This document shows, one piece after another, positions 1 through 64,000 of a stretch of DNA of 64,000 bases. Source of the DNA: Spirochaetales bacterium (GTDB lineage: Bacteria; Spirochaetota; Spirochaetia; JABMQR01); assembly GCA_018399255.1 (NCBI GenBank), contig JAGYPA010000017.1, positions 6,130-70,129 on the forward strand. Reading direction: 5' to 3'. The position numbers and the translations under genes are program-made. Below the pieces are notes generated by a model, which worked only from the letters and a program-made list of their open reading frames with translations, searched no databases and was not told where the DNA came from. Position 1 is the stretch's first letter. The number at the start of each line of letters is the position of its first letter.

Positions 1-130
1 GGCCTCTATCTTTTTCAGCTTATCAGCAAGTTCGCTTTCACCATACATCCGATAAAAATAGCAGAGAACAGGCATGAGTGAAAAGTATGCTCATCGTTTT
101 TTCGCAGTATTTTTTGGGTATTTTTTGGCT

Positions 131-218
131 GATAGGGCAACGGGGTGATAGGCTGATAGGCTGATAGGCTGATGGGGTAACGGGTTGATAGGCTGATGGG
201 GTAACGGGGTGATCATAG
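131..218. repeat. Short tandem repeats (GATAGGCT units and a 24-nt gatggggtaacgggttgataggct x2) in an intergenic region
   Basis: Direct reading: gataggctgataggctgataggctgatggggtaacgggttgataggctgatggggtaacgg. Confidence 0.8.
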
Positions 219-261
219 CGATGATACCAGTGGTAGAATCTTCAGTATTCTCCGTAGTGTA

Positions 262-633
262 CTACCTGGAGTTCTCCACAAACTGGATGCGCACGCCGTC
301 CGGGTCGGTGATGTAGAGGAATGAGATCATCGGGTTGGGCGAGAATGGGCCCTCAATGTCGGTGATGCATCTTTTTGAGAGCTCCTCTCGTTTGAGATCA
401 AGCGAATCGACGATGAAGCCGAGTGAGATGTCCCTGCCGTGCTGGGGTTCGCTGTTCTGTTCGCTGCAGATCAGTTCCACCTCTGTCTCTCCTGCTTCGG
501 AGGAGAGGAAGGCAATTTCGGTGCCGGGCCTCGGATTCATGCGGCGCTGTACGGTTAAGCCGACGATGTTCGTGTAAAAGGCGATTGATTCTTCCATGAC
601 ATGCACATTGATGGTAGTCCAGCAGAATTTCAT
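262..633 (-). CDS. VOC-fold (glyoxalase/bleomycin-resistance/dioxygenase) family protein
   Basis: 123-aa ORF of the size and beta-alpha-beta-beta-beta pattern typical of single-domain VOC proteins (MKF..TINV..EESIAFYTNIVGL..). Recognised by family resemblance only. Confidence 0.5.
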   Translation of the reverse strand: MKFCWTTINVHVMEESIAFYTNIVGLTVQRRMNPRPGTEIAFLSSEAGETEVELICSEQNSEPQHGRDISLGFIVDSLDLKREELSKRCITDIEGPFSPNPMISFLYITDPDGVRIQFVENSR

Positions 634-706
634 TGTTCATATCCCTCCAGTTCGGAATGAGCTTGACACAGATTTTTCAGTAAAAATGCCAGCAGAGAGT
701 CTCCTG

Positions 707-1876
707 TTAGCTGAGATCGCCGGAAATCTTCTCAAGATACTGTTGCCAGTTCATAACGTGTATATAGTCAAGAGCATACGGTTCCGGGACTAAGCTTACG
801 ATAAAACAGGGCACTTCCGGATTGTCTTCATGAAAAGAAGCAATTCCACTGGTATCTCCACGGGAAATACGCGATTTGCTTTTGAATTCAACCGCAAGCG
901 ATAGGCTGCCGTCAATTCTGATCAGCAGATCAACTTCTGCTCCATGGTTGGTTCGCCAGTAATAGAGCTGATAATCAATGCCGGAATAGTCGAGGATCCT
1001 ATTGGTTTCCTGAACCATAAATTGTTCGAACAGTCTCCCTTTCAGGGTGGGGTCCACCGTTTTTCTCAAGCGATGGCAGAGGAAATTCGTCACCCCATTG
1101 TCAAAGAGATACATCTTGGGATGGCTGAGAAGTCTTTTTGTCGGACTTTTTCTCCATGCAGGAAGTCGTAAAGCAATCAGCGTATCTTCAAGAATCTCAT
1201 AGTACGACTGTACCGTACGGGTCGGCAGTCCTGCCTCTTTGCCGATAGATGTGAAATTTACAATCTCCCCGCAGTAAGCGGCAGTGAGATCAAGAAAACG
1301 GGTATACCCGCCTAAGTTGCGGACAAGTGCCTCCTGCTGAATCTCCTCCCGTAGGTACACCTCTACATAGGCTTTGAGTGTCTCTGAAGCATCCCTGGAG
1401 TTCAGCCCGTGAAGAGGGGGTAGAGTTCCCCAAACAAGCATGGTATCCAAATCTGTGGTTGCTCCATGAGCTGAATTGATTTCTTTCACGGTGAAAGGAT
1501 GCAAATGTCTTTTCAAGGCTCGGCCGCCGAGCATATTGGCTCCTTTCTGTTTGAGTTTCCGGGCACTGGAACCAGAGAGAATGAATTTGACGTTTGAAGA
1601 TTCAAGCATCAGATGAACATCATTGAGAAGGTCCGGAATTCGCTGCACTTCATCAATGATTATCCATTCACAACCATTGTTGATTTTCTCTTGAGCCTCT
1701 AACCTGAAAACAGCTGGATCACGAATATATCGGAAGAACGTATCGTTTTTCAGCAGGTTAACCATCCACTGATTTTCAAGGTGCAGCGATTTAATCCAGG
1801 TACTCTTTCCTGTCTGTCGAGGGCCAAGGAGAAAAAACGATCTTTCAGGCTTTGAAATTAATCTTTTAATCATCAT
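707..1876 (-). CDS. AAA+ ATPase with C-terminal DUF4143 domain
   Basis: Walker A motif GPRQTGKST near the N-terminus. Overall architecture is AAA_14 plus DUF4143. The start is placed at the internal MMIKRL, because the upstream ORF extension has no homology and crosses the divergent promoter. Confidence 0.75.
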   Translation of the reverse strand: MMIKRLISKPERSFFLLGPRQTGKSTWIKSLHLENQWMVNLLKNDTFFRYIRDPAVFRLEAQEKINNGCEWIIIDEVQRIPDLLNDVHLMLESSNVKFILSGSSARKLKQKGANMLGGRALKRHLHPFTVKEINSAHGATTDLDTMLVWGTLPPLHGLNSRDASETLKAYVEVYLREEIQQEALVRNLGGYTRFLDLTAAYCGEIVNFTSIGKEAGLPTRTVQSYYEILEDTLIALRLPAWRKSPTKRLLSHPKMYLFDNGVTNFLCHRLRKTVDPTLKGRLFEQFMVQETNRILDYSGIDYQLYYWRTNHGAEVDLLIRIDGSLSLAVEFKSKSRISRGDTSGIASFHEDNPEVPCFIVSLVPEPYALDYIHVMNWQQYLEKISGDLS

Positions 1877-2049
1877 GCAGGATTGTACGGTAAATATGCA
1901 GTCTTGTAAAGTAATGCCGGTCAAAAAGTAGGAAAACCGCATGAAAGTCGGCAGCTGGTCAGGGGGGGATGGTGTCAGGGGAGATGGTGTCAGACGCCGA
2001 AACACAATTCTTCCTTTTACAGCATTCATGCAGTATAATCGGAGACACT

Positions 2050-3396
2050 ATGAACATAGATACATTTGAATTGGAAATAGAGGAAAAGATCCTTGACCGG
2101 GGATATGATTATTGGCAGTCAGGTTCGGTGCAGAAGATAGTCCATTCTGAAGGCAACAGAATTACAGCTGTAGTCATGGGCAGTGAACCGTATCGCGTAA
2201 GCATTGAGCTGGATAAAAAGGGAGACATTACGCATTCCTGCACCTGTCCGTATGATTACGGCCCGATTTGCAAGCATGTAGTCGCCCTGCTGTACGAGAT
2301 TGAAGAACGGCAGCTCAACAATTCCGAACCGGGGGAACAAGGGGGCGACGGCGGTGGTGAGAGCGACGGCGGGAACGGGAACGGGAACGGGAACGGGAAC
2401 GAGAACGGGGATATCGAGGTGGAGGGTGAAGACCGGGACGACTTGAGCAGACTTGAGGAAATCCTGGGAAATCTGGAAGCAAGAGAATTGCGTGCGCTAG
2501 TCCTTGAGCATGTCCGGCATGATCTTTCCTGGGGAAACGATCTTCTGGGAAGATACAGCGAATCGGATGAGGAAAGCTATCATCATTATTGCGCTATGCT
2601 TGAAGAGCAGCTTGATGCTTGCAGGGGGCGTCACGGGTATATCGATTACCATCAGGCAAGCATGGCTGGAGATGAAGCCTCAGATATGGTTGATAGAGCA
2701 CGAGTGCTGATCGGGGACCAGAAATTTGACCAGGCAATCCCGATGCTTCACGCTGTCTGCACGGTAATGGCGGAGGGCATTGAAGAGGCTGATGATTCCG
2801 ACGGCAGTATCGGCGGGGCAATTGAGGATGCAATAGACTGCTTTCAGGAAATGGCGGTAGATCCCGACTTGCCGGATGCAATTCGGATCCGACTGATTTC
2901 TCTGCTGACCGACCAGGAGCTCCTCAGTACTCTGTCAGATTACAGCTGGGATTCCAACCTGCTGAGTATCCTTCCCCATCTCGTGGAAACCGCGGAAGAG
3001 GAAAAGCAGGTGCTTTCACTGCTCGCGGACCATTACGGCGCTGCTGCCGACAGCAGCGTGGACGAAGGCGTCCGGCAAGGTTCCTGGAACAGATCGTATA
3101 TGGCCGAAGAGGCGGCCAGAATTATGCTTGCCCTCTTTCAGCGACGGCGAAGTCCTGCAGAGATTGAAGCCTTCATCCGGGCACATACCTACATGCCCTC
3201 TTTTCGCAGACTTGTACTGCAGCAGCATCTTGAACGGGGGGAATATCAGGAACTGTACAGAGAAGCTGAGGAGGGAATCATACAGGATGCCGGCTTGCCC
3301 GGACTTGTTCGTGAGTGGACGGGCTGGATTCTCAAAGGAGCCCAGGCTTCAGGAGATACAGACAGGGTGAGAGAGTCGGCATGGAAGGCACGCTGA
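2050..3396 (+). CDS. SWIM zinc-finger domain protein with an in-frame (GN)n low-complexity tract
   Basis: C-x-C-x7-C-x-H motif (HSCTCPYDYGPICKHVV), the canonical SWIM signature. RBS ggagacacta precedes ATG 2050. A GNGNGNGNGNEN tract is encoded by the gggaac tandem at 2371-2412. Confidence 0.7.
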   Translation: MNIDTFELEIEEKILDRGYDYWQSGSVQKIVHSEGNRITAVVMGSEPYRVSIELDKKGDITHSCTCPYDYGPICKHVVALLYEIEERQLNNSEPGEQGGDGGGESDGGNGNGNGNGNENGDIEVEGEDRDDLSRLEEILGNLEARELRALVLEHVRHDLSWGNDLLGRYSESDEESYHHYCAMLEEQLDACRGRHGYIDYHQASMAGDEASDMVDRARVLIGDQKFDQAIPMLHAVCTVMAEGIEEADDSDGSIGGAIEDAIDCFQEMAVDPDLPDAIRIRLISLLTDQELLSTLSDYSWDSNLLSILPHLVETAEEEKQVLSLLADHYGAAADSSVDEGVRQGSWNRSYMAEEAARIMLALFQRRRSPAEIEAFIRAHTYMPSFRRLVLQQHLERGEYQELYREAEEGIIQDAGLPGLVREWTGWILKGAQASGDTDRVRESAWKAR

Positions 3397-3848
3397 CGGT
3401 TGGGGATCAGAAACTACTGATTTGCCAGTATCCTGAAATCCACGACTTCAGCCGGACTGGCCGGAAATGCGAATACGCTGTTTGAGGGAAATGTCCGGGA
3501 ATGACCGTTTCCACACCCGGCTGATACCCCTCTATATCCACGAAGGACTGTTCGACCAAACTCTGGTACGCCAAATCAAAGCCGCGACCCGATGTCGGGA
3601 AATGTATCCGTTATGGACAGTATCTGCTTCCTCAATACTTTGTGAAGAAATGGCAGAGCTGGCTGAGGGCTTGTGCTGAAACAACTCTCTTACATAGCAG
3701 TCGGCCGATATATGCCGGGCAGCGCGGTTTACTGAAGGCTCTCCGGGTACATGGCGCGAAACGACAGGCAAAATCCATAGCATCCCGGTTACTGGGCTAT
3801 ACCCCAACCGTCCGGCGATGCGCGACGGAACTTCGCAAGGGCGGCTTT

Positions 3849-4012
3849 TAACCGCCTGGCCTCGGCTTTTCAGCCAGCCGCCTGGCCTCGGCTTACAGCC
3901 GCCCTGGCCTCGGCTTACAGCCGCCTGGCCTCGGCTTACAACCGCCTGGCCTCAGCTTTACAGCCGCCTGGCCTCGGCTTACAGCCGCCTGGCCTCGGCT
4001 TACAGCCGCCGG
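3849..4012. repeat. About 8 tandem copies of a 21-bp unit (GCCGCCTGGCCTCGGCTTACA), followed at 4060-4092 by (cccccagat)x3
   Basis: Direct reading. Lies in the convergent intergenic region between the SWIM gene and the 639-aa gene. Confidence 0.85.
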
Positions 4013-4100
4013 AGGTCCTTGAAGCAGACTGCATACTGCTGTCAATTAAAGCGACTCTCCGTAAGCTTCTACCCCCAGATCCCCCAGATCCCCCAGAGAC

Positions 4101-6020
4101 TCACTCCGCAGAAGCTTCTTCCGCCTGAGGAAACAGGACAGCCGCCAGCTCTGTCCGCTGCACACAGTACTGCCCGGAAGCGAGAGCCTCAGGAGTCGGG
4201 CGTTCCCTCAGTGAGCAGATGCCGTTTCTGCAGAGACTCCGGTAGACAAACCGGCTGTAGCGCTCAATGAACAGCTCGTAGGCAGACTGCTGATCATCCC
4301 CCCCATCATCCTGCGCCCCATCATCATCTACCCCATCCCCATCATCAACAAACCCATCATCATCAATATATATATCATCCAGAAGCTCATAGAACTGATT
4401 CAGGATTTCAAGGGCATAGGTGCGGACAGCAATCCAGCGATTCCCGATGGTGTGGAGTAGGGTAATGGTCATATTCATGATGAAATACCCCTCGAAATCA
4501 TCAAATTGAGTTACAAACAGATGTTCAATGTAATTTCTCGGATCCTCCCTGAAATCTGCCTGTCTCTGGGGGTGGTGTACCAGACTGGAGAAGATGCTCA
4601 AACTTACATCAGGATTATAATCCGCCCACAGGGTATACTCCTCAGAGCGGTGAGTGAAGCGCGACTTCATCATCAATGACAGATTGAGAGGCGGATCGAG
4701 AAGGTATGCCTGCTCCATTTCCCTGATCCGCTGGGGCAGCCCTTCAGATGCAAGGAGGTGCTCGGATTGTTTCAGGATTTCGAGTCCCTCACTGATGCTT
4801 TCACGATGGTTTTCGAGGAGGCGTTCAAGATGGTTCAACTCATCTGGGTTGCCGGCTGCAGCCTGCTGTATGGCATTGATTATCCCCCTCATGCGTGAAA
4901 AGAAATCCTCCCCTTTCCTGAAGGGGGCGAGGTAGGAGTCAAAAGGCGGGGGGCAGTGGTCATGAAGGGTGGTGAAGTGGTAGTAGACTTGTGATACTGA
5001 ACCGTCCGGGTGGAGGTCACGGGGTTCGCCGCCGTTTTTCAGTTTGAGCAGCTCCAGGCTGAGATAGAAATCATACCGGGAGTGAGAGAGCAGAAGGGCC
5101 TTTCCGGTATCGTTACACAGGGTAATTTCAGGTTGATAGTTACTGGTGGAGACCCAGAGTGAACGCTTTTTCGGGTTCATGTTGTAGGTTTTCAGTACGC
5201 TCGGGGCTGTCCGGTCTCTCAGTTCTACGTCTGTTCCCCGATAGCTGACCCTTTCGAAGCCTTTTCTGGTTTCCCGCTTCCACTTTCCCGGGAGAGCGGG
5301 CAGTTCCTCCAGGGGAAACTCAGCCCAGTAGACGGAATCCGGCTCTCCGAAAGTGCGGGGTATGTGAACTGAGTCTATCGCGTTGATCGTGAAGAAGTCC
5401 AGATAGCGCTCCAATATCAGTTGAGTAAGCGTTACTGTTTCGTTTTTCGGGTCTCGGAGGCTCCTGGTGTACCAGAGGAAATCATCGATGAGCAGGTAAT
5501 AGCCGTATATGATACCTTTTGGCTGGTAACAGACTCCGTTGAAAACAATCCAGGCAATGAAGGTTTGTTCCGTATCAGAATTACGCGTCGCTAATTCGGT
5601 AAGCTCCGGGCTGTAGAGAATTACTTCTTCTCCTGTGAGCGTATCCTGCAGCTGGTAGGTGTCTTCGGGGAGGGTATCGATAATCTTTGCAATAATCCAG
5701 TGCGGTACATGAGCCCTGCAGTTGGTGAGTATGGTTCTAGACTCGGGCGAGAGCCATTTCTGATATTTCTGCAGGAATTTGGTGAGCGCAAAGCGGTCTG
5801 AAAGGATGGAAGCAAGGATAAAGGTTAGCAGATGGAAGTCAGCTTGGTAGGCGTCTTCGGAGGCTATCGGCGAGTCGACATCCTTTTTTAGCGTATGGTA
5901 GATCTCAGAGCTGCGCAGGTGAGTCTCGGCAAATTGTTCTGCGAATTCTTCAATTTCATCAAAATGCTCATCCAGTCTTAAGCTGGCTGCAAGTATCTCT
6001 GCTGTAGTTGGCGTCTTCAT
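4101..6020 (-). CDS. Hypothetical 639-aa protein with an acidic D-rich linker; paralogue of 27802-29682
   Basis: Long uninterrupted ORF. Shares colinear blocks with the 626-aa ORF at 27802: TFIAWIVFNGVCYQPKGIIYGYY vs TLFITLILDNGESLQTIGIIHSYL; HLFVTQFDDFEGYFIMNMTITLLHTIGNRWIAVRTYALEILNQFYELL vs SLFEETFDRFGPTIMSSLFLILLEQGDRWVSVRSCGIEILKLFHQVL; ERYSRFVYRSLCRNGICSLRERP vs QFSRFVLMSLCSNGLLELSERP. No known domain recognised. Confidence 0.7.
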   Translation of the reverse strand: MKTPTTAEILAASLRLDEHFDEIEEFAEQFAETHLRSSEIYHTLKKDVDSPIASEDAYQADFHLLTFILASILSDRFALTKFLQKYQKWLSPESRTILTNCRAHVPHWIIAKIIDTLPEDTYQLQDTLTGEEVILYSPELTELATRNSDTEQTFIAWIVFNGVCYQPKGIIYGYYLLIDDFLWYTRSLRDPKNETVTLTQLILERYLDFFTINAIDSVHIPRTFGEPDSVYWAEFPLEELPALPGKWKRETRKGFERVSYRGTDVELRDRTAPSVLKTYNMNPKKRSLWVSTSNYQPEITLCNDTGKALLLSHSRYDFYLSLELLKLKNGGEPRDLHPDGSVSQVYYHFTTLHDHCPPPFDSYLAPFRKGEDFFSRMRGIINAIQQAAAGNPDELNHLERLLENHRESISEGLEILKQSEHLLASEGLPQRIREMEQAYLLDPPLNLSLMMKSRFTHRSEEYTLWADYNPDVSLSIFSSLVHHPQRQADFREDPRNYIEHLFVTQFDDFEGYFIMNMTITLLHTIGNRWIAVRTYALEILNQFYELLDDIYIDDDGFVDDGDGVDDDGAQDDGGDDQQSAYELFIERYSRFVYRSLCRNGICSLRERPTPEALASGQYCVQRTELAAVLFPQAEEASAE

Positions 6021-6524
6021 GGTATCTCCTCATTACGCATGGAATGCTGCTGATCCCGTTCCCCAGAACGGTGAAATCCGTCATAGTCAGAGGAAATTTC
6101 AATATTACGAAGTATTTTGAAATCAGCTCGTCAATCTCGGAAAATTCATTCTACCTGCTTTTACCATCGCTTGCCAAGTTTCCGACAGCCTGCTTGCATT
6201 GAATCGTTTGCTTCTGAGCCAGCCCACATACACACAAAATTGCAGAACAGATGGGAAACTTTGATGCTATCGAAAAAGTAGGCACGAAGAGGTGAAAAAG
6301 GCTGAACCACCTCTCACGTCGACATAAAACATACAAGTCACACGAGTCAATGCGGTAGGCGGGTAAGTAACTCCTTCCCGAAAACAAGTAGCCTACACCG
6401 AAACATCTACTCATGCGACATGTGTAAATCGAACCGACCTGCATCAGTGAAAATTTTCGATTTTCTCTTTTCCTTAGCAGGGTCGCGCGCTGAGGAGCGA
6501 TAAGAAACCTCCAGTAAAATAGTA

Positions 6525-6585
6525 AAAACCGTAAAAACCTGTAAAATTGTTGACGGACAGAAAAAGAAAGGTAGAATGTACTCTG
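6525..6585 (+). promoter_or_regulatory. Putative sigma70-type promoter with phased A-tracts upstream of the sensor kinase gene
   Basis: TTGACG (6550) is followed about 16-17 nt later by TAGAAT. Upstream lies gtaaaat-a-gtaaaaacc-gtaaaaacc-tgtaaaattg, with A-tracts at helical phasing like an UP element or curved DNA. Confidence 0.35.
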
Positions 6586-6616
6586 TGTTCTTGAAATTTT
6601 TCAATGCAGAGAGACG

Positions 6617-8338
6617 ATGCCCATGAAGCTGTCGGTTAAACGTTTTCTCATAATCAATAGTATTTTACTCATTTTTTTGCTTTCAGGCGCCGTCAGTATC
6701 CTGTACCTGGGAGTTTCACATATAACAACCGAAATGGCGGAAACGTTCAGTTCAGAAACACTCTCTAAAATTGCCGGTGATTTTTCCATGCGACTGCGGG
6801 GGTTGAGCCGCTTTGCCGTGCAGCTCGGCACGGACAGTGATATTATCGCAGTAAATGAGGAAGAAGAGAATCTCTGGGTATACAAAGATATCCTGAATCA
6901 GCTGCAGCGGTATGCTGCACTCAACGAGACCGAGAGCCGTCTCACCCTTTTTCTCGGGCAAAAAGGGAAAGGACTTTCATCACACGACAACCTTTTCCCC
7001 ATTGATGCAGAGTATCTTGCAAAAGAAGCTGAATACCCCAACATGTGGTATATCAGGAAAGGTCCGTCCTCCGAGGAAAGCACGCTCAAATTTTTTTTTG
7101 TCAATAGTCAGAATGACCTGGAACAGCAGGTTTCTATCTTGGTGGAAATAGACTTTGCCTATCTCAAGCAGCTGCTTTCAGGATTGAAAATAACAGGCGG
7201 CGGCACTGCGTTTCTTGTTGATCCTCACGGAAATGAACTGATAAGCGGGGATTTTGAAAAAATCCAGGAAGCCGTGAGCGAGGACCTGCTGGTTAACAGA
7301 GATGAACAGGAAGGCATTGTCTATGCCAAAGATAAGCAATTGCGCCTGCTGTATACCGAATTGTCAGGAACCGGTCTTATTCTAGGTATGGCATTCACCG
7401 ATTCTATGTTCATGGAACCTGTTCAGCGCGCCAACAGATTCGTACTGCTGCTCTTTTTCGTTGCGGTGATTTTACTCATAGCTCAGTTTCTCTTCCTCTA
7501 TCTTTCAATCAGGACTCCTCTTGGCACCTTGCGGAAGGGAATGCTCTCTGTGGAGCAAGGTGACTATTCCAGAGAGCTGAACTCGCACTGGCTCCTGGAA
7601 ATTGACTATATTTATCATCAATATAACCGAATGGTCCGAAGAATTGAATCTCTGCTCAATGAAGTGAAACTGGAACATCTGAGAACTCAGGAAGCCGAGT
7701 ATAAATTTCTGCAAGCTCAGATAAACCCCCATTTTCTCTATAACAGCCTCTACTACATCTATCAGATGAGCATGGCAGGGGATAGTGAAAATACAGCAGA
7801 GATGTCAATAGCCCTGGCTAGAGCTACTTTAAGCGGCTTCCCGAGCCAACAAGCCGGTGGTTCAGCGCAGGCAGAACTGGAAAACATCACAGTCTACATG
7901 AAAATTCAGGAGCTGCGTCATCCGGACAGGGTTTCATATGAGGTCACTGTTGATGAGGAGGCGCTCCATACTGAAGTTCCTCGTCTCTTCGCTGCCGTAT
8001 TTATTGAAAACTCACTTGTTCACGGTATGGAGGCGGCGGATAGAACAGTCCATATCAGCATATCGGCAAAAACCGGGCATCACGGTCTTGAACTGGTCAT
8101 TGAAGATAATGGCCCCGGAATTCCAGAAAGCAAGCTGATTGAGATGAATCGTCTGCTCAAGGAACAGCCGGAAAAGCTGACCGGGTGCGGCATTAGAAAT
8201 CCATGTCTGAGACTCCGGTACCGTTATGGACCACATGCGGGAGTCAAGCTGGTTTCCCGCCGGCCGTATGGGCTGACCGTGATCTTGAACATACCGGAAA
8301 CGCCTCTACGTTCCTTCCGGATATCGGAGCAAACCTGA
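6617..8338 (+). CDS. Sensor histidine kinase, YesM/LytS-like (two transmembrane segments, HAMP, His_kinase, HATPase_c)
   Basis: N-terminal transmembrane helix, extracellular domain and a second transmembrane segment, then the His_kinase motif FLQAQINPHFLYNSL and a HATPase region (VIEDNGPGI). Confidence 0.85.
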   Translation: MPMKLSVKRFLIINSILLIFLLSGAVSILYLGVSHITTEMAETFSSETLSKIAGDFSMRLRGLSRFAVQLGTDSDIIAVNEEEENLWVYKDILNQLQRYAALNETESRLTLFLGQKGKGLSSHDNLFPIDAEYLAKEAEYPNMWYIRKGPSSEESTLKFFFVNSQNDLEQQVSILVEIDFAYLKQLLSGLKITGGGTAFLVDPHGNELISGDFEKIQEAVSEDLLVNRDEQEGIVYAKDKQLRLLYTELSGTGLILGMAFTDSMFMEPVQRANRFVLLLFFVAVILLIAQFLFLYLSIRTPLGTLRKGMLSVEQGDYSRELNSHWLLEIDYIYHQYNRMVRRIESLLNEVKLEHLRTQEAEYKFLQAQINPHFLYNSLYYIYQMSMAGDSENTAEMSIALARATLSGFPSQQAGGSAQAELENITVYMKIQELRHPDRVSYEVTVDEEALHTEVPRLFAAVFIENSLVHGMEAADRTVHISISAKTGHHGLELVIEDNGPGIPESKLIEMNRLLKEQPEKLTGCGIRNPCLRLRYRYGPHAGVKLVSRRPYGLTVILNIPETPLRSFRISEQT

Positions 8339-8339
8339 T

Positions 8340-9593
8340 ATGAAGACGTTACTGATCATAGACGATGAACCGATGGTAATCCAGGGACTTGTACATGATA
8401 TTCACTGGGAAGAGCTGGGTTTCTGTGATGTGCTGAGTGCAGGCAACGGAGTGCAGGCCCTTGAGATCCTGAGAAGTAAAAGAGTCGATATTGTCATATC
8501 GGATATACGTATGCCTGAATTAGACGGACTTCAGCTGGCCAGACTGGTGCACCAGAATTGGCCCTTTGCCCGGCTTATTATTCTCTCCGGATATGATCTG
8601 TTCTCTTATGCTCAGGAGGCTGTGAAATATCATGTGTTTCGCTATCTTACAAAACCGACTCCCTATCCGCTTCTGGTTGAATGTGTAACAGCAGCCCTGC
8701 AGGATCAGAAATCACAAATTGATCGTATGGAACATGCGGTGAATCTTCTGGAACGGCTTGAGCGATTGATTCCCCGGGTTACCCGGAATATGCTGCAGAA
8801 GGTTATTGTTGACGGAGAAGATCTTACGGCTTTTGACTGGGGTGAATTACGGGAATATATCCCCTTTGTTAATGAGAATACTGCTGTTATGCAGGTTCTT
8901 CTGCACTCTGGAAAGCAGCAGGTGCCTGATATTGAGTGGCTGAGGGAACAGGCTTTCATACAGACCCAGACAAAAGAGTTCGAGATGCTCTATATCCCGC
9001 TACTTATGGAGGGGTCCCTGCTGCTGGTCTCAGTCTGGAAAGATGCGCTCAAAGCCCGGATGCTGCTTGAGCATTGGCAGAAAATGGCAGATCTATTGTT
9101 TCCTGTTGATGAATACAGCAGTTCGGTTCAGGTTGTTTTCAGCCCGATTCATCTACTTGAGGAATCAGGAGATGTCTACGTGAAACTGCTGGATATATGT
9201 CGGAAAAAGTCTGGGGGAAAGCAGGAGCCGGTGATGTTTTCCGGCGCCTGGGATAGAATGGATGTCCGGCCGCATCAGATGGTAGTTGAGGCTAAAAAGA
9301 TCATTGAGAACAATCTGGAGCATGATCTGTCCATAAGTGAGCTTGCGGAGAAACTCCACTTGCATCCGGGGTACCTATCATCGCTGTTTCGGGATTCAGA
9401 GTCGATAAGCCTGCAGCAGTACATCATTCGAAGAAAAATTGAACATGCAGCGGAGCTCCTGACAGAACCGGGGGCCAGGGTGTTCGAAGTTGCCCTAAAG
9501 ATCGGGTACAGCAGCCCGTATCATTTCAGCAGAATTTTCAAGAAAATCAAAGCTGTCTCTCCTAAAGATTATCAGCGGGGGGGCAGAGGATAA
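8340..9593 (+). CDS. Response regulator with receiver domain and AraC-type HTH (YesN-like)
   Basis: Receiver motifs (MKTLLIIDDEP..DIVISDIRMPELDG) and a C-terminal AraC HTH (YSSPYHFSRIFKKIKAVSPKDY). The start overlaps the kinase stop. Confidence 0.85.
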   Translation: MKTLLIIDDEPMVIQGLVHDIHWEELGFCDVLSAGNGVQALEILRSKRVDIVISDIRMPELDGLQLARLVHQNWPFARLIILSGYDLFSYAQEAVKYHVFRYLTKPTPYPLLVECVTAALQDQKSQIDRMEHAVNLLERLERLIPRVTRNMLQKVIVDGEDLTAFDWGELREYIPFVNENTAVMQVLLHSGKQQVPDIEWLREQAFIQTQTKEFEMLYIPLLMEGSLLLVSVWKDALKARMLLEHWQKMADLLFPVDEYSSSVQVVFSPIHLLEESGDVYVKLLDICRKKSGGKQEPVMFSGAWDRMDVRPHQMVVEAKKIIENNLEHDLSISELAEKLHLHPGYLSSLFRDSESISLQQYIIRRKIEHAAELLTEPGARVFEVALKIGYSSPYHFSRIFKKIKAVSPKDYQRGGRG

Positions 9594-9701
9594 CACTGCC
9601 GGCGGTGCAGCCTGAGATTTTTTCGGAATTCTTGAATAAGCGCAAATTATCTTAACTCAGGGCATTTCACTCAAAATGTTTTACACGTACCATGAGATAT
9701 C

Positions 9702-11424
9702 ATGAAAAATAATCCAAGGAGGATGGAGATGAAAAAATTGATGGTCTGGGTACTGCTGACTGTTATGAGTCTGGCAGTGATTTCAGCAGCCGGCAGCAAA
9801 GAAGCCGAAGTGTTGGAAATTCAGGAACGGGTAGGATCCGGGTATTTTCACAAGTATGAACCGGGCATCACGCTTACAGGAAACAGAATAAGTTCTGCGA
9901 CGGTTGATTTCGTCAATAATGCTTATGTGGAGTGGGCTGAAGAAGAGCTCGGCATCACCTATAAGCTGAAATGGACTGCCCCGGATGCTGAAACCGATCG
10001 TCAGAAGCTGACTCTGGCTATGGCCAGTAATGATCTTCCTGATATTATCAGCATTGAATCAGGAGACCTCTTTTCCCGTATGGCTAAATCCGGCGTTCTT
10101 AAACCCCTGAATGATCTGCTGGATACCTATGCATCTCCTCTGACCAATGAAAGGATAGAAGTCTATCAGGAAGCTCTGAATGGTAACTTTTTCTCTCTTT
10201 TTCAGATGCAGGGTGATATTTATGCCATGCCGGAAGCTTCAGATGTCTTCTCGTCAAACTGGTATGCCCTCTGGATGCGCGGTGATATTCCTGGCGGAAC
10301 TGGGCATGGAAGCCCCTGATACCATAGAGGAGTTTGAAGCCGTTTTGGCTGCCTATAAAGATGCCAATCCGGGACACGTCGGTATGGTATTCAACCAAAT
10401 CCCATCATGGAAGCTGAGGGCGTTTCCCAAGAAATGGGTGAAAGACAGTAATGGCGGTCTTGTTTACGGAAGCGTGCAGCCTGAAGCCAAGGCGACTCTG
10501 GAAAAACTGAACAGTTGGTACGAAAAGGATATCTGGATAAAGAGTACTTTATCAAGGATGACAGCAAAAATCGCGAACCCATGATTGCCGGCGACGCTTC
10601 TCTATTTACGGTAACTGGGTGGTATGTGCTCTGGCCGTTTCCGGATCTCTGGGCAAATGTGCCTGCCGCAGACATGGTGCACCGCTTATGCCGCCTCCCG
10701 GACCTGACGGAGGCAAGGTAATCATGCATGATATTAATAACGGCTATTTCGGTAGCGGCCGTGCAATCAGTGCAGCGTGCGAACACCCCGAAGCACTGGT
10801 GTTTATGCTGAATCAGAATGGATTCCCAATTCAGGTTTGACGGAGCCTTACGGGAAAAATGAAGACAGTAGGGTATGAATTCATGTATCCCTATGAACAG
10901 TGGCAGCAGCCAGTCAATCCCGAAGCGCCTCAGGAAGAACAAATATGGGAACTACCAGGTAGAAGGTCCGACAAATTCTGGAACTCCCACGCGTGGAAAC
11001 CCTGCAAATCTGCCTTTGATTCAAATATAATGAGGGCCCGTACGATCTGCTGAACAGGTATCTGGTAACAGCAAAAGCGTACAGAATGATGCTATTGATA
11101 CACTGAGTGTTCGGATCAAAATTGACTATACGGAGTACTTCTCAACCCCGGTCAGCAAGATGGAAGCGCATGTGAGAAATGTGGAAAATGTATGACCGAA
11201 TCAGGATAGAAGGGATTATTATCTACAATGAGTTTACAACGGCACCTACCCCGAGTATGGTGGATCGGCAGGCTTATCTGGATAAGATAGAAGAGGAGTA
11301 TTATACCAAAATCATCACTGGTGAGCTTCCTGTAAGCTCTTTTGATACATTTACTGCTGAGTGGGAAAAAGCTGGGGGTGCAGATATAACATCCGAAGTG
11401 AATGAATGGTACAAGACAAAATAA
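9702..11424 (+). pseudogene. Lpl-type extracellular sugar-binding lipoprotein (ABC solute-binding protein) broken by multiple frameshifts
   Basis: Six consecutive + strand ORF fragments (9702, 10180, 10515, 10619, 10859, 11179) in shifting frames together reconstruct one ~560-aa solute-binding protein. There is a signal peptide (MKKLMVWVLLTVMSLAVISAAGS), and the last fragment ends ...FDTFTAEWEKAGGADITSEVNEWYKTK. The intact paralogue at 45033-46724 ends the same way (FDTYVQDWYKLGGEKILGEINDL). Position immediately upstream of the two permease genes fits. Confidence 0.75.
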
Positions 11425-11608
11425 CCTTTGTACTGAAAGCAGGTAATCTATGATGGTCGGGGAACATACGGTCTCCCCGACCGGATACTATCAGCTGTCC
11501 GGCAAATAAACCGCTGCCGGCGGTACAAAAAGGAAAATCTCTATGCTGCTGCGCTGTCATCGCTCGGTCGGTCAGGCCGGAATTCGTTTGAAGAAACTGA
11601 AAAACTAT

Positions 11609-12493
11609 ATGACAGGGAACTATCCCCTCTATCTCATGATGATTCCGGCACTGGTTCTACTTGTCCTGTTCAATTATGTGCCGATGTATGGGATAATTAT
11701 AGCCTTTCAGGATTATATGCCGCTTTACGGCTTTTCCGGATCTCCATGGGTAGGACTGCGCTGGTTCTCGTATCTGCTGGACATGCCGGATGCACTGCAG
11801 GTTATTGTAAATACCGTCATCATAGCGATAGGGAAAATTTTGTTTTCCACTGCAGCTTCCATTCTTTTCGCTTTGCTGCTCAATGAATTGCGCGGGAAAA
11901 AGTTCAAGAAAATTGTCCAGACTGCGGTGTATCTGCCGCACTTTTTCTCTTGGGTAATCATAGGTGGTATTTTTGTTGATTTACTGTCATTGAATGGTAT
12001 TATCAATCAGTTTCTTCAGTGGATTGGACTGCAGAAACCTGTTTTTTTTCTTGGCAGCAACAGGTATTTTCGAGGCACCATGATTGGTCTGGAAATATGG
12101 AAAAGCTTCGGATGGGGCGCGATTATCTACTTGGCTGCCATAGCGAACATAAGTCCCAATCTGTATGAGTCAGCAGCCATAGATGGTGCAGGAAGACTGC
12201 GGCAGGCGGTTTCCATAACCCTTCCGAGTATTCTGCCCACGATCATCCTTCTGGCAACGTTGAGCCTGGGAAATGTGCTCAATGCCGGGTTTGAACAGAT
12301 CTTTGTCATGTATAACGAAGTGGTTTACGAAACGGGAGATATTATTGATACCTTTGTCTACCGAATCGGTCTTGAAAATGCTCAGTTCAGCCTTTCCACT
12401 GCGGTGGGACTGTTTAAATCTGTTGTTTCGTTTGTTTTGATAACCGGTTCATATTTGTTTGCCTACAAACGGGCAAATTATCGAATCTTCTGA
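11609..12493 (+). CDS. Sugar ABC transporter permease (LplB/YesP-like)
   Basis: NYPLYLMMIPALVLLVLFNY N-terminus and six predicted transmembrane segments. Paralogue of 46810-47718. The start may be TTG 11588. Confidence 0.8.
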   Translation: MTGNYPLYLMMIPALVLLVLFNYVPMYGIIIAFQDYMPLYGFSGSPWVGLRWFSYLLDMPDALQVIVNTVIIAIGKILFSTAASILFALLLNELRGKKFKKIVQTAVYLPHFFSWVIIGGIFVDLLSLNGIINQFLQWIGLQKPVFFLGSNRYFRGTMIGLEIWKSFGWGAIIYLAAIANISPNLYESAAIDGAGRLRQAVSITLPSILPTIILLATLSLGNVLNAGFEQIFVMYNEVVYETGDIIDTFVYRIGLENAQFSLSTAVGLFKSVVSFVLITGSYLFAYKRANYRIF

Positions 12494-12612
12494 TGTTTTC
12501 GCGAAAGGCCGGGATTACCGCCTAAATGCCGGCATGTGAAGGAATTCGGCATGTGAATGAATGCCAGTGAACAGCCAGCCGGCTGTGAAGGAAAAGGAGC
12601 AAGGGTAGTAAC

Positions 12613-13500
12613 ATGATGGTAGAGGATGCTTCTACGGGAGCAAAAATATGGAACAACAGCCTATACATTTTCCTTGGGCTGCTGGCTGCAAGCTGCATAC
12701 TCCCGGTGATTCACGTTCTGGCAGTCTCTTTCAGCAGCAAGGCAGCTTCTGCTGCAAATCTTGTTAGATTCACACCGGTCGGTTTCCATACCCGGGCTTA
12801 TCAGAAAGTTCTTACCAGTCCACTCTTTATCAGAAGTTTTGGTATTTCCGTACTCAGGGTTCTGGTTGGAACTGCGGTTAACATGTTCATGGTCAGCATC
12901 ACCTCCTACCCGCTATCAAAGGAGCCTGGGGAATTCAAGGGTCGACTCTTTTTTGTCTGGCTGATATTCTTTCCCATGCTGTTTACCGGCGGACTTATAC
13001 CCACCTATCTGCAGGTGAGAAATCTCGGTCTTATAGATTCCTTCTGGTCGCTCATCCTCCCCACTGCAGTACCCATGTTCAGCATTATCATCATGATGAA
13101 CTTTTTCCGGGGTATCCCGAAAAGCCTTTCGGAAGCTGCGTATATTGAGGGAGCAGGACATTTGACGGTCCTCAGAAGCGTTTACTTACCGATATCAACA
13201 GCAGCCATTGCAACCTTAACACTTTTTGCCGTGGTCGGGCATTGGAACGAGTGGTTTCAGGGGTTTATTTACATTAATGACACAGAAAGATGGCCACTGC
13301 AGACCTATCTGCGACAAATGCTTCTTCCTACAACGCTACAGAATCTGACGTTGGAGGATCTTGATACGATGCAGTATCTGTCGGATAAGAATTTCAAGGC
13401 AGCCCAGATATTTATTGCCATGATACCGATTCTCCTATTTTATCCGTTTCTTCAACGCTACTTTATCGCGGGGCTGACTCTGGGATCGGTGAAAGAGTAG
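12613..13500 (+). CDS. Sugar ABC transporter permease (LplC/YesQ-like)
   Basis: MalG-like permease with the EAAxxxG-type motif region (SEAAYIEGAGHL). Paralogue of 47734-48627. Confidence 0.85.
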   Translation: MMVEDASTGAKIWNNSLYIFLGLLAASCILPVIHVLAVSFSSKAASAANLVRFTPVGFHTRAYQKVLTSPLFIRSFGISVLRVLVGTAVNMFMVSITSYPLSKEPGEFKGRLFFVWLIFFPMLFTGGLIPTYLQVRNLGLIDSFWSLILPTAVPMFSIIIMMNFFRGIPKSLSEAAYIEGAGHLTVLRSVYLPISTAAIATLTLFAVVGHWNEWFQGFIYINDTERWPLQTYLRQMLLPTTLQNLTLEDLDTMQYLSDKNFKAAQIFIAMIPILLFYPFLQRYFIAGLTLGSVKE

Positions 13501-13536
13501 GAGCAGAAAAGAAAACGCAGGAGACTGGAGAAGACC

Positions 13537-15867
13537 ATGAGACTGATGAATGAAGCTTTGGATATAAGCACAGAATTCGATAACCCGACATCGACATTTT
13601 TTCAGATGGAAAAACTGAACAATTGGGATATGAACTCGCTGTCAGGCTCAATAACCTGGTGCAGAAAGATAAAAAAAGCACGACATGCCTTCAACCAGAC
13701 TTCCATGGCCTACGAGGATACAAAATCTTGGAGTTTTCCGCCCGATTACCCTGAAAAACCGGAACTTTTGTTTTCCTCTTTCCGTATTTCCCACTCGGTG
13801 TTCAGGGTTCGTATTGCATTACGTGAAATTGCCGAAAGTCAGGTGGAGGATGAAACGGGAATTCTTGTTGATCCATGTCTTGATGATCCCTCAGGATGGC
13901 AGACTGACGAAACAGAAGAACGTATCATTTTTTCTTCCCCCTCAATGATTGTGGAGCTGGTGCGTAATCCATTTTCTCTCGTGATCAGAGACGGTAACGG
14001 AAATCTGCTTACCTCCACCATACATCAGCACATGCAAACCAGTTTGCGAAATTCCGATGAACCAGTGTGTGAAATAGTTCATAACCAGCAGAGTTGGGAG
14101 AAGCGGGGGAGAGTAGCTTTTACTCTTTCTCATGATGAGCGTCTGTATGGGACCGGTGAATCTTTTACCAGCCTGAACAAGCGGGGACAGACAGCAGTGC
14201 TGTGGAGTCAGGATGCTCATGGGTGTCAGACAGAGCGATACTACAAGCCAGTACCTTTTGTTATGTCTAACCGTGGGTGGGGTTTGTTCCTGAATACCAC
14301 TATGCCGGCGGTGTTTGATATGGGAAAGACGTATGACCGATGTTTCGGGGTTTATGCAGGGGACCCGATAATTGATCTTTTTCTCTTTACTGGAACACCG
14401 GAGACCATGCTAACCGAATACACACGTATTACTGGACGTGCTGCTTGCCCCCCGTTGTGGTCCTTCGGTCTGTGGATGAGCCGCATCACGTACAAAACCA
14501 GAGAAGAAGTGGAAGCGGTAGCTGACAAAATGAGGACTGAAAAAATTCCCTGTGATGTCATTCATATCGATACAGGATGGTTTGAATCTGACTGGCGCTG
14601 TGACTTCGCGTTTTCACCGACACGATTTCCCGAACCGGAAGCAATGATTCACAGGCTGGCTGAGGATGGTTACCACATCAGCCTCTGGCAGCTTCCCTAT
14701 TTTACTCCCCGCAATCCTCTCTACCGGGAGCTGGTGGAAAACGGCTATGCAGTTGCCGGCCCGGGAGGGAGACCTCCGACCGATGATGCAATACTGGATT
14801 TTACAAACCCCGAAGCTTCAGTCTGGTATAAGAATCATATTCGCAATCTGATAAGCAACGGAGTATCGGCGATTAAAGCTGATTTCGGTGAAGCAGCGCC
14901 GTTAGCTGGGTGGTATGCAAGCGGATATGACGGAATGAAAGAACACAATCGGTATCCGCTGCTTTACAATAAAGCAGTGTTTGAGGCAACCTGCGAAGCT
15001 TCCGGTGAGGGGGTGATCTGGGGAAGGAGTGCCTGGGCAGGCAGTCAGAGGTATCCGGTGCACTGGGCGGGAGATGCCGAAAACACCGCATCAGCCATGG
15101 CTGCCACCCTGAGAGCAGGGCTTTCTCTTGGGTTAAGTGGGTTCACCTTCTGGAGTCACGATATTGGCGGGTTTGTTAAACCGAGTGATAAGGCATTGTA
15201 CCGCCGCTGGCTTCCCTTCGGTATGCTTACCAGCCATAGCCGATGTCATGGAGCGCCTCCCAAAGAACCCTGGTTCTATGACCGTGAATTTACCGATTTT
15301 TTCAGATATACTGTTGAGTTCAAATATCGGCTGATGCCGTACATTATGGCAGAGTCCATTGCTGCAGCCAATAAGGGCTGGCCGATGGTACGACCGCTGT
15401 TTTTCCACTATCCCAGTGATCGGACCAGCTGGTTTGTGGAGGATGAATATCTATTCGGGCGTAACATTCTGGCGGCACCGATTTTTTCTGAAGATGACGA
15501 TGCTCGCGACGTGTACCTCCCTCCCGGTCGCTGGGTGGATATACAGACAGATGCTGTATACGAGGGTGGTTTCTGGCATATGGTATCCGGAGGACGCCTG
15601 ATGATGCCAGTTTTTGTTCGCGAAGGAACAGTTGTTCCTCTGGTAGAGCCTGCTTGCAGCACCAGCAGGATAGACTGGGATTCTGTCACCCTCTACATAT
15701 GCAGCAATACCGAAGGTTCCGGCAGTCATTATTCATCTTATGCGGCATCCTATCATCCGGACATCGGTCTTTACGACATTGATACGGTTTCAGGCAGGGC
15801 GGTAGGTGCAGACCACATTATCTGCAGGAAAGTGTATTCGCTGGTTAAACCGGAGATGAGGCAGTAA
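13537..15867 (+). CDS. Glycoside hydrolase family 31 (alpha-xylosidase/alpha-glucosidase-like)
   Basis: GH31 catalytic region motifs: CDVIHIDTGWFESDW, GVSAIKADFGE and WAGDAENTASAM. 776 aa. Confidence 0.8.
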   Translation: MRLMNEALDISTEFDNPTSTFFQMEKLNNWDMNSLSGSITWCRKIKKARHAFNQTSMAYEDTKSWSFPPDYPEKPELLFSSFRISHSVFRVRIALREIAESQVEDETGILVDPCLDDPSGWQTDETEERIIFSSPSMIVELVRNPFSLVIRDGNGNLLTSTIHQHMQTSLRNSDEPVCEIVHNQQSWEKRGRVAFTLSHDERLYGTGESFTSLNKRGQTAVLWSQDAHGCQTERYYKPVPFVMSNRGWGLFLNTTMPAVFDMGKTYDRCFGVYAGDPIIDLFLFTGTPETMLTEYTRITGRAACPPLWSFGLWMSRITYKTREEVEAVADKMRTEKIPCDVIHIDTGWFESDWRCDFAFSPTRFPEPEAMIHRLAEDGYHISLWQLPYFTPRNPLYRELVENGYAVAGPGGRPPTDDAILDFTNPEASVWYKNHIRNLISNGVSAIKADFGEAAPLAGWYASGYDGMKEHNRYPLLYNKAVFEATCEASGEGVIWGRSAWAGSQRYPVHWAGDAENTASAMAATLRAGLSLGLSGFTFWSHDIGGFVKPSDKALYRRWLPFGMLTSHSRCHGAPPKEPWFYDREFTDFFRYTVEFKYRLMPYIMAESIAAANKGWPMVRPLFFHYPSDRTSWFVEDEYLFGRNILAAPIFSEDDDARDVYLPPGRWVDIQTDAVYEGGFWHMVSGGRLMMPVFVREGTVVPLVEPACSTSRIDWDSVTLYICSNTEGSGSHYSSYAASYHPDIGLYDIDTVSGRAVGADHIICRKVYSLVKPEMRQ

Positions 15868-15886
15868 GATCAATAAAGGATAACAT

Positions 15887-18670
15887 ATGGATATACAATG
15901 GTATGCTGCAGCGCAGGAGCTGACAGCACAGATGACGCTGGAAGAGAAGGCAAGCCTCTGTTCGGGAAAAGATTTCTGGAACCTCAAAGGCATAGAACGG
16001 CTGAATTTGCCCGAAATCATGGTCACCGATGGACCGCACGGGCTCAGGAAGCAGTCTGAAGAAACCGACCATGAGGGTTTGCGTCCAAGTATCCCGAGCA
16101 CCTGCTTTCCCCGGCCGTCACCATGGCCTGCACGTGGGACCCCGGGCTCATCGAAACCTTGGACGCCCTGGCCGGGAGAGCAGGGAAGAGGGCGTATCAG
16201 TAGTCTTGGGACCCGGGGCAAACATCGCTGATCGCCCCTGTGCGGGCGAAATTTAGTATTTCTCTGAAGATCCCTTTCTTTACCGGAGAATTTGGCCTTG
16301 GCCCACATCCGCGGAGTCAGAGCGGAGGCATCGGCACATCCCTCAAGCATTTTGCCGTAAACAACCAGGAAACCAACCGGCTGTTTATTGATGCCGTGGT
16401 CGATGAACACCCTGCGGGAAATCTACCTGCCTGGATTCGAAAAGGCGGTGAAAGAAGGGTCAGCCTGACACAGTCATTGCGCCTACAATCGCCTGAACGG
16501 CACCTACTGCAGTGAAAACGAATACCCGCTCACCACGATTCCCGGGATCAGTGGGGCTTTACGGGGATGGTCGTTTCCGACTGGGGCCGTAAGCGATCGG
16601 GTAAAGGAATTCAGGCCGGGCTGGACCGGAAATGCCCGCGAGCCGCGGCGAAAACGACCGCAAGATTGTTGAGGCAGTCAAGTCCGGTGCCCTCGCCGAT
16701 GAACTCCCCGACCGGGCAGCCGTCCGGATAACAGCCCTGATTCTCAAGTCGGCAGACTTCCCTCAAGGCATCAGACCCCCAAGGCATCAGACTTCAAGTC
16801 GGCAGCTTCCCTCAAGGTATCAGACCCTCAAGTCAGCAGCCTTCCCGGAATGCCGATCACCCCCGCAGCAGGCAAAGCTGATGAGCAGGGGCAGGGCGGC
16901 CGCATACAATCGGGATCAGCACCATAACCTGGCTCGAACCATCGCCGCCGAAGGCATCGTACTTCTCAAAACCAGGACAACCTCCTGCCGATCACGTGCC
17001 CAGGGAGGCAAACCCCCGCAAACCTCGAAAACAGATAACCCCGGCAAACCCCCGCACCCCCCGCAAAAAGATCGCCGTATTGGCGATTTCGCCCGGAACC
17101 CACGCTATCAGGGAGCAGGAAGTTCGGCAAGTAACCCGACACGCCTTGACTCAGCCCTGGATGCAATAATCGGCAGCCGAACCCTTTGGGCATGCCAGAT
17201 TGATTTTGCCCGGGGCTATGACCCCGACAAAACCGAAAACCCCGATATTTCCGGACACACCGGATACCCCCTGAAAACCCCGAAGCTTCCGACACACCGG
17301 ATACCCCCGAAAACCCCGAAATTCAGCCGGAAAAATCGGACCTTGCAGCAGAAGCCTGCAGACTTGCCGCAGCCGCTGACCTGGTCCTGCTGTTTGCCGG
17401 ACTGCCCGATTCCTACGAATCCGAAGGATTTGACCGCACCCACATGCGCCTTCCTGAAGAACATAACCAGCTGATAAGAGCCGTGGCAAAGGCAAACCCG
17501 AAAACAGCCGTAATACTCAGCAACGGAGCCCCGGTAGAAATGCCCTGGGCAGATTCAGTCCCGGCAATCCTGGAAACCTACCTGGGAGGCCAGGCCGGCG
17601 GCAGCGCCGCGGCAGATGTGCTATTCGGCAAGGTAAATCCATCCGGACATCTCGCAGAGACATTCCCCCTAATCCTGGCTGATACCCCCTGCTGCGAAAA
17701 CTTCCCCGGAGGCAGGTATCGCGTACAGTACCGGGAAGGCCTGCATGTCGGCTACCGCTGGTATGCATCCGCCAACAAACCCGTGCGGTTTCCCTTCGGC
17801 CATGGCCTCAGCTATACCACCTTCACCTTCAGCAAAATGGAGCTCAGCAGGCAATCGATAACGCTGAAAACAGCAAACACGCATCAAGAAACGACCCCGC
17901 TGCTCGAAGTCTCGGTAACCGTGAAGAACACCGGCCAACGGAGCGGCAAAGAGGTAGTCCAGATCTATATACGGCCAAAAAAGAGCTCAGTCTATCGCCC
18001 GGAAATTGAGTTGAAAGGATTCGCCAAAATACTCGTAGAACCCGGGGAAAGCGCAATCGTCACCATCCCCTTGGATGCCAGAGCCTTCTCCTTCTACAAT
18101 ACCGCCATAGGCGACTGGGCGGTAGAGACTGGAACCTACGAGATTCTTGCTGGAAGCTCATCGGAATCCATTCATCTCACAGCTGCTGTACAGATACGGG
18201 TCGATCGGCCTGATACGCGGGAGAGGCTCCTCAGGGAAAATTCGGCTTTTCTGGCCCCGGACATTGATGGGATAAGCTACAGTGACACAGTCTTTGCGGC
18301 TCTGCTTGGGCGGGAAATTCCTTCGGATGTGCCGCTGGAGGATGTTGTCACTCTTAATACACCGCTACGGGATCTGAGAGGGACCGTCGTTGGAGATCAG
18401 CTGCATGCAGGTCTGCTGGCTGGACTGGCGAACCTGTCCACCCCGGAAACCGACGATGTTCAAATCGGAACGGCTTTATCAGCAGTTGATGAAGCCACGA
18501 AGCGTTTGCAAATCAGGCAGAACCGGCAGAAAATGATCAGAATGTTTGAACGAGCTATTGAGGGGATCCCACTTCGGAGCGCATTCATGTTCAGCAGAGG
18601 AGCAGTTTCATTTGCTCAGTTGGAAAAAATGATCAGGCTCCTGAATCAGGAAGGAGGCGCCGAAAGATAA
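15887..18670 (+). pseudogene. GH3 beta-glucosidase (BglX-like), degraded by frameshifts and internal repeat expansions
   Basis: N-terminus [41 protein letters not shown] (GH3). The middle (HFAVNNQETNR.., ..IVEAVKSGAL.., ..HHNLARTIAAEGIVLLK..) is spread over at least 4 frames. The C-terminal 408-aa ORF 17444-18670 carries the GH3 C-domain and FnIII-like domain (AADLVLLFAGLPDSYESEGFDRTHMRLPEEHNQLI..PVEMPW). Pro-rich repeat tracts lie at 16745-16860 and 17240-17335. Confidence 0.75.
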
Positions 18671-19122
18671 ACGGGGGGAATCCGGCTCGCGACAATCCGG
18701 CAGCTCTGCGTATACTTCCCAAACGGAGCGAGAGGAGGAGGGGGCATTTTGATGGTTCCATTCCCGATAAGCCAATTCACAGAATTGGCCGTGCTGGGAT
18801 CGCGGGCAAGTTTCTACTTGCCTTAACAACATACCCCCCCCCTGAGTACTCTGCGGCCCCCTTAGGGGCGGCAAAGGAGTCGAAGCCTCCTGGGTCCCAA
18901 GCATTCCCTTAGGGAATGCCGCTTGCCCATGGTAAGCCGCTTGCCCTGGAGTATGATACCCTGTCAGCAGTATACCCTGTGGAAAACGATTACTCAACTG
19001 AGGCGGAAGCTGTGCTGGCAGTGCAGTCGCAAAGCAGGCGAACAATCTTGTTTTCAATCGTTACGCAGTGCTATTTTCCCTCAAAACTGAAGTTGCTGGT
19101 GCGGAGCAAGGTTGGCAACAGG

Positions 19123-19178
19123 CAACTCACCTACAACTCACCTACAACTCACCTTCAACTCACCTTCAACTCACCTCG
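19123..19178. repeat. Tandem 10/11-nt repeats (caactcacct)x5
   Basis: Direct reading. Downstream of vapC. Confidence 0.8.
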
Positions 19179-19190
19179 GAAAGAAAACCC

Positions 19191-19598
19191 TCAGTTTACC
19201 AGGGTCCAATCTTCAATTCGCAGGTCCGGAATTCTGCAGTATTCTTTTGTGTTATGGGTTACAAGAATCCCATTTCCGGCGAGAGCGGTTGCTGCTATGA
19301 TAAGATCATTTGGTCCTATAACATTTCCCTCCAGTTCAAGAGAAGCGCGAAGATCAGCATATACTGCCGCAGCAGAGTCACCAAAGGGTACTATTTCCAT
19401 CGGCCGCAGGAAAGAGTAAATATTATGAAGGTTCTCCTCCCTTTTCATACTCTTCTCAGCTCCATACAGGAGTTCAGCTTTAACCATGGATGGAATTTTG
19501 ATTTGATCAGAATGGTGCTTTGCTAATTGAGGAGCTATAGAGGGGAATAGCCCTTTGAGAAAATAGATACAGATATTCGTATCAAGATACCAGTTCAC
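19191..19598 (-). CDS. vapC: Type II toxin VapC (PIN-domain ribonuclease)
   Basis: MNWYLDTNICIYFL... with the PIN acidic residues (D6, E, D, N near C-terminus). 135 aa. Overlaps the upstream antitoxin gene by 4 nt. Confidence 0.8.
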   Translation of the reverse strand: MNWYLDTNICIYFLKGLFPSIAPQLAKHHSDQIKIPSMVKAELLYGAEKSMKREENLHNIYSFLRPMEIVPFGDSAAAVYADLRASLELEGNVIGPNDLIIAATALAGNGILVTHNTKEYCRIPDLRIEDWTLVN

Positions 19599-19825
19599 AA
19601 TAATTCCCTTGGAAGGTCTGCAGGAAATTCAGGAGCATCAGGTACTGAAAATGAGTCATCATGTATGGATCCGAACAGCTGGAAAAATTTTTCAGGCCAC
19701 TCTGATTTCAGACTTTTCTTTATCACGCGGGAAACAAATTTTGAGATTGACAGGTTAGCTGAATTGGCGGCAGTTTCCACTTCCTTGAGAGTTTCAGCAT
19801 CAATGTAAAGGGATATTTGCGGCAT
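19595..19825 (-). CDS. Cognate antitoxin (VapB-like, putative ribbon-helix-helix)
   Basis: Small ORF translationally coupled to vapC (ATGA overlap). MPQISLYIDAETLKEVETAA... is typical of RHH/CopG-like antitoxins. Confidence 0.55.
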   Translation of the reverse strand: MPQISLYIDAETLKEVETAANSANLSISKFVSRVIKKSLKSEWPEKFFQLFGSIHDDSFSVPDAPEFPADLPRELL

Positions 19826-19910
19826 AATTTCCTCCCGCTTTAACAAGTATACCCCCAAGTATACTTGTTAGGCCTGTTTCTGTCAAGGGAGGGGAAGAAT
19901 GGGGGAAGAA

Positions 19911-19972
19911 TGGTGTCTGACACCGTATCCCGCAAAAAAACCCTGTTAAATTTCGGAATCCGGTAACAGTCG
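19911..19972. repeat. 55-60-nt double-hairpin repeat element, copy 1 of 3
   Basis: TGGTGTCTGACACCGTATCCCGCAAAAAAACCCTGTTAAATTTCGGAATCCGGT: perfect inverted repeat GGTGTC/GACACC followed by a stem ATCCCGC...GCGGAAT with loop AAAAAAACCTGTTAAATT. Confidence 0.8.
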
Positions 19973-19983
19973 TCGAAATGCAG

Positions 19984-21480
19984 CTACTGAGCCTTTATGT
20001 TCTTAACCGCGGTATCTAAGTCTTCTCGCTGTATTACCTGGAGAGGGATCGGCCTGCTGCTGTCGGAGCAGTTTATGATCAGACGATGATGAATACCCAG
20101 CCGTATTGAATAAAAATCCCCGCCCCCCCCAGTTTTCAACTTCTTTGTCTGCTTGAATACCTCCCTGTTGCGGGTACAGAAACCGGTAAAGGATTCGACA
20201 GCCTTTTTTTTGACTCCCGGTTCAAGCATCTCCAGTGATTTCTGAAACTTCTCAGGGAATACCGGAATGCAAAAAGGGAGAGTTCCCATCTCCGACTCTC
20301 GCAGGTCTTCCTCAACGTTTTCCCTCAGGTCCTGGTCATCACTATCCTGTATCTGCGACTCCCGAACCTGAGTTCTGAGCTCCCGGAAAGATTCCTGTTT
20401 TGTGCTGATAATCTGTTTCAGATGGGCTATCTTTTCCCTGCTCCTTTTGATCGCGTCATCATCAGCATGAATTCTCTGAGGGTGCTGCTCGCTAGACTCT
20501 ATTCTGTTCTGCAGCAGGGTTATTTTTTTCTTTTGCGCGGCACTCTCAGCATGTGCTTCCCGTAACTCCTTCTTCAGCTCCTGCATTTCTTCCCTGATAA
20601 ATTCATCCGGTTCTCGGTCATCGTCTTCATCGGCCAGGTCCTGATACAGATCCATAACGGCGAGAGCGGGATCTTCCCAGTAGTCAATGTCAAGATCTGA
20701 ATAGATTTCCATGATATCCTCGTGCATCGATTCAATATCAAAAAATCTCTCAGGAGAGGTTGCTGTCACAGCCCTGAACAGCAGCACGGCTATTCCAGGA
20801 TAGTGATGCCTGATGGTGTAAAACAGGTCGATAACTTCTTCAAGCTCCTCAATTCCCCGCACACATACCTGTTCGATATAATCCAACACTGCACCGGTAT
20901 TCTTTCGATAGAGGCTGCAGAGGAATTCTACCTTTTTGTAATCATTGCTTTCGGTATTGAAAAACAGTTTCAGAATCCGGGGAGCGAATTCAAACCGGTT
21001 GTCATAATTTATATGAAAGGCTGCATCCATTATCCAGTTATCAAAGGCATCATCCATTTCCGGCAGGGTGATTTTACGGTTTCGCAATCGCAAGGTTTCT
21101 TTTCTGCCCGGTAAAATTCCGTTGGTATCCTCATAAAACCTTCTCAGTTCAACAAGAAAATGGAGGGCGAGGAGAATATCTGAGTGAAGAGCAGTTTTAA
21201 AAGCTGCCGCTGCCTGATCTTTCGTCATGTTCTGCACATCAAGATCCTGCAGCTCGATGAGTGACATTTCCCGAATTTCCCTCACACTGAATGCTGCTAC
21301 ATTGTCTTTTTTCAGCTGATAGTTGTGCTCATGGGCAGTAACATAATGAGAACCCGGCAGAATCCCTCCAAGGCAGCAGTTTTTGTACTTTTTGCCGCTG
21401 CCGCAGGGGCAGGGATCGTTGCGTCCTACCTTTTTCTCTTTTCTTACCAGAGGTTCTTCAGGGAAATAATCTTCATTCAT
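19984..21480 (-). CDS. SEC-C-motif protein with helical/coiled-coil middle and a C-terminal tail resembling RelE/ParE toxins
   Basis: N-terminal [18 protein letters not shown] is the SecA-C-terminal metal-binding motif. The central region is charged and coiled-coil ([35 protein letters not shown]...). The C-terminus ..[42 protein letters not shown] follows the ySiRig-yRiiY...vl.V.hR pattern of RelE/ParE; this is inference. The start is at MNEDYF, because the upstream extension runs through a tandem repeat. Confidence 0.65.
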
Positions 21481-21554
21481 TGCCCTATCATATCGATCTG
21501 CTGCAAAAACAGCAATAATGTCGCTGGCAAAGATGTCCACAAGTAACAGCGAAC

Positions 21555-21594
21555 GGGCAGCAAGACTGCTGGAGGGCAGCAAGACTGCTGGAGG
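21555..21594. repeat. 2 tandem copies of the 19-bp unit GGGCAGCAAGACTGCTGGA
   Basis: Same unit as the 5-copy array at 22497-22590. Confidence 0.8.
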
Positions 21595-22496
21595 GTGTAA
21601 GTGCCCGAATTAATTTGACCCAAATACCCACATTGTTTTAAATCGAAAATCCTTCAGTAGTTGCTAAAATCCCGAGATATTATCAACTTTCTCTTTACCC
21701 GCATATTTTTACCGAACGACCATAGCGCGGGCATACACGTCCTGATGCAGCAGCACAAGAAAACGGCAGCCCTCAGGCTGCCTTAAGCGCCCGGCGGGCG
21801 CTCAGAAGCGGTGGAAATCCGATTTCTATGGGAAATCCGATTTCCTCCTTCTTTTTTGGGAAATCCTGTCATGACTGCAAAGGAGGGCAGGATTTCATGG
21901 GTTTGCAGGGTTGCATAGGAGGCTATGATTGAAAAAAGAAGGGCAATAAAAGCAGCTGATGGGAAGAGAAACCCGGTTAAGTCCGGCTCAATATACACAT
22001 GTCGCACGAGTAGCCGGAAGGAAGCAAATAAGGTTTTGCAGGGTAAGGAGCTGCTGAGAGGGTCACGAAAACCTTAAGCCTGGCTCAAAACACACGTGTC
22101 GCACGAGGAGGAGGGGGCGGAATTATGCAAGGGACAGGGGCAAATAAACTATATCTTCCCATGCCGGCTGAATGTTCCTTCAGTTTTGCAGCAAGGACAG
22201 ATCAACCCCCTGACAAAAGCCTTGCAGTCAGGGTAGCGTGATTCAAAGCAGTAATTTTCTTTTGTGGTTCTTAAGCAAATTATCGCTTTATTTGGAGACC
22301 CGGTCAAACCTGAGGCTCTTGCAAAAAGCAAGAGCGACGTTTTGGAGCTAATATTCAAAAATGTGAAGCATTTTGAAATTGGCTCAACTGTCAAAAGAAT
22401 TATGCCCGGTCTCTTTTCTCCTTTCTTAATACTACCAAGAATTTTAATACGGGTATTTCTCTCATTTCAAGTCCTTTTTTTGCGGGATTCTACAGA

Positions 22497-22590
22497 GGGC
22501 AGCAAGACTGCTGGAGGGCAGCAAGACTGCTGGAGGGCAGCAAGTCTGCTGGAGGGCAGTAAGACTGCCGGAGGGCAGCAAGACTGCAGC
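22497..22590. repeat. 5 tandem copies of the 19-bp unit GGGCAGCAAGACTGCTGGA, with no spacers
   Basis: Direct reading. The unit is itself semi-palindromic (GCAGCA/TGCTGG). Confidence 0.85.
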
Positions 22591-22627
22591 CAGGCTTTGC
22601 CAGCTCAGGTAAAGTCCGGTAAAATTA

Positions 22628-23026
22628 TCAGGCAAGCTCGGCGGTTTCCCGTTTGATCCTTTCGTAAATATTTCGCGCTTCGATAATAAAATCGTACGCA
22701 TCCTCATAAGAGGGCATTCCATCGGGCAGTAAGCCCAGGTCTGATGGATATCTTGCCTCTATATAGGTTTCATTGATCATCTTGAAAGTTTCCATATTAA
22801 TGTCTAGCTTCAGATAGTTCCTCACTGTACCATATAATTTGATCAAATTATGTATTTTAGGAATTTCATTTGTTTTCAAGATGATCAATGCCTTAAACGA
22901 TTTCTCAACGCATTGATGACAGTGGAAGGTAACATTGTTGGTCAAGTCAGGATCTGTTAGAATCAATTCTGCTGTTTTTAAATCTTTTTCTGCAAAACGC
23001 AGCCATTCATCAACGAGTTGTTTCAT
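22628..23026 (-). CDS. HEPN domain protein, toxin-like partner of the adjacent nucleotidyltransferase
   Basis: 132 aa, all-helical. Overlaps the upstream nucleotidyltransferase gene by 17 nt; this HEPN/MNT operon organisation is classic. Confidence 0.7.
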   Translation of the reverse strand: MKQLVDEWLRFAEKDLKTAELILTDPDLTNNVTFHCHQCVEKSFKALIILKTNEIPKIHNLIKLYGTVRNYLKLDINMETFKMINETYIEARYPSDLGLLPDGMPSYEDAYDFIIEARNIYERIKRETAELA

Positions 23027-23354
23027 AAAGCACTTTCCCTTTTTCTATTTCCCTGATGAATGGATGATTAACTTCACATGATTTTTCATATTCTGTTCTG
23101 GTATAAACCACCAGGTCAATGGGTACTTCATAGCTGATATCCAGTATCGCATTTCTCACTAATAATTTATTTTTTATTCTTTCCCGGTAGTTCTGAGGGA
23201 TTTCAAAGCTGTTCAGAATAACAGCCAGATCAATATCACTATCTTTATGTTCATTGCGCTCGGATAATGAGCCAAACAGAACTATTTTATATACGTCAAT
23301 GCCCTTCAGGGCATTAATAATTATTGGCAGGTAGTGGTTCAGTGACATTTCCAT
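23010..23354 (-). CDS. Minimal nucleotidyltransferase (MNT) domain protein
   Basis: LFGSLSERNEHKDSDIDLAVIL is the GS...DxD motif of Pol-beta-type nucleotidyltransferases. Confidence 0.8.
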   Translation of the reverse strand: MEMSLNHYLPIIINALKGIDVYKIVLFGSLSERNEHKDSDIDLAVILNSFEIPQNYRERIKNKLLVRNAILDISYEVPIDLVVYTRTEYEKSCEVNHPFIREIEKGKVLYETTR

Positions 23355-23443
23355 GAATCTATCTTACCGCAGATTATAATGCCTGTCATCAGCTATATCC
23401 CGGTGGAGAGCACAGGTGCACGGAAAAAGTGTGTCTGTGAGAT

Positions 23444-23502
23444 TGGTGTCTGACACCGTATCCCGCAAAAAAAACCTGTTAAATTGCGGGATCCGGTACC
23501 AG
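23444..23502. repeat. Double-hairpin repeat element, copy 2 of 3, followed by (acaccgaa)x4 at 23507-23540
   Basis: TGGTGTCTGACACCGTATCCCGCAAAAAAAACCTGTTAAATTGCGGGATCCGGT; the stem ATCCCGCAA/TTGCGGGAT is perfect. Confidence 0.8.
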
Positions 23503-23711
23503 ACATCCAAACACCGAAACACCGAAACACCGAAACACCCTTACCATTGTTAACGAAAGTTCTTTATGATACGGTAGGCTTGCGACAGGGTATTCGGAAG
23601 CCCCCATTGGAATGTGGTACGGCTGATTGTAGAGGTATAGCATTGCACTTGCCGTAAGACAGCTGGATTACCGTTTACCGTAACACTATCTGTTTGGAGA
23701 AAAGTTGAGAT

Positions 23712-24869
23712 ATGCAAGTAGGATGCACAAAGAAACTGTTGGATTATATGGGCTTGAAGGCTGAACCTGCTGACCCGGAAGCGGATCCCGTATTGAGCTG
23801 GAGTGCCAATAGCATTACGATCAACCACCGCCGGGCCATCATCGCCGGCAACGACTCATCACGATATGGATTCATATTGTACGGCATCAAGAGTAAGGAT
23901 AAAAAGAACTTGGGAAGGCTGCTTCTTGATGGAGTACGTGCATGCCTGGAAGCCGAGTGCATAGCCCCTGAACTCATACACAGGTATATGGACGATTGCG
24001 GGGCAAATGTCACCTTCACAAAGACACCCGGCAGCTCTGTAGTGGCAAGACTGAACAAACTATGTCTTAGTGCGTCATATATTGCAGAACTGCTGACCAC
24101 TGAACAACTGTTTCAGCAGCAGATATTACTGAGATTCAATAACGATTACATTACAAGTAAAAGCGAACCCCCAGGAGATTACAAAAACGGCCCTGCAAGC
24201 GAATCCCCAGGAGATCGCAAAAGGATTTATCACAACGTATACACGAAATTTGCCGATGACATTTCCCAGCGGTATGGTGCTCACCCGTATGGCTGCAATG
24301 CAGTTGAGCTCGAGGTGGAGCTCGAGTTGGAAAGCCTGTGCCGCAGGCGGATCATCGTCCCCTCCGGCTATACCTTCCGGCAGTTACATCTTGTTCTCCA
24401 AAACCTTTTCTGCTGGCAGCGCTGCCATCTGCATGAATTCTCGATAGAACGCTATCCGAACGGCCGGTTGAAGCACACGCTGGTCGGACATCCTCAGGAG
24501 TTTGATCTGGAAGGTGAGACCACACAACCGGATAGTTCAGTGCAGCTCTCCGAAATATTCCCACACTATGATCACATCATCTACACCTATGATTACGGGG
24601 ATGACTGGACCCATCACATCCGGTTTGTTGGCATCATCAACAATTATGATAAGAATCATGCGGTATGCCTCAGCGGAGAGGGCGATGCTCCCCCTGAGGA
24701 TGTGGGAGGAGCTCCCGGGTATGCCCGGCTGCTTCAGGTTCTGGCAGATCCTGAAGATCCTGACTATGACAACCTGAAGGCATGGTACGAATGGATGCAC
24801 TGCAGACCTTTCGATCTGGACAGGGTGAACAGCGCCTTACAGCACTGCGTGAGATCGTATGATTACTGA
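23712..24869 (+). CDS. Plasmid pRiA4b ORF-3-family protein (PRiA4_ORF3 domain) with N-terminal extension
   Basis: C-terminal block ..IYTYDYGDDWTHHIRFVGII..CLSGEGDAPPEDVGGAPGY.. matches the conserved Y-D-[FY]-G-D-D-W-x-H core of the pfam PRiA4_ORF3 family, an IS-associated passenger protein. Confidence 0.6.
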   Translation: MQVGCTKKLLDYMGLKAEPADPEADPVLSWSANSITINHRRAIIAGNDSSRYGFILYGIKSKDKKNLGRLLLDGVRACLEAECIAPELIHRYMDDCGANVTFTKTPGSSVVARLNKLCLSASYIAELLTTEQLFQQQILLRFNNDYITSKSEPPGDYKNGPASESPGDRKRIYHNVYTKFADDISQRYGAHPYGCNAVELEVELELESLCRRRIIVPSGYTFRQLHLVLQNLFCWQRCHLHEFSIERYPNGRLKHTLVGHPQEFDLEGETTQPDSSVQLSEIFPHYDHIIYTYDYGDDWTHHIRFVGIINNYDKNHAVCLSGEGDAPPEDVGGAPGYARLLQVLADPEDPDYDNLKAWYEWMHCRPFDLDRVNSALQHCVRSYDY

Positions 24870-25029
24870 TAATACGATAACAGACGAACACAGCCGAATC
24901 AGCGCGCCCAGCGGAACATAGCAAGCAAGGCCAAACACAGCGCGCCCAGCGAACACAGCCGGCCCCATAAAGATTGACCGGCTGCCTGCCGGTGCGGTAT
25001 ACTCAGCGTTGTATGAGAGGGGCGTATAC

Positions 25030-26175
25030 ATGAAAATTCTCGTAACCGGGGCGGCCGGATTTATCGGCTTTCACCTTTCCAGAAAATTACTCGAAAACTC
25101 CCGTGAAATAATCGGGATTGATAACCTGAACACCTATTACGATCCGGCGCTCAAACAGTCGAGACTCCAGCAATTGGAGCAGTACCCGGAATTTACCTTT
25201 CAGAAGGTTGATATAAAAGACAAGGCAGCCGTAGACACCCTCTTCGAAACGCATCGGCCCACACACGTCATCAACCTGGCAGCTCAAGCCGGCGTGCGCT
25301 ACTCAATCGATAACCCCTACGCCTATGTGGATTCAAACCTCATTGGCTTCGTGAATATCCTCGAAGCCTGCAGAAACAACCCGGTAGAGCACCTGCTCTA
25401 TGCATCCTCCAGCTCCGTCTATGGGGGCAATACCGTCGTACCGTTTTCTACCGACCACAATGTTGATCACCCCGTCTCGCTCTACGCGGCCACAAAGAAA
25501 GCCAATGAACTGATGGCCCACACCTACAGCCACCTCTATGGCATCCCCACTACCGGACTCCGCTTCTTCACCGTATACGGACCCTACGGCAGACCCGATA
25601 TGGCCTACTACTCATTTACCAAAGACATCCTTGCCGGAGTCCCCATCAAAGTCTTCAACCACGGAAAGATGGAGCGGGACTTCACCTATATTGATGACAT
25701 TGTTGAAGGCATCGTGAAGCTTATCGATAAACCGCCGTCCGCCGGCAAAAAGCGGGACGGAACACGGAACAAGAGAGTGGACGATACCCGAAATGATGGC
25801 CGGAATGTAAGCTTGGACGATGGCCAGAAAGAGAGCCGGAATGCAAGCTTGGACGATGGCCAGAAAGAGAGCCGGGATGATGCGAATGCCAGCTTCGCTC
25901 CCTACAAGATATATAACATCGGAAACAGCAAGCCCGTGCCGCTGATGAGATTTATCAGCGCCCTGGAAACCGCCCTGGGCAGAGAGGCTGATAAAATCTA
26001 TCTGGACATGCAGCCGGGAGATGTCCCGAGGACCTACGCCGACGTCTCAGAGCTTGAACGGGACATCGGCTTCAGACCCTCGACCGCCATCGAGGACGGA
26101 CTTGCACGCTTCGTCGACTGGTACCTCGAATACCATCAGATTGAGAAAAAAACCGCACTTTCACACAAAGGATAA
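25030..26175 (+). CDS. NAD-dependent epimerase/dehydratase (UDP-glucuronate 4-epimerase-like) carrying an in-frame tandem-repeat insertion
   Basis: Rossmann GAAGFIGFH motif and YAATKKANE (YxxxK catalytic motif). A 36-bp unit gtaagcttggacgatggccagaaagagagccggaat is repeated twice in frame at ~25800-25880 (..RNVSLDDGQKESRNASLDDGQKESRDD..), within a surface loop before the C-terminal subdomain. Confidence 0.85.
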   Translation: MKILVTGAAGFIGFHLSRKLLENSREIIGIDNLNTYYDPALKQSRLQQLEQYPEFTFQKVDIKDKAAVDTLFETHRPTHVINLAAQAGVRYSIDNPYAYVDSNLIGFVNILEACRNNPVEHLLYASSSSVYGGNTVVPFSTDHNVDHPVSLYAATKKANELMAHTYSHLYGIPTTGLRFFTVYGPYGRPDMAYYSFTKDILAGVPIKVFNHGKMERDFTYIDDIVEGIVKLIDKPPSAGKKRDGTRNKRVDDTRNDGRNVSLDDGQKESRNASLDDGQKESRDDANASFAPYKIYNIGNSKPVPLMRFISALETALGREADKIYLDMQPGDVPRTYADVSELERDIGFRPSTAIEDGLARFVDWYLEYHQIEKKTALSHKG

Positions 26176-26228
26176 GACAAGCAAAGGGTACCCGACCAAG
26201 GGACAATACTGACAAGGGGTAAAAAACA

Positions 26229-27395
26229 ATGAAAATAACAATTGCCGGAACCGGCTACGTAGGCCTCTCTAACGCCATTCTGCTCGCTCAGCATAATGAA
26301 GTCATCGCCCTCGATATCATCAAGGAAAAAGTTGCGCTGATAAACCAGAGGAAATCACCCGTCATCGATCCCGAAATAGAAGAGTACCTGGCCGAAAAGG
26401 ACCTGAACCTGAGAGCGACAAACGATAACTACGAAGCCTTCAAGGATGCCGAATATATCATAGTCTCAACCCAGACAAACTACGACCCGGAAAAAAACTA
26501 CTTCAACACCAGAAGCGTAGAAGCTGTCATAGCCAATGTCCTGTCGATAAACCCCGATGCAATAATGGTGATCAAATCAACCGTACCGGTAGGCTACACA
26601 GAGGCGATCAAGGAAAAATTCGAAACAGACAATGTCATCTTCAGCCCGGAGTTTCTGAGGGAGGGCAAAGCCCTATACGACAACCTCCACCCCTCGAGAA
26701 TCGTCGTCGGCGAGCAGTCCGAACGGGCGAGAGTGTTTGCCGGGCTTCTGGCACAGGGGGCCATCAAAAAAGACATCCCGATACTCTACACCAATCCCAC
26801 CGAGGCCGAAGCCATCAAACTCTTTGCCAACACCTACCTTGCCCTGCGTGTGGCCTATTTTAACGAGCTCGACTCCTATGCAGAAATGCGCGGCCTCGAT
26901 ACCCGGCAGATAATTGAAGGAGTAGGCCTGGATCCCCGCATCGGCACCCACTACAACAACCCCTCCTTCGGGTATGGCGGATACTGCCTGCCGAAGGATA
27001 CAAAACAGCTGCTCGCCAACTATCAGGATGTACCCCAGAACATCATGTCAGCAATCGTAGATGCCAACCGCACGCGAAAAGACCATGTAGCAGACATGAT
27101 CATAAACAGGAACCCGAAGACCGTAGGCATCTACCGACTCACCATGAAAATGGATTCTGACAACTTCCGCCAGTCAGCAATCCAGGGAATAATGAAGCGA
27201 ATCAAAGCCAAAGGCATCGAGACCGTCGTCTACGAGCCAGCCCTCGAGGGAGACGAGTTCTACCGGTCAAGAGTAATAAAAAACATAGACGAGTTTAAGA
27301 AAATCTCCGATGTCATCGTGACCAACAGATTATCACCGGAAATTGCCGACGTGGCAGACAAAGTCTACACCCGGGACCTCTTCAGCCGGGACTGA
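26229..27395 (+). CDS. ugd: UDP-glucose 6-dehydrogenase
   Basis: [21 protein letters not shown]-terminus, catalytic Cys region [10 protein letters not shown], 388 aa. Confidence 0.9.
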
Positions 27396-27450
27396 GAAGG
27401 GCGGAGGGAGGGATCCGGTATTTGGGATCCGGCATCTAGGGTGATGAGAG

Positions 27451-27513
27451 GGTGTCTGACACCGTATTCCTCAAAAACACCGGGTTAAATTGCGGAATCC
27501 GGTGTCAAACACC
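27451..27513. repeat. Double-hairpin repeat element, copy 3 of 3 (the most diverged)
   Basis: GGTGTCTGACACCGTATTCCTCAAAAACACCGGGTTAAATTGCGGAATCCGGTGTCAAACACC. The long stem GACACCGTATTCC/GGAATCCGGTGTC is preserved by compensatory changes. Confidence 0.75.
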
Positions 27514-27801
27514 AAAACACAATTAACGAGCGTAAGATCCATTGATACAGTGTGATGCCTATGGGGGCTACCACCACTCGGGTCAGGCTGACTCAATATC
27601 ATCAGGAGAAAGTGAGGTTTCCTTGTTAAGGATTGGGGTATGTAAAACCAGCTTGCCTATGTTGTGCAGCAAATCGATGACTTTCCAACCCCAGCTGCCC
27701 CATCCCAGCCCCCCTGGATAGTCACTCCCGCATCAGGCGCTTATAAGCGTAAACGCCCCGCACGTAATTGATTTTTGATCAAATTCGTTCTATAAACCGT
27801 T

Positions 27802-29682
27802 ATGGAACAAATTAAAAAAATAAAAAACAGCTGTGACAGGTTCAACAGAAACCTGGAAGAAATTGAGCCGTCTATGTACAGATGGGTCCTGCGGTCCGCG
27901 TCTGTAGCAAGTGATATCGCTGAACTGAAGAAACGGGAGCAGGATCCCGAGAATGCGTATCCAGAGAATTGGCATGACATGATGGCTGCCGGCCGCGCGA
28001 TCTCCTATACCCTGACCCGAAAAGAACGGATACAAAAATTTCTCGGAAGTCACCGGCACAAGATTACCGATGACGCAATAGAGCTGCTCAAACATCTCCA
28101 AGACAACCCCCTGCGATGGACTGCCTTCAGGGTGGACGAAAAACTCGATAAAAACCTGTTCAGGATAACGGATGTACTGGATAAGGAAAAACAGCTTCCT
28201 CCACTCTACTCAATAGGCGTCTCCAACCAGCTGAGAAGCAGCATAAGCCAGGATACCCTGTTTATCACCCTGATTTTGGACAACGGAGAATCTTTGCAGA
28301 CCATCGGCATCATCCACAGCTACCTCTCGGTAACGGAAAATGACCTCGACTTCCTCTGCAGCGTCCTGGACAAAGATCTCTACGAAAACCGGGGACTCTC
28401 AGGCGTTATCAGCAAACATTTTCTCAAGTTTTTCGCAATTGATGAGATCGCGGAAATACCGCCCATTGTCTTTCGCGGAATGCTGTCAGAGGTTATCTGG
28501 CGGGAGCTGCATCTGGAAGATATCGGCAGAGTGCTGCTGCCGGGAAATTGGGATATTGAAGAAACAATAGATGGGGTACTCAGATTTGAATTTCTCGGAC
28601 CGGATGAAAAACTCACAGCCCTGGAACCGATGGCCGGGCAGAACCCTGAACAACCCTGGAAGATGGCAGGCATGTTTCCTTCCTATCTCTATCTGTACCC
28701 GCAAAAGCAGACTGCCTGCATCCACGCAGCATCATTTCACGACTATACCATACTGCATCAGGTACTTAACGGTAAATTCGACCTCGAAGAAGGTGCCCGC
28801 GGCCTGCCGTTCTTTCGCATATCCTCCACGGTGTGGAGCATAGCCTCACAAATACCCGATTTAGCACTGCCTTGGGATTGGTACATAGAACAGTTCGAGG
28901 AGGAAGAGGATGAAGACCCCGAGGACCCCGAAGATACCGAAAACCCCGAGGGCACCGAAGATTCACCCTTTATGGCATCCATAAATACACTAATTAGTGA
29001 AGTAATGATTGCCAGAAATTCAGGCACTGAGGTCGATATCCCGAAGCGCTGCGATGAACTGGGGCTCGATCTTTCCATAGCGGAATCCATTCTGGAACAA
29101 TTGGAGGGGGTGACGAAGAGGATGATGCCCGATCTCGAACTTACAGATGACGACAGGACATGGGAAATACCCGACCTCACGATACCACCTCCGTCAATCC
29201 GCCGGGAATTCTCCAGGCCCTTGTACAATTCTACGCTGTTCACGACAAATGAGACCCGGCACAGCTATGAGCTCTTTGCCTCACTGGCGGGAGAAAAAAA
29301 TGCGGTAAAGACTGAACCCGGGGACATGGCAGACTACATTACCTCCCTCTTTGAAGAAACCTTCGACCGGTTTGGCCCCACAATCATGAGCAGCCTGTTT
29401 TTAATACTTTTAGAGCAGGGAGACCGATGGGTCTCGGTGCGCTCCTGCGGAATAGAGATCCTGAAGCTGTTTCACCAGGTGCTGCTTCCCACGCTCAAGA
29501 CTGACAAGGATACCTTTCTCTCCCAGTTCAGCCGGTTTGTGCTCATGTCCCTTTGCTCCAACGGGCTGCTGGAACTATCAGAACGGCCGAAAGGCGAAGC
29601 ACGCACCCGTGGAACCTACAAAATCAGACCGAGTGCCTTCTTTCGACAATTCATAGCGCTGAATGCAAAAAGAATTGATTAG
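27802..29682 (+). CDS. Hypothetical 626-aa protein with an acidic E/D/P-rich linker; paralogue of 4101-6020
   Basis: See the paralogue alignment blocks under 4101-6020. The acidic tract EEEEDEDPEDPEDTENPEGTED lies at ~28890-28960. Confidence 0.7.
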   Translation: MEQIKKIKNSCDRFNRNLEEIEPSMYRWVLRSASVASDIAELKKREQDPENAYPENWHDMMAAGRAISYTLTRKERIQKFLGSHRHKITDDAIELLKHLQDNPLRWTAFRVDEKLDKNLFRITDVLDKEKQLPPLYSIGVSNQLRSSISQDTLFITLILDNGESLQTIGIIHSYLSVTENDLDFLCSVLDKDLYENRGLSGVISKHFLKFFAIDEIAEIPPIVFRGMLSEVIWRELHLEDIGRVLLPGNWDIEETIDGVLRFEFLGPDEKLTALEPMAGQNPEQPWKMAGMFPSYLYLYPQKQTACIHAASFHDYTILHQVLNGKFDLEEGARGLPFFRISSTVWSIASQIPDLALPWDWYIEQFEEEEDEDPEDPEDTENPEGTEDSPFMASINTLISEVMIARNSGTEVDIPKRCDELGLDLSIAESILEQLEGVTKRMMPDLELTDDDRTWEIPDLTIPPPSIRREFSRPLYNSTLFTTNETRHSYELFASLAGEKNAVKTEPGDMADYITSLFEETFDRFGPTIMSSLFLILLEQGDRWVSVRSCGIEILKLFHQVLLPTLKTDKDTFLSQFSRFVLMSLCSNGLLELSERPKGEARTRGTYKIRPSAFFRQFIALNAKRID

Positions 29683-29705
29683 ACTCATTGGATCATACTT
29701 GCTGC

Positions 29706-29948
29706 ATGATAACAGAAAATATGTATCAGGCAAAAACACACTTATCCAAACTCGTTGCTAAGGCACTTCAAGGAGAAGAGGTTATCCTCGCCAAAGCTGG
29801 AAAACCCCTGGTAAAGCTTGTCCCCGTTTCGCAGTTGGTTAAACCGGTCAAAATAGGCCTGCTGAAGGGAGAAATCAAGATTTCTGATGATTTTAACGAA
29901 TTCGCTCCAGAAATCGAAGACATGTTCGATGGGTATCTTCCAGAATGA
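29706..29948 (+). CDS. Phd/YefM-family type II antitoxin (orphan)
   Basis: MITENMYQAKTHLSKLVAKALQGEEVILAKAGKPLVKLVPV matches the Phd/YefM N-terminal fold (..AKanLseLv..v..GeeviItr.GkPvakLvP). The 50 codons downstream in the ATGA-coupled frame (MTSALLLECSLPPQRFVRH...) look like a truncated toxin remnant. Confidence 0.65.
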   Translation: MITENMYQAKTHLSKLVAKALQGEEVILAKAGKPLVKLVPVSQLVKPVKIGLLKGEIKISDDFNEFAPEIEDMFDGYLPE

Positions 29949-30093
29949 CATCAGCATTATTGCTCGAATGCTCATTACCGCCGCAACGCTTTGTCAGACA
30001 CGCTTCTAAATCAGATAAGCTTCTGACCAGACTCACTTCTTGTCAGACTTTTTTATTGAACATCTACCATGTTTGCCCCATACTGATACTGAA

Positions 30094-30137
30094 GTACTGA
30101 CGTACTGACCTGACGTACTGACCTGACGTACTGACAG
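30094..30137. repeat. 3 tandem copies of the 13-bp unit CCTGACGTACTGA immediately upstream of the 30155 gene
   Basis: Direct reading. Each unit contains the palindromes GTAC and ACGT. Confidence 0.8.
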
Positions 30138-30154
30138 AAAGGAGTGTGCTGCCA

Positions 30155-31090
30155 ATGCCTTCAACCTTCAAAGATCTGAGGATTGTCGACAATTTCTACC
30201 AGACATCAAGCTTTTTCCCCATGCCCACTATCGTGATCGGAACCCTCTGTGAGGACGGCCTGACGAACCTGGGTTCCTACTCGCTCTGCTTTCCCTATTA
30301 CATCGCCGGGAAAGAGTACTATGCCATGCTGCTGGAGTGCCGGAACAACTCCAATACCGCCGTAAACCTGCTGCGGACGGGGAAATGCAGCCTCAACTTC
30401 ATTCCGGACCGGCGTAAATATTTCAAGGAGGCTGTACGGCTGGGGTACCCTGGAGATACGCCGCAGGAGAAGGTAAAGGACACCATCTTTACGCTGGAAA
30501 AGGGCCTGCGGGCACAGGAGGATCCCGACGGCCGCTATCCCGAAATCATAGCCGAATCATTCCAGGTCTTCGAATGCAGCTGGGACAGCTCGCTGGACAA
30601 TGCCAGTGAGGATACCGTACAGGAACAGTACAATCCCCCTTTCCGGAATTTCAACGGGATTACCAGTACCTTTGGTGCTCATTTCATCCTCAAAGTAGAG
30701 CGGATACTGATGCAGGAGCGCTATCATGCCGCGATAGTCAACGGAATGCGGGCCGGCAGATTTCCGAGAGTGCCGGTAGATTACGGATATCGTGATAATA
30801 CCCGGTTCTGGTATACCCGTTTCCGTCGGCCTCTTGCCCAATTGATCCCGAAGAAGAAGGGACAGGAACTCTCGTCTGTTGTCTACGCTGCCGATCGGAT
30901 GGATGATCAGGTCAAGTTCACCGAAGCAGCCTGTGCCCGACTGGTGAACGTGCCGCGGGTCTTTCTCAACACCGCACTTTCCGCCTGTGTGAAATGGGCA
31001 AAGGAGAACGGAGTAGTGGAGATCACCGCCGAGCATATGGATATCATCAACGACAAACGCTCGAAAGAGAAAGGCCGGCGTCGTTCCTGA
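30155..31090 (+). CDS. Flavin-reductase-like (FMN-binding split-barrel) domain protein with C-terminal extension
   Basis: The N-terminal ~150 aa (PMPTIVIGTL..GLTNLGSYSL..TAVNLLRTGKCSLNFIP..) resemble the Flavin_Reduct fold. RBS aaaggag lies 8 nt before ATG 30155. Confidence 0.4.
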   Translation: MPSTFKDLRIVDNFYQTSSFFPMPTIVIGTLCEDGLTNLGSYSLCFPYYIAGKEYYAMLLECRNNSNTAVNLLRTGKCSLNFIPDRRKYFKEAVRLGYPGDTPQEKVKDTIFTLEKGLRAQEDPDGRYPEIIAESFQVFECSWDSSLDNASEDTVQEQYNPPFRNFNGITSTFGAHFILKVERILMQERYHAAIVNGMRAGRFPRVPVDYGYRDNTRFWYTRFRRPLAQLIPKKKGQELSSVVYAADRMDDQVKFTEAACARLVNVPRVFLNTALSACVKWAKENGVVEITAEHMDIINDKRSKEKGRRRS

Positions 31091-31240
31091 TACGGATTCG
31101 AGGTTTGTGCAGCAAACTAAATCAGGAAGGCGATATTGACCAAAAGAGAACCGACAAATAATAGCCGTATTCTGGAGCCAATATCCAGGTTGCTGTTTCT
31201 ATCGGAGCAGCTGCTGTCGAAAAAGCGACTTGAAGGAAAA

Positions 31241-31318
31241 ACCGTTCAGTTAGCCGATGAGCTGATGTACCGTTCAGTTAGCCGATGAGCTGATGTGCCG
31301 GATGAGCTGATGTACCGG
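31241..31318. repeat. About 2.5 tandem copies of the 28-bp unit ccgttcagttagccgatgagctgatgta
   Basis: Direct reading. Convergent intergenic region. Confidence 0.8.
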
Positions 31319-31390
31319 AGTAAACAGCAGAAGGTGATAAGTCCGACAGACTCCTGGTAAAAAAACGCGGATGCCCAACTTAATAAAAAA

Positions 31391-32920
31391 TCAAGTTTTT
31401 TTCTTTGATATCCTTTGCATAAACTTCCTTAGCACACGGCGATATATCTTTGTTTGACTAAGTACCGTTAAACAAATAACAAGAAACAAGAGAAGGGCTA
31501 CTGGTCTCGTAAATACTGGGAGAAAACTTCCTTCTGAAACCATCAATGCGCGTCTGAGATTCTGATCAGCCATTGGACCTAAAATCACCCCGATTATCAG
31601 AGGAGCAATTGGATATCCCATTTCATTGAGGATAAATACTATGACACCAATGATTACCATAAGAAAAAGGTTGAATATTCGCATGGAAAGAGAATATGAC
31701 CCTATTACACACAAAACAGCAATTATCGGCATGAGCACTGAGGTAGGTATACGAAGCAGATTTACGACTTGTTTAGCGAGCATGATACCGATAATCCACA
31801 TAGCAAACGAAGCAAGAAGGAGAATGGCGGCAATCTCAATGATGAACGTGGGGTGATCAATCGCAAGCATCGGGCCTGGTTGAATCCCATGGAGCATAAG
31901 TGCACCGAGCAGCATTGCAGCGGGAGGGCTTCCTGGAACTCCCAGTGAAAGTAATGGTATCATAGCACCGCCGATACAAGCATTATTTGCAGTTTCACTT
32001 GAAATCACTGCTTCTACCTCACCAGTCCCAAATCGTTCAGGATGCCTGCTGGCGTTTTTCGCTGCTCCGTAGCTTACCCATCCCGCAATATCTTCGCCAA
32101 TTCCAGGGACTGCCCCGATACCTACTCCAATGAGAGAAGAGCGAATAATTGTAGGAATATTTTTAATAATAGTCTTAAATTCCGGGAGTATCCTGGTGAA
32201 CTTTTTTGTTTCCTGTGGTTTTTGACTATCTCGAATGACCTGAATTATCTGAGGAATGCCAAAAGCACCAATTAGTACTGGAACGATATCCAACCCGCCG
32301 TCTAAGTCAGACAGACCAAAGGTGAACCTGGGATAAAATTGAAGCTGGTCTCTTCCAATTACTGAAAGGAAGAGTCCTAGAAACCCTGCTATCCATCCCT
32401 TATAGACCAGGTCAGGACTGGTAAGAGTACCAGAAATAATAATACCAAAGAAAGCAAGCAGGAAAAACTCAAAACTGGTGAACTGCAGAGCGATTTTTGA
32501 AATAGCAGGGGCAAGTCCTACAACAAACAGCATACCAATTATGGTGCCGATTGCGGAACTGGTTGTCGTTAACCCTAAAGCTTTTCCCGCCTCTCCTTTG
32601 CATGCAAGGGGATAACCGTCAAGTGCTGTAGCAGCTGAAGCTGCGGTTCCAGGTATGTTTAGAAGAATTGAAGCGTATGATCCGCCATATACTCCTCCCA
32701 CATAGACCCCTAAAAGGGCGATAAGGGCTAGGTTGGTAGTCATTCCGTAGGTGAGGGTAGTCAGGAGAGCAACTCCCAGCGTGGCGGTAAGTCCAGGTGT
32801 AGCGCCAAACATGATTCCCATGAAGACTGACCCGAAGAGCAGCAGCATTGCCGATGGATTAATGAGAACTGCACCCATTGAATTCGAAAAAATACCAAAT
32901 TGTGAAAAAAAGTTCATGCA
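31391..32920 (-). CDS. tctA: Tripartite tricarboxylate transporter large permease TctA
   Basis: ~510 aa polytopic membrane protein with the typical TctA N-terminus (MNFFSQFGIF..AVLINPSAMLLLFGSVFMGIMFGATPGLTATLGVALL). Confidence 0.85.
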   Translation of the reverse strand, partial: CMNFFSQFGIFSNSMGAVLINPSAMLLLFGSVFMGIMFGATPGLTATLGVALLTTLTYGMTTNLALIALLGVYVGGVYGGSYASILLNIPGTAASAATALDGYPLACKGEAGKALGLTTTSSAIGTIIGMLFVVGLAPAISKIALQFTSFEFFLLAFFGIIISGTLTSPDLVYKGWIAGFLGLFLSVIGRDQLQFYPRFTFGLSDLDGGLDIVPVLIGAFGIPQIIQVIRDSQKPQETKKFTRILPEFKTIIKNIPTIIRSSLIGVGIGAVPGIGEDIAGWVSYGAAKNASRHPERFGTGEVEAVISSETANNACIGGAMIPLLSLGVPGSPPAAMLLGALMLHGIQPGPMLAIDHPTFIIEIAAILLLASFAMWIIGIMLAKQVVNLLRIPTSVLMPIIAVLCVIGSYSLSMRIFNLFLMVIIGVIVFILNEMGYPIAPLIIGVILGPMADQNLRRALMVSEGSFLPVFTRPVALLLFLVICLTVLSQTKIYRRVLRKFMQRISKKKT

Positions 32921-32927
32921 GTCCCCC

Positions 32928-33704
32928 TTAACGCAGCAAGTAGTACACAAGATTGAAAATTGAGATGATACCTCCCTCCACAGGGAGAGGTATCCTGAGT
33001 CCATAACGGAAGAGAGGAACCAGTACCAGAGGGACAGTGAAGGAGGTGACAAGGATGACGGTAAACAGTTTTTGTGCTCTTTCGGGTTGGTGCTGCTGTA
33101 TCAGTTTGTGAAATATTATCGTAATTGCTGCAACCTGAATTAGTACAAAAACATCCATGCTGTAAGGGAAAATATTGTTCAGGAAATCTGCGGCACCTGT
33201 AACGATGAGCATTATGAACAATAGGGCAAACGAGGATGCCAGCATGGCTCCAATAGACATAATTCTTTTACTATCAGGATAGAAAGTGCCAATGAAGATT
33301 ACGAGAAAAAGTAGAACATTTAGAAAAAAATCGGTTCGGGGGATGTAAAGGTAGACGAAACCTGAAATATAGGCAATCACTATAAGTACTCTGGAAGCTG
33401 AGGATTTGAACTTTTCAGAAAATGATATATTCCTATTACTTCGGTAATTCTTAATTATTTGCAGCAGCTGGGAATGAGCTTTTTCACGGACTGCATTAAC
33501 TGCAAGCACAATACACAAAATAATGATCATCCCACCGATGATTAACGGAAAAAGTGCAGGAGATACATACCAGTAGGTTGCCACTCCGCCATATGCTCCT
33601 TCCATTGGCATGGTCAGTGCGTGAGCAATTATAGCAATTCCAACAATGAGAAGTACTACAGCTGTGACGAGATCTGCCTGACGCATTTTCTCTTTTGATA
33701 CCAT
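32928..33704 (-). CDS. tctB: Tripartite tricarboxylate transporter small permease TctB
   Basis: Hydrophobic 4-5 transmembrane protein located between tctC and tctA. Its stop overlaps the tctA start. Confidence 0.6.
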   Translation of the reverse strand: MVSKEKMRQADLVTAVVLLIVGIAIIAHALTMPMEGAYGGVATYWYVSPALFPLIIGGMIIILCIVLAVNAVREKAHSQLLQIIKNYRSNRNISFSEKFKSSASRVLIVIAYISGFVYLYIPRTDFFLNVLLFLVIFIGTFYPDSKRIMSIGAMLASSFALLFIMLIVTGAADFLNNIFPYSMDVFVLIQVAAITIIFHKLIQQHQPERAQKLFTVILVTSFTVPLVLVPLFRYGLRIPLPVEGGIISIFNLVYYLLR

Positions 33705-33814
33705 GACAATCTCCTGATATTCATGTATGTATATCCTTGAATGCAGTTGTGTGCACTGCAGAAAAGTTTGCAGTGCACACAATTTCAGAAAGTTTTAATC
33801 CCTAAGAATGCTGT

Positions 33815-34822
33815 TTACGGTTTTGGTATGTTAAGAGAGTCAGGATTAACTCGGGCTGAACCAAGTTCGTGAAGAGTCCACGCAAAGCTGCTTTCAAGAT
33901 TGTTCATGAGTGTATTTGCTTCATCTCCGTAAAGTCCCGCAAGAATATAAAAATTATTCTTCCCGAAATCCTTGACAGCTTGAGTCTCCATAGCCTGTTT
34001 GAAAGCTTCGGAAATTTTATCCTTGGCATATTGGGGAGCCTCTTTCGCAATGGCAAATCCGATAGATTGGCGTAATGGTAAATATTGAGCCAGTTCCGGA
34101 TAGTTTGTGAAACTCGAGGGTATTGTTAAGCCATCAACTGTAAAAGCTTCGGGTTCAAGCATTGCCAGGGGTTTAAGCTGGCCGCCCCTTATAAGCTGAG
34201 CTTGTTCTGCGATAGAAGTAATGATAATACTGACTTCACCTGTAAGAGCAGCATTCTGTGCGGGGGCAGAACCATCGTAGGGAATAAAGTTAAAATCCGT
34301 ATCGGTTCCATTCTCGAATGCCAGCAAGTTCAAGTGATGAATTGATCCAGCTCCGGAAGCTCCCGCTCGGATGGATCCCGGGTTTGCCTTTGCTGCGTCA
34401 ATTAGTTCATCAAGTGTATTATAAGGTGAGTTTGCTCCAACAGAGACAACATCAGGTGAACCCCCAACAATAAACCAGTCCCAAACATCAACCCGATTGT
34501 TAAATCCTCCCATAACCGCTGAGGTAACATTACTTTCGCTCATGCCGGCAAGCACATATCCATCCTTAGGTCTATTAAATGCGTCATTCATTCCCACTGA
34601 CCCAGCTACCCCGCCGGTTACATTTATGACGTTGATATTGACACCAAGAATCTCCGACATCTCTGCCATGATAATTCGGTTTATCACATCGGTACCCCCG
34701 CCAGCACCCCAAACGACAACTGTGGTAATATCACGTTCAGGATATTCTCTTTCGGCGGCTCCGAAGACAAAACTTGTGATCAAAGTGATGATCAGTACAC
34801 TGATAAGTATACTTTTTCTCAT
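33815..34822 (-). CDS. tctC: Tripartite tricarboxylate transporter substrate-binding protein TctC (Bug family)
   Basis: Signal peptide, then ..VVVWGAGGGTDVINRIIMAEMSEILGVNINVINVTGGVAGSVGMN.., typical of TctC/Bug periplasmic binding proteins. Confidence 0.8.
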   Translation of the reverse strand: MRKSILISVLIITLITSFVFGAAEREYPERDITTVVVWGAGGGTDVINRIIMAEMSEILGVNINVINVTGGVAGSVGMNDAFNRPKDGYVLAGMSESNVTSAVMGGFNNRVDVWDWFIVGGSPDVVSVGANSPYNTLDELIDAAKANPGSIRAGASGAGSIHHLNLLAFENGTDTDFNFIPYDGSAPAQNAALTGEVSIIITSIAEQAQLIRGGQLKPLAMLEPEAFTVDGLTIPSSFTNYPELAQYLPLRQSIGFAIAKEAPQYAKDKISEAFKQAMETQAVKDFGKNNFYILAGLYGDEANTLMNNLESSFAWTLHELGSARVNPDSLNIPKP

Positions 34823-35038
34823 AGTTTCCTCCTTTCATATATTTTTCATATATGATAATTATGTATACAAAACATTGTATCGCTTATTTACCAATTGTCA
34901 ACTATATTTTTTTATTTTTTCCTAAAGGTACTGTATGGAAGGTACTGAACTTTCTCAACACAGCCAGATTGATGAATGAAATTTTACAGTTTGCAAAATG
35001 TTTATGAGAAAGGATGTACATCAAGATAAACTCTTAAA

Positions 35039-35878
35039 CTACTTTAAAATACCTAATATTTTTTTTGCATCAGCTGTTCCTGCAGTCTCAAATCCGAGCA
35101 CATGTATCATTTCAGAGACTCTTTTAACTAATTCTAGATTGTTATCTGCAGCTTTCCCCGGAGCATGCCATGGGGAATCCTCAAACCCTACCCTGATAGA
35201 TACCGCACCAAAGGCCAGTGCTGCAGACAGCAGTGAAAAATCTTGCATATTGGCATGGATGAGACCCCATGTGGAGCCATGAGGGAGCAAGTTTGTAACA
35301 TATGAAATATGTCCTGCATACGCTTGAAGGGCACCAGGGAACCCAAGGCATAAAGAGAAATGGAGGGGTTTGCTAACAATTTTTTCTTCCGCCAGTTTTT
35401 CTGCTGAAGAAATCATTCCTATGGTAAATATTGCCAGATCAGGCGACGTACAAGTTTCTGCCATCTTTTGCGCCCAATACCTTATATCTGGCATGGTGTT
35501 AATATATACATCATCCGCAAAATTTGATGATCCCATATTCAGGGAAGCGCTCTGTGTTCGGTTATCGCATAGAGCAGTACACCGCTGCTCAGCCGTCAGT
35601 GTAGAAAGTCCTCCAGTAGAACCCTGGATTATGATATCACTGTGTTTTCTAATCAGGTCAATTGTCAAGGAATACGCTGCAATATCATCAGTGAGATTGC
35701 CTTGAAAATCTCTTACATGAAGATGGGCTGCACAGGCTCCTGCATGAAAGCAGTTAATTATTTCTTCAGCAATTTCTTCCGGGTGGGTCGGGTTTTTACT
35801 GTTTGCTGGAAGCCGGGTTTCTGCATGTGCTGTAGGAGCAACAGAAATAATTATGGGAGATCGATACTCTCTATGCAT
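35039..35878 (-). CDS. BKACE-family enzyme (3-keto-5-aminohexanoate cleavage enzyme-like, DUF849)
   Basis: ..IIISVAPTAHAE..PTHPEEIAEEIINCFHAGACAAHLHVRD..IIIQGSTGG..SASLNMGSSNF matches the Kce/BKACE signature (IITCA.TG..PEEIA..A.AGAA..HLHVRD..NLTTGG..ASLNMGS.NF). Confidence 0.8.
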   Translation of the reverse strand: MHREYRSPIIISVAPTAHAETRLPANSKNPTHPEEIAEEIINCFHAGACAAHLHVRDFQGNLTDDIAAYSLTIDLIRKHSDIIIQGSTGGLSTLTAEQRCTALCDNRTQSASLNMGSSNFADDVYINTMPDIRYWAQKMAETCTSPDLAIFTIGMISSAEKLAEEKIVSKPLHFSLCLGFPGALQAYAGHISYVTNLLPHGSTWGLIHANMQDFSLLSAALAFGAVSIRVGFEDSPWHAPGKAADNNLELVKRVSEMIHVLGFETAGTADAKKILGILK

Positions 35879-36057
35879 AGCACCTCCAAGAAATTGTATT
35901 CAAAATATACTAATGCAGTAAGTATCACCCATCTTTCTGTTCTTGTAAAGAGTAATGGCAAATGATGAATTTTTATTGTGTGGCTCCCTTTTTTGCTTTT
36001 CTCATTTTGAATACATTTTTAATTGACTAAGCGATGTCTATAAGTTATTGTCATACT

Positions 36058-36723
36058 ATGTATAGAGTCGATAACGAGGATCTTAATGAGCAGGTATATC
36101 GCAGGCTTCGCGAAATGATTGTGCATAGAGAACTGCAGCCTGATCAAAAGCTTCTCCAAGAAGAACTGGCAACTCAGCTTGGGGTATCAAGAACGCCGCT
36201 GCTTTCTGCGTTTGCAAAGCTCGAACGGGAAATGCTGGTTAAATCAGTGCCTCGGAGGGGTTATTTTGTTCGCTCCATTACGTTGAAGGAGTTGCTCGAT
36301 ATTTATGAAATTCGGCTTCGTCTGGAAACACTTGGAGCTTCTGAAGCGGCAAGGAAATGTGATAATTCTGTTCTTGAGGCTTTGATGGAGAAGACAGATC
36401 ATATGATTTCCCTGGATGCAGAAATGCTTAAGGCCAAGTTTCCAGAATATGACTACGAGTTTCACACCCTGATCATGAAGATGAGCGGCAATGAGTTCCT
36501 GGTGAGTATGGTCGGTTCATTCAACCTTGTTACTCTGGGAAATATCACGGGAATGTACCGTGATCCCCGGGGGAGTCTTTTTGAGCACAAGTCAATCTTG
36601 GGAGCTGTCAGTTCCCGGGATTGTGAACTTGCTGAATCAGCCATGTACTCCCATATTTCCGTAGCAAAGTCACGTATAGAGCAGTATTCAAAGGACCGAT
36701 TACATGAAGCTGAAGAAAGATAA
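36058..36723 (+). CDS. GntR-family transcriptional regulator (FadR subfamily, FCD domain)
   Basis: N-terminal winged HTH (..LATQLGVSRTPLLSAFAKLEREMLV) and a helical C-terminal domain. Confidence 0.8.
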   Translation: MYRVDNEDLNEQVYRRLREMIVHRELQPDQKLLQEELATQLGVSRTPLLSAFAKLEREMLVKSVPRRGYFVRSITLKELLDIYEIRLRLETLGASEAARKCDNSVLEALMEKTDHMISLDAEMLKAKFPEYDYEFHTLIMKMSGNEFLVSMVGSFNLVTLGNITGMYRDPRGSLFEHKSILGAVSSRDCELAESAMYSHISVAKSRIEQYSKDRLHEAEER

Positions 36724-37333
36724 AATCCGTGACCTGGTATACCAGGAAATAAAAAAGATGCTGCTCAACCAGGATCTTCTGCCAGGCCAGAAAGTGAATA
36801 AAAAGGAACTTGCTGAAATTCTGCATGTAAGCCAGACTCCCGTCCAGGAATCGATCATTGCCCTGATAAAAGAGGGACTGTTCGAAAACCGTCCGAGAGA
36901 GGGGCTTTTCGTCAAGGAATTTACCAATCAGGATATGAGAGATTTTTTTGCTGTACGGGCTGGAATTGAGGGCATTGCCCTGCGGCTTTGTATAGAACAG
37001 TACGGAGTGGAATCACTTGAAGATATCATAAAGCTTTTTGACCAGTTCTCTCCGCCTGTCGAGTCAGAAGAAAGCAAGCAGTTATACCAGCAAGTAGACA
37101 GAAAGTTTCATGAGCAGATAATGCTCCGGTCTGGAAACAATATGATCCGTGAATTTGTACATGAATTTAATTTTATCCTTCGCTGCTACCAGAAGGGGCT
37201 TCTTCGCGAACCTTCTGAGACACTGCCTGAACACTTGGCAATTATTAAAGCTATCCGTGCTGGTAATGCCGAGTTAGCTCAATCCTTGATCATGGAACAT
37301 CACATGAAGTCATATGCAAAACTCCCTGTATAG
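36704..37333 (+). CDS. GntR-family transcriptional regulator (second, tandem, FCD domain)
   Basis: ..LAEILHVSQTPVQESIIALIKEGL.. Overlaps the previous GntR gene by 20 nt. Confidence 0.75.
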   Translation: MKLKKDKIRDLVYQEIKKMLLNQDLLPGQKVNKKELAEILHVSQTPVQESIIALIKEGLFENRPREGLFVKEFTNQDMRDFFAVRAGIEGIALRLCIEQYGVESLEDIIKLFDQFSPPVESEESKQLYQQVDRKFHEQIMLRSGNNMIREFVHEFNFILRCYQKGLLREPSETLPEHLAIIKAIRAGNAELAQSLIMEHHMKSYAKLPV

Positions 37334-37388
37334 GAAACAGTTTCACAAGTATTAAAGCAAATTTTCCACCCGGCACATAAAAAAAGTG

Positions 37389-37430
37389 TTGACATGTACG
37401 TCTTATCGTGCAAAAATATTTTGTATACAA
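37389..37430 (+). promoter_or_regulatory. Putative promoter (TTGACA at 37389) and perfect palindrome TTGTATACAA (37421-37430), a GntR-type operator candidate upstream of the transketolase operon
   Basis: TTGACA, then a 17-nt spacer, then AAAAAT. The 10-bp palindrome fits the t.GT.n.AC.a GntR/FadR operator consensus and sits immediately downstream of two GntR genes. Confidence 0.35.
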
Positions 37431-37458
37431 AGTTGTGTAGTCAATAAGGATGTAATAT

Positions 37459-38310
37459 ATGAGCAACCTGCAAAGAGATAAACTGACTGACCGTATCGAA
37501 CGTCTGGAAGGACATGCCAGGGAAGTTCGGATCAGGATCGTTGATATGATCTATAAAGCTCAATCAGGTCATCCCGGAAGTGCCCTGTCTGCTGCTGATA
37601 TCCTGGCCGCCCTCTATTTTGACATTATGAACATTGATCCCTCAAATCCCCGGTGGGAAGAAAGAGACCGGTTTGTATTGTCCAAGGGGCACGGATGTCC
37701 CGTGCTATATGCTTGCCTTGCTCTGAGAAATTACTTTCCTTTACACGAATTAGATACCCTGAGAAAGTTTGAGAGCATTCTCCAGGGGCATCCGGTGAAG
37801 CAAAAAACTCCCGGTGTTGACATGACTACCGGTTCTCTCGGCCATGGCCTCAGTATCGGGCTTGGAATGGCTCTGGATGGAAAACTTACGGGAAAGGATT
37901 ACTTCACCTATGTGCTGATTGGTGACGGGGAGCTGGATGAAGGTCAGAACTGGGAAGCCGCAGCGACTGCTTCTAAATACCATTTGAATCATCTTATTGC
38001 AATTATAGATATCAATAGGCTGCAGATGGACGGGTTTACCGATGAGGTGATGCCGAAGTATTCTATTGCTGAAAAATTCAGGGCATTCAATTGGGAGGTC
38101 CTGGAGATGGACGGGCATGACATGACAGATATCGTTCTGACTCTTGAGAAAGTCAGATTGGCAAAACGAAACAAACCTGTCTGCATTGCTGCTGATACCG
38201 TGAAGGGTAAGGGAGTGAGTTTTATGGAGAATATCAGGGTCTGGCATGGCAAAGCCCCGAATGAACAGGAATATCGATCTGCAATGCTTGAACTGAAAGG
38301 AGAAAACTGA
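37459..38310 (+). CDS. Transketolase, N-terminal (TPP-binding) subunit
   Basis: ..IVDMIYKAQSGHPGSALSAADILAALYF.. and GDGELDEGQNWEA (TPP motif). Split-type transketolase. Confidence 0.85.
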   Translation: MSNLQRDKLTDRIERLEGHAREVRIRIVDMIYKAQSGHPGSALSAADILAALYFDIMNIDPSNPRWEERDRFVLSKGHGCPVLYACLALRNYFPLHELDTLRKFESILQGHPVKQKTPGVDMTTGSLGHGLSIGLGMALDGKLTGKDYFTYVLIGDGELDEGQNWEAAATASKYHLNHLIAIIDINRLQMDGFTDEVMPKYSIAEKFRAFNWEVLEMDGHDMTDIVLTLEKVRLAKRNKPVCIAADTVKGKGVSFMENIRVWHGKAPNEQEYRSAMLELKGEN

Positions 38311-39266
38311 TGAAACTGCGGCAAGCTGTGATACCTACCAGGCAGGCGTTTTCAGAAAGAATGGTGGAATACGGTTCAATCAATACAGATTTTGCTGTTT
38401 TCGAGGCTGACATAGGTTATTCAACCTATACATATCTCTTTGGACAAAAATTTCCAGAACGTTATTTCAATATGGGTATCGCGGAATCGAACATGGTAAG
38501 TGCTGCAGCGGGTATGGCTGCGGAAGGAAGGACGGTTGTAGTCAGTTCCTACGGAGTGTTTCTTTCCATGCGGGCGGCCGAGGCGGTACGGACGTATGTC
38601 TGCTATCCTGATTTGAATGTAAAGTTTCTTTCTTCCCATGGCGGGGTAACCGCTGCAATCGATGGGGTAACACATCAGGCAACAGAAGATATTGCTATCA
38701 TGTCAACATTTCCGAATATGAAAGTACTGTGCCCTGCAGACAGCCCTTCAGCAATGAAGCTGCTGGATTTGGCCTTGGAAACACCAGGACCGGTATTCGT
38801 CCGCCTTATGAGAGACCCGCTGTTTGATGTCTACAGCGAGGAGTATGAATTCCGTATCGGTGGCAGTCATATACTCGTTGAGGGTGATGATGTGACCATT
38901 ATTGCCTACGGTGATATGGTGATGCAGGCGCTGAATGCGGCTGAAGAGCTTGGAAATGGCGGGATCTCTGCTGAGGTAATCGACATGTATTCGCAGAAAC
39001 CGATTGATAAGGAGACCCTGCTCAAGTCTGTGAAAAAGACCGGGGCCGTACTGGTAGTGGAAAACCATCAGAAAAAAAATGGTCTGGGGTATGCGGTACC
39101 TCACTATCTTGCAAAGATTGATGAATGTGTCCCCTTTGCCCATCTGGGACTGGACGATGTGTTTGCGGAAAGCGGTGATTACTATCAGGTTATAGACAAA
39201 TATGGAATTTCTTCAAGACATATTACTGAAGAAGTACAAACACTTATTAAACGAAAAAAAGGATAA
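38310..39266 (+). CDS. Transketolase, C-terminal (pyrimidine-binding) subunit
   Basis: Start overlaps the stop of the N-subunit gene. Transketolase pyrimidine-binding and C-terminal domains. Confidence 0.85.
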   Translation: MKLRQAVIPTRQAFSERMVEYGSINTDFAVFEADIGYSTYTYLFGQKFPERYFNMGIAESNMVSAAAGMAAEGRTVVVSSYGVFLSMRAAEAVRTYVCYPDLNVKFLSSHGGVTAAIDGVTHQATEDIAIMSTFPNMKVLCPADSPSAMKLLDLALETPGPVFVRLMRDPLFDVYSEEYEFRIGGSHILVEGDDVTIIAYGDMVMQALNAAEELGNGGISAEVIDMYSQKPIDKETLLKSVKKTGAVLVVENHQKKNGLGYAVPHYLAKIDECVPFAHLGLDDVFAESGDYYQVIDKYGISSRHITEEVQTLIKRKKG

Positions 39267-39270
39267 GGTG

Positions 39271-40269
39271 ATGAACAAGTCAAAGCATCAGGTGAAAAGT
39301 GCAGTAATTACGGGATTTCTCGGGAAAACCCAGGACCGGTTCAGAACCTACAACTCTGAACGTTCCCTGGATGAAAAGTTTTCTGTTCTGGCTGGAATTG
39401 ATCAGATTGACGGGGTTGAGATAGTTCATCCGTATGAAGTGCCTGAAGCGCCGGTACTGATTGATCTCTTGCGGAAATATGACCTGACGATAGCCGCAAT
39501 TAATGTAAACGTAAAATCAGAACCTGAATTTATTGATGGGGGCTTAACTTCAGAGGATCCGGCAATACGAAAAAAAGCGGTTTCCATGATAAAGGCCGCG
39601 AAGGATTACGCCGAAGCGGTAGGTGCTGATAAAGTACAGTGCTGTCCGCTTGGAGACGGGTATGAGTTCAGCTTTCAAAGTGATTACAGAAGGACCTGGT
39701 CATATCTGAGGGAAGGGTTTTCTGAAGCAGGTTTATATAAGCCTGAAATTCCCTTGTTTATTGAATATAAGCCGAGTGAAGTCAGGGGAAAGTGTTTTCT
39801 TGATTCTGCAGCAAAAACCGTCTGCTTGTTGGAGCAGATACAGAATCCGGCTGTTGGAGTGACTCTTGATTTTGGTCATTCCATCTACGGTAAGGAAAAC
39901 CCGGCTGAAGCCTTGAGCCTTTTGGCGGGCAGCGGTTTTCCTTATTATATCCATATTAATGACAACGACGGTGAATGGGACTGGGACTATATGGTGGCAA
40001 CAAAACATTTCCTGGAATATGTCGAGTTTATCTATTACCTCCAGGAATTCAAGTATTGCGACTATCTCACATCCGATACTTCACCGAGCAGGCTCGATGT
40101 GCAGGCGACATTTGCCGCAAACGCAAGGTGGACGAATACTATCTGGAATTTGTTATTGGACCTCGACAGAGAGAAACTGTCAGATCTCATGAGAAAACGC
40201 GATTATATGAAGACATGGGAATTTTTGGAGAACAATGTGTTTTTTGGGCAAAACAAACATGGCGTTTGA
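39271..40269 (+). CDS. Sugar-phosphate isomerase/epimerase (xylose-isomerase-like TIM barrel)
   Basis: AP-endonuclease-2/xylose-isomerase-like TIM-barrel pattern (..FIEYKPSE.., ..LDFGHSI.., ..IHINDND..). Start at MNKSKHQ. Confidence 0.65.
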   Translation: MNKSKHQVKSAVITGFLGKTQDRFRTYNSERSLDEKFSVLAGIDQIDGVEIVHPYEVPEAPVLIDLLRKYDLTIAAINVNVKSEPEFIDGGLTSEDPAIRKKAVSMIKAAKDYAEAVGADKVQCCPLGDGYEFSFQSDYRRTWSYLREGFSEAGLYKPEIPLFIEYKPSEVRGKCFLDSAAKTVCLLEQIQNPAVGVTLDFGHSIYGKENPAEALSLLAGSGFPYYIHINDNDGEWDWDYMVATKHFLEYVEFIYYLQEFKYCDYLTSDTSPSRLDVQATFAANARWTNTIWNLLLDLDREKLSDLMRKRDYMKTWEFLENNVFFGQNKHGV

Positions 40270-40300
40270 TTGATGGTAGTAAAATTAAGCTGGAGAATTA

Positions 40301-41249
40301 TATGAAGATTGTTGTATTGGATGGGTACACCTTGAATCCTGGAGATCTTGACTGGAGTGGCCTTTTTTCATTAGGAGACGTTGCTGTGTATGAACGTACG
40401 TTACCTGATGAAACAGTTGCACGTTCTAAAGGTGCTGAATGTGTATTGACGAATAAAACACCCCTGACCCGGGAGGTGCTGGACCAACTGCCTGACCTTC
40501 GGTATATCGGAGTATTGGCTACCGGGTATAACATTGTAGATACTGCTGCGGCAAAGCAGAAGGGTATTGCAGTAACCAATGTACCTATTTACGGTACCAC
40601 ATCTGTTGCACAGATGGTGTTCTCCCATATCCTGAACCTCATGCATCCTGTAGCGATTCATAATCAGGCTGTTCGGAATGGACAATGGAATAACAGTTCC
40701 GACTTCTGTTTTTGGGTTACACCCCTGAGTGAACTGGCTGGAAAGACATTAGGTATCATTGGATTCGGGAGGATAGGTCAGCAGGTTGCTGCTATAGCTT
40801 CGGCCTTCAGCATGCAAGTTATTGTGTATGATATTTTTCAGCCGGAAGATGCAGCTGAGAAAAGGTGGGTTCCCTTAGATCAGCTCTACCGGGAATCCGA
40901 CATTATTTCTCTCCATTGCCCCCTGACCCATGATACGGAAAAGATGATTAATCGTAATGCTCTCAGGTTGATGAAGCCTTCAGCGTATCTCATTAACACA
41001 TCAAGAGGCCAGCTGATTCATGAAGAGGATTTTGCGGAAGCCTTGAACAATGACACCATTGCAGGTGCAGGGATTGATGTCCTGTCGATTGAACCACCTT
41101 CAGAAGATAATCCCTTGCTGACTGCTAAAAACTGCTATATAACGCCGCATATTTCCTGGGCAACCTATGAAGCCAGGAACAGGCTTATGGCAGCTGCTGT
41201 ACAAAATGTTGCTGACTATATTTCTGGTGCACCAAAGAATACCGTGTAG
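40301..41249 (+). CDS. D-isomer-specific 2-hydroxyacid dehydrogenase (glycerate/hydroxypyruvate reductase-like)
   Basis: MKIVVLDGY.., NAD-binding GIIGFGRIGQQVA, and catalytic region ..INTSRGQLIHEEDFAEAL..IAGAGIDVLSIEP. Confidence 0.8.
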
Positions 41250-41609
41250 AAGCGGCGGCAGGATGTGCTGTATAATATGCTGACTGACATCGGAACTATT
41301 TTTTACCATAGTATCAGCCCACTGTTTGGTATAATACTTACCAGAGCGTGGCTGGAACAGAAATTTACTTTTTAAATTAGGACTCTGTCGAAGATCTGTC
41401 TCTACTTTCTCCTGCCTGCAATGCTTTTCGCCGTGTTCATACAGTCCCGTATTGAAACGGTAATCAAGCTGATTATCAATCCTTTTTTTCTGCACTGAAC
41501 TTTGCTGAACCCGGCTCAAGATATTTCTTTTACAAAGCGGGATTTCTGCTGTAAAGTATAGGATACTCGATCCTGATAGATTCAATTTCTTTAAGGAGAA
41601 AATCTGAAT

Positions 41610-43346
41610 TTGAAAATAACACTGCTTGGCCGGATCATGACCATCCTCATACTGCTTATGATTCCTATCTATGCCATAGCATTTTCAATTTACTATTACG
41701 GATCAAGGGAGATTGAGAGTCAGATAAGTTCCTCTATTATGAAGAATGCATTTTACTATATGGATACCCTGGATAAGGAGCTTCAGCGGATCAGGCTGCT
41801 TAAATTTTCGGTTTTTGAAGACAACAACATAGGGTATCTGACCTATATTGCACAGGATGGATATGACTACGATAAATTAAAAGCTATGAGGGATCTGCTT
41901 CAGAGATTGTTCTACATTCAAAACAGCAGTTCATATATCGAGGACGTTACGGTGTTTATTCCCAGACAAGGGAAAAGCATTTCATCAACGAGGATTGACG
42001 ATTTTAATCTTGAAACATACGTCCAGTTCGGCATCAGCAGTCAGATGAACAGAGACCCGCTGAAGTTTTTTCAGGGTCAGCCCTATCTTATTGACTCCTA
42101 TCCATTTATTCTCGATGAAACCGAAGAGTTAGCCGATTTTATCTTTACTATAGCTCTGTCGGAAAGTGAAATACGAAAGTCTCTACAGGCGCTCAGATTT
42201 GATTTTGGCGGAGAGACCTTTATGCTTCACGAAAACGGGGAATATTCAATTATTGAGGAAGGAAGTTTCTTCTCCGAGGAAAGCTTGTATCCCGAGTTTG
42301 CTGAATATGCTTTGGAGAAAGGGGAAGGTTTTTTCCACTATACATCAGACAAAACCCCCTATCTCGGCATCTTTAAACGTTCTGAATACAGCGGTCTCAT
42401 ATTATTCCACATCATTCCTGAATTAGAGCTCTTTACCCCTTTGCGGCGTTACCTCGGATTTTTCTGGGTCTTCACTATCTTCTCTATAGTTCTTATTACA
42501 CTCTTTGCTGTTACCTCCCATCGCCTGCTTCATCGACCGCTCCGACTTCTTGTAGGGGCTTTCCAGAAACTGGAGGCATGGGATATTTCCGTCCATATAG
42601 ACAATAAAGAGGAATATGAATTCGGTTATCTTTTCCATGCTTTCAACAGAATGGTCAGCCAAATCAACAAACTGATAAAAGATGTATACGAGAAGGAATT
42701 ATTGGTTCGCGATGCGCGATTCAGTCAACTGCAGGCCCAGATTAACCCGCATTTTCTGTACAACAGTTTTTTTATTCTGCAGAGAAGAATAAACAGTGAA
42801 GATATTGAAGGGGCCTCTAAAATGTCTGCCCAATTAGGAAAGTACTTTCAGTATGTAACTCACTCCGAACAGGATACCGTTCCTCTCAGTATTGAATTCA
42901 AGCATGTTTGCAATTACATCGATATCCAGACCATACGGTTCGCCCGGAGACTGACTGTTGAACTGGAAGAACTTCCCGAAAATTGTGCTCACCTGAAAGT
43001 TCCCAGATTAATACTCCAGCCTCTTGTGGAAAATGCTTTCAAGTACGGCTTGGAGGATAAAAGCAGTAACTGTTTCCTGAAAATTTCGTTTGAAACCAAA
43101 GAGGACTGTCTTTTAATCTTGATAGACGATAACGGAGGAGGAATGACGGAGACTGCTGTCGAACAATTGCGGCAAAAGCTCGAAGCACCTCTTCAGCATC
43201 AGGAAATATCAGGCTTAGTTAATATACACAAAAGACTGAGGATTTTCTTTGGAAATGAGAGCGGGCTCACGATCACACCTTTGCCTTCAGGAGGTTTGAG
43301 AGCAGTAGTCAAAATCCCGAGAGCTCCGGAAGGCCGAAATGTATAA
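41610..43346 (+). CDS. Sensor histidine kinase, YesM/LytS-like (paralogue of 6617-8338); TTG start
   Basis: Same architecture. FSQLQAQINPHFLYNSF motif. Confidence 0.85.
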   Translation: MKITLLGRIMTILILLMIPIYAIAFSIYYYGSREIESQISSSIMKNAFYYMDTLDKELQRIRLLKFSVFEDNNIGYLTYIAQDGYDYDKLKAMRDLLQRLFYIQNSSSYIEDVTVFIPRQGKSISSTRIDDFNLETYVQFGISSQMNRDPLKFFQGQPYLIDSYPFILDETEELADFIFTIALSESEIRKSLQALRFDFGGETFMLHENGEYSIIEEGSFFSEESLYPEFAEYALEKGEGFFHYTSDKTPYLGIFKRSEYSGLILFHIIPELELFTPLRRYLGFFWVFTIFSIVLITLFAVTSHRLLHRPLRLLVGAFQKLEAWDISVHIDNKEEYEFGYLFHAFNRMVSQINKLIKDVYEKELLVRDARFSQLQAQINPHFLYNSFFILQRRINSEDIEGASKMSAQLGKYFQYVTHSEQDTVPLSIEFKHVCNYIDIQTIRFARRLTVELEELPENCAHLKVPRLILQPLVENAFKYGLEDKSSNCFLKISFETKEDCLLILIDDNGGGMTETAVEQLRQKLEAPLQHQEISGLVNIHKRLRIFFGNESGLTITPLPSGGLRAVVKIPRAPEGRNV

Positions 43347-44946
43347 TATTCTTGTTGTGGATGACGAAGTTGAAATCGCGGATTATCTCCATCAGTTGGT
43401 AAAGGGCTTGGAAACCTATGAGGTTGATGTATACAAAGCCTATTCTGGAGACGAAGCACTTACTCTCCTTGGACGGAACAGGATGGATATCGTTCTCTCC
43501 GATATGAAGATGCCCGGCTTGAGCGGACTGGATCTTCTTGAGAGAATTAACGAGAGATGGCCGCACTGCCTGGTCATTTTTCTCACGGGCTATCAGGATT
43601 TTGACAGCATTTACACGGCTACTAAAATGGGCAGTGTGCAGTATCTGCTTAAGACCCTGGAAGACCATGAGATTCTCGATGCCCTGGAAATAACCTTAGC
43701 CCGATTGGAAAAGGAGCGAAGAACTGTCCGCTGTATTCAAAAATCAGAACCCTACCTGGTCCATCAGTTGCTTGAGGACGGTCTTCTATCACGGGATGAA
43801 AACTTCTGGAATAGAAGATCAACAATAGAACTGCTGGAGGAACTGGGAATTGAGCTCGATGTGAATGAGTCGGTGTACATTGTTCTTGCCAAATTCGATT
43901 TTCCTGTCAGGAGCAGCGGCATTACGGAATGTAAAAACATACTGCAGGCCGCCGAGATGCTGAATGATCACCTGGTATCCAATTTCGTTCATGTATTTAC
44001 AAGCTTCAGGGAGCAATATCTGGTTTCACTTCTTCAGCCCCGCGATAAAACACTCAATGACCCCCAGTCTCTGATTTGGGGGAACCTGGATCTGATCCAA
44101 ACCCTTTTTCATGATCAAGTGAAGCAGGAATTTTCCTTTTTATTGGAATCATGCCCTGTCCCCCTGTCCCGCATGGCAAAGGTATTCGATGAAATGACTG
44201 ACAATCTGGACAAGCAGATTGGAGCCGGAAACCGGGGAGGCGGGATAAGTTCCGTTGCCTTCGATGGGACGGACCTTTCTTTTCGTTCAGGGCTTCATTT
44301 TGAACGGGGACTGCAGCTGCTGCATGAGTACCTCGAGTCGGGTCGAAAAGAAGAGTTTATTAACCTGATCGACGCTATCTTTTCCTCCTCCGGTGACTTG
44401 TATGAAGCATATATTTCAATTTCCCTTATACTCTACAGGACAATAAACACCTTCGGACTATATGAGGAGATTAACGACCAGACCGGGCTGCTGCACCTTT
44501 TTAACCTGGAAGAACACCTGACCAGGGATGCTGCCGTTAATTATCTTAAAACAGTTTCACACATTCTTTTTGATAAAATAGAATTAAAAAGCAAGCAGCG
44601 AGTTTCGGCAATCATAGAGAGTCTCTGTGATCATATCAGGAACCATTTGAGTGAGGATATTTCACTGGTCAGGCTGGCTGACTTTGCCAACCTGAATGCT
44701 TCATACCTGTCACGGCTGTTCAAAAAGGAAATCGGGCAGAACCTTTCAGTGTATATCGCTAATGAAAAGATGATAAAAGCCAGGGACCTGCTGAGCAATC
44801 CCCGATTGAAAATCAAGGAAGTGGCTGCTGAAGTCGGGTACTACAATCCTGCTTATTTTACAAGATTTTTTAAGCAGCTGACAGGACTGTCACCAGCGGA
44901 GTACAGAAATTCTATGGCGAATGTAAAAAATAGAGAAGATATGTAA
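43339..44946 (+). CDS. Response regulator with AraC-type HTH (paralogue of 8340-9593)
   Basis: Receiver (..DIVLSDMKMPGLSGLDL..) plus AraC HTH (..YYNPAYFTRFFKQLTGLSPAEY). Confidence 0.85.
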   Translation: MYNILVVDDEVEIADYLHQLVKGLETYEVDVYKAYSGDEALTLLGRNRMDIVLSDMKMPGLSGLDLLERINERWPHCLVIFLTGYQDFDSIYTATKMGSVQYLLKTLEDHEILDALEITLARLEKERRTVRCIQKSEPYLVHQLLEDGLLSRDENFWNRRSTIELLEELGIELDVNESVYIVLAKFDFPVRSSGITECKNILQAAEMLNDHLVSNFVHVFTSFREQYLVSLLQPRDKTLNDPQSLIWGNLDLIQTLFHDQVKQEFSFLLESCPVPLSRMAKVFDEMTDNLDKQIGAGNRGGGISSVAFDGTDLSFRSGLHFERGLQLLHEYLESGRKEEFINLIDAIFSSSGDLYEAYISISLILYRTINTFGLYEEINDQTGLLHLFNLEEHLTRDAAVNYLKTVSHILFDKIELKSKQRVSAIIESLCDHIRNHLSEDISLVRLADFANLNASYLSRLFKKEIGQNLSVYIANEKMIKARDLLSNPRLKIKEVAAEVGYYNPAYFTRFFKQLTGLSPAEYRNSMANVKNREDM

Positions 44947-45032
44947 AACTATTGCAGCTTTCGCCATTGGATAACCTGTTCTACCATACTTTCAGACCTG
45001 CAGGTCAAATTAAGAAAGGATGGTATTCATTT

Positions 45033-46724
45033 ATGAATCGAAAGAAACTTTTTACAGTCGGTTTATTGTCAGTTCTGGTTCTCTTTTCCGCTTTTGCTGG
45101 TGGTCAGCAGAGCGAATCGACCGAACCGGTAATCGTTGCTCCGGGCCCCTTCGGCAAGTACAGCCCCCCCATCGAGGTGACGGCTTTTAAAATAACAAAG
45201 GACCAGATGTCTTTTCAGCCAGGTGAAGACCTGAACAACAATATCTGGGCTAAGCTCTATGAAGAGGAGCTGGGCGTCAAGGTTAATTACGTATGGACCG
45301 TTGCCGACGCTCAAGCTCAGAATAAAGTCAACGTGCAGATTGCCGCAGCGGATTTACCTGATATTTCCACAGTCGGTCCTGTTCAGTTCAAATCTCTTTA
45401 TGAAAGCGGAATGATCCAGGACCTTACGCAGGCGTGGGATGAATACGCCTCTCCCCTGGTAAAACAAATCTTTGAAGAGGAAGATGGAGGAGTTGCTCTT
45501 GGTCAGGTAAGCATAGACGGTAAGCTCTATGGTATTCCCAAAACCAGGGAAAACCTTGATGCTGTGCCTCTCATCTATATACGAGCCGACTGGCTGGAGA
45601 ATTTGGGACTTGCTGTTCCCAGAACAATTGACGAGCTGGAAGCCGCAGCCAGAGCTTTTGCTTTTGATGATCCTGACGGGAACGGCGAAGATGACACCTT
45701 GGGGATTTCGTTCACTGGAAACCTCAACGACCCCATCGGCGGTATGAACGGTTTGTTTATGGGTTTTGGGGCCTATCCTTACCTTAACGGAGCCAAGGAA
45801 GTCTGGTTGAACGATCCTTCATCAGGAGAAGTAATCTCTGCTTCAGTGCAGCCGGAAGTGCGCCAGACTCTGGAAACATTGTCACGCTGGTACGAAGAGG
45901 GAATTCTCGATCGAGAGTTTGCTACTAGAGATCTGGTTAAAATTTCGGAATTGGCCTCAAACGGCAAACTGGGGATTGTGTATGCTGAGCACTGGTTTCA
46001 GTGGATGTGGCCCATGCCCATGGCTATCATAAATGTCCCCGAAGCCGAATGGATCACTATAGAGATCCCTACAGTAGATGGCAGTCCTGCTGAAGTTGTT
46101 CTTCCCGGTTCTCTCGACAGCACTGTTTATGTGGCCAATTCTTCTATGAAGAATCCCGAAGTGCTCGTAAAAATGTTGAACCTCTATGTGAAGCAGCTCT
46201 CCCAGTCAAGTCCCGATTACGCTGAGGACTATCATGTAATCACCAAGGAAGACGGTGAGAAGTTTATCACCTGGCACTATGGACTTGTACAGAGCGGTAC
46301 CGTCGGAAACGCCTATGGAACCGGACGTATTCAAGAGTGGTATAAACACAGAAATACCGATTATCATCAGCACGAAACTGCCTGGGTAGCCGATATGATT
46401 GATCAAATCAGAAAGCATATCGGCGATCATGAGGAACCCGGCGACAATATGTGGAACTGGACAACATGGATGTGGGGGAACCCGGAGGGCGCTTACTCTA
46501 TTAACTTGAAGCTTAAAGATGAAGGGCGCACATTCGTCAATGCATACCTCGGTGTCGATACTGAGACCATGGCAGATAGAATTTCATCCCTTGCGTCCAT
46601 GAGAGAAGAGGTTTTTACCCGGATCATTATGGGAGGACAACCCATAAGCGCTTTCGATACCTATGTTCAGGATTGGTACAAACTCGGCGGAGAAAAAATC
46701 CTCGGAGAAATTAACGATCTTTAA
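45033..46724 (+). CDS. Lpl-type extracellular sugar-binding lipoprotein (intact paralogue of pseudogene 9702-11424)
   Basis: Signal peptide MNRKKLFTVGLLSVLVLFSAFAGG, then a ~560-aa solute-binding protein. Confidence 0.85.
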   Translation: MNRKKLFTVGLLSVLVLFSAFAGGQQSESTEPVIVAPGPFGKYSPPIEVTAFKITKDQMSFQPGEDLNNNIWAKLYEEELGVKVNYVWTVADAQAQNKVNVQIAAADLPDISTVGPVQFKSLYESGMIQDLTQAWDEYASPLVKQIFEEEDGGVALGQVSIDGKLYGIPKTRENLDAVPLIYIRADWLENLGLAVPRTIDELEAAARAFAFDDPDGNGEDDTLGISFTGNLNDPIGGMNGLFMGFGAYPYLNGAKEVWLNDPSSGEVISASVQPEVRQTLETLSRWYEEGILDREFATRDLVKISELASNGKLGIVYAEHWFQWMWPMPMAIINVPEAEWITIEIPTVDGSPAEVVLPGSLDSTVYVANSSMKNPEVLVKMLNLYVKQLSQSSPDYAEDYHVITKEDGEKFITWHYGLVQSGTVGNAYGTGRIQEWYKHRNTDYHQHETAWVADMIDQIRKHIGDHEEPGDNMWNWTTWMWGNPEGAYSINLKLKDEGRTFVNAYLGVDTETMADRISSLASMREEVFTRIIMGGQPISAFDTYVQDWYKLGGEKILGEINDL

Positions 46725-46809
46725 TGTATACCGTCCTTCCCGGTCTTTGTCGGAGTAGTAACTATCCGGCAAAGACCGATCTATTATCTACTTCATAAAG
46801 GAAAGCGAA

Positions 46810-47718
46810 ATGAAAGCACTCCCATCGGCCAAGGCAAAAAGAAATGTGCCGCTTCACCTTATGCTGCTGCCGGCTGTTATATTAGTTCTTATCTATAACT
46901 ATATACCGATGCTAGGGGTGGTCATGGCTTTTCAACGGTATATTCCCGGGCGCGGTCTCTTCGGATCGCCATTTACAGGCCTGGATAATTTCAAATATGT
47001 CTTTGGCCTATCCGGCTTTACTTCAGCTGTTCGGAATACTGTCTTTATCGCTTTTATAAAAATGGTTACCGGGATAGTTGTTCCTGTAACCTTCGCACTT
47101 CTTCTCAATGAAGTGCGTGCAAAGAAGACGAAAAAGATAATTCAGACGATGATCTATCTGCCCTTTTTTCTGTCATGGGTCATCCTTGCTGGTATTCTGA
47201 GGGATATACTCTCTCCCAGTACGGGAATCGTCAATAAATTTCTCATGCTCTTTACCGATGAGTCGGTGTACTTTCTGGCCAATGCGGGAATTTTCCCCTG
47301 GGTTATCATCATTACTCACATATGGAAAGAATTCGGTTACGCAACAATTATTTATCTTGCCACGCTTACTACCATCGATCCGGCTCTCTATGAGGCAGCG
47401 ATGATAGATGGAGCGGGACGGCTCAGTCAGACCTGGCATGTAACGATTCCCGGCATAGCACCTATTGTGATACTTCTGTCGGTATTAAGCCTTGGTCAAA
47501 TACTGAATGCAGGATTTGACCAGGTTTTTAATCTCTACAATTTTTCTGTCTACAGTACGGGAGATATACTGGATACCTTCATTTACCGGATCAGTCTTGA
47601 TAATCTCCAGTTTGCGATAGGAACGGCTGTAGGGCTTTTCAGGTCTGTTGTTTCCTTTGTGTTTGTCGTTGCTTCCTACTGGCTGGCAGATAAGCTTACG
47701 GACTACCGAGTATTCTGA
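46810..47718 (+). CDS. Sugar ABC transporter permease (LplB-like)
   Basis: Paralogue of 11609-12493. Confidence 0.85.
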   Translation: MKALPSAKAKRNVPLHLMLLPAVILVLIYNYIPMLGVVMAFQRYIPGRGLFGSPFTGLDNFKYVFGLSGFTSAVRNTVFIAFIKMVTGIVVPVTFALLLNEVRAKKTKKIIQTMIYLPFFLSWVILAGILRDILSPSTGIVNKFLMLFTDESVYFLANAGIFPWVIIITHIWKEFGYATIIYLATLTTIDPALYEAAMIDGAGRLSQTWHVTIPGIAPIVILLSVLSLGQILNAGFDQVFNLYNFSVYSTGDILDTFIYRISLDNLQFAIGTAVGLFRSVVSFVFVVASYWLADKLTDYRVF

Positions 47719-47733
47719 GTATAGGAGAATTCG

Positions 47734-48627
47734 ATGAACATCAGAGATTCAAAGGCTGAAGCACTTTTTAAAAAAATCAATACGGTTTTCCTCTGCATTG
47801 TGGCAGTCCTTTGCGTTTTGCCTCTCGTTCACGTTCTGGCTCTGTCTTTCAGCAGCAGCCGTGCAGCGGGGGCGGGAATCGTCACTTTATGGCCGAAGGA
47901 GTTTACTCTCGAAGCCTATAACTACGCTATTGGAAGATCCCAGTTCTGGAGATCCATGGGTATATCCCTGTCCAGAATCCTGGTGGGGCTGCCTGTCAAC
48001 ATGGTGCTGACAGTACTGACTGCCTATCCGCTCTATATGTATTCACGGAGTTTTAAGGCAAGGAATTTCTACGCATGGTTCTTTTTTATCACCATTCTTT
48101 TTAATGGCGGGCTGGTTCCCACGTACATGGTTGTTTCAATGACCGGAATTCGCGATACTCTCTGGGCTCTTATTCTTCCGACTGCCGTTCCGGTGTTCAA
48201 TATCATACTTCTGCTGAATTTCTTCAGAAGACTGCCTAAGGAGATTTCCGAATCAGCTTATATGGACGGTGCGAGCCATTTGCGAATACTTTTTCAGATA
48301 TTTATCCCTCTATCGAAACCTGCTCTGGCAACCTTGATCCTTTTTGTTTTCGTTTTCCACTGGAACAGCTGGTTCGACGGTTTGATCTATATGAACTCGT
48401 CGGAAAATTACCCTTTGCAGACATATCTGCAGAATATTGTAGTTGCAAGGGACTTCGAAATGTATTCCAGTGCTACGGCCGAGGAGTTGAAAGCACTGGC
48501 AGAAGTGTCGGACAGAACCACGAAAGCAGCTCAGATTTTTATAGCAGCTTTCCCCATACTCATAATTTACCCCTACCTTCAGAAACACTTTGTCAAAGGT
48601 ATTGTCGTGGGCAGCATAAAAGGCTAA
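47734..48627 (+). CDS. Sugar ABC transporter permease (LplC-like)
   Basis: Paralogue of 12613-13500. Confidence 0.85.
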   Translation: MNIRDSKAEALFKKINTVFLCIVAVLCVLPLVHVLALSFSSSRAAGAGIVTLWPKEFTLEAYNYAIGRSQFWRSMGISLSRILVGLPVNMVLTVLTAYPLYMYSRSFKARNFYAWFFFITILFNGGLVPTYMVVSMTGIRDTLWALILPTAVPVFNIILLLNFFRRLPKEISESAYMDGASHLRILFQIFIPLSKPALATLILFVFVFHWNSWFDGLIYMNSSENYPLQTYLQNIVVARDFEMYSSATAEELKALAEVSDRTTKAAQIFIAAFPILIIYPYLQKHFVKGIVVGSIKG

Positions 48628-48642
48628 TAAGGAGATAATTTC

Positions 48643-51048
48643 TTGCAGTACGGATATTTTGATGATCAAAAAAAAGAATATACTATTACGAACCCTGAAA
48701 CTCCCGCAAGCTGGAGCAATTATCTGGGCGATACCGAGTACGGAGCCATTATAACAAACAATGCGGGAGGGTACAGTTTTTTCAAGTCGGCTTTTAACGG
48801 TCGTTTTATGCGCTTCCGCACAAACAGCGTTCCTCTGGACCAGCCGGGTCGGTACTTGTATATCAGGGATGATGAGAGCGGGGATTACTGGTCTGCTTCC
48901 TGGCAGCCGGTGGGTAAGCCGCTCGAGGACTACAAAAGCGAATGTCGCCACGGTACGGCATATACTGAGATCACCTCACAGTATTCGAGCATAGAGAGCA
49001 AAACTTTCTACTATGTGCCGTTGGGGCAGAGGTTCGAATGCTGGGCATTGAAACTCACAAATACAGGCGATCGGCCCAGGAATATTTCTCTTTTTACCTA
49101 TTGCGAGTTTTCAAGCCACTGGAATCTGCTTAAGGATCAGGTCGATATTCAGTACACGCAATATATCGTCAAAGGCGATATGTATGACGGTGTAATGCAG
49201 ATTTCCTGCAATCATCATGTGGATGAGAATCTGGATGACTTTCAGGCCGACGGACAGGGGCGCAATGTCTGGATGACCCTCAGGGGCACTCCGATCGATA
49301 GTTTCGATACCCAGCGGGAAAGCTTTCTCGGCGGTCCCTATAGGAATTACAGCAATCCCATAGCTGTGGAATCGGGAAAGTGTTCCGGCTCAGAAGCCCA
49401 CGGCGACAGTGCCTGCGGAAGTTTGCACAGCAGCGTGACGCTGGCACCGGGAGAGACGAAGGAAATCGTAGTCCTGCTGGGTGTCGGAAAAGTAGACGAA
49501 GAGAAAATATCTCTGGCCGATGCTTACGGCACATGGAGCTCCGTTGAGGAGGAACTGAATAAGCTTAAAGATCACTGGCATTCCCGGCTTGGCCAGTTCG
49601 AGTGCCGCACCCCGGATAGCGATTTCAACAGTATGATCAATGTCTGGAATGCCTATAACTGCCTGATTACTTACTCATGGTCCCGTGCGGCCAGCCTGGT
49701 TTACAATGGCGAGCGGGACGGGCTCGGGTTCCGGGACACTGTTCAGGACCTCCTGGGAGTAATGCCGCTGATCCCGGAAGAAGCCCGGGAGAGACTCGTT
49801 TTAATGCTTACCGGACAGTTCTCCAATGGTGGAGCCATCCACGTGGTCAAACCCTACAGCCACAAACCCGGGCATGAGACTATCAATCCCGATGATGATT
49901 ACAGGTCCGATGACTGCCTGTGGTTTTTCGACACTATAGCCGAGTATGCGGCAGAGACAGGGAATCTGGATTTTTACAGGCAAGTGGTTCCCTATGCGGA
50001 CAAAGGGGAAGCTTCGGTTCTGGGGCACCTTAAGAATGCCCTTATGTTCAATCTTCAGAGGATGGGAGCCCACGGTCTGCCTTGCGGGCTTACGGCTGAC
50101 TGGAACGACACCATGCGGCTGGGACAAAAAGGGGAGAGTCTCTTTATCACCTTTCAGCTGCGGTACGGCTTAAGGAAGTATGCCGGGATTTGCCGGCTCC
50201 TTCAGTTTGAGGAGGAAGCGGCCTGGGCAGAGGACCAATGCTCCAGGCTGGATGACACTATTGAGCAGCATGCCTGGGACGGTGAGTGGTTTATCCGGGG
50301 CTTCCATGAGGACGGCAGCCCTGTCGGATCGAAAAACAGCGATGAAAACCATGCCTCCCTGTTTCTGAACTCCCAGAGCTGGGCTGTTATCAGCGGTGCC
50401 GCAACTGAACAACAGAGAGAAAAAGCCCTTGATACCGTCTGGAAAAGGCTCTCCACGGAGTACGGAATCATGGTGTGCGATCCTCCTTTCAAGAAAGGGG
50501 ATATCAATGTCTTTGCCGCAGTCCTCTTCAATGAGGGACAGAAAGAGAATGCAGGAATCTTTTGTCATCCCCAGGGGTGGGCTGTTATGGCCGAATGCCT
50601 GAACGGTAACGGCGACAGGGCATATGAGTATTACAGAAACTTTATGCCTTCGGCCTATAACGACAGGGCTGAAATCCGTGTGAGCGAACCGTATGTTCAC
50701 GCGCAAAGTACCCATTCCCGATACAGCCGTAAATATGGGACAACCCGTCTGCCCTGGCTTTCGGGAACTGCTGCCTGGGCGTATCATTCTGCAACCCATT
50801 ATATCCTCGGGATATTTCCCGAATACAATGGATTGAGAATCGATCCCTGTATTCCTTCCCGGTGGGATAAATTTACGGTTACCAAGGTTTTCAGAAATAA
50901 AAAAATTCATATAACAGTTGCCAACCCTCAGAAATTGCAAACCGGGATAGGTCAGTTAATCTGCGGCGGTAAGAAAATAACGGGCAACTTTATTCCAGTG
51001 GAAATGCTCGAGGATGGAATGGAAGTCCTGGCTGAAATTGGAGTCTGA
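48643..51048 (+). CDS. GH94 disaccharide phosphorylase (cellobiose- or N,N'-diacetylchitobiose-phosphorylase family); TTG start
   Basis: N-terminus QYGYFDDQKKEYTITNPETPASWSNYLG..AGGYSF is the hallmark GH94 N-terminus (canonical form FGYFDD..EYVIT.P.TP.PWINYLG). 801 aa. RBS aaggaga. Confidence 0.8.
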   Translation: MQYGYFDDQKKEYTITNPETPASWSNYLGDTEYGAIITNNAGGYSFFKSAFNGRFMRFRTNSVPLDQPGRYLYIRDDESGDYWSASWQPVGKPLEDYKSECRHGTAYTEITSQYSSIESKTFYYVPLGQRFECWALKLTNTGDRPRNISLFTYCEFSSHWNLLKDQVDIQYTQYIVKGDMYDGVMQISCNHHVDENLDDFQADGQGRNVWMTLRGTPIDSFDTQRESFLGGPYRNYSNPIAVESGKCSGSEAHGDSACGSLHSSVTLAPGETKEIVVLLGVGKVDEEKISLADAYGTWSSVEEELNKLKDHWHSRLGQFECRTPDSDFNSMINVWNAYNCLITYSWSRAASLVYNGERDGLGFRDTVQDLLGVMPLIPEEARERLVLMLTGQFSNGGAIHVVKPYSHKPGHETINPDDDYRSDDCLWFFDTIAEYAAETGNLDFYRQVVPYADKGEASVLGHLKNALMFNLQRMGAHGLPCGLTADWNDTMRLGQKGESLFITFQLRYGLRKYAGICRLLQFEEEAAWAEDQCSRLDDTIEQHAWDGEWFIRGFHEDGSPVGSKNSDENHASLFLNSQSWAVISGAATEQQREKALDTVWKRLSTEYGIMVCDPPFKKGDINVFAAVLFNEGQKENAGIFCHPQGWAVMAECLNGNGDRAYEYYRNFMPSAYNDRAEIRVSEPYVHAQSTHSRYSRKYGTTRLPWLSGTAAWAYHSATHYILGIFPEYNGLRIDPCIPSRWDKFTVTKVFRNKKIHITVANPQKLQTGIGQLICGGKKITGNFIPVEMLEDGMEVLAEIGV

Positions 51049-51988
51049 ATTGAAGGCACTTGAGAGAAGCAGCGATGGATTCTTTGTCAAGGGGGAGGAT
51101 GGAGTCCTCGCCATTTCAGCAACCTATGACGGAAAAGTGGAATTTATCTATTTCAAAGAAAGGCAGCTGGCTCTGGTGAATTCCTCTTCAGGCTATCCTG
51201 CTTATTACCGGGTTCCTGCTGCAAGAATGGAATATCCTGTTAAAGCAGTGCTTATGGATCTTGACGGCACCAGTGTCAGGAGCGAAGAATTCTGGATCTG
51301 GATCATCGAGAAAACCATTGCCTCAATGCTCGGCAATCACTTTTTCCGGTTAGAGCAGGAGGATCTTCCGTATGTTTCGGGGCACAGCGTCTCTGAGCAT
51401 CTGGATTACTGTCTTAAAAAATACTGCCCCGCAGGAACCCTTGAAGAAGCCCGGATCTGCTATTTTGACCATTCACACCGGGAGATGGATCTGATCCTTC
51501 AGGGAAAGGGGCGTTCCGATGCCTTTACCCCTGCAAATGGGCTGAAGGAGTTTCTCTGCAGTCTCAAAAAGATGGGGATAAAGATCGGCCTGGTGACATC
51601 GGGACTTTACGAGAAGGCCTGGCCGGAGATTCTTTCGGCCTTTAAAACTATGAACCTGGGGCGCCCGGAAGATTTTTACGACGCCATTATAACAGCCGGC
51701 TATCCGCTGAGGAAAGGGCAGCCTGGAACATTGGGAGAATTGTCACCCAAACCCCATCCCTGGCTCTACGGGGAAATGGCTGCCATAGGTCTGGGGATCC
51801 CCTGCGATCAGAGACACCACGTTTTGGGAATTGAGGACAGCGGGGCGGGAATCTGCTCTATTAAACTGGCAGGCTTTACAGCCGTGGGAATGAGCGGCGG
51901 CAACATCGAAGAAAGCGGCTCATTGGAACTCTGCGATCATTACTGCGGGGATTTCAGTGAGATTTTAACGATTGTGGAAGGATCATGA
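51014..51988 (+). CDS. HAD-superfamily hydrolase with N-terminal extension
   Basis: Motif I VLMDLDGTSV, and the later HAD motifs are plausible. The start is uncertain; the ORF overlaps the GH94 3' end. Confidence 0.5.
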   Translation: MEWKSWLKLESELKALERSSDGFFVKGEDGVLAISATYDGKVEFIYFKERQLALVNSSSGYPAYYRVPAARMEYPVKAVLMDLDGTSVRSEEFWIWIIEKTIASMLGNHFFRLEQEDLPYVSGHSVSEHLDYCLKKYCPAGTLEEARICYFDHSHREMDLILQGKGRSDAFTPANGLKEFLCSLKKMGIKIGLVTSGLYEKAWPEILSAFKTMNLGRPEDFYDAIITAGYPLRKGQPGTLGELSPKPHPWLYGEMAAIGLGIPCDQRHHVLGIEDSGAGICSIKLAGFTAVGMSGGNIEESGSLELCDHYCGDFSEILTIVEGS

Positions 51989-51992
51989 TTAA

Positions 51993-54875
51993 ATGAAAAA
52001 CCAATATGAAATGCATATTATAATAAATACCCATTGGGATCGGGAGTATCGATGGTCCTTTGCGGAAACCCGGTTCCGGTTGGTCGAAGCCGTTGACGAT
52101 CTCATCGATATAATGAACACAGACAAGCGGTTTGTCCATTTTCATACCGATTCGCAGGTTTCCATGCTCGATGATTATCTGGAAGTGAAGCCCGAAAGAG
52201 CGGAGGAGCTGAAAAAACTTGTCGCCGGCAAGAGGATCCTGACCGGTCCCTGGTACACCCTTCCGGCAGAATTTCTCGTGAGTGGTGAAGCCCTTGTCCG
52301 GAATCTGCTCACAGGGCACCGCATCTCCGAAGAACTCGGCGGCGTCATGAAAGCTGCCTACAATATTTTCAGCTGGGGACAGGTCTCCCAGCTGCCTCAG
52401 ATATACAAGCAGTTTGGCATGGACACGATCCTTTTCTACAGGGGGATCGACCAGTCTGCACTGGACAGTCTGGAATTCAAATGGCAGTCTCCCGACGGAT
52501 CGGAGGCACTGGGCCTGACTTTCGGATCCTACCACAGACTGAACTTCTGGCGATATGTTTACCTCCCCTATATTCAGGGAGAGCTGGGAGTCAGCGGTGA
52601 CAACCACAGCCTGAGCCGGGAAAATCTCGGAGAGAAGGGATTCCTGTTCAGTCTCTGCGACAGCTGCAGCAACGATCTTAATCATCTGGTAATCGATCAG
52701 CCCTGCGCCGAAGATCTCACGGCAGCACTGAAGGGGATGGATACACTGGTAAAGACTGCGGCAGATAAATCCTCTGTGAAGGATCTTCTCTTTCTTCAGG
52801 GCTTTGACCAGGAAAACCCCGATCCGATAATTTCCGATCTGATAGATCGAATAAATGAAAGAATCGATTATGGAAAGGTCAAAGTCGGGAACCTGCCTGA
52901 CTACATACAAAAAGTTAGATCAGCACTGATTACGGAGGGACTCCTGGACAGACTTCCATTGAAAAAAGGAGAGATGCTGGATGTGGAAAAAGTGGGTGAT
53001 GCCTTCGGACCTCTGTACAACGGAGTTTTCTCGGCGAGAATGCCCCTCAAGCTGCTCAACTCTTCCTGCCAGCGTCTTATCGAATGCTGGGCAGAACCTT
53101 CGGCGGTCTGGTCCATGCTGAACCGGGGAACCTATCCCCGAATTCCTTTGGATATTGCCTGGAAAGAGTTGCTGAAAAACCAGCAGCACGACGGGATAGG
53201 CGGCTGCCATGTGGATCGGGTCACAAGAACCATGAACGAGCGCTATGAGAATGTCCGCGATATCGGTGAAACAATAACCAGAAACTCTTTAAAAGCTCTC
53301 ACCTGTAAAATTGATTTTTCCCACTTGGAGAACAGGGAAATTGGACTAGCGGTATTCAACTCCACCCAGTTCCAGCGTTCGGAAGTAGTTGAACTGACTG
53401 TCGATATTCCGAAAAACTGGAATTTCAGATATATCAACAGCCATTCGAGAAGGGATTTCGGTTTGACGGCGTATGATACGTCGGGTAATGAGGTGGAGTG
53501 CCAGATTTTACACTTTGAAGACGATACCCTGTTCGGATATCTCAAATTCGGTAATGTCATCGAGTTTGATGCGACGAGGTGCCGCATAGCCCTGAGCGTA
53601 AAAGATCTTCCGCCCATGGGGTATTCCACGTATAAAATTGTTCCCGAAAAAGCAATTAAAAGGCCAGTCGAATCGATCTGCAGCGGAGTCAATACCCTGG
53701 AAAATCAATACTTGAAAGTAGTAATTAACAGCAGCGGGACGCTGGATGTTTTCAACAAAGAGACCGGTATGCTTGTCCCGGGACTGCACTACTTTGAGGA
53801 TACCGGAGATAAGGGCGGACCGCTTAAATTCGATCCTCCCTATGAGGAAGGGACTCTCAATACGCTCTCTGAGAGTCCTGCCATTTCTCTCATCCATAAA
53901 GGACCCCTTTATGGCCGTTTCAGAATCGAATACCGATGGATGCTTCCCGAGAGGATGGAAGCAGAACTAAAGATTCATGTACCCCACGGCAGCGAGTGGG
54001 TGGATCAGGGGAGATTGAAGCGATCGGAATCTCTGAAGGCTGTCAAAATTGTCACGGATATCATTCTGACCAAGGACTCCAGAAAAGTGGATTTCATTAC
54101 ATCTATTGATAACAGCGTGAAGGATCACCGGTTGAGAGTGATTATCCCTACGGGTCTGGCCGATTCCCGTTTTTCCATAGCAGACTCCCCGTTCGACGTT
54201 GTTCAACGATCAGTAATCGTTCCTGATTCAACGGGATGGTATGAAAACGCTGCGGTGACCTGGCCTACAGAATCTTTCGCGGCCGTTAATGATGGAACAT
54301 CGGGGGCTGCTGTCTATCATAAGGGGCTTTCCGAATACGAGGTGAGTGACAATGCATCCAGATCTATCTGCCTTACTTTGATCAGGGCATTCAGCACCGC
54401 GGGCAATCCAACGGAAACCTGGCAGTATCAGGATTTGGCCCAATGTCCGGGAAAGCACACTTTTCATTACTCCCTGGAAATCGGTGCCGGCTGCGGTATG
54501 AGCCTTTCTTCCCTCAAGAAAAAATCCCTCTGCTCAAATATCCCCCTGAGAATCGCCCAGACGACAAAACACAAAGGACAATGGGGGCCGGCAAAATCCT
54601 TTATCAATCTCACTTCTGAGGATTTTATTGTAACAGCCCTTAAAAAAGCTGAGTATGAAGAGGCTTTTCTGATCCGCGGGTTCAACGTTTCCGACAGGAA
54701 GCTGGATGTCACCATAAAAGTTGACGGAAGTATCAAACGGGCAGCCAGGGTCTCCCTGGAGGAGAAAATCATGACCGGGATTGATGTTATCGATCACGAT
54801 ACCATCCGGGTATCAGTCGGGCCTTCTGAAATAGCCAGTTTTATGCTGTACCCGGAAGAAGGAGTCCTGTCCTGA
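51993..54875 (+). CDS. GH38 alpha-mannosidase
   Basis: N-terminal IIINTHWDREYRWSF (GH38 HxHxDxxW metal-site motif). 960 aa. Confidence 0.85.
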   Translation: MKNQYEMHIIINTHWDREYRWSFAETRFRLVEAVDDLIDIMNTDKRFVHFHTDSQVSMLDDYLEVKPERAEELKKLVAGKRILTGPWYTLPAEFLVSGEALVRNLLTGHRISEELGGVMKAAYNIFSWGQVSQLPQIYKQFGMDTILFYRGIDQSALDSLEFKWQSPDGSEALGLTFGSYHRLNFWRYVYLPYIQGELGVSGDNHSLSRENLGEKGFLFSLCDSCSNDLNHLVIDQPCAEDLTAALKGMDTLVKTAADKSSVKDLLFLQGFDQENPDPIISDLIDRINERIDYGKVKVGNLPDYIQKVRSALITEGLLDRLPLKKGEMLDVEKVGDAFGPLYNGVFSARMPLKLLNSSCQRLIECWAEPSAVWSMLNRGTYPRIPLDIAWKELLKNQQHDGIGGCHVDRVTRTMNERYENVRDIGETITRNSLKALTCKIDFSHLENREIGLAVFNSTQFQRSEVVELTVDIPKNWNFRYINSHSRRDFGLTAYDTSGNEVECQILHFEDDTLFGYLKFGNVIEFDATRCRIALSVKDLPPMGYSTYKIVPEKAIKRPVESICSGVNTLENQYLKVVINSSGTLDVFNKETGMLVPGLHYFEDTGDKGGPLKFDPPYEEGTLNTLSESPAISLIHKGPLYGRFRIEYRWMLPERMEAELKIHVPHGSEWVDQGRLKRSESLKAVKIVTDIILTKDSRKVDFITSIDNSVKDHRLRVIIPTGLADSRFSIADSPFDVVQRSVIVPDSTGWYENAAVTWPTESFAAVNDGTSGAAVYHKGLSEYEVSDNASRSICLTLIRAFSTAGNPTETWQYQDLAQCPGKHTFHYSLEIGAGCGMSLSSLKKKSLCSNIPLRIAQTTKHKGQWGPAKSFINLTSEDFIVTALKKAEYEEAFLIRGFNVSDRKLDVTIKVDGSIKRAARVSLEEKIMTGIDVIDHDTIRVSVGPSEIASFMLYPEEGVLS

Positions 54876-56242
54876 TGGTGTATTATATAGATAGTCTGAA
54901 GGGCGATGATAGTAACAGCGGAACACGCGAGTCCGATCCCTGGAGGTCGTTGGAAAAAGTAACGGGGGCGGGAGCCGGATTTCAGCCGGGGGACAAAATT
55001 CTTTTCAAACGGGGTTGTGAGTGGAGAGGATCTCTGGTCCCGGGGAGCGGTTCTTCAGACAGATATATATTGTATGGGGCCTATGGAGAGGGGGCTGATC
55101 CAGTTTTGAATGGATCGGTCGAATTAAGCGCAAAAGGACAGTGGGATTTGTATGGAGGTTCACTCTGGATGAGTCGTGACTCCTTTCAGGTCGATGTCGG
55201 CAACCTGATTTTTGATGATTTTTCCTCCATAGCCTCCATAGCCTCCATAGCCTCCATAGGAGGAGTGAAAAAGTGGAAGATGCAGAATCTCTCAACAGAG
55301 GGAGACTTCTTCTATAATGAACGGGACGGGAAAATCTACCTGCTGTCCCGTGGGAATCCCGCTTCCTTTTACAGGAAAATTGAAGCAGCCCTGAACAGAA
55401 ATGTTATCTCATTTTCTCATGCCCATCATGTCATCTTTGAAAACCTCCATGTGAAAAGGGGCGGCGCTCATGGTTTCCAGGGGACTCACTCCCATCATAT
55501 CATCATCCGGAATTGCGAAATCTCCCAAATCGGCGGCGGTCTCTGTCCGGGAATGGTCGAAACCCGTTTTGGAAACGGAATCGAGTTCTGGGGTACTAAC
55601 AGGGACCAGCTGGTTGAGAGGTGCCGGATACATGATATTTACGATACGGCGGTTACTAATCAGAATCATAGCGGCGAAGCGCAGCAGGAGCGGATCACCT
55701 ACAGGGACAACTATCTATGGAATTGCGCCATGTATACCATTGAGATATGGAACAACGGGGGAAGTGGGGATGGGGGAGGGGAAGCATCAACACTTAAGGA
55801 TATCCGCTTCGAGTTCAACACCAGTCTCTATCCCGGCTGCGGCTGGGGAACCCAAAGGGTAGACAGGCACGGTTATCATCTCAATTTCGGGAAAAATACT
55901 GCCGAGACAGGTTCCGTCATACTCAAGAATAATATATTTTACGAAGGCAACGGGTTTCTCATCGCCGACTTGGCCGGAGAGGAGGAGGCACCCTGGTGGA
56001 ACCACATCGATATGGATGAAAACTGCTATTATTCATCAATTCATAAAGACAAATCCTTATGGCTGATCAACTGCAAGAATCAATTTGATTTTTCCTTCAA
56101 TCTCGATGATTTTGAACGATATAAAGCGAGAACGAAGTGGGACCTTCACTCTGTCGTACATAAACCCGATTTTGCAAGACTTGACAATCACAACTTTCAA
56201 TTGACAGCTCCTCCGGCGAATTTCCAATGTGGAGTTAGATAG
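54875..56242 (+). CDS. Right-handed parallel beta-helix protein (pectate-lyase fold) with in-frame (SIA)n repeat
   Basis: Repetitive beta-helix coil pattern (..IIIRNCEISQIGGG.., ..VILKNNIFYEGNG..). tccatagcc x3 at 55219-55260 encodes SIASIASIASIG. Confidence 0.5.
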   Translation: MVYYIDSLKGDDSNSGTRESDPWRSLEKVTGAGAGFQPGDKILFKRGCEWRGSLVPGSGSSDRYILYGAYGEGADPVLNGSVELSAKGQWDLYGGSLWMSRDSFQVDVGNLIFDDFSSIASIASIASIGGVKKWKMQNLSTEGDFFYNERDGKIYLLSRGNPASFYRKIEAALNRNVISFSHAHHVIFENLHVKRGGAHGFQGTHSHHIIIRNCEISQIGGGLCPGMVETRFGNGIEFWGTNRDQLVERCRIHDIYDTAVTNQNHSGEAQQERITYRDNYLWNCAMYTIEIWNNGGSGDGGGEASTLKDIRFEFNTSLYPGCGWGTQRVDRHGYHLNFGKNTAETGSVILKNNIFYEGNGFLIADLAGEEEAPWWNHIDMDENCYYSSIHKDKSLWLINCKNQFDFSFNLDDFERYKARTKWDLHSVVHKPDFARLDNHNFQLTAPPANFQCGVR

Positions 56243-56269
56243 AATGAACGATATTGAAGGAGCTCCTGC

Positions 56270-57817
56270 ATGAAACTCAGTTTCAGGGAATACAGAGAAA
56301 AAGTAGAAGGCTGCTGGCTCGGCAAAAACATAGGCGGGACCCTGGGCGCCCCGTTTGAGTGCAAAAGAGGGGTGTTCGATATTGATTTCTACACTCAGGA
56401 CTCCGGAGGAGAACCACTGCCGAACGACGACCTCGACCTTCAGCTCCTATGGCTCAATGCAGTGGAAAAGTACGGCAGGAGTGTAAATGCATCAATTTTA
56501 GGTGAGTACTGGCTGCAGTACGTCACTCCAAACTGGGCGGAATATGGAGCAGGAAAAAGCAATCTGAGGATGGGGCTGCTCCCGCCCCTTTCCGGCTATT
56601 CGGGCAACACCAACAGAAACAGCTGCGGGGCATTTATCCGCTCGGAAATCTGGGCGTGCCTTGCCCCTGGCCATCCGGAAATCGCCGTCCAATACGCATA
56701 TGAGGATGCTATTGTTGATCACAGTCACGAGGGCGTCTATGGTGAAATCTTTTTTGCTGCCCTGGAAAGTGCTGCCTTTGTCGAAAGTGATAGAGATAAA
56801 CTCTTGAGTATCGGTCTATCGTATATTCCCGAAGATTGTGCAGTAGCGGAAGTAATCCGGCTGGTCGTCCAATCCTGCCGGAAGCAGGTGGACTGGAAGA
56901 CATTGAGGAAAAAGATTCTTCAGGAGTTCCCTTCGGCCTTCGGAATGAGCCAGGGGTATGAAAACCGTAAGCCGGAGGATGATGTCCCCTTTGGGGAGAT
57001 CGGTTACGACGCTCCCGCCAATATCGGATTTACCATTCTCGGTTGGTTGTACGGAGAGGGGGATTGGGGAAAAAGCCTGAGCCTCTCGGTCAATTGCGGC
57101 GAAGATGCCGACTGTTCTGCGGCAACGCTCGGCTCCATGTTGGGAATCATACATGGTGTCAGAGCTGTTCCCCGGAAGTGGCTTGAACCCATTGGAAGAA
57201 AAATCAAAACAATATCCCTGAACCTGGGCGATTTTGGCGTCTCTATTCCCAAAACAGTCGATGAATTAACTGATCGCCTGACAAGACTGACCCCTGGTTT
57301 CCTCGGACTGGATATCTGCGATATCATGGCAGACAAAGCTTATTCAATAGATGTCCGAAGCGGTCACAATCTTCTGAACAAAAATGTTCCGGTCAACGGC
57401 TATTACTCAAGAAATTTCACCGACCTTCTTGAAGACCAGCCCTTCCAGCTGAAGTTTGAGAACCATCTGATGGAAGTGATTCTCCGGTATGGCGATGAAC
57501 CTTTCCTGAAAATAGGCGAACCCTTTACTTTTCGTTTATATATATTCAATAACATCATGATGCCCCAGTGGCTGCGGCTCAAATGGCACGCCCCTGAAGA
57601 GCTGCGCATCGCCCCTTCCAGAGATTTCAATCTCCATCTTGAACATAATCACGGCTGTATAGGAAAGACTTCCGCGGAATTTTCACTGACCGCTGATCAG
57701 ATTTCCCAGAGAAAATACGAGATTGTACTGGATATCGGGTCGGAAGGCAGGCATTCCAGACTCTTAATCCCCATAACCTTGCTGGCATCATATAAGTGGG
57801 AGAATCGGGATGCATAG
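56270..57817 (+). CDS. ADP-ribosylglycohydrolase-family protein
   Basis: ..CWLGKNIGGTLGAPFE.. is the N-terminal ARH motif; ..GEDADCSAATLGSMLG.. is the di-metal site motif. Confidence 0.7.
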   Translation: MKLSFREYREKVEGCWLGKNIGGTLGAPFECKRGVFDIDFYTQDSGGEPLPNDDLDLQLLWLNAVEKYGRSVNASILGEYWLQYVTPNWAEYGAGKSNLRMGLLPPLSGYSGNTNRNSCGAFIRSEIWACLAPGHPEIAVQYAYEDAIVDHSHEGVYGEIFFAALESAAFVESDRDKLLSIGLSYIPEDCAVAEVIRLVVQSCRKQVDWKTLRKKILQEFPSAFGMSQGYENRKPEDDVPFGEIGYDAPANIGFTILGWLYGEGDWGKSLSLSVNCGEDADCSAATLGSMLGIIHGVRAVPRKWLEPIGRKIKTISLNLGDFGVSIPKTVDELTDRLTRLTPGFLGLDICDIMADKAYSIDVRSGHNLLNKNVPVNGYYSRNFTDLLEDQPFQLKFENHLMEVILRYGDEPFLKIGEPFTFRLYIFNNIMMPQWLRLKWHAPEELRIAPSRDFNLHLEHNHGCIGKTSAEFSLTADQISQRKYEIVLDIGSEGRHSRLLIPITLLASYKWENRDA

Positions 57818-58868
57818 CATACGGAATAAAACCAGTTCTCAGTATATCAAAACCCTTACGGAAAAAAGGATACCCGATTTTTCTCAACTGGTAACAATTC
57901 TCAATGGGGGAAAGGCTGACAGACCCACGCTCTTTGAATTGTTTCTCAACGACAGACTGAATGGGGAGCTGGCCGGTGACCGCTCAGCCTATAAAAATGA
58001 ACTGCTATGGACAATGCAGGCCTTTCGAAATGCGGGGTATGACTATATGACGCTGTACCCCCCCTGTGTGTTCTCCTTTCCGAAGAAGAGACATCCCAAA
58101 TCAAAAAGTGTTTCCCAGAATGACGCTGCTCTCATATACGACAGAAAGTCCTTCGACTCCTATCGGTGGCCGGCTGCCGGGGAGAAGCTCTTTTCTTTCC
58201 TGGGGGATTGGGACGAGCTCCTGATTCCAGGTATGAAAATGATTCCCTGTACTCCCGGAGGCGTCCTGGAGAATGTCACAGATATTATCGGCTTTGAAAA
58301 TCTCTGTTATATGCTCTTTGACAATGAACCTCTCGTACAAGATACCTTTGCCAGGGTAGGAGAAACCCTGCTGGAATACTACAAAATCGTTAGCCGGTAT
58401 AGTGCTGTGGGAGCTCTCATCGTGAATGATGACTGGGGGTTCAGTTCACAGACCCTTTTGAGCCCCGACGATTTGAGAAAGTACGTCATCCCCTGGCATA
58501 AGGAATTTGTCGATGTTATTCATAAATCGGGAAAGCAGGCAGTTCTCCATTCCTGCGGACAGCTGGAACATGTAATGGACGATGTCATTGACCATATCGG
58601 CTTTGATGCTAAACACTCCTATGAAGATAAAATCCTGCCTGTCGAACAGGCCTATGAAAAATGGGGTGGAAGAATTGCCATACTCGGTGGGCTCGATGTG
58701 GATTTTATGTGCACCGCCGACCCGCGGGATATTTACCATAGGGCGAAAGCTATGCTCAATCGGACTTCGGAGAAAGGAGGCTACGCATTAGGAACGGGAA
58801 ATAGCGTTCCCCCCTATGTCCCCTTTGAAAACTACTATGCCATGATCCTGGCCGCCCTGGAGAATTAA
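57810..58868 (+). CDS. Uroporphyrinogen-decarboxylase (URO-D)-like family protein
   Basis: URO-D/MtaA-like TIM-barrel architecture recognised by overall pattern (..LHSCGQLEHVMDDV..). Function uncertain. Confidence 0.55.
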   Translation: MHSIRNKTSSQYIKTLTEKRIPDFSQLVTILNGGKADRPTLFELFLNDRLNGELAGDRSAYKNELLWTMQAFRNAGYDYMTLYPPCVFSFPKKRHPKSKSVSQNDAALIYDRKSFDSYRWPAAGEKLFSFLGDWDELLIPGMKMIPCTPGGVLENVTDIIGFENLCYMLFDNEPLVQDTFARVGETLLEYYKIVSRYSAVGALIVNDDWGFSSQTLLSPDDLRKYVIPWHKEFVDVIHKSGKQAVLHSCGQLEHVMDDVIDHIGFDAKHSYEDKILPVEQAYEKWGGRIAILGGLDVDFMCTADPRDIYHRAKAMLNRTSEKGGYALGTGNSVPPYVPFENYYAMILAALEN

Positions 58869-58938
58869 TACTGAACTTATAGCTTTCACACATCTTTACC
58901 GATTAAGCAAAGCACTTGAGATTTTCTCAGGAGGAAAA

Positions 58939-59835
58939 ATGAAACAGACAGAATTGATACATAGACTGAATCATCCTGGCAGAAAAGTCCGAATAGTTAT
59001 CGATTCGGATACCTATAACGAAGTTGACGACCAGTTTGCCTTGGCTTATGCCCTTAAATCTCCCTCTGCCATCTCTGTGGAAGCCATTTATGCCGCTCCC
59101 TTTTACAATGACAGGGTTTCCGGCCCGGAAGAGGGGATGGAGAAAAGTTACGAAGAGATCCTGAAAATTCTATCGTTGATGAATGTCTCTCTTGAGGACC
59201 GGGTGTTTAAAGGATCCAGAAGCTGCCTTCCCGACCGCCGGTCACCCGTGGAAAGCGACGCTGCCAGTGATCTTGCGGCAAGGGCCATAGCCATGGAAGA
59301 TGAGCCCCTTTACGTGGTTGCCATCGGTGCCCCGACCAATATCGCATCGGCCATTCTGATGAAACCTGAGATTATCAATAAGATCGTCATCATTTGGCTT
59401 GGGGGACAGGCCCATCACTTTTCTTACAATGATGAATTTAACCTGAGACAGGATGTCAGCAGTGTCCGCGTACTCTTCGACAGCGGCGTTCCCCTGGTTC
59501 AGATCCCCTGCAAAGGGGTCGCCTCTCATTTGATTACTACCGTGCCCGAGCTTGAATACTATCTGTCGGGGAAAAGCGCTATTGGTGACTACCTTGCCGA
59601 TATTGTCCGGAATTATGCAGAAAATGCCTTCGGATGGTCAAAAGTTATCTGGGATATATCTGCCGTTGCCTGGCTGATCAACCCCGGCTGGTTTTCCTCG
59701 TCCCTGGTTCACAGTCCTGTCATTTCCGATGAACTGAGGTGGAGTTTTGACAGAAGAAGACATTTTATACGGTATGTCGATTTCCTGGACCGGGACAGCA
59801 TCTACGCCGATCTTTTCAGAAGCCTGGCTGATTAG
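58939..59835 (+). CDS. Nucleoside hydrolase (IU-NH family)
   Basis: ..RIVIDSDTYNEVDDQFALAYAL.. is the DxDxxxDD Ca-binding fingerprint. Confidence 0.8.
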   Translation: MKQTELIHRLNHPGRKVRIVIDSDTYNEVDDQFALAYALKSPSAISVEAIYAAPFYNDRVSGPEEGMEKSYEEILKILSLMNVSLEDRVFKGSRSCLPDRRSPVESDAASDLAARAIAMEDEPLYVVAIGAPTNIASAILMKPEIINKIVIIWLGGQAHHFSYNDEFNLRQDVSSVRVLFDSGVPLVQIPCKGVASHLITTVPELEYYLSGKSAIGDYLADIVRNYAENAFGWSKVIWDISAVAWLINPGWFSSSLVHSPVISDELRWSFDRRRHFIRYVDFLDRDSIYADLFRSLAD

Positions 59836-60221
59836 TATCAGGATCCGTCCATCTGATCGGGGTGGCACTTGCCTTTGGTGATAAAGGCTGACCGCGCTAC
59901 GGTTTCAGCATATATGTTCGGTATGACTGAGCAATACCAATACGTCGTAACTCACGTACAGGTTTGTAATTAAGCGGTATTGAACATAGTCTCTCAAATT
60001 GCAATTGTCTCTACTTCTCGTCAACTTCCCTGATACTTTTCCGGTAAATATGCTATAATTATCGTTATCAGTAAATATAGTAATAAAAATTAGCAGCATA
60101 GAGGTTCTGTAAGAGATTATGCATCGGAGGTATCTGATAAGTCATGATAGATACCTTTTTGATAGCTTCCAGTTCTTTTTATGCGAGTTTACGTGGGATT
60201 ACAACAAAGGAGACATTTGAT

Positions 60222-61427
60222 ATGTCGAGAATATGTGAAGAAATCGGGAAAATTCACAAAAATACCCGTCATAGGGTTAAAGATGACGAAAAATCTCAGA
60301 TATACCAGATAATTTGTCTTGAACCAGGCATAACGAGAAAAACTATTGTTAAAAAACTGAACCTGCGACCGACATCAGTGTCTAATATGGTTAGCGAGCT
60401 TATTAACCAAAATCTCGTAATTGAGGGAGAAGTTAAGAATGAAGGAAAAGCTGGAAGACCGGAGATATCATTATCTGCCAACTACAATGTTAGTGTCTGT
60501 ATAGCTGTATATGTGCTCTCAAAGTATCTGAAAGCGGTTGTAGTAAATTTGATAGGGGATGTACTTTTCGAAAATGAGATCTATGTTCCAGAGGAAATAA
60601 CTAATGACGAACTGATGACCAGACTGGTAGGCATCATCAACCCGTTGAAAAATCAGATTCCTGCCGCCTCGAAACTGCTGGGAGTAGGGCTGTCATTTAC
60701 CGGATCTATCAACCGGATAAGCCAGAAGCTGATGAATGAAGTGCGTTGGTCAAATATACAGCGTTTATCACTGAAAGATTTGCGAGATATTGTTGGTTGT
60801 GAGATGACAATCCTCCCCAGTCTTGAAGCTCAGCTGGCACACCTCCTGCTGGAAGTGCCCTCCTATAGAAAAGGAGGTACTCTTCTGTATCATTGGGGAT
60901 ATGGAATAGGTGCCAGTTATGCAAAAAACGGACATATCATAACATCTACCCCCGGTTACGTCATGGAAATCGGACACATACCATTTGACAGCAGCAATAC
61001 AATCAGATGTAAATGTGGACGTATCGGCTGCCTTGAGGCAACTGCTTCCATATGGGCTCTGCAGCAGCAGCTCAAAGATCAGTACCCTGATTTCCCGGAA
61101 GACGAAAATGAACTGAGCAGATATTTGATAAACATTAAACTGGCAGATTCTCCGATTATGAAATATGCGGTGGAGAGTATTGCCAACAGTCTGGCAATTT
61201 TGCATGAAATCCTATTTCCTGACAGGATCATTTTTTTAAGCTCTTTTACGGTCAATCCGCGGCTCTTCGCCGATGTTAAAGAGAAGTTTCTTGAAAACAT
61301 ATCTCTATCTATGCACAAGAATACCGAACTGATACCACTTTCTCCAGAATTTCGGGGGGAAGTATTCGGCAGTACGTACGGACTCTTTCATAAATTTCTC
61401 AGAGAACAACTGATAGCAGCAAATTGA
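60222..61427 (+). CDS. ROK-family transcriptional regulator (NagC/XylR-like)
   Basis: N-terminal HTH, sugar-kinase fold, and ROK zinc motif CKCGRIGCLEATAS. Confidence 0.8.
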   Translation: MSRICEEIGKIHKNTRHRVKDDEKSQIYQIICLEPGITRKTIVKKLNLRPTSVSNMVSELINQNLVIEGEVKNEGKAGRPEISLSANYNVSVCIAVYVLSKYLKAVVVNLIGDVLFENEIYVPEEITNDELMTRLVGIINPLKNQIPAASKLLGVGLSFTGSINRISQKLMNEVRWSNIQRLSLKDLRDIVGCEMTILPSLEAQLAHLLLEVPSYRKGGTLLYHWGYGIGASYAKNGHIITSTPGYVMEIGHIPFDSSNTIRCKCGRIGCLEATASIWALQQQLKDQYPDFPEDENELSRYLINIKLADSPIMKYAVESIANSLAILHEILFPDRIIFLSSFTVNPRLFADVKEKFLENISLSMHKNTELIPLSPEFRGEVFGSTYGLFHKFLREQLIAAN

Positions 61428-61609
61428 TAGTGAAAACAGAAAAAGCTGGAAGTATCCACTTTTCTTATCTTTCAGTATTGGGCCCACCCCAATGAATCCT
61501 CGATTTCTTGAGGTTGATCATTACCATAATTCGTACTATATTTCATTGTCATACAAATAGTGAGGGTTGTGTTGCATTGAAGAAGTTGCTGAACGAAATA
61601 GATTTGAGA

Positions 61610-62281
61610 ATGACTACTCAACTGTTTATCAAAAACTTAATAAAAGAAAACGGCTTAAAGGAAGGTGATTTTCTTCCGACTGAGAAAGAACTATCAGATA
61701 GACTCGGTATTAGCAGGACGGCGATACGTGAAGCCTTGAAAGGCCTGGAGTCTCTAGGAATAACGAAAGCGCATCAGGGAAAAGGGCACTACATCCGGAA
61801 GTTCAACTACGAGGCAGCTCTTCTGTCACTAGATTATTTTGCTCAAATTGACCTCAAGGGTTTCAAGGACCTTTTGGAGGTGAGAATTAATCTGGAACCG
61901 ACATTTCTTGCTCGTGATATAGAAAAATTTACGGAAGAAGATATATATGAGCTCAATAAATTGGTGCTGTCGATGGAGAAAAAGGCAGCCGTCTCTTTTG
62001 ACGAGGTCGCCCTTAGCGATGAACACCGTTTATTTCACGAAAAACTTTTCACCTATGTTGATAACGGATTTCTTCTTGAACTGATGCACATGTTTAGCGT
62101 ACTCCAGCATAAACTCAGTATTCTACATGGATACAATGCTTTCAGCAGTCCGAATTTCATTACTTGTCACCGTGAAATTGTTAAGGCTATTACTCTCCGG
62201 CAGCCAGAAATTGTGAAGGGTGCACTCATTACCCATTACTCAGATACCTACAAATGGGTTGACAGCAACACCACTTCTTAA
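61610..62281 (+). CDS. GntR-family transcriptional regulator (FCD domain)
   Basis: ..LSDRLGISRTAIREALKGLESLGI.. The start is uncertain (ATG 61610 or TTG 61577). Confidence 0.7.
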   Translation: MTTQLFIKNLIKENGLKEGDFLPTEKELSDRLGISRTAIREALKGLESLGITKAHQGKGHYIRKFNYEAALLSLDYFAQIDLKGFKDLLEVRINLEPTFLARDIEKFTEEDIYELNKLVLSMEKKAAVSFDEVALSDEHRLFHEKLFTYVDNGFLLELMHMFSVLQHKLSILHGYNAFSSPNFITCHREIVKAITLRQPEIVKGALITHYSDTYKWVDSNTTS

Positions 62282-62292
62282 TCTGAACTTCC

Positions 62293-63585
62293 TCACGAAA
62301 AAAGCTGTTCTGCTAATTCCACCATGTATGCCTCTGCCAATTCAGCACCTTCATCTGAAAAACGGGTTGATACAGCTTCATAACCGCCTTCCTGATACGT
62401 TTCCTTACATGGCAGATAGCCAAGGTGTCCGTTGGCATACCCTACAATAGCGGTAATAGGAAATGGGGAGCGTTGTTTTACATTCAGTCCGATTGTCACA
62501 AAGAGTTAGCCTGAATACGTGGACTACACGATTTCCTTTTTGTGGCTTCGTAATTGAGACCTATGGTATTTTAGATATCACGTCTGTTTTAACTGATAAC
62601 TATGATCGAAAGAATAAAAGCCTGAACTTATAAATGAAATCAGGTGGATCAGCGACATTGAGTCTCATTTATCTTGTGTCGCAGGTGTCTGTTCCCGGTC
62701 ATTTTCATTTCTTCTATGGGATGAAAGGATTTTAATGGCACCTGCTTTTAACGACTCAGCATGTCACTGACGTATTCATCGTGTGCAGCAGACAATCTCG
62801 CGTACCTACTGGTGGAGAAATATTTCATCAGCAAAGAAGATACTAAATTTATATGTGTTTTAAAATGACTTGAACAAAAGTTCCAGGTATACTCCAAACA
62901 TTAGAATGCCATATTCACACTACTGCTCGCTCTATTGAAAACATAACGACGGCTCTCCGCCCATGAGTTTTTTGAGAGTCCTCATAGCGAAACCCGGATA
63001 GTCGGCGGTGATATATAGATTATCAGGTCCCAGAACAACGGCATGACACGTGTAGTTGACGAAGATCGCTTTTTTTAAGGTTTTGCGCTGCTCAATCACC
63101 ATCACCGCAGTTTGAGGATCGACCGGCTTACCTGTCGGGTTTCTACGGTTTACCCCGATTCCTTCCACCGCTCCTGTGGAGAATCCTATTCTTGCTTCAC
63201 TGCGATCAATCCATGCCTCGTAGATTGCTCCCGCAACCGCATCAACAAGATATTTCCAGTAGTGATCCGGTGCTATCCCTTGTCCGCCGTAATTGTCGTC
63301 GAGCGAAGGTCCTGAATGAGTATGACTAGTAGAGAGCATAATAGAATGTGCAGGAATATCGGTCATATTACTCGCTTTTTCCCGAATTTCATCTACCATT
63401 GCATTGGGGAAACTCACCAGATCGGCAGTCACGATTGAAACCGTACTACCAGATTCAATCACAACCGCTTTGGCATTCAATGAATCATGAATTCCTTTGG
63501 ATGTATCTTTTCTTGCAGCAAAACCTGCTAAGGGATACCCAACGGGCGGAGTTATATCTTTGGATGCAATACCACACAGTAACAT
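62293..63585 (-). pseudogene. Neutral/alkaline ceramidase-like gene disrupted: N-terminal fragment 62932-63585, C-terminal fragment 62293-62499, and ~430 bp of AT-rich non-coding DNA in between
   Basis: The 217-aa fragment has the neutral ceramidase N-terminal catalytic region (..ASKDITPPVGYPLAGF..HTHSGP..). The 68-aa fragment (..IVGYANGHLGYLPCKETYQEGGYEA..) matches a later part of the same domain. In the intervening 62500-62931 no frame codes. Confidence 0.5.
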
Positions 63586-63672
63586 AAAAAACCTCCTACT
63601 TATCAGAATTGAAAATTGAAATAAATACAGCTCATATCTAGGCGGATGGGAGCGTTCTGCTGCTTAAAGCTT

Positions 63673-64000
63673 ACTTTTCCCATGCAAGAGAATAATCCCT
63701 CATAGAAGCAGGGGGATGCCCGCCGGGACCGTATCCTTCAGCAGTAGAGGTTGATCTAAGGGGTACAAACTTGTTATGCAGTGCCTCGGGACAGACGGTA
63801 TATTCCAGAAAACCGAGTGTGGGATCGGCGTCACACCATCGATGCTCAAATTGGGGAAAACAGGTTGCTGGAGCATAGGTAAAAGTAATCCCTTCAAATA
63901 CGTCGGTATGTCGGCAATGAATATGACCGCTGATAACTGTAGTACATCCGACCTTTTTAAATATGCTGAAAAGCAGATCACGATGAGGATGGTCTACGGA
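63673..64000 (-). CDS. Metallophosphoesterase (calcineurin-like), 3' part; continues beyond the window end
   Basis: Reverse-strand translation ..VDHPHRDLLFSIFKKVGCTTVISGHIHCRHTDVFEGITFTYAPA.. contains the GHxH phosphoesterase motif, with a stop at 63673. Not in the ORF track because the start is outside the window. Confidence 0.6.

Follow-up and report, generated by a model that had tools for sequence, protein, structure and literature searches.

Do an AAA+ ATPase gene, a SWIM zinc-finger gene and a gene for a 639-residue protein of no recognisable family, lying side by side near one end of the 64,000-nucleotide stretch of Spirochaetales DNA analysed here (the window), form one functional unit? 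The preliminary description suggested that they may, and that, together with a paralogue of the large protein in an island further along, they could represent a defence or mobile-element-associated module. Our analysis points instead to three separate things, with a probability of about 0.5: a stand-alone ATPase, a damaged SWIM gene, and a member of a diversifying accessory protein family probably engaged in genetic conflict. The features on which this reading is built are collected in Table 1.

Table 1 Features of the locus and of its island counterpart, in window coordinates.
Feature	Position	Strand	Remarks
AAA_14 + DUF4143 ATPase	707..1876	-	389 aa from likely start; open frame continues to 2029
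SWIM zinc-finger gene, intact 5′ part	2050..3396	+	448 codons, premature TGA at end
Decayed 3′ part of SWIM gene	3397..3851	+	Traced by tblastn with intact orthologues and DNA alignment with locus L009
21-bp tandem repeat, 7.2 copies	3852..4010	.	Between convergent SWIM and 639-aa genes; TRF score 241
639-aa family member	4101..6020	-	Intact; homologues but no known-family match
626-aa paralogue	27802..29682	+	BLASTP 24% identity to 639-aa protein, E 4e-26, full length
Orphan Phd antitoxin, 86 aa	29688..29948	+	Pfam PhdYeFM 1.8e-7 and TIGR01552; downstream of paralogue

Read simply as open reading frames, the ATPase and SWIM genes are both over-extended at their 5′ ends: an ORF check of the window confirmed the former at 707–2029 (minus strand) and the latter at 1969–3396 (plus strand). 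For the ATPase, 1876 is a likelier start than 2029 and fits both the beginning of the AAA_14 match and a promoter-like site ahead of the gene at 1910–1882 on the minus strand; for the SWIM gene, alignment with homologues points to the ATG at 2050. These corrected starts remove the overlap between the two genes, which are divergent and about 170 bp apart. As first described, the ATPase combines AAA_14 and DUF4143 domains (Pfam, 2.4e-21 and 1.6e-31). It also matches PADLOC model PDLC04790 (1.7e-57, positions 28–386 of 422) for the candidate system PDC-S01, which is defined by an AAA_14 P-loop domain followed by DUF4143 plus the HMM match, all present here. By definition PDC-S01 is a candidate consisting of one gene, and it ranks fourth in frequency among 'defence' calls in prokaryotes. 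Chance adjacency is therefore likely, and we regard the ATPase as a stand-alone gene that lies next to the SWIM/639-aa pair by chance or in loose association.

The SWIM assignment stands, with a Pfam SWIM (PF04434) match of 5.8e-9 that scores 35.7 bits, well above the gathering cut-off of 19.6. The finger, of the form CxCx7CxH, contains the motif CTCPYDYGPICKH at residue 64 counted from position 2050, and the protein is 58–59% identical to intact orthologues of 577 aa. The gene itself, however, is damaged. With tblastn, orthologue residues from about 447 to 577 are recovered piecemeal from three frames and are interrupted by two in-frame stops, and DNA alignment with the close relative L009 reveals about 12 indels of 1–2 nt in this segment and 0 in the 240 nt upstream of it. 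The last 130–150 residues or so therefore survive only as frameshifted remnants, and the window ORF lacks the C-terminal RPAM(R/K)DELRK end of the full-length SWIM-like family. The dN/dS of the gene against L009 is 0.47. Having lost its C-terminal quarter, the window SWIM gene is dead or at best truncated. Its N-terminal 220 residues or so match a second PADLOC candidate, PDC-S62 (6.6e-16; intact orthologue, 1.9e-18), over only about positions 8–223 of a 566-position model. Hence the earlier statement that none of the three genes maps to a named defence system holds for the 639-aa family, which PADLOC does not recognise, but not for the ATPase or for the SWIM protein in its N-terminal region, both of which match named candidates.

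The tandem repeat occupies the gap between the convergent SWIM and 639-aa genes. Shuffled sequences gave no chance matches to it, 2.8 copies of a related unit occur at the same place in L009, and the repeat is absent from the 45–50-nt gaps of L001, L013 and L022. A scan of positions 1–32000 against Rfam returned no match.

The 639-aa protein, whose gene is preceded by a promoter-like site at 6177–6148, was said to have no recognisable domain, and neither sequence nor fold comparison has supplied one. No match was found for the protein or its family in Pfam, NCBIfam, PADLOC or PHROGs, for the family profile among PDB sequences, or for 25 family members in a lenient Pfam scan, which included transposases and integrases. 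An early AlphaFold2 model built from seq­uences numbering seven was poor (pLDDT 64), and its Foldseek search was uninformative; the final model reached a pLDDT of 87.4 and a pTM of 0.71. It is predicted to consist of an N-terminal helical bundle, an OB-like barrel (residues 105–176, with strands at 107–174), a middle alpha/beta region and a C-terminal helical domain. The acidic poly-D stretch noted previously is real; it lies at residues ~552–575 of the C-terminal helical domain and is an insertion specific to the protein's own clade. Foldseek of this model against PDB and BFVD gave nothing at E ≤ 1e-3. A structural match to a housekeeping family had been named as a finding that would overturn the proposed module; as no match of any kind was obtained, the comparison neither refutes nor confirms it.

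Below that threshold, similarity to OB folds (IF1, cold-shock proteins) was confined to about 65 residues, with a probability of 0.9–0.97, a TM-score of ~0.6, an rmsd of ~3.7 Å and an E value of ~0.1, which falls short of Foldseek significance. The barrel is also the best conserved segment of the family (D126, S137, N161, G162, C164, Q166, G169 and D180) and carries a cluster of conserved polar residues; we infer that it forms a ligand-binding site, nucleic acid being the most likely ligand. No conserved catalytic-type residues are seen outside the barrel in the family alignment, nor is an acidic triad, and no nuclease, protease, NTPase or pore effector domain was recognised in the 639-aa protein or its SWIM partner. 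The family is probably non-enzymatic.

Word-indexed homologue searches for the family yielded only four and three close relatives, and a rerun with their alignment added none. Scans of a genome collection found at least two Spirochaetia MAG loci with a seven-sequence alignment and seven metagenome loci, mostly short, with a ten-sequence alignment. Of 1.84 billion cluster representatives searched exhaustively, 341 matched at E ≤ 1e-3, and all named members belong to Sphaerochaetaceae, Spirochaetales or Pleomorphochaeta. We conclude that this family of about 600 residues is undescribed and lineage-specific, having so far been found only in Sphaerochaetaceae and other Spirochaetales. It appears in no defence catalogue, tblastn found no match in plasmid or phage collections, and IMG/VR contained none; on these searches the family is chromosomal only.

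The family is prone to local expansion and decay. At L022 there are at least eight copies or half-copies within 22 kb, 31–56% identical to each other, and L016, L017, L019, L021 and L028 also carry copies that are in tandem or degraded. The paralogue reported in the island is indeed a full-length homologue (family HMM, 1e-230), although its identity to the 639-aa protein is lower than the 27–30% originally given (Table 1). The Phd antitoxin gene that follows it is an orphan, as described: in L009 a PIN toxin gene comes after Phd, and this DNA is deleted in the window, so that the antitoxin-then-toxin order of a Phd/PIN type II system is not found beside the window paralogue. Against L009 the paralogue has a dN/dS of 0.22 and a dS of 0.56. 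Together with the 0.33 of the 639-aa protein, this is about ten times the value for the neighbouring UDP-glucose dehydrogenase of the same stretch (0.03), yet below 1; the family evolves fast under purifying selection. An insertion sequence or transposon was considered as a description of these genes and rejected, there being no flanking inverted repeats and the paralogues being 24–56% identical.

Neighbourhoods were compared across a non-random sample of about 15 contexts. Three divergent ones have a family member and a SWIM-like gene arranged tail-to-tail: the clade of the window, L009, L001 and L013; L017; and L022. The paired SWIM-like proteins are full-length homologues sharing a CTCPYDxGxxCKH motif and the C-terminal RPAM(R/K)DELRK, the stop-to-stop gap is 45–50 nt in L001, L013 and L022, and the arrangement is kept while the flanking genes differ completely. 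The pairing is thus recurrent, and it suggests a physical or functional partnership. The convergent orientation is unlike that of a co-transcribed module. Most sampled members (L005, L014, L018, L023–L030 and the window paralogue) have no SWIM neighbour.

Other neighbours include Phd/PIN, Phd-Uma2 (PDC-S03), AbiEi/AbiEii, HEPN/MNT, AAA_21 ATPases, SEC-C and DUF6933-PRiA4_ORF3 (PDC-S63), and two family members are fused to PRiA4_ORF3. The recurrent SWIM linkage and these surroundings, rich in toxin–antitoxin genes and defence candidates, support that part of the preliminary description. This defence flavour rests largely on PADLOC candidates; PDC-S01 and PDC-S62 belong to a set of 145 such candidates, and literature searches on PRiA4_ORF3, on SWIM in defence and on the PDC names returned only the PADLOC source paper and surveys. 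The PRiA4 fusion proteins have a middle region that matches nothing in the loci, and profile comparison showed the family to be unrelated to the island DUF6933-PRiA4 and SEC-C proteins. Large genes without Pfam match beside family members in L024, L028 and L030 matched neither the family nor the SWIM-like profile. Several of these genes form a paralogous group of their own, and those inspected have signal-peptide-like N-termini. At L021 one family copy adjoins a DDE transposase. Several members are solitary, with genes of sugar metabolism or core genes around them. In L023, L024, L028 and L030 a subgroup holds a syntenic position by pyruvate kinase (pyk) and an NDK-domain gene, and the L029 member lies between thyX and uvrC. 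Such conserved positions make these members resemble core lineage-specific genes more closely.

Four other explanations were weighed. That the ATPase, the SWIM protein and the 639-aa protein make up a single three-component defence or mobile-element module is very unlikely. The divergent arrangement of the first two across so short an interval would suit it, as would the PADLOC candidacy of both their families and the presence of AAA_14/DUF4143 genes (two full, one fragment) in the L022 cluster of family and SWIM genes. However, phmmer gave no match between the window ATPase and those L022 genes, and no ATPase gene is near the orthologous pairs of L001–L003 and L013, which sugar-metabolism genes flank on both sides; this absence was judged only where the SWIM-side flank is visible, that of L009 being out of view. 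The commonness of PDC-S01 as a single gene, the decay of the SWIM gene and the empty phage, plasmid and viral searches also count against a module. We judge it highly improbable that the family is the transposase of a degenerate mobile element or is carried by one as a passenger. SWIM fingers are known from Mutator-type transposases, and the family is multi-copy and scattered with degraded copies, one of them next to a transposase (L021). But the divergence of same-locus copies indicates old paralogues rather than recent transposition, the gene and the pair have no terminal inverted repeats on their flanks, synteny is conserved around some copies, and neither an acidic triad nor a Pfam transposase or integrase match is present.

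It is only somewhat unlikely that the family is a lineage-specific housekeeping or regulatory one of Sphaerochaetaceae, such as a regulator that binds nucleic acid or controls metabolism, without a role in conflict, whose SWIM and toxin–antitoxin neighbours would mark inter-operon gaps tolerant of insertion. The solitary members among metabolic or core genes, the synteny at pyk and at thyX/uvrC, the exclusively chromosomal distribution and a dN/dS below 1 are all in keeping with such a role. Loci that hold numerous paralogues and decayed copies, a dN/dS tenfold that of the neighbouring enzyme, a SWIM pairing that recurs and survives relocation, the PRiA4_ORF3 fusions and the lack of catalytic-type conservation outside the barrel are less easily reconciled with it. 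Unlikely, too, is the more specific proposal that the family and the SWIM-like protein constitute an unrecognised two-component conflict system specific to Sphaerochaetaceae, in which the OB-like pocket would sense invader nucleic acid, the SWIM protein would couple the response and the tandem arrays would provide a specificity repertoire. The diversifying protein of such a system would have an overall fold unlike any solved structure. We favour the broader interpretation that the family is probably a lineage-specific, conflict-related accessory for which the SWIM partner is facultative. In genetic conflict its members would serve as subunits for binding or sensing, whether in defence against phages and mobile elements or in toxin control, and in some lineages may work with the SWIM-like protein encoded tail-to-tail.

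Should the family prove to be a component of conflict or immunity, it would represent a system whose main protein lacks sequence and structural relatives in current catalogues, and bacterial SWIM proteins, which are poorly understood, would gain a new kind of partner. It also illustrates how catalogues of defence islands, compiled mainly from well-sampled phyla, miss expanded families that are restricted to one phylum. The window itself is of lower value for pursuing this, because its SWIM partner is decayed and its ATPase is a common stand-alone gene.

Among known systems, PDC-S01, an AAA_14 ATPase fused to a DUF4143 domain of PD-(D/E)xK type, matches the window ATPase over its full length, the only difference being one of context. 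PDC-S62, a single-gene SWIM candidate, resembles the window SWIM protein in its N-terminal region, finger included; the match leaves the helical remainder and the RPAM(R/K)DELRK motif uncovered, and whereas PDC-S62 is defined as one gene, here a family partner of ~600 aa recurs and the window copy is truncated. Bacterial pairs of SWIM and SNF2 helicase genes, such as ywqA/ywqB of B. subtilis, likewise place a SWIM gene beside the gene for a large partner. However, the window SWIM gene is flanked by genes for the AAA_14/DUF4143 ATPase and for the 639-aa protein, neither of them a helicase; the latter partner has no Pfam match or NTPase motif, and the two genes are convergent rather than co-directional. 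The immunity-protein arrays of polymorphic toxin loci are an example of accessory families that evolve quickly and expand in tandem within variable islands. Members of the present family are much bigger (~600 aa, multi-domain) than the usual immunity protein, none was seen beside a toxin bearing a secretion or delivery domain, and some are single-copy in conserved positions. What the family shares with these arrays is its tandem paralogues, decayed copies, high dN/dS, toxin–antitoxin neighbours and fusion to PRiA4_ORF3, another uncharacterised island domain.

Pfam, NCBIfam, PADLOC and PHROGs gave no match to the 639-aa protein. When 1.84 billion cluster representatives were searched exhaustively with a profile, 341 relatives were recovered at E ≤ 1e-3, 71 of them reaching 1e-30. 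Family members are mostly 570–650 aa long and align end to end, and those with a source name all come from Sphaerochaetaceae, Spirochaetales or Pleomorphochaeta and are annotated 'hypothetical protein'. Searches of one-genome-per-species GTDB gave only two matches, both in Spirochaetia MAGs; the plasmid, phage and IMG/VR collections gave none, nor did PDB sequences when queried with an 84-member family profile. Modelling with AlphaFold and a Foldseek search had been proposed in the preliminary description. Built from a 127-sequence alignment, the model is confident (pLDDT 87.4, pTM 0.71). Foldseek returned nothing at E ≤ 1e-3 from the PDB or BFVD. The sole consistent local matches were OB folds of ~65 residues (IF1, cold-shock and S1-type; probability 0.9–0.97, TM ~0.6, E ~0.1). 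The predicted β-barrel is the best-conserved segment and holds the majority of the conserved polar residues (D126, S137, N161, G162, C164, Q166, G169 and D180); no set of residues characteristic of hydrolases, NTPases or transposases was seen. The data support a real, undescribed, lineage-restricted family with a conserved OB-like pocket.

Features of the window and predicted regions of the 639-aa protein
Feature	Position	Strand	Basis or remark
AAA_14 + DUF4143 ATPase	ORF 707–2029, likely start 1876	−	Pfam domains
SWIM zinc-finger gene	ORF 1969–3396, start ATG 2050	+	Pfam SWIM 5.8e-9; start set by orthologue alignment
639-aa family protein	4101–6020	−	ORF without family-database match
Five-helix bundle	residues 1–103		AlphaFold, predicted
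Small β-barrel	residues 107–174		AlphaFold, predicted
Mixed α/β middle region	after β-barrel		AlphaFold, predicted
Helical linker	between middle region and C-terminal domain		AlphaFold, poorly predicted
C-terminal helical domain			AlphaFold, predicted; broken by clade-specific poly-D insert
Extra block vs L009, 13 kb	6206–19155		genes include sensor kinase/AraC regulator and truncated GH3-type ORF
Extra block vs L009, 2.2 kb	21521–23682		HEPN/nucleotidyltransferase pair
Extra block vs L009, 10.4 kb	31073–41517
~65-nt palindromic element (GGTGTCTGACACCGTATCCCGCAA...TTGCGGGATCCGGTACCAGACA)	19912–19975, 23445–23510, 27447–27513		island intergenic gaps
DUF6933 + PRiA4_ORF3 gene	23712–24869		385 aa, in island; PADLOC PDC-S63 on N-terminal part
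Paralogue of 639-aa protein	27802–29682		full-length homologue
Intergenic tandem repeats (examples)	127–213, 16744–16846, 17233–17321, 19123–19176, 22495–22587, 30081–30135, 31241–31319

In about 15 independent neighbourhoods sampled, a full-length SWIM-like homologue lies convergent to the family gene in three contexts: the clade formed by the window and the related contigs L009, L001 and L013, and contigs L017 and L022. All five SWIM-like genes share CTCPYDxGxxCKH and a C-terminal RPAM(R/K)DELRK. Within the clade the family genes are 59–89% identical and the genes flanking the pair differ wholly from genome to genome; in the L017 context the family genes are ~22–29% identical. Stop-to-stop, the pair is separated by a mere 45–50 nt in L001, L013 and L022, whereas 7.2 copies of a 21-bp tandem repeat (unit CCGCCTGGCCTCGGCTTACAG) fill 3852–4010 in the window and 2.8 copies of a related unit occupy the corresponding site in L009. 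The majority of the other family contexts have no SWIM gene. A facultative but recurrent tail-to-tail partnership is supported.

The three ORFs lie as first described, but the proposal that they form one module is not supported. The ATPase is not a constant companion of the pair: it is missing beside the orthologous SWIM/family pairs of L001–L003 and L013, and the AAA_14/DUF4143 genes contained in the L022 cluster show no similarity to it at the phmmer level. In the window ATPase, the AAA_14 match runs from residue 64 and there is a promoter-like site at 1910–1882, so that translation likely starts at the methionine of MMIKRL; with both starts revised, the divergent ATPase and SWIM genes do not overlap and are ~170 bp apart.

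Intact SWIM orthologues (L001 and L013) are 577 aa long. In the window, orthologue residues ~447–577 are still detectable at 3397–3851, scattered over three frames with two in-frame stops. Relative to L009, where the gene is open in one frame through this region, the 450-nt tail carries ~12 indels of 1–2 nt and the 240 nt upstream none. We take the tail as real decay following a truncating mutation rather than sequencing error, because the indels fall mostly outside homopolymers and the other window genes examined have intact reading frames. Lacking the conserved SWIM C-terminus, the window pair is degenerate; dN/dS of the retained 5′ part against L009 is 0.47, the highest among the genes compared. 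The SWIM-like gene of L017 (12647–14503) is also disrupted, with its N-terminal 48 residues in a different frame, and remnants of a second copy lie upstream (1068–2314). Together with the window truncation, these show that the SWIM-like family decays repeatedly.

The proposed paralogue is a full-length homologue, at a measured identity of 24% (E 4e-26) rather than 27–30%. In L009, otherwise collinear with the window and 88–97% identical, the SWIM/638-aa pair directly abuts a stretch of PIN toxin-antitoxin, SEC-C, PRiA4, epimerase, UDP-glucose dehydrogenase (UGDH), paralogue and Phd-PIN genes. Both paralogues of the window are therefore part of a single variable region, split by the 13-kb block; all three extra blocks represent large indel polymorphisms around the island. 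An 86-aa Phd antitoxin directly follows the window paralogue, and it is indeed an orphan: the VapC-type PIN gene of L009 (12243–12717) is missing from the window (29949–30145), where a short segment carrying tandem repeats of 13 and 21 bp remains. The L009 allele of the DUF6933–PRiA4_ORF3 gene encodes just 196 aa. The palindromic element, also found in L009, matches nothing in Rfam. Its predicted fold is an extended hairpin (−33 kcal/mol, z −8.4), and it may represent a bidirectional terminator or a REP-like element. Short tandem repeats with periods of 8–49 bp are unusually common across the window, many of them intergenic; some lie within ORFs, such as a 36-bp repeat (25778–25879) that adds a repeated peptide to the epimerase.

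Family copies lie in tandem and are often decayed: at least eight copies or half-copies occupy 22 kb of L022, two intact and two degraded copies occur in L017, and tandem or remnant copies in L016, L019, L021 and L028. Within-locus identities of only 31–56% mark them as old paralogues, and these values, with no terminal inverted repeats found around the window genes, argue against a recently active element as their source. In comparison with L009, the 639-aa gene has a dN/dS of 0.33 and the paralogue one of 0.22, versus 0.03 for UGDH of the same stretch; both are real genes under purifying selection, yet fast-evolving. The corresponding dS is very uneven along the collinear stretch (paralogue 0.56, UGDH 0.25, 639-aa gene 0.17, SEC-C 0.10), which suggests that the paralogue underwent allele replacement or recombination. 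Two distant members (P0094 and P0109; 1258 and 1265 aa) carry a fused C-terminal PRiA4_ORF3 domain (1e-52), preceded in both by a unique middle region of ~500 aa.

Other neighbours of family genes are as follows: (i) a Phd–Uma2 fusion is convergent to the family gene in L005 and L014; (ii) Phd followed by PIN, or Phd alone, lies downstream of the paralogue; (iii) AAA_21 ATPases adjoin family genes in L022 and L025; and (iv) AbiEi/AbiEii lie upstream in L017. An expanding and decaying family in surroundings rich in toxin-antitoxin and candidate-defence genes is supported. Several members are solitary amid metabolic or core genes: one subgroup (L023, L024, L028 and L030) keeps a conserved position next to pyruvate kinase and an NDK-domain gene, and the L029 member sits between thyX and uvrC. 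Such syntenic, solitary members suggest the main alternative, a lineage-specific housekeeping or regulatory role, which we consider less likely than our preferred reading. That reading, at a probability of about 0.5, is that the family provides non-enzymatic binding or sensor proteins to the part of the accessory genome concerned with conflict, and has a SWIM partner in some lineages. The PADLOC PDC set comprises 145 putative defence candidates found through 'guilt-by-embedding'; within it the AAA_14/DUF4143 family (PDC-S01), a candidate awaiting validation, is reported to rank fourth in frequency among 'defence' calls in prokaryotes.

Follow-up and report, generated by a model that had tools for sequence, protein, structure and literature searches.

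The block at 18671-30145 of the window, the whole 64-kb stretch of Spirochaetales DNA that we analysed, is a native, lineage-specific chromosome segment, variable and rich in toxin-antitoxin (TA) genes; the discrete acquired island proposed in an earlier note is not supported. Three copies of a short palindromic repeat lie between its genes and may represent a new MITE/REP-like DNA repeat that serves as a recombination hot spot in this region, a reading to which we assign a probability of roughly 0.45. The block contains the following genes.

19191-19598, minus strand: vapC with a PIN domain (E=1.4e-17; 148.8 bits, cut-off 140, to NF047863, tRNA(fMet)-specific VapC)
19595-19858, minus: small vapB-like gene, upstream of vapC with a 4-nt overlap
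19839..19886, minus: vapBC promoter-like site TTGACA-17-TATACT (11/12 promoter match), overlapping a palindrome
19984..21480, minus: SEC-C-motif protein with a coiled coil (SEC-C E=1.5e-9; ORF open to 21582)
22628-23026, minus: HEPN (Pfam E=3.2e-23)
23010-23354, minus: MNT nucleotidyltransferase (Polbeta/NTP_transf_2; MntA equivalog 38.8 bits, below the cut-off of 60)
23712-24869, plus: DUF6933+PRiA4_ORF3 protein (profile matches including PDC-S63)
25009-26175, plus: NAD-dependent epimerase (Pfam/NCBIfam)
26229-27395, plus: Ugd, UDP-glucose 6-dehydrogenase (Pfam/NCBIfam)
27802-29682, plus: 626-aa protein, family uncharacterised; its 639-aa paralogue is encoded at 4101-6020 (minus)
29688-29948, plus: Phd antitoxin, followed by a PIN remnant and a 13-nt tandem array up to 30145

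All ten genes named in the earlier note were recovered, as were the three repeat copies, the tandem arrays, the gene-free stretch of ~1 kb and the absence of an integrase. The SEC-C protein is present, but its likely start at 21480 gives 498 rather than 499 aa, and its supposed RelE-like tail came down to a sub-threshold ParE_like match (E=0.045) with no PDB sequence match. The 626-aa protein and the 639-aa product encoded next to SWIM are indeed paralogues over their full length (24% identity, E=1e-26); the 626-aa protein has no match in Pfam, NCBIfam, PADLOC or PHROG. Phd is an orphan antitoxin, as had been proposed, since ~270 bp are missing from the interior of the downstream PIN gene; Phd and the PIN remnant are reproduced in the independent short-read contig L001.

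The vapBC genes (19191..19858) form a type II TA operon, whose proteins are 100% and 98% identical to those of L002, a contig of the sister lineage. A palindrome with a 14-bp stem at 19839-19872 overlaps the vapBC promoter-like site and is probably the vapBC operator, which would give it a regulatory role. The type VII-like MNT-HEPN pair (22628..23354) is shared by the window and strains L091-L096 and is missing from L002. VapC toxins cleave initiator tRNA and are restrained by VapB, and HEPN RNases are neutralised by MNT; the TA modules of the block presumably work as their families do. The search for defence systems yielded PADLOC candidate matches for SWIM (PDC-S62, E=6.6e-16), DUF6933 (PDC-S63, E=7.6e-7) and MNT (PDC-S09, E=1.2e-10), but it did not reveal any known defence system in complete form.

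We compared the window with one sister lineage (contigs L002-L005) and a few short strain contigs. The order vapBC, SEC-C, PRiA4, epimerase, ugd, 626-aa homologue, phd and flavin-reductase-like gene is conserved in L002-L005, with 74-100% protein identity for these backbone genes. Single proteins have been shortened: an internal deletion reduces the DUF6933+PRiA4_ORF3 protein to 196 aa in L002, and only the C-terminal 210 aa of the SEC-C protein are left in strains L091-L094. The immediate neighbours of the block in the sister lineage are the SWIM/639-aa locus on the left and the HK2/RR2/SBP2 sugar locus on the right. Therefore, the two flanking loci between which the island was thought to sit, described as housekeeping sugar loci, are themselves insertion/deletion differences between the lineages, as follows.

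6206..19084 (right end approximate), no strand: window-specific 12.9-kb segment, missing from L002, in which 6205 is joined to ~19085
31073..41517, no strand: window-specific 10.4-kb segment, in place of which L002 has 85 nt with a (AAAAACCC)n array

The first segment holds HK, RR, a fragmented SBP, permeases, GH31 and a GH3 pseudogene (sugar locus 1, Pfam) and takes in 414 nt of the proposed island; the second encodes a TctABC-type transporter, BKACE, GntR regulators, a split transketolase and a dehydrogenase. The GH3 gene, said to be decayed right up to the island edge, does carry at least six frameshifts (15.9-16.75 kb) and a repeat insertion at 16744-17321, but its last 408 codons, at that edge, form an intact ORF.

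A horizontally acquired 11.5-kb accessory or defence island between the sugar loci, with the hairpins marking the mobile unit, is thus improbable. The dense TA modules and the predicted defence-candidate matches would suit it, as would the decayed genes nearby (GH3, PIN) and the foreign look of epimerase-ugd (25009..27395), which is the sub-segment least typical in composition (correlation 0.50); the two genes are adjacent in Clostridia too, with Ugd identity of up to 88%. Overall, however, the composition is native and not foreign relative to the flanks, with a GC content of 0.481 and a tetranucleotide L1 distance from the remaining window of 0.113, which few other windows of 11.5 kb undercut. 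Neither edge, 18671 or 30145, coincides with a breakpoint, and the hairpins sit at intergenic junctions within the block rather than at its borders. None of the ORFs examined in the window gave an integrase or transposase domain; the block has no tRNA gene and no bounding direct repeats, and its plasmid or phage similarity is limited to a 60-bp SEC-C motif. In more distant relatives (76-78% identity), the block is missing beside the flavin-reductase-like gene, which says little because nothing else is syntenic there either. The sister lineage keeps the order of the block and not its flanks, so that the outcome the earlier note had itself named as speaking against an island was largely obtained. 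What stands of that proposal is a TA-rich, lineage-restricted region in which single modules vary around a conserved backbone.

The repeat itself had been described as a ~55-nt double hairpin. It does occur in three conserved copies, but it is a single oriented imperfect palindrome of ~62 nt, with two 22-nt arms (TGTCTGA...TCAGACA) and an asymmetric 15-16-nt loop. The repeats and the elements beside them are listed here.

19907..19978, plus: repeat copy 1, right arm decayed (89 bits), between the SEC-C stop codon and the vapBC promoter
21555..21595, no strand: 19-nt tandem array part 1, GGGCAGCAAGACTGCTGGA, 2.2 units, missing from L002
21596..22494, no strand: probable non-autonomous transposable element, 899 bp, ends TGTAAGTGCCCG.../...CGGGATTCTACA, 5-bp duplication GAGGG
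22495..22587, no strand: 19-nt tandem array part 2, 4.9 units
23440..23511, plus: repeat copy 2, the best hairpin (-36.3 kcal/mol, z=-7.0), at the right edge of 21521-~23437
23509-23539, plus: (AAACACCG)n array directly after repeat copy 2
27405..27435, plus: two partial right-arm fragments, GGGATCCGGTA and GGGATCCGGCA, read from sequence
27446..27517, plus: repeat copy 3 (fold z=-4.2)
27716..27742, plus: degenerate half-site ..TCCCGCA.., upstream of the 626-aa gene

The 27-nt core gave three matches against 0.00 expected by chance, and the two orientations are clearly distinguished (77-89 bits forward versus 15-32 bits in reverse). The copies are 76-89% identical, and part of the left arm is tandemly duplicated in strains L091 and L094. 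Neither the remaining 52 kb of the window nor 1.5 Mb of other loci contains a further copy, and scans of genomes, metagenomes and viruses returned no true match, one later match being a chance one inside a gene.

The junctions that differ between the lineages lie at or beside these repeats. The window-specific stretch 21521-~23437 stops at hairpin 2, and the homology break in L002 adjoins the hairpin of L002, which is empty at the site matching the HEPN/MNT module of the window. The interval between ugd and the 626-aa gene carries a hairpin in both genomes, in opposite orientation and with different content; at the site of copy 3, L002 has the inverted repeat followed by a two-gene module, an unrelated 116+135-aa pair as against HEPN/MNT beside the repeat in the window. 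Half-sites lie at the module borders: the exact 14-mer CACCGGATCCCGCA stands on either side of the L002 module, once within the hairpin and once, repeating the hairpin arm, as the counterpart of the half-site at 27716..27742. These half-sites were identified post hoc by inspecting breakpoints, and some coincidence is expected, since the repeats, like insertions and deletions of whole genes, are limited to intergenic DNA.

No convincing gene was found in 21583-22627, and the "gene-free" stretch at 21596..22494 is probably the 899-bp non-autonomous transposable element listed above. Its termini read TGT..ACA, and its interior contains two hairpins resembling terminators and, on the minus strand, a promoter-like site. 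The element has a second insertion site: strains L095 and L096 join its end at 22494 to SEC-C codons at window position 20719. The array at 22495..22587 is a rearrangement junction in other strains. The 14-mer ATCCCGCAAAAAAA is common to the end of the element, within its terminal repeat, and the inner part of the hairpin; the terminal repeat is imperfect and matches at just 8/12 and 14/26 positions.

The genes from vapBC through SEC-C, DUF6933/PRiA4, epimerase-ugd, the 626-aa gene and phd to the flavin-reductase-like gene form a backbone common to both lineages, at whose intergenic junctions small modules are gained, lost and degraded: in the window the MNT-HEPN pair, the 899-bp element and the decayed Phd-PIN module, and in the sister lineage another two-gene pair. 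On the reading of the repeat as a MITE/REP-like hot spot, the inner 14-mer that it shares with the terminal repeat of the 899-bp element makes it probable that a single transposase or recombinase, with its gene elsewhere in the genome, recognises both. This trans-acting enzyme is hypothetical, as the window holds no transposase or recombinase. Complete and half copies would then act as hot spots that reshuffle the adjacent TA modules, a causal role that we infer. The repeat would itself be mobile; no target-site duplication is visible at the hairpin copies, and their transposition was not observed because they occupy orthologous positions in both lineages.

The positions of some copies could also point to the RNA level, where the hairpin would be a terminator, insulator, stabiliser or processing signal between operons, copied locally and unrelated to rearrangements. 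Strong stems are predicted, copy 1 sits in front of the vapBC promoter, 6 nt past the end of the SEC-C gene, copy 3 follows the ugd stop codon by 50 nt, and a copy in L002 stands between two convergent stop codons. We nevertheless regard this role as unlikely: the stem has no following U-tract on either strand, and copy 2 and its L002 counterpart lie between divergent gene starts. The fold of copy 1 is no different from shuffles, palindromic pairing is lost in two of six copies, seven copies show no compensatory pair changes, and Rfam gave no true match even with E up to 1.

The breakpoints vary relative to the palindrome, a point against the hot-spot reading too: they fall outside its left end, at the border of arm and loop or in the loop, which argues against one precise crossover point. 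It is rather unlikely that the hairpins are sites of a trans-acting tyrosine-type site-specific recombinase exchanging TA cassettes, as in integrase-less integron attC arrays (CALINs) or Xer-dependent pdif modules. The inner arms TCCCGCAA(A/T)3AA around an asymmetric ~7-nt spacer do give a 13-7-13 geometry, and the asymmetric loop sets a strict orientation. In L002, one module has a full site on one side and a directly repeated half-site on the other, an empty hairpin stands where the window carries HEPN/MNT, and site 3 is flipped; the variable modules are two-gene units, which are typical of pdif modules and of many integron cassettes. Yet the outer boxes GTCTGAC/GTCAGAC are unlike the attC RYYYAAC/GTTRRRY, and the XerC/XerD-like arms are not in register. 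The crossover points differ between events, two copies have lost the palindrome, a recombinase gene is absent nearby, and the sites are spaced 3.5-4.0 kb apart among genes of mixed orientation with their own promoters.

It is highly improbable that the pattern arose partly from errors in a hybrid long-read/short-read metagenome assembly or from chimeric short contigs. The exact window sequence is present in a run of the Lake Shunet Nanopore+Illumina study, the GH3 frameshifts are clustered, the SBP gene is fragmented, and the strain contigs, of just 1.0-1.8 kb, end in repeats. Against this, an independent short-read contig is 100% identical over 25846-30902, including hairpin 3 and the PIN remnant, identical junctions recur in the independent samples L091-L093, L094, L095 and L096, and L002, L003 and L004 are mutually consistent.

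Among known systems, the PADLOC profiles PDC-S62, PDC-S63 and PDC-S09, matched by the SWIM protein, the DUF6933 domain and MNT, belong to a set of 145 candidates predicted by guilt-by-embedding; the 626-aa and 639-aa proteins gave no match to anything. Like chromosomal TA clusters and plasticity zones, the region combines type II and VII modules within a few kb (VapBC, MNT-HEPN, Phd-PIN), with decayed toxins and variation between strains; unlike them, it is not compositionally foreign, has no bounding integrase or tRNA gene, and interleaves its TA genes with conserved non-TA genes. The pdif modules of Acinetobacter plasmids are likewise small, often encode TA and carry short recombination sites at both ends, in either orientation, for the Xer enzymes encoded elsewhere, whereas the present locus is chromosomal, its site is a 62-nt palindrome rather than a 28-nt 11-6-11 XerC/XerD site, and the arm similarity is partial and out of register. 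Integron attC sites and CALINs share the ~60-nt imperfect palindromes with conserved mismatches, placed between modules that often encode TA, and need no recombinase in cis; the present repeat does not follow the R''/R' consensus (AAC/GTT), its modules are 3.5-4 kb, multi-gene and of mixed orientation with their own promoters, and the sister lineage has one site in the opposite orientation. From MITE, REP and BIME elements (e.g., Correia, ERIC, REP), the repeat differs in having three copies only, all inside 7.6 kb of the 64-kb window, with no visible target-site duplication and no RAYT or transposase seen, and its asymmetric loop is, unusually for REPs, strictly conserved. It resembles them in being a short, intergenic, non-coding imperfect palindrome with several diverged copies and TGT..ACA termini, associated with rearrangements and carrying a motif that recurs at the end of a larger, neighbouring non-autonomous element.

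The stretch at 18671-30145 (the block) had been proposed in an earlier note to be an acquired island rich in toxin-antitoxin and defence-type genes. In composition, the block is native to its surroundings, with a GC content of 0.481 and a tetranucleotide L1 distance to the rest of the window of 0.113, which is among the lowest for all 11.5-kb windows; the epimerase-ugd pair is its only compositionally atypical sub-segment. The reported absence of an integrase or transposase held, as no such Pfam domain was found in any ORF examined. We also detected no tRNA gene in the window, no direct repeats at 18671 or 30145, no Rfam matches in the window at the gathering score or up to E=1, and no meaningful similarity of the block to plasmids or phages.

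Among 5.8 billion clusters, the 626-aa protein encoded in the block has two close relatives, whose contigs led to a sister lineage represented by L002 (a JGI metagenome), L003 (NCBI MAG GCA_964546945.1), L004, and L005. The contig L002 carries the same gene order as the window, namely vapC, vapB, SEC-C, DUF6933/PRiA4, epimerase, ugd, the 626-aa homologue, phd, and a flavin-reductase-like gene, with 74-100% protein identity across the conserved order. The whole block is not variably present among close relatives, as an island would be; it is kept in L002-L005, all of one sister lineage, and the flanks are missing instead. On the left side of L002, the block adjoins the SWIM/639-aa locus (window 6205 joined to ~19085), and on the right side the sugar locus with the HK2, RR2, and SBP2 genes (window 31072 joined to 41518). 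These junctions indicate that the lineages differ by the 12.9-kb sugar locus that includes the GH3 pseudogene, as well as by a 10.4-kb transporter segment; neither 18671 nor 30145 is a breakpoint in this comparison. Synteny sought through the flavin-reductase-like gene, among relatives at 76-78% identity, was absent altogether and hence uninformative.

Genes of the SWIM/639-aa locus, and the 626-aa gene of the block
1969-3396, SWIM gene
4101-6020, 639-aa gene, convergent to the SWIM gene
27802-29682, 626-aa gene, paralogue of the 639-aa gene

Gene order conserved throughout the genus, combined with normal composition, is what the earlier note itself had set against an island; we found normal composition and, in the one sister lineage compared, conserved order. 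To the extent that this single lineage allows, the entire block is therefore not read as a discrete acquired island. It is nevertheless rich in toxin-antitoxin genes, as proposed, and it varies at the level of modules. Island predictions from sequence only call for caution, as a "mobile-looking" toxin-antitoxin run flanked by sugar loci may turn out to be what is conserved; the variable part here is the "housekeeping" flanks and not the toxin-antitoxin-rich run. We also considered a 15.6-kb mobile unit bounded by a 30-nt inverted repeat (6407-6436 and 21984-22013) and rejected it because the enclosed vapBC and SEC-C genes are conserved in L002.

The first sugar locus (6617-13500) is a diverged paralogue of the second (41610-47718), with 31-37% protein identity and short DNA matches, and the sister lineage possesses the second locus only. 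The GH3 gene had been described as decayed right up to the block edge. It contains at least six frameshifts (15.9-16.75 kb) and a repeat insertion, but its last 408 codons are intact. The affected part of the gene lies at 15887-17474; the insertion is a proline-rich tandem repeat in a stretch of 57-59% GC. The SBP gene of the first sugar locus (9702-10942) is a 205-aa fragment. The exact window sequence is present in a run of the Nanopore and Illumina study of Lake Shunet, a saline meromictic lake. Since the source is apparently a hybrid assembly of both read types, the GH3 frameshifts and the SBP fragmentation could partly be uncorrected long-read errors; the damage in both genes may be real decay or such indels.

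The ORF map and domain scans recovered the genes listed previously for the block. VapC contains a PIN domain (E=1.4e-17, Pfam) and scores above the cut-off of NF047863, the NCBIfam equivalog for tRNA(fMet)-specific VapC. The vapC gene overlaps a small antitoxin-like gene by 4 nt, with a promoter-like site and a palindrome, and the VapB-like antitoxin fell into no family (DUF6364, E=0.008). The PIN toxin, the overlapping small gene before it, and the palindrome are the features of a type II VapBC toxin-antitoxin module. The HEPN and MNT genes overlap by 17 nt, and both domains exceed their Pfam cut-offs; the MNT protein reaches 38.8 bits for the MntA equivalog (NCBIfam cut-off, 60), and the pair belongs to type VII toxin-antitoxin systems at the level of predicted domains only. 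The remaining run comprises a SEC-C-motif protein, a DUF6933+PRiA4_ORF3 protein, an NAD-dependent epimerase, Ugd, the 626-aa protein, and Phd. For the tail of the SEC-C protein, previously called RelE-like, the only match is a sub-threshold one to ParE_like (E=0.045, 14.2 bits against a cut-off of 24.4), and a PDB sequence search of the tail gave no match. PRiA4_ORF3-like proteins are known passengers of ISAzba1-group transposons. The Phd antitoxin is indeed an orphan, which an internal deletion in the following PIN gene explains; the deletion recurs in an independent short-read contig.

Ugd is 82-88% identical to orthologues from Clostridia and Bacilli, and among 80 Ugd loci (L009-L088), mostly of Firmicutes, the epimerase-ugd adjacency is the sole synteny in common with the window. 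As the two genes are also adjacent in Clostridia, the pair may have been acquired together as a unit. At 2-3 kb downstream, two of these loci (L046 and L010) carry a PRiA4-like or SEC-C-motif gene. The epimerase gene has an in-frame 36-nt tandem repeat of 2.8 copies (25778-25879), adding a charged low-complexity insert that is apparently missing from the 364-aa orthologue in L002.

As for defence, a scan of individual PADLOC profiles identified no complete validated system. It gave motif-level matches and single-profile matches to predicted PDC candidates: PDC-S62 for the SWIM protein, PDC-S63 for the DUF6933 domain, and PDC-S09 for MNT. The PDC profiles are a set of 145 candidates predicted by guilt-by-embedding. 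The 626-aa protein matched nothing in Pfam, NCBIfam, PADLOC, or PHROGs. Its suggested paralogy to the protein beside the SWIM gene was confirmed over the full length (24% identity to the 639-aa protein, E=1e-26). The family of both proteins comprises 319 clusters and has a confident predicted structure, with neither a structural neighbour nor a family match; a profile of 32 sequences, used in a word-indexed search, retrieved the same three proteins only. Winged-helix and OB-like domains are predicted for the 626-aa protein. This uncharacterised family and the SWIM and DUF6933 proteins matching predicted defence candidates are worth following up.

Three copies of a conserved hairpin element had been reported in the block. 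The copies are real, with a 27-nt core found three times against 0 expected, and the element is a single long imperfect hairpin of ~62 nt instead of a double hairpin of ~55 nt. The tandem arrays noted in the block were also found; short arrays with units of 8, 11, 13, and 28 nt lie at many junctions differing between the lineages, for example an (AAACACCG)n array next to hairpin 2 and, at the right junction of L002, an (AAAAACCC)n array.

Palindromic repeats and junction arrays (window coordinates unless stated)
19907-19978, hairpin 1
23440-23511, hairpin 2
27446-27517, hairpin 3
19123-19176, junction array
23509-23539, junction array
30081-30135, junction array
31241-31319, junction array
L002 13780-13812, junction array

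The segment from 21521 to ~23437 is specific to the window and consists of two 19-nt arrays, separated by ~900 nt devoid of genes, and of the MNT-HEPN pair after them. The segment stops at hairpin 2, and the break of homology in L002 abuts the orthologous hairpin. In the interval from the ugd stop to the 626-aa gene's promoter, hairpin 3 of the window is accompanied by two incomplete arm fragments and about 200 nt, and L002 has an inverted hairpin followed by an unrelated overlapping pair of genes encoding 116 and 135 aa (9146-9942), for which we found no family match. Placed like a toxin-antitoxin module beside the inverted hairpin, the two genes may constitute an undescribed toxin-antitoxin pair. 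Exact copies of the 14-mer CACCGGATCCCGCA enclose the module, the first within the hairpin and the second as a half-site near the 626-aa gene; the window still has a degenerate version of this half-site, and a search of the window for a remnant of the two-gene module returned none. Among the short strain contigs with the same HEPN cluster, L091-L094 have the 19-nt array fused to the middle of the SEC-C gene at window 20785, which reduces SEC-C to a C-terminal ORF of 210 aa (a coiled coil and the ParE-like tail), and in L095 and L096 the gene-free stretch is inserted into the SEC-C remnant at window 20719. The left arm of the hairpin is partly tandem-duplicated in L091 and L094. The PRiA4 gene of L002 is internally deleted, as is the PIN gene of the window.

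The ~1-kb stretch described as gene-free has no convincing gene, only small ORFs without family matches, but is probably a transposable element of 899 bp (21596-22494). It starts with TGTAAGTGCCCG and finishes with CGGGATTCTACA; the terminal repeats of its TGT..ACA ends match at 8/12 and 14/26 positions. A 5-bp duplication, GAGGG, flanks it at 21591-95 and 22495-99 inside the 19-nt array. The end at 22494, the only one seen in L095 and L096, is joined there to SEC-C codon sequence. Its inverted ends, the duplicated target site, and one end shared between different flanks are the features of a MITE or non-autonomous DDE-type element; we consider the stretch a probable element of this kind, with two insertion sites among closely related strains. 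Inside lie a minus-strand promoter-like site and two terminator-like hairpins. Another motif, ACACATGTCGCACGAGTAG, occurs at 6407-6425(-), 21995-22013(+), and 22092-22110(+), three times against 0.01 expected; two copies are inside the element and one is close to the left-hand junction of the 12.9-kb segment specific to the window. The 19-nt arrays were rejected as CRISPR-like, as spacers are absent, and no Rep gene supports them as iterons.

The palindromic repeat has a core reading TGTCTGA...TCAGACA. Its fold z-scores are -7 for copy 2 and -4 to -5 for copy 3, and copy 1 is without its right arm. A profile of six copies retrieved only the known ones (77-89 bits in one orientation against 15-32 in the other) and no further copy, either elsewhere in the 64-kb window or among other loci totalling 1.5 Mb. 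All three copies of the window lie within 7.6 kb; its other 52 kb are free of the repeat, as is the rest of L002 (14 kb). Exact-pattern scans of the genome contig collection and pattern scans of the metagenome and viral contig collections returned no match, and the single match to a looser inner-arm pattern, inside a gene on a high-GC contig, was judged to be chance.

The hairpin might also be an RNA structure under selection. Seven copies show no compensatory pair changes, two of six no longer fold, no U-tract follows the stem, and one of the three sites sits between divergent gene starts. These observations point to a DNA-level repeat, and the selected RNA structure was dropped for want of covariation. 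We read the hairpin as a new MITE/REP-like palindrome. It has inverted arms; no duplication flanks any copy, and each of the three sites has its orthologue in the other lineage, one of them inverted. The terminal repeat of the 899-bp element contains ATCCCGCAAAAAAA, a 14-mer that also forms the inner left arm and loop start of the hairpin. The two are probably related through this shared motif, to which an enzyme that we infer would bind.

How could such a repeat take part in the turnover of the modules? In our main reading, the hairpin copies and half-copies would act as hot spots for rearrangements by which neighbouring toxin-antitoxin modules are gained or lost; an autonomous partner of the repeats would carry TGT...ATCCCGCAA at its own ends. 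The boldest form of this reading is that the 62-nt oriented palindrome would serve as recombination site in a cassette-exchange system, so far undescribed and without an integrase in cis, in which a recombinase or transposase encoded elsewhere would insert, excise, and invert two-gene toxin-antitoxin modules and mobilise the 899-bp element. We give it a probability of roughly one in eight. The enzyme acting in trans, the mobility of the hairpin itself, and its causal role in the rearrangements are inferred. Several points weaken the reading of the hairpin as a MITE/REP-like hot spot: the hairpins have no target-site duplication and occupy orthologous sites in both lineages, the breakpoints differ in position relative to the palindrome, the half-sites were recognised post hoc, and repeats as well as whole-gene insertions and deletions are both restricted to intergenic DNA. 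If the repeat were a true recombination site, it would represent a new route for shuffling toxin-antitoxin modules. The locus, from an uncultured bacterium, offers a small, tractable case of toxin-antitoxin modules turning over next to a small transposable element and a palindromic repeat that is lineage-specific.

Among known systems, REP/BIME elements comprise many dispersed intergenic copies and a cognate RAYT gene, and the repeat may be one of them; the window, as the part of the genome covered here, has three clustered copies and no RAYT gene. A pdif/Xer site consists of an 11-nt XerC arm, a 6-nt spacer, and an 11-nt XerD arm, following the dif consensus. Compared with this consensus, ATCCCGCAAAA matches a XerC arm at 8/11 positions and TGTTAAAT is similar to the XerD arm, but the two lie out of register, and we do not regard the repeat as such a site. 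Integron attC sites carry R'' (RYYYAAC) and R' (GTTRRRY) at the palindrome ends, whereas the hairpin ends with GTCTGAC and GTCAGAC in all copies and has GAC/GTC where the attC core has AAC/GTT; one GTTAAAT is present, but in the loop and not at an end. Integron arrays and CALINs have one site per short, mostly promoterless cassette in uniform site orientation, whereas the hairpins are spaced by 3533 and 4006 nt, the genes between them are in mixed orientation with their own promoter-like sites, and one site is inverted in L002. An integron cassette array or CALIN was accordingly rejected on end sequences, spacing, promoters, and orientation.

Follow-up and report, generated by a model that had tools for sequence, protein, structure and literature searches.

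A rare palindromic DNA repeat, possibly a miniature mobile element, at sites of gene turnover in a spirochaete

A 64-kb stretch of DNA from an uncultured Spirochaetales bacterium (64,000 nucleotides, hereafter the window) carries three copies of a short palindromic element that is best, if still tentatively, explained as a lineage-specific, non-autonomous repeat of the MITE/REPIN kind acting as a hot spot for rearrangement. In this stretch of shuffling genes and many toxin-antitoxin pairs it has the look of a rare miniature repeat in decay, and not of a structured RNA. On this model it would be a palindromic, non-coding DNA repeat about 63-72 bp long, restricted to one lineage and present in few copies. 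Two 24-bp terminal inverted repeats, and not selection for an RNA structure, would give it its hairpin potential. Copies would be placed into intergenic DNA by an enzyme presumably encoded elsewhere, and new copies would often settle beside older ones, or replace them, and then decay. The length of the palindrome and the strong conservation of its left terminus (TGAGAnnGGTGTCTGACACC) would turn the element's sites into local hot spots. Partial duplications of the terminus, inversions, exchange of copies by replacement or gene conversion, and both gain and loss of two-gene modules would arise next to the left end. That rearrangements have occurred at element sites is established by sequence comparison with relatives; the element may be their cause, or it may be a mere co-resident of a plastic, defence-island-like region.

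Copies and distribution

The three homologous units of the window are all intergenic and in one orientation, as the earlier note had described them; they are on the plus strand and lie 3.5-4 kb apart within 8 kb (Table 1). The 17-mer GGTGTCTGACACCGTAT occurs exactly three times in the 64 kb and, with up to three mismatches, six times against 0.10 expected, a number reached by none of 100 shuffles. A covariance model built from eight copies recovers the three elements at 85-91 bits (E about 1e-20 to 1e-22) and no further copy in the window, the next match scoring 14.7 bits. The stop codon (19984) of a minus-strand SEC-C gene is 9 nt from copy 1, and the -35 box in the promoter of a PIN toxin-antitoxin pair is about 25 nt away from it; copy 2 sits between a divergent MNT-HEPN operon (minus strand) and a PRiA4_ORF3/DUF6933 gene (plus strand).

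Besides the source organism, the element was found only in one close relative, at the same three positions, and in one Spirochaetia MAG, which has two copies. This amounts to five independent loci in at least three genomes, in which it is a discrete unit with sharp boundaries and unrelated flanks. A strict pattern, which matches about 80% of the known copies, gave two matches, in the sole related genome among 185,579 species representatives. The copies of the Tobar MAG are about 80% identical to those of the window, and the only comparable proteins of the two, which are not clear orthologues, match at 25-45%. A BLAST search of the element against 72,556 plasmids returned nothing relevant, and the literature held no paper with its core sequence. 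The family is absent from Rfam and the literature, and it is very narrow and of low copy number.

Table 1. Positions of the element copies, their remnants and neighbouring features in the window
Feature	Position	Strand	Description
Copy 1	19912..19974	+	left arm and loop intact, right arm mutated; 86.3 bits
Copy 2	23445..23507	+	best-folding copy; 91.3 bits
Copy 3	27451..27513	+	84.9 bits; 55 nt downstream of UDP-glucose dehydrogenase stop codon
1.9-kb segment missing from L015	21519..23437		19-mer tandem repeats, ~900 nt of non-coding DNA, HEPN-MNT pair
HEPN toxin and MNT antitoxin	22628..23354	-	Pfam HEPN, NTP_transf_2, Polbeta; start codon 91 nt from copy 2 left end
PIN toxin and small antitoxin	19191..19858	-	palindromic operator; start codon 54 nt from copy 1 left end
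Left boundary of copy 2	23429..23444	+	partial repeat of the bases at the element's start, GTGTGTCTG, then conserved left extension TGAGATT
Tandem octamers, ~4x ACACCGAA	23507..23540	+	repeat right-terminal motif of the element
Inner-right-arm fragments GGGATCCGGTAT, GGGATCCGGCAT	27410..27436	+	just upstream of copy 3
Decayed arm-like remnant ..GTCACTCCCGCA..GCGTAAACGCC	27719..27760	+	read from aligned sequences; below covariance-model threshold
Candidate old left-arm remnant, GTCTGACACCATCTCCC then CTGACACCATCCCCC	1982..2000	-	weak match 1965-2002, 10.7 bits, E = 2.1

Architecture and folding

Each copy is a single long imperfect inverted repeat with 24-nt arms around a 15-nt A-rich loop. The pairing, GGTGTCTGACACCG(T/G)ATCCCGCAA against TTGCGGRATCCGGTnnCAGACAyC, runs uninterrupted over 24 nt, and this replaces the double hairpin proposed earlier. 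The 6-bp palindrome GGTGTC/GACACC, with its 1-nt spacer, lies inside the left arm, where it competes with the long stem, and is better read as a palindrome of double-stranded DNA. The arms derive from GGTGTC-N-GACACC plus GGATCCCGCAA in each, and the right arm of copy 3 holds a near-perfect second palindrome, GGTGTCAAACACC. Across the eight aligned copies 81% of the cells are paired, as against 28-41% when the partners are slid.

Folding is strong for copies 2 and 3, whichever strand is taken (z = -4.7 to -6.1); copy 2 reaches -6.1 as RNA and -7.1 as DNA, and copy 3 has a z of -4.6. Three of the eight copies fold no better than shuffled sequence, namely copy 1 (z = -1.0, RNA and DNA alike), copy B of the locus in the close relative (L015) and the L010 copy. 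The stem of copy 1 has decayed, since its orthologue at L015 4345-4405 keeps the stem and folds better than shuffles (z = -4.3); the two are separated by changes that break the stem, within a surrounding block of 97% identity. Among 11 copies examined, nearly all have an intact left palindrome, and the outer right arm is variable. Even copies that have lost the hairpin conserve the left arm, the loop and the inner part of the right arm, so that sequence-specific recognition could remain under selection.

The strong folds of copies 2 and 3 speak for a structured small RNA with a fold under selection, which the earlier note had listed among its explanations, but this reading is close to refuted and we give it hardly any credence. 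The compensatory changes once taken as a mark of selection on structure come down to 1 of 192 cells with a change on both sides, and the covariation score observed across the eight copies was reached by 475 of 500 shuffles. Mismatches recur at fixed positions (C-A in four of the eight copies, U-C in five), the better-than-shuffle fold is missing from the three copies named above, and at one site the orthologous copy is inverted. Pairing of 81% without covariation is what would be expected of terminal inverted repeats of common descent. Rfam gave no match at the gathering threshold over the whole window, nor at E <= 1 over 19000-28000. The region 19000-28500 contains 13 terminator-like sites, all of them outside the elements; there is no promoter-like match on an element either, and neither strand has a T-tract after the stem. 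With its 15-nt loop and no T-tail, the element departs from the intrinsic-terminator layout of GC-rich stem, short loop and T-run.

The same signals bear on a further possibility, that the element is a stationary, functional cis-acting site, with GGTGTC-N-GACACC bound by a dimeric protein (as an operator, insulator or nucleoid-protein site), or with a 3'-end hairpin that stabilises or terminates the upstream mRNA, as enterobacterial REP elements at gene 3' ends do. The integrity of the left palindrome beside a variable outer right arm would suit such a role, as would position: at three sites a stop codon lies within about 5-15 nt upstream (SEC-C at copy 1, UDP-glucose dehydrogenase at L015 copy C and an ABC permease at the L010 copy), and the remaining elements occupy divergent promoter regions. 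We nevertheless regard it as decidedly unlikely, given the missing T-tracts, terminator-like and promoter-like matches and the loss of the hairpin in three of eight copies. Moreover, orthologous copies change at least as fast as their surroundings (94% vs 97.3% identity), orientation and position relative to genes are inconsistent, and both the flanking partial copies and the turnover of copies would be left unexplained.

Turnover at the element sites

Insertions, replacements and one inversion between relatives map to element boundaries, and the identity between the window and L015 shifts at copies 2 and 3 (97% to 78%, 89% to 81%). Copy 2 shares 94% identity with L015 copy A but only 79% with copy B, which occupies the same position, and yet its left flank is B-like, a combination that points to turnover or conversion. 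At the position of copy 3 the orientation is reversed in L015, L016 and L017, so the uniform orientation reported earlier holds for the three copies of the window and fails in the relative.

Partial copies accompany full ones in the window (27410-27436), L010 (5397-5425), L030 (102-134) and L015 (9925-9960). The window fragments are probably what is left of an older copy that was inverted, like L015 copy C; GGATCCGGT occurs twice in the window, the second time in copy 2. The L015 partial copy, GTAAACACCGGATCCCGCATAAGCGTAAACACC, is the better-preserved orthologue of the remnant downstream of copy 3, and the interval between copy 3 (or L015 copy C) and this arm remnant holds 210 nt in the window and a two-gene module in L015. 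The left boundary of copy 2 varies even between strains that are 94-98% identical, in that L029 and L030 differ there in tandem partial duplications, one of them 35 nt long, and L030 has (CAAACACC)n where copy 2 has its tandem octamers. The minus-strand match at the foot of Table 1 is tentatively assigned as an old left-arm remnant.

The 1.9-kb segment that L015 lacks is an insertion bordered directly by the SEC-C promoter region on one side and by the left extension of copy 2 on the other. With junctions marked by slashes, the sequence reads CAGCAATAA/TGAGATGGGTGTC in L015 and CAGCAATAA/TG...GTGTGTCTG/TGAGATTGGTGTC in the window; the end of the insertion repeats the first 9 nt of the site, and no second full site came with it. 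The PIN pair, whose orthologue in L015 carries a PIN domain, has its promoter (TTGACA-17-TATACT) at 19886-19858. In four of the five loci the left end of the element faces a small, toxin-antitoxin-like two-gene module, and the genes beside elements match defence-candidate families.

These rearrangements might also be expected if the elements were recombination sites, whether folded hairpins like attC or att sites of another type, at which a recombinase encoded elsewhere would insert, exchange and invert modules that are mostly toxin-antitoxin or defence-candidate genes; the 19-30 kb region would on that view be an array of cassettes with no integrase linked to it, resembling a CALIN. We consider this rather unlikely, although several observations fall in with it: the co-orientation and spacing of the three copies, the HEPN-MNT insertion exactly at the left boundary of copy 2 with its 9-nt repeat, the differing segment between copy 3 and the remnant, the coincident identity shifts, the modules at the left ends and the defence-candidate neighbours. 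Size (63 bp) and layout also recall the attC sites of Treponema denticola, which measure 63-68 bp, have the boxes GTCTAAC/GTTAGAC and share with the element the succession of 7-nt box, 5-nt spacer, 9-nt box and loop (PMC3607928). The element boxes read GTCTGAC/GTCAGAC, however, the right one being degenerate in most copies, so that GAC/GTC stands in place of the strictly conserved AAC/GTT triplets of attC. An attC model from five T. denticola sites gives copies 2 and 3 its top ranks within the window, yet their scores are only 13-14 bits (E about 0.4-0.5) and the matches lie on the minus strand. Neither the 64-kb window nor the 19-kb L015 locus encodes an integrase, tyrosine recombinase or other recombinase; CALINs lack an integrase by definition, and thus the missing intI excludes a complete integron only. 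Further against recombination sites are the HEPN-MNT insertion that brought no second full site, the inverted site in L015, the lost stem of copy 1, 'cassettes' that are large, of mixed gene orientation and equipped with their own promoters, and the homologous SEC-C and MNT-HEPN genes of other genomes, which have no element nearby. Of the recombination or partition site suggested in the earlier note, the mapping of insertions, replacements and an inversion to element boundaries stands, whereas the nearby recombinase and the defining attC features are lacking.

The loop motif TGTTAAAT resembles the XerD-arm core of dif, as a lead only, and the L012 copy is without it. Sites of the Xer/dif type have two 11-bp arms on either side of a 6-8-bp central region and lie at the replication terminus or flank modules. 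On reading the sequences, a Xer/dif-type site was rejected, there being no 11-6-11 layout, ATAA/TTAT inner palindrome or 6-8-nt central region. Nor does the region lie at a GC-skew switch, the cumulative skew keeping its sign there.

Mobility

A miniature mobile repeat remains our preferred explanation. No transposase, RAYT, IS200-like gene or recombinase was found among the scanned, non-overlapping ORFs of at least 70 aa in the window, which fits mobilisation in trans. The element has the terminal inverted repeats, small size, lack of an ORF and several dispersed copies of a MITE, and it shares with a REPIN the long extragenic hairpin built from two short palindromic units in inverted orientation. 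Against mobility, no target-site duplication was seen at any copy, no consistent direct repeat flanks the eight aligned ones, and no empty site was recovered, for which reason the element boundaries are approximate. An autonomous partner with matching ends is absent from the window and the fetched loci, the scans of sequence collections gave no element of greater length, and the copy number is far under that of typical REP or MITE families. The presence of three copies within 8 kb, together with the two-gene module at four of five left ends, would fit a functional site as well as a selfish repeat.

A specific source of such a repeat would be the Tn3 family, if the conserved left 40 nt were a Tn3-family terminal inverted repeat and the elements solo or foldback transposon remnants; we think this very improbable. 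Tn3-family transposons are known to carry toxin-antitoxin pairs, and their ends consist of a repeat of about 38 bp that starts with GGGG and ends with ACGYTAAG; a duplication of 5 bp and a DDE transposase about 1000 aa long are further marks of the family. The outer 10 nt of the element, GGTGTCTGAC, compare with GGGGTCTGAC of Tn3, and an A-tract followed by GTTAAA lies near the position of the family's A-rich tract and ACGYTAAG motif. The alignment exceeds shuffles for Tn3 (p = 0.003-0.03) and Tn4430 (p = 0.001-0.04), as a lead only, since of the repeats compared that of Tn3 alone is certain. For four other repeats of the family, however, the scores are not significant, and they are inflated by the A-run. 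At the terminus stands GGTG or GGGTG, not GGGG, at the inner end TAAA, not TAAG, and the right arm has no such similarity. The toxin-antitoxin modules lie outside the presumed end and not inside it, there is no transposase, resolvase or 5-bp duplication, and the plasmid search likewise gave nothing relevant.

Comparison with known systems

REP/REPIN and BIME elements of proteobacteria are, like the element described here, short, extragenic and non-coding, with two inverted arms that each contain a small palindrome and together form a long hairpin; they too often lie at gene 3' ends, clustered with partial copies and without a nearby transposase. REP/REPIN sequences number tens to hundreds of copies per genome, and the gene for the Y1 transposase RAYT is typically flanked by REPs. 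The present element differs in a copy number that is orders of magnitude lower (three in 64 kb), in its spirochaete host and in having neither a recognised conserved 5' GTAG-type tetranucleotide nor a RAYT gene in the window. Its sub-palindrome, moreover, cannot form a REP-type stem-loop alone because of the 1-nt centre. Of the REP/PATE-like element mobilised in trans that the earlier note envisaged, the small extragenic palindromic DNA repeat is the best fit, while the Y1 transposase gene is missing from the window and the copies are very few.

Integron attC sites and CALINs share with the element an imperfect palindrome with a variable loop and co-oriented copies that bound accessory genes, including toxin-antitoxin pairs, and the T. 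denticola sites share a host within the spirochaetes as well; the element differs from them in its 3.5-4 kb spacing, the multi-gene content of mixed orientation, the absence of an IntI gene and the inversion of one orthologous copy. The pdif modules and other elements that exploit the host Xer recombinases through XerC/D sites are similar in that small modules, often toxin-antitoxin, lie between repeated short sites with no recombinase nearby.

Bacterial MITEs, such as Correia/NEMIS, RUP and the Tn3-derived TIMEs, differ from the element in that neither a target-site duplication nor a parent insertion sequence was found for it and in that its right terminal repeat is much less conserved than its left; at about 63 bp it is, to our knowledge, also smaller than described MITEs. 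They resemble it in their terminal inverted repeats (24 bp here), non-coding nature and dispersed intergenic copies, and in a lineage-restricted, patchy presence that is suggestive of horizontal spread. As with MITEs, a pair of copies could in principle bracket the genes between them and move them.

Anatomy of the element

The earlier note placed three repeated units in intergenic DNA of the window, and all three are present there (see table). The left 17-mer of the element occurs exactly three times in the window, and allowing up to three mismatches gives six matches where 0.10 would be expected, a number reached by none of 100 shuffles. Likewise, a covariance model built from eight aligned copies finds only the same three in the window (85-91 bits, E ~1e-20), the runner-up scoring 14.7 bits. 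The units had been described as double hairpins, but each is a single long imperfect inverted repeat, in which a left arm, GGTGTCTGACACCG(T/G)ATCCCGCAA, and a right arm, TTGCGGRATCCGGTnnCAGACAyC, enclose a 15-nt loop, AAAAAA(C/A)CnTGTTAAA. The 6-bp repeat GGTGTC/GACACC with its 1-nt centre does exist, but it lies inside the left arm and is a palindrome of double-stranded DNA rather than a stem-loop of its own; in the best-preserved copies the right arm has its mirror, GGTGTC-A-GACACC, at the outer end. Conservation is asymmetric, being high across approximately 8 nt of left flank (TGAGAnn), the left arm, the loop and the inner part of the right arm, and poor in that arm's outer 10 nt.

Copies of the element and other features (window positions unless another locus is named; L015 is the syntenic locus of a close relative)
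Feature	Position	Strand	Remarks
Copy 1	19912-19974	+	Intergenic; PIN pair at left end
Copy 2	23445-23507	+	Intergenic; MNT-HEPN at left end
Copy 3	27451-27513	+	Intergenic
L015 copy C			Unnamed gene pair at left end
L012 copy			MNT gene at left end
Fragments of inverted copy	27410-27436		Just upstream of copy 3
Downstream arm remnant	~27719-27760; L015 9925-9960		Present in both genomes
Possible arm-like remnant of the element	1982-2000		Between ATPase and SWIM genes
AAA_14/DUF4143 ATPase and SWIM zinc-finger protein genes	707-3396		Divergent
1.9-kb insertion relative to L015	21519-23437		Holds HEPN-MNT pair
PIN-pair promoter and overlapping palindrome	19838-19886		TTGACA-17-TATACT
19-nt tandem arrays	21555-21595; 22497-22594		Unit GGGCAGCAAGACTGCTGGA
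37-nt direct repeat	21977-22013; 22074-22110		Non-coding
Short tandem repeats	127-206; 3842-4045; 4301-4364; 31241-31296; L015 13780-13820		Units of 7-28 nt
Apparent gene fragments	9702-10319; 16632-18670
13-kb block absent from L015	6205-19156		Sensor kinase, regulator, ABC transporter, GH31, GH3
10.4-kb block absent from L015	31072-41518		TctABC, BKACE, GntR, transketolase
Phd/YefM-type antitoxin gene	29688-29948; L015 12004-12626		Alone in window; adjoining PIN toxin gene in L015
L015 stretch without counterpart	L015 12265-12718
GGTGTCTGACACC(A/G)TTTTCC-type sequences	L001 3102-3156; L014 300-335		Unrelated proteobacterial contigs

Pairing and folding

The inverted repeat is real, since 81% of the cells in the eight-copy alignment pair, against 28-41% when the partners are slid. 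The compensatory changes that had been claimed for copy 3 are not borne out: a both-sided change is seen in one cell only (C-G to T-A in copy 3, the one noticed earlier), and the covariation score is matched or beaten by 475 of 500 shuffles. Fixed mismatches are frequent (C-A in four of the eight copies, U-C in five). Five copies fold well (z = -4.3 to -7.1), while the folding of copy 1, copy B of L015 and the L010 copy does not exceed that of shuffled sequence (z = -0.75 to -1.26). Copy 1 and its orthologue are separated by changes that break the stem, although the block around them is 97% identical. Rfam gave no match at the gathering threshold and none at E <= 1, and promoter-like or terminator-like sites are present on none of the elements. 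A structured small RNA, one of the options offered earlier, is therefore unsupported, and as the identity of the element it is extremely improbable.

Comparison with a close relative

Look-ups by exact protein sequence brought up L013, a Logan contig identical to the window, the syntenic locus L015 and four further loci (L016-L018, L021) from the same strain as L015 or nearby ones; those with the PRiA4 and PIN proteins gave no matches. All three element positions are occupied in L015 too (copies A, B and C). The alignment of this locus with the window is a mosaic: the PIN toxin-antitoxin pair, copy 1 and the SEC-C gene are 97% identical, the PRiA4 gene is 78%, the gene of a 626-aa protein 81%, and the genes for the epimerase and UDP-glucose dehydrogenase 89%. 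The common orientation noted before holds within the window but not at L015, where copy C is inverted relative to copy 3, left extension included. Fragments of an inverted copy persist just upstream of copy 3 and an arm remnant lies further downstream in both genomes, which argues that this intergenic region once held at least three copies. From copy 3 or C to the downstream remnant there are 210 nt in the window, as against a two-gene module in L015.

At copy 2, the 1.9-kb insertion falls precisely where the SEC-C promoter region meets the element's left extension, and it terminates in GTGTGTCTG, which repeats part of the first bases of the element. Copy 2 matches copy A at 94% identity and copy 1 at 90%, whereas its identity to copy B, which occupies its own position, is just 79%, yet its left flank is still B-like; the element at this site must therefore have undergone replacement or conversion. 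More left-end variants occur on short contigs from other samples in which the HEPN-MNT pair is identical, among them a 35-nt tandem partial duplication (L030) and one of ~15 nt (L029), and these contigs also differ in tandem repeats of the right-terminal motif. No empty site was recovered; L019, with its homologue of the 626-aa protein (54% identity), is not syntenic.

L015 is otherwise syntenic with the window except for two absent blocks, at whose boundaries there is no hairpin element. Elsewhere, the lack of a window counterpart to part of L015 indicates that a PIN toxin gene has been deleted beside the Phd/YefM-type antitoxin gene.

Neighbouring genes and repeats

The left end of the element faces a small two-gene module in four of five loci, and at three sites an upstream stop codon lies ~5-15 nt from the element. 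That the element is a protein-binding site fixed in place, or a hairpin at the 3' ends of genes, is distinctly unlikely. Several neighbouring genes match phage-defence-candidate families (PDC-S01, 1.7e-57; S62, S63, S12 and S09), and the elements thus lie in a plastic, defence-island-like stretch. The ATPase/SWIM gene pair matches PDC-S01 (1.7e-57) and PDC-S62 (6.6e-16). Homologues of SEC-C (L020, 47% identity) and MNT-HEPN (L033, 69% identity) in other genomes have no element nearby.

Upstream of the PIN pair, a near-consensus promoter overlaps a 14-bp perfect palindrome, AACAAGTATAC..GTATACTTGTT, presumably the operator of the PIN-pair antitoxin. The 19-nt unit is itself a small hairpin (CAGCA..TGCTG), and ~900 nt of non-coding DNA, which includes the 37-nt direct repeat, separates its two arrays. 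In three contigs from other samples (L029, L030, L032) the second array is fused directly to window position 20785, removing the 5' part of the SEC-C gene. Short tandem repeats are unusually common in intergenic and some coding DNA of the organism and its relative, examples being (GGCTGATA)n, 21-22-nt units and a 28-mer present twice. In the gene-fragment regions, the GH3 ORF begins in the middle of the C-terminal domain, the ORF ahead of it has proline-rich repeats and is high-GC (0.58) and strongly AT-skewed, and a solute-binding protein ORF is truncated at 205 aa.

Distribution

A strict-pattern scan of one genome per species (185,579 species) yielded two real copies, both in the metagenome-assembled genome 'Spirochaetia bacterium Tobar13.5m-G43' (L010, L012); the other ten of its 12 matches were chance ones in genomes that are high-GC or unrelated. 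Of two scans of JGI metagenome contigs, one was empty and the other gave a single match, which is not a full element; three scans of IMG/VR gave 0, 0 and 7, the seven being dismissed as chance by the covariance model. BLAST against plasmids and phages returned nothing relevant to the element, and a literature text search with the core 11-mers returned only primers of unrelated papers. Together with the protein look-ups, these scans show that the family is confined to a narrow spirochaete lineage, at low copy number.

The genome-scan match L001 is an unrelated palindrome that has the GGTGTCTGAC motif in common with the element, and in the JGI match, L014, the similarity spans 25 nt and lies between tRNA genes on a proteobacterium-like contig. 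Their GGTGTCTGACACC-type sequences, in L001 a perfect 40-nt palindrome and in L014 flanked by the genes for tRNA-Tyr and tRNA-Gly, are similar to the left arm of the L012 copy; the likeness may be chance or reflect a wider motif.

Identity of the element

An element that acts as DNA is indicated by its discrete units with terminal inverted repeats and unrelated flanks, by the partial copies nearby, and by inversion, turnover and decay. We tentatively favour, at somewhat under an even chance, a miniature palindromic repeat of the MITE/REPIN kind that is non-autonomous and specific to this lineage, its sites being hot spots of rearrangement. The mobile REP-like option raised before is right in kind, but its mechanism is unproven: the window has no gene for a transposase, RAYT, IS200-like protein or recombinase, no target-site duplication was found at the copies, and the mobilising enzyme and mode of insertion are ones that we infer. 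If the element is only a decaying repeat of this type its value is modest, that of a new, very small and very rare family in under-studied environmental spirochaetes and a clean example of palindromes marking strain-level rearrangement and toxin-antitoxin gain and loss. A Tn3-type end remnant is very improbable, the similarity to Tn3-family repeats being weak and inconsistent, and inspection of the sequence speaks against a dif/Xer site, a sigma-54 promoter or an IHF site, none of which it matches in spacing and core motifs.

The main rival, a recombination site for module capture, would better explain the precise left-end insertion and the link with modules. However, no recombinase is nearby and the 1.9-kb insertion brought no second site, and we regard this identity as unlikely. 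Size, layout and spirochaete host meant that an integron attC had to be taken seriously; membership was rejected because the attC-defining triplets are missing, there is no integrase, and the copies reach only a non-significant 13-14 bits (E ~0.4-0.5) against a model made from Treponema denticola attC sites (sequences from PMC3607928). A more specific proposal, and a quite improbable one, is a previously unrecognised hairpin recombination site with attC-related layout, at which an unlinked recombinase would capture, swap and invert both toxin-antitoxin and defence-candidate modules in free-living Spirochaetia, crossing over at the conserved left terminus TGAGAnnGGTGTCTG|AC. Were that terminus a true recombination site, it would represent a cassette-capture system that departs from the canonical rules of integrons, set among many defence-candidate genes.

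Among bacterial palindromic intergenic repeats, a broad class, the element counts as a new member that is both small and rare. In layout it is like the attC sites of spirochaete integrons, from which it differs in having a GAC/GTC core in place of the canonical AAC/GTT.

Follow-up and report, generated by a model that had tools for sequence, protein, structure and literature searches.

A spirochaetal protein that carries a SecA-type zinc knuckle and a RelE-superfamily domain belongs to a large single-gene family

The gene at 19984-21480 on the minus strand of the window (the whole 64,000-nt stretch of DNA analysed here) is, judged from its sequence, intact and maintained by selection. It encodes a short form within a large, uncharacterised protein family whose members have several domains and are encoded by single genes. 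From the N-terminus, its product consists of a SEC-C zinc knuckle, a TPR-like helical domain, an antiparallel coiled-coil hairpin, an acidic linker, and a domain of the RelE/ParE superfamily; we hold this domain composition and the family membership with high confidence. A literature search found no paper on a SEC-C/RelE-like architecture.

Gene and domain organization

The gene and the segments of its product are as follows.

19984..21480, minus strand: complete CDS of 498 aa and a TAG stop, with the ATG start at 21480
21370..21423, minus strand: SEC-C, SecA-type metal-binding knuckle, aa 20-37, CxCx8CC (Pfam PF02810)
20626..21345, minus strand: helical repeat (TPR-like) domain with one β hairpin, aa ~46-285 (AlphaFold2 pLDDT 90-98)
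20332..20604, minus strand: antiparallel coiled-coil hairpin, aa 293-383 (AlphaFold2 helices 293-329 and 334-383)
20278..20331, minus strand: acidic linker, aa 384-401, whose predicted short strand joins the C-terminal domain
19987..20277, minus strand: RelE/ParE-superfamily domain, aa 402-498, ~97 aa (profiles, model, and Pfam matches in relatives)

A first, sequence-only reading of this DNA had proposed an ORF of 499 aa at 19984-21480 that begins with a SecA-type C4 zinc motif, continues into a long charged coiled coil, and ends in a RelE/ParE-like segment of ~70 aa. The ORF is real, with a corrected length of 498 aa plus the stop codon, and each of the three segments was recovered, the last of them longer than first thought (~97 aa). 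The start was placed at the ATG at 21480, the 47%-identical homologues P0002 and P0003 beginning at the equivalent position. A 532-aa ORF from the TTG at 21582 and the 520-aa JGI gene models were rejected; the extension in each overlaps the 19-nt tandem repeats upstream of the gene and is missing from P0002 and P0003. One entry of a public protein collection (P0266) is the exact window protein. Comparison with the intact alleles L001 and L090 yielded a dN/dS of 0.18 over the whole gene and 0.17 in the C-terminal domain, on the strength of which we regard the gene as functional. The full-length AlphaFold2 model has a pLDDT of 89.

The zinc motif matched PF02810 with an E-value of 1.3e-9 and 38.1 bits against a cut-off of 20.4, and conforms to the CxCx8C[CH] pattern of that family. 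It is almost identical to the C-terminal metal-binding domain of SecA, and PDB matches of the family profile comprised the SecA C-terminal tail and zinc domain, including the SecB-bound peptide 1ozb, and the C-terminal domain of YchJ (9l6b), with E-values from 6e-14 to 1e-11. In SecA the knuckle binds SecB and ribosomes, and binding of this kind has also been suggested for other carriers (bioRxiv 10.1101/613315); the near-identity of the motifs suggests that the SEC-C of the window protein may likewise bind metal and SecB or ribosomes. The knuckle is N-terminal in the window protein and not C-terminal as in SecA; other known carriers are YecA, YchJ, and some methionine aminopeptidases. YecA and YchJ are further distinguished by their UPF0149 and UPF0225 domains, respectively, neither of which occurs in the rest of the window protein; a Pfam search returned no UPF0149 match, and unnamed PRK hypothetical-protein models in NCBIfam matched the motif only (aa 9-37; 28-44 bits versus cut-offs of 140-158). 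The JGI label 'YecA' on P0002 therefore rests on the motif alone.

The helical domain contains a nearly invariant YPG...R236 motif and resembles TPR, PPR, and SNAP-like repeat proteins only weakly; a Pfam search assigned it to no family. PDB matches to designed armadillo and PPR repeats were set aside as multi-repeat artefacts, since no individual stretch passes. The charged coiled coil, modelled as two helices (residues 293-329 and 334-383), drew weak matches to the SMC/JetC and p85 iSH2 coils. In the linker that follows, the predicted strand (aa 390-392) appears in the full-length and isolated-domain models alike, and an acidic motif preceding the C-terminal domain is conserved in the family alignment (A6). 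We conjecture that this linker could be a cis-inhibitory segment.

The C-terminal domain has a RelE fold

The C-terminal domain belongs to the RelE/ParE superfamily, as indicated by profile matches, an AlphaFold2 model, and the occurrence of PF24732 throughout its relatives. In profile comparisons the C-terminus matched solved RelE toxins at E-values of 4e-5 to 3e-4; the family-profile matches in the PDB extended over the whole domain (3bpq_B, 4.4e-5; 2khe_A, 2.7e-4; 3g5o_B, 3.2e-4). PF24732 (ParE_like) was matched by 31 of 31 relatives, with a best E-value of 1.2e-8, and the same 31 included matches to PF05016 (5), TIGR02116 Txe/YoeB (5), YoeB_toxin (3), and RelE_StbE (1). The window protein alone fell below the PF24732 cut-off (E 0.032-0.044; 14.2-14.7 bits versus 24.4), which is why SEC-C is the only domain named in precomputed annotations of its clade, and it gave no match to PF05016.

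The isolated domain was modelled by AlphaFold2 with a pLDDT of 92.8 and a pTM of 0.86, and shows the RelE fold, with N-terminal helices packed on an antiparallel sheet and a C-terminal helix. Foldseek searches of the PDB ranked 1wmi_A, 7v6w_F, 2khe, 7v6w_E, and 7v5y_E as the top five (probability 0.99-1.00; target TM 0.64-0.70), and the best matches were to archaeal RelE, YoeB, RelE, HigB, and YafQ. All matches to rank 16 were toxin chains of type II toxin-antitoxin (TA) systems, among them HigB, YafQ, GraT, and the S. pneumoniae 6af3/6af4 module; E-values were modest for so small a domain (0.015-0.03 at best, up to 0.4), with target TM scores of 0.60-0.70.

RelE grips the scissile phosphate with two arginines that line its RNA-binding site. 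The catalytic and RNA-binding residues of the E. coli protein, which we take to be K52, K54, R61, R81, and Y87, were compared with a conserved basic stretch of the domain.

20026..20103, minus strand: conserved basic stretch with R460 (20101-20103), R466 (20083-20085), and R485 (20026-20028) (family alignment)

These three residues align with Arg or Lys of Rv2866 and MjRelE3 and with K54, R61, and R81 of E. coli RelE. All 49 relatives have the arginines of R466 and R485, and 48 of them have Arg or Lys at position 460. At position 458, in the register of K52, the window protein has Ser; of the 49 relatives, 27 have Arg there and 20 have Ser. The family alignment of 49 relatives contains no equivalent of Tyr87, the general acid/base of RelE, and this difference, together with the Ser at the K52 register, makes catalysis uncertain. 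The window domain further departs from RelE in having a lineage-specific Gly-rich loop.

The name of PF24732 (ParE-like) and the PF05016 matches in 5 of 31 relatives would accommodate a gyrase poison of the ParE type, acting on DNA gyrase and not on the ribosome; this we consider extremely unlikely, given structural matches to RelE, YoeB, HigB, and YafQ with ParE appearing first at rank 49 (probability 0.04), PDB profile matches to RelE-type toxins only, the invariance of the RelE-register arginines, and a fused SEC-C that points to the ribosome or SecB.

The domain thus shares its fold with the RelE-family mRNA interferases (RelE, archaeal RelE, YoeB, HigB, and YafQ; PF05016, PF06769, and the related PF24732), with homology at the profile level. 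Toxins of that family are free proteins of ~90 aa, whereas the window domain makes up the last ~97 aa of a 498-aa putative effector. A type II TA system would further be expected to have an adjacent cognate antitoxin in the same operon; none accompanies the window family in seven contexts, and the neighbouring vapB pairs with vapC.

A G8 run within the domain

Two homopolymers lie in the 3' part of the gene.

20123..20130, minus strand: G8 homopolymer (C8 on the plus strand), gene nt 1351-1358, encoding part of Gly451-454
20204..20211, minus strand: A8 homopolymer (T8 on the plus strand), encoding Lys-Lys-Lys, of the same length in all five related DNA sequences

The 8-nt C run on the plus strand had been interpreted as encoding a GGGG linker just before the RelE-like segment, at which slipped-strand mispairing would truncate or remove the toxin-like tail, with possible phase variation. 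The run does encode four glycines (aa 451-454); they lie not before the domain but inside it, in a surface loop between the helical half and strand β2. The predicted consequence of slippage held when computed: loss of one base gives a product of 466 aa and gain of one a product of 492 aa, either without the β-sheet and all three conserved arginines.

This in-frame position, at which one base in either direction costs the sheet and the arginines, speaks for a phase-variable tail, in which slippage would toggle the RelE-like domain on and off. Two decayed copies could be read the same way: in L086 a run of G5, one base shorter than the G6 of close alleles, causes the only frameshift at the run, and in L087 a 3' deletion starts exactly there. 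Both copies had, however, already been inactivated by 5' deletions (L086 lacks its first ~236 codons), and the alleles that are full-length and intact are all in frame, with no on/off polymorphism in homopolymer length. G8 itself is private to the window allele. The close alleles L001 and L090 carry G6-T-G, in frame, from which a single T-to-G change yields the window sequence, and seven close protein alleles all encode Gly-Gly-Cys-Gly (GGCG). Six of the bases here, two codons, are missing from the 47%-identical homologues, the tract is absent from L002, and the two-residue insertion occurs in none of the 48 other aligned relatives. Nor are G/C tracts over-represented relative to base composition in the 64-kb window, where two runs of at least 8 were observed against expectations of 1.0 (iid) and 2.0 (first-order Markov), and the A8 in the same gene never varies. 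Phase variation at this site is therefore very improbable. The G8 run is, with good confidence, not a programmed switch as far as comparison of alleles can tell; it looks incidental and recent, produced when a single point mutation changed a surface loop.

Genomic neighbourhood

The gene and vapBC share a strand, the gene lying immediately upstream with a hairpin element between them, an arrangement that the sequence-only reading had described correctly. The features on either side of the gene are listed here.

19191..19825, minus strand: vapB (19595-19825, 76 aa) and vapC (19191-19598, PIN domain), neighbours and not part of the gene
19839..19886, minus strand: vapB promoter-like site TTGACA-17-TATACT (11/12), overlapping a palindrome with a 14-bp stem (pattern match)
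19907..19978, no strand assigned: 72-nt repeated element that contains two palindromes and separates the stop codon of the gene from the vapB promoter (repeat search)
21536..21595, no strand assigned: 19-nt tandem repeat GGGCAGCAAGACTGCTGGA, ~2.5 copies, 55-115 nt before the ATG
21765..21782, minus strand: terminator-like hairpin upstream of the gene (pattern match only)

The 72-nt element is present in three copies in the window and occupies the same place in the homologous locus L001, from which the start of the 76-aa VapB was also taken. Because a strong promoter-like site and a palindrome of its own precede vapB, vapBC is, by these signals, a separate transcription unit and an independent neighbour, not part of an operon with the gene. 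The terminator-like hairpin on the other side would insulate the gene from upstream transcription. A search of 18600-24000 against Rfam found no RNA family.

Functional coupling of the SEC-C/RelE-like protein to VapB or VapC in a three-part module might be read from the three genes lying on the same strand ~125-160 nt apart, in an order kept in L001 and L090; the promoter-like site (11/12) and operator-like palindrome of vapB itself, the repeated element between it and the gene, and the lack of vapBC beside the 47%-identical homologues or any long-form member leave it with hardly any likelihood.

A large family of variable context

The family comprises 592 clusters at E ≤ 1e-10 (~590, at 50% identity), nearly all with the domain C-terminal in proteins of 490-750 aa; 44 of 49 members carry SEC-C. 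Proteins combining PF02810 and PF24732, such as P0009 and P0265, can be aligned throughout from the SEC-C motif onward, and the window protein joins them on the strength of full-length homology, with P0004, for example, matched at E 1e-26. Typical members have ~700 aa and a ~200-aa N-terminal domain that this short form lacks; other short forms are P0002, P0003, P0180, P0255, and P0264.

A scan of genome contigs with the SEC-C motif as pattern recovered a single full-length relative, L004 from Kofleriaceae; its other matches were discarded as SecA (L007 is SecA itself) and unrelated SEC-C proteins. Nothing was found in the metagenome contigs by a protein scan or by a scan for the DNA pattern flanking the tract, the scan of viral contigs contained no relative, and tblastn against 72,556 plasmids matched at the SEC-C motif only. 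Homologue searches were less productive with the SEC-C-trimmed alignment, which returned three proteins, probably as low-complexity coiled-coil words filled the candidate list, and with the C-terminal profile, which returned short fragments only.

Seven genomic contexts were examined, and they share no conserved partner or small antitoxin gene. Together with vapBC and a HEPN-MNT pair the window gene makes up a small island, and in the window and at L085 the gene lies among TA and CRISPR genes; several other members have metabolic, TonB, or outer-membrane genes of housekeeping type as neighbours. Between related strains the gene varies in presence, absence, and decay, and deleted or frameshifted remnants occur.

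Proposed function

As the likeliest function we tentatively propose a ribosome- or SecB-docked RelE-type effector that is regulated in cis. The SEC-C knuckle would dock the protein on ribosomes or SecB, a role proposed because such binding, documented for SecA, is the knuckle's only documented activity. The RelE-type domain, which keeps the invariant RNA-site arginines, could then target ribosomes engaged in translation or the mRNA that they carry. Since the family comes without an antitoxin gene, control would have to lie inside the polypeptide: pending a signal, the helical domain, coiled coil, and acidic linker may keep the RelE-like domain masked or hold it in position. The many members that lie among housekeeping genes fit a non-toxic cellular role as well as a conflict system.

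Such a non-toxic role is a somewhat unlikely alternative, and the most probable one. The RelE fold would here be a ribosome-, RNA-, or protein-binding module without nuclease activity, in an adaptor or chaperone-like factor associated with ribosomes or SecB (compare YecA and YchJ). An antitoxin partner in none of the seven contexts, the placement of several members beside metabolic, TonB, or outer-membrane genes, the missing Tyr87 equivalent, the Ser at the K52 position of the window protein, and the purifying selection on a large family would all suit a housekeeping factor. Against it stand the phosphate-gripping arginines of RelE, invariant in 49 of 49 relatives, the location of the window and L085 genes among TA and CRISPR genes, and the remnants in related strains, which are typical of dispensable accessory genes.

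A more specific form of effector, which we judge improbable, is a single-chain conflict or stress protein in which the knuckle keeps a RelE-type nuclease at the ribosome or at nascent chains bound by SecB, and the TPR-like domain, coiled coil, and linker serve as a built-in antitoxin and sensor that sets off mRNA cleavage upon, for instance, phage infection or secretion stress. If this were true, the logic of a toxin-antitoxin pair would operate without an antitoxin gene and would be coupled to the protein-export machinery. CapRel is a fused, single-chain toxin-antitoxin defence protein whose toxin is a RelA/SpoT-like pyrophosphokinase. The window protein resembles it in concept only, in that a single chain would combine the toxin with the part that regulates it or senses a signal, no antitoxin being encoded separately; the toxin folds differ, being RelA/SpoT-like in CapRel and RelE-like, as known from sequence and model, in the window protein.

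Comparably doubtful is a single-protein abortive-infection or defence sensor, whose helical domain would sense a phage product and release the RelE-like nuclease on the ribosome. It would agree with a single gene that has an effector-like C-terminus and a putative sensor domain of repeat type, with the small island shared with vapBC and the HEPN-MNT pair, and with presence, absence, and decay that vary between related strains. It would parallel fused toxin-antitoxins such as CapRel, and it also has a precedent in Rugutis, a lactococcal single-gene antiphage system of 359 aa with an N-terminal SEC-C, which alone confers phage resistance (PMC11381338). Compared by description, Rugutis is similarly a single protein, with an N-terminal SEC-C ahead of a domain whose fold is unknown; it differs in its length of 359 aa and in that a RelE-like C-terminus is not reported for it. 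Matches from PADLOC, whose 2023 database predates Rugutis, speak against this reading and are not evidence for a known defence system: PDC-S12 and the E2-like entry matched the SEC-C motif only, and JetC and LmuB the generic coiled coil. Only two of the seven contexts are rich in TA or defence genes, and the plasmid and viral collections show no similarity beyond the motif.

Significance

RelE-type toxins are normally free proteins of ~90 residues, restrained by a separately encoded antitoxin. The apparently unstudied family described here has a RelE fold with phosphate-gripping arginines fused, in a single polypeptide, to a small module known for binding SecB and the ribosome, in ~590 clusters and with no antitoxin gene. 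If the domain is active, these proteins would represent a new control of a nuclease that depends on the ribosome, exerted by cis-autoinhibition and by attachment to the translation and export machinery, and would add a candidate single-gene effector of stress or defence. If it is inactive, they would represent a toxin fold domesticated as a ribosome-binding module.

Gene structure and predicted architecture

The ORF at 19984-21480 on the minus strand is intact and encodes a product of 498 aa; as observed in the sequence-only reading, the ORF, the SEC-C motif (aa 24-36; 38.1 bits against the Pfam SEC-C cut-off of 20.4) and the C8 run at 20123-20130 are all present. The ORF list carries the frame on to a TTG at 21582, the added stretch entering a 19-nt tandem repeat, and P0002 and P0003, homologues with 47% identity, start at the position matching ATG 21480. 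An identical 498-aa product is already deposited in a public collection (71-kb NCBI contig). Intact alleles are under purifying selection, with dN/dS, from small counts, of 0.18 for the whole gene and 0.17 for the RelE-like domain. Using an alignment of 49 sequences, AlphaFold2 returned a confident predicted full-length model (mean pLDDT 89, pTM 0.62) with the following regions.

Regions of the minus-strand gene product in the AlphaFold2 model
N-terminal part: small zinc-knuckle region
aa ~46-285: repeat domain, all-helical apart from a single beta hairpin (pLDDT 90-98)
aa 293-329 and 334-383: antiparallel hairpin of two long helices
Between the helix hairpin and the C-terminal domain: acidic linker
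Extending to the C-terminus: compact alpha/beta domain

When the whole-family profile was compared with the PDB, it matched the SecA C-terminal tail and zinc domain (3iqy_A, 1tf2_A, 1ozb_I, 1sx0_A) and also YchJ-C (9l6b_C), all at E 6e-14 to 1e-11. The middle helical domain matched no Pfam family and is only weakly similar to TPR, PPR, SNAP and EMC2-like helical repeats.

The C-terminal domain resembles RelE-type toxins

The RelE/ParE-like character proposed for the C-terminus was borne out. Alone, the last 100 aa match Pfam PF24732 ('ParE-like toxin domain') below threshold (E 0.032), whereas this family was matched by 7/10, 34/49 and finally 31/31 aligned relatives (best E 1.2e-8), some of which additionally match PF05016, YoeB_toxin, TIGR02116 Txe/YoeB or RelE_StbE; the family evidence for PF24732/RelE membership is much stronger than the window protein's own match. 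The proposed profile comparison of the tail with RelE-type families gave end-to-end matches to solved toxins, namely M. jannaschii RelE3 (3bpq_B, E 4.4e-5), T. thermophilus RelE (2khe_A, E 2.7e-4) and M. tuberculosis Rv2866 (3g5o_B, E 3.2e-4). For a model of the domain alone (pLDDT 92.8, pTM 0.86), the best Foldseek matches in the PDB were archaeal RelE 1wmi_A, S. aureus YoeB 7v6w, RelE 2khe, HigB 5ycl and YafQ 4q2u (probability up to 1.00, target TM-score 0.60-0.70), the first ParE not appearing before rank 49. Assignment of the domain, which spans ~aa 402-498, to the RelE/ParE superfamily is thus supported.

We compared the domain with E. coli RelE at K52, K54, R61, R81 and Tyr87, the catalytic and RNA-binding residues of RelE-ribosome work. 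In the HMMER and hhalign register, S458, R460, R466 and R485 correspond to K52, K54, R61 and R81, respectively. R466 and R485 are invariant across 49 relatives, a basic residue (R or K) occupies position 460 in 48/49, and position 458 is Arg in 27/49 and Ser in 20/49; no counterpart of Tyr87 was found among the 49 aligned relatives. In this pattern the basic RNA-binding face is kept, nuclease activity being putative.

The G8 run is at chance level and specific to one allele

The Gly4 stretch encoded by the G8 run had been read as a linker before the RelE-like segment; it is instead a loop within the domain, leading from the helical half to strand beta2.

The G8 run and the corresponding tract in related loci
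20123-20130, minus strand (gene nt 1351-1358): G8 homopolymer (C8 on the plus strand) within ACT GGG GGG GGC GGG GAT, encoding T-G-G-G-G-D
Window: G8-C-G4, in frame
L001 and L090 (close intact alleles, 96% aa identity): G6-T-G-C-G4, in frame, Cys encoded
L002 (related locus, 47% identity): six bases absent, in frame
L086 (metagenome contig): G5-T-G-C-G4, -1 frameshift
L087 (metagenome contig): divergence exactly after AAA; 3' deletion beginning exactly at the G run

The suggestion that slippage here truncates the toxin-like tail is mechanistically correct in principle, since a computed one-base slip in either direction yields 466- or 492-aa products without the sheet or any of the three arginines; as a switch in use it did not hold, and related alleles, run statistics and the window gave no sign of its use by the organism. 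G/C runs of at least 8 number two in the window, against an expectation of 1.0 with an iid model and of 2.0 with a first-order Markov model, so the G8 run is at chance level. (The only other such run is a C9 homopolymer at 18834-18842, between the GH3 gene and vapC.) Seven protein alleles of the 90% cluster read GGCG, and the two-residue insertion was found in none of 48 other aligned relatives; with G6-T-G in L001 and L090, G8 thus stems from a single T-to-G change that replaced Cys by Gly in a lineage-specific loop. These observations argue against the proposed phase variation. The tract, whose invariance across strains had been named as evidence against it, does differ in length and sequence between alleles, but the intact alleles are all in frame. 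The gene's A8 run keeps one length in all five sequences compared.

L086 and L087 were considered as switched-off alleles and rejected, as their 5' parts are already deleted (~236 and ~252 codons, respectively). L086 (1-1793) carries an MNT-HEPN pair followed directly by the SEC-C gene copy with its G-run frameshift, the deletion junction lying within the 19-nt repeat array, which is joined to the gene interior; L087 (1-904) has an additional frameshift in an A7 run. Both appear from these lesions to be decaying remnants, in which homopolymers are where frameshifts are expected first, although the lesions could alternatively be low-coverage assembly errors.

The gene lies beside vapBC in a fluid accessory cluster

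Features around the SEC-C gene
19123-19177: 11-nt tandem repeat CAACTCACCTA, ~5 copies, right after the vapC stop codon
19839-19886: promoter-like site upstream of vapB, sigma-70-like TTGACA-17-TATACT (11/12 match)
19907-19978, 23440-23511 and around 27451-27478: 72-nt repeated element, three window copies, the third degenerate
21536-21595 (~2.5 copies, shortly 5' of the SEC-C gene) and 22497-22594 (5 copies, shortly 3' of the HEPN gene): 19-nt tandem repeat GGGCAGCAAGACTGCTGGA
21765-21782: terminator-like hairpin upstream of the SEC-C gene
21977-22013 and 22074-22110: 37-nt direct repeat, 84% identity, 97 nt apart, non-coding, between the SEC-C and HEPN genes
22628-23026 and 23010-23354: HEPN and MNT nucleotidyltransferase genes, between the SEC-C and PRiA4_ORF3/DUF6933 genes
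23503-23534: 8-nt tandem repeat ACACCGAA, 3-4 copies, adjoining the second 72-nt element copy

The reported adjacency stands: the SEC-C gene is directly 5' of vapB and vapC (PIN domain, E 1.4e-17) on the same strand, with the 72-nt element between them, as in L001. That element combines a GGTGTC-T-GACACC palindrome with a ATCCCGCAA...TTGCGGGAT stem and matched nothing in Rfam; the 19-nt unit carries a small CAGCA...TGCTG palindrome (7 matches against 0.01 expected). A link to vapBC was not supported; among the contexts compared, only those of close relatives include vapBC. The vapB promoter-like site overlaps a 14-bp-stem palindrome, TTAACAAGTATAC...GTATACTTGTTA, and together they look like a typical autoregulated TA operator. 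Given this separate site, the intervening element and the upstream terminator-like hairpin, the SEC-C gene is most likely its own transcription unit.

The vapBC and SEC-C genes, the repeats, the HEPN-MNT pair and the PRiA4_ORF3/DUF6933 gene form a small accessory cluster flanked by glycoside-hydrolase and sugar-nucleotide genes. The HEPN-MNT pair is missing in L090, otherwise collinear with the window, and was therefore gained or lost recently, indicating a fluid cluster. At 16632-18670, ORF 17444-18670 begins mid Glyco_hydro_3_C (profile position 94 of 200) and overlaps ORF 16632-17474. This points to a GH3 beta-glucosidase gene that is frameshifted or split in two, or else to an error in sequencing.

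A family without a shared neighbour gene

Searching 1.84 billion representatives with a profile retrieved 1080 proteins at a cut-off of E<=1e-3 and 592 at the stricter E<=1e-10; almost all are 490-750 aa long and have the domain at their extreme C-terminus. SEC-C is present in 44/49 sampled members, beginning anywhere from residue 14 to 285, so the N-terminal extension is variable; the window protein is a recurrent short form, alongside P0002, P0003, P0180, P0255 and P0264. In L089 (792-2920), a long-form member is divided into two adjoining ORFs, one of 556 aa with SEC-C and one of 139 aa with ParE_like, either by frameshift or as a naturally split version parting the RelE-like domain from the putative regulator. 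No neighbour gene was common to the seven genomic contexts compared.

Gene contexts of family members
Metabolic genes
DUF6880 gene
TPR, PPIase and OMP genes
ExbBD-TonB
DUF433/DUF5615 pair adjoining cas genes
vapBC, restricted to close relatives

Possible function

The analysis shows, for this protein, its domain composition, a RelE-type fold whose basic residues are conserved, purifying selection and the status of a single gene. In SecA, the metal-binding domain mediates binding to SecB and to ribosomes; YecA, YchJ and methionine aminopeptidases, which also carry it, have been proposed to be ribosome-associated (bioRxiv 10.1101/613315). We tentatively favor an effector whose SEC-C knuckle would tether it to the ribosome or SecB and whose RelE-like domain would act on the ribosome-mRNA complex. 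Because no antitoxin gene is present, we propose that the helical domain, coiled coil and acidic linker might regulate the RelE-like domain in cis; the linker is predicted to add a strand to the C-terminal domain in both the full-length and domain-alone models. The main rival, a non-toxic domesticated RelE fold serving as a housekeeping ribosome- or SecB-associated factor, we consider somewhat less likely. A defence-sensor version of the mechanism seems less likely still. The nearest experimental item is Rugutis (PMC11381338), a lactococcal protein of 359 aa that carries SEC-C at its N-terminus and makes cells resistant to phage when acting alone. In tblastn against plasmids, matches of the window protein were limited to the SEC-C motif.

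Our search of the published literature found no description of the SEC-C plus ParE/RelE architecture. Within this uncharacterised family, whose domains are already recognised in databases, the gene represents a divergent short form.
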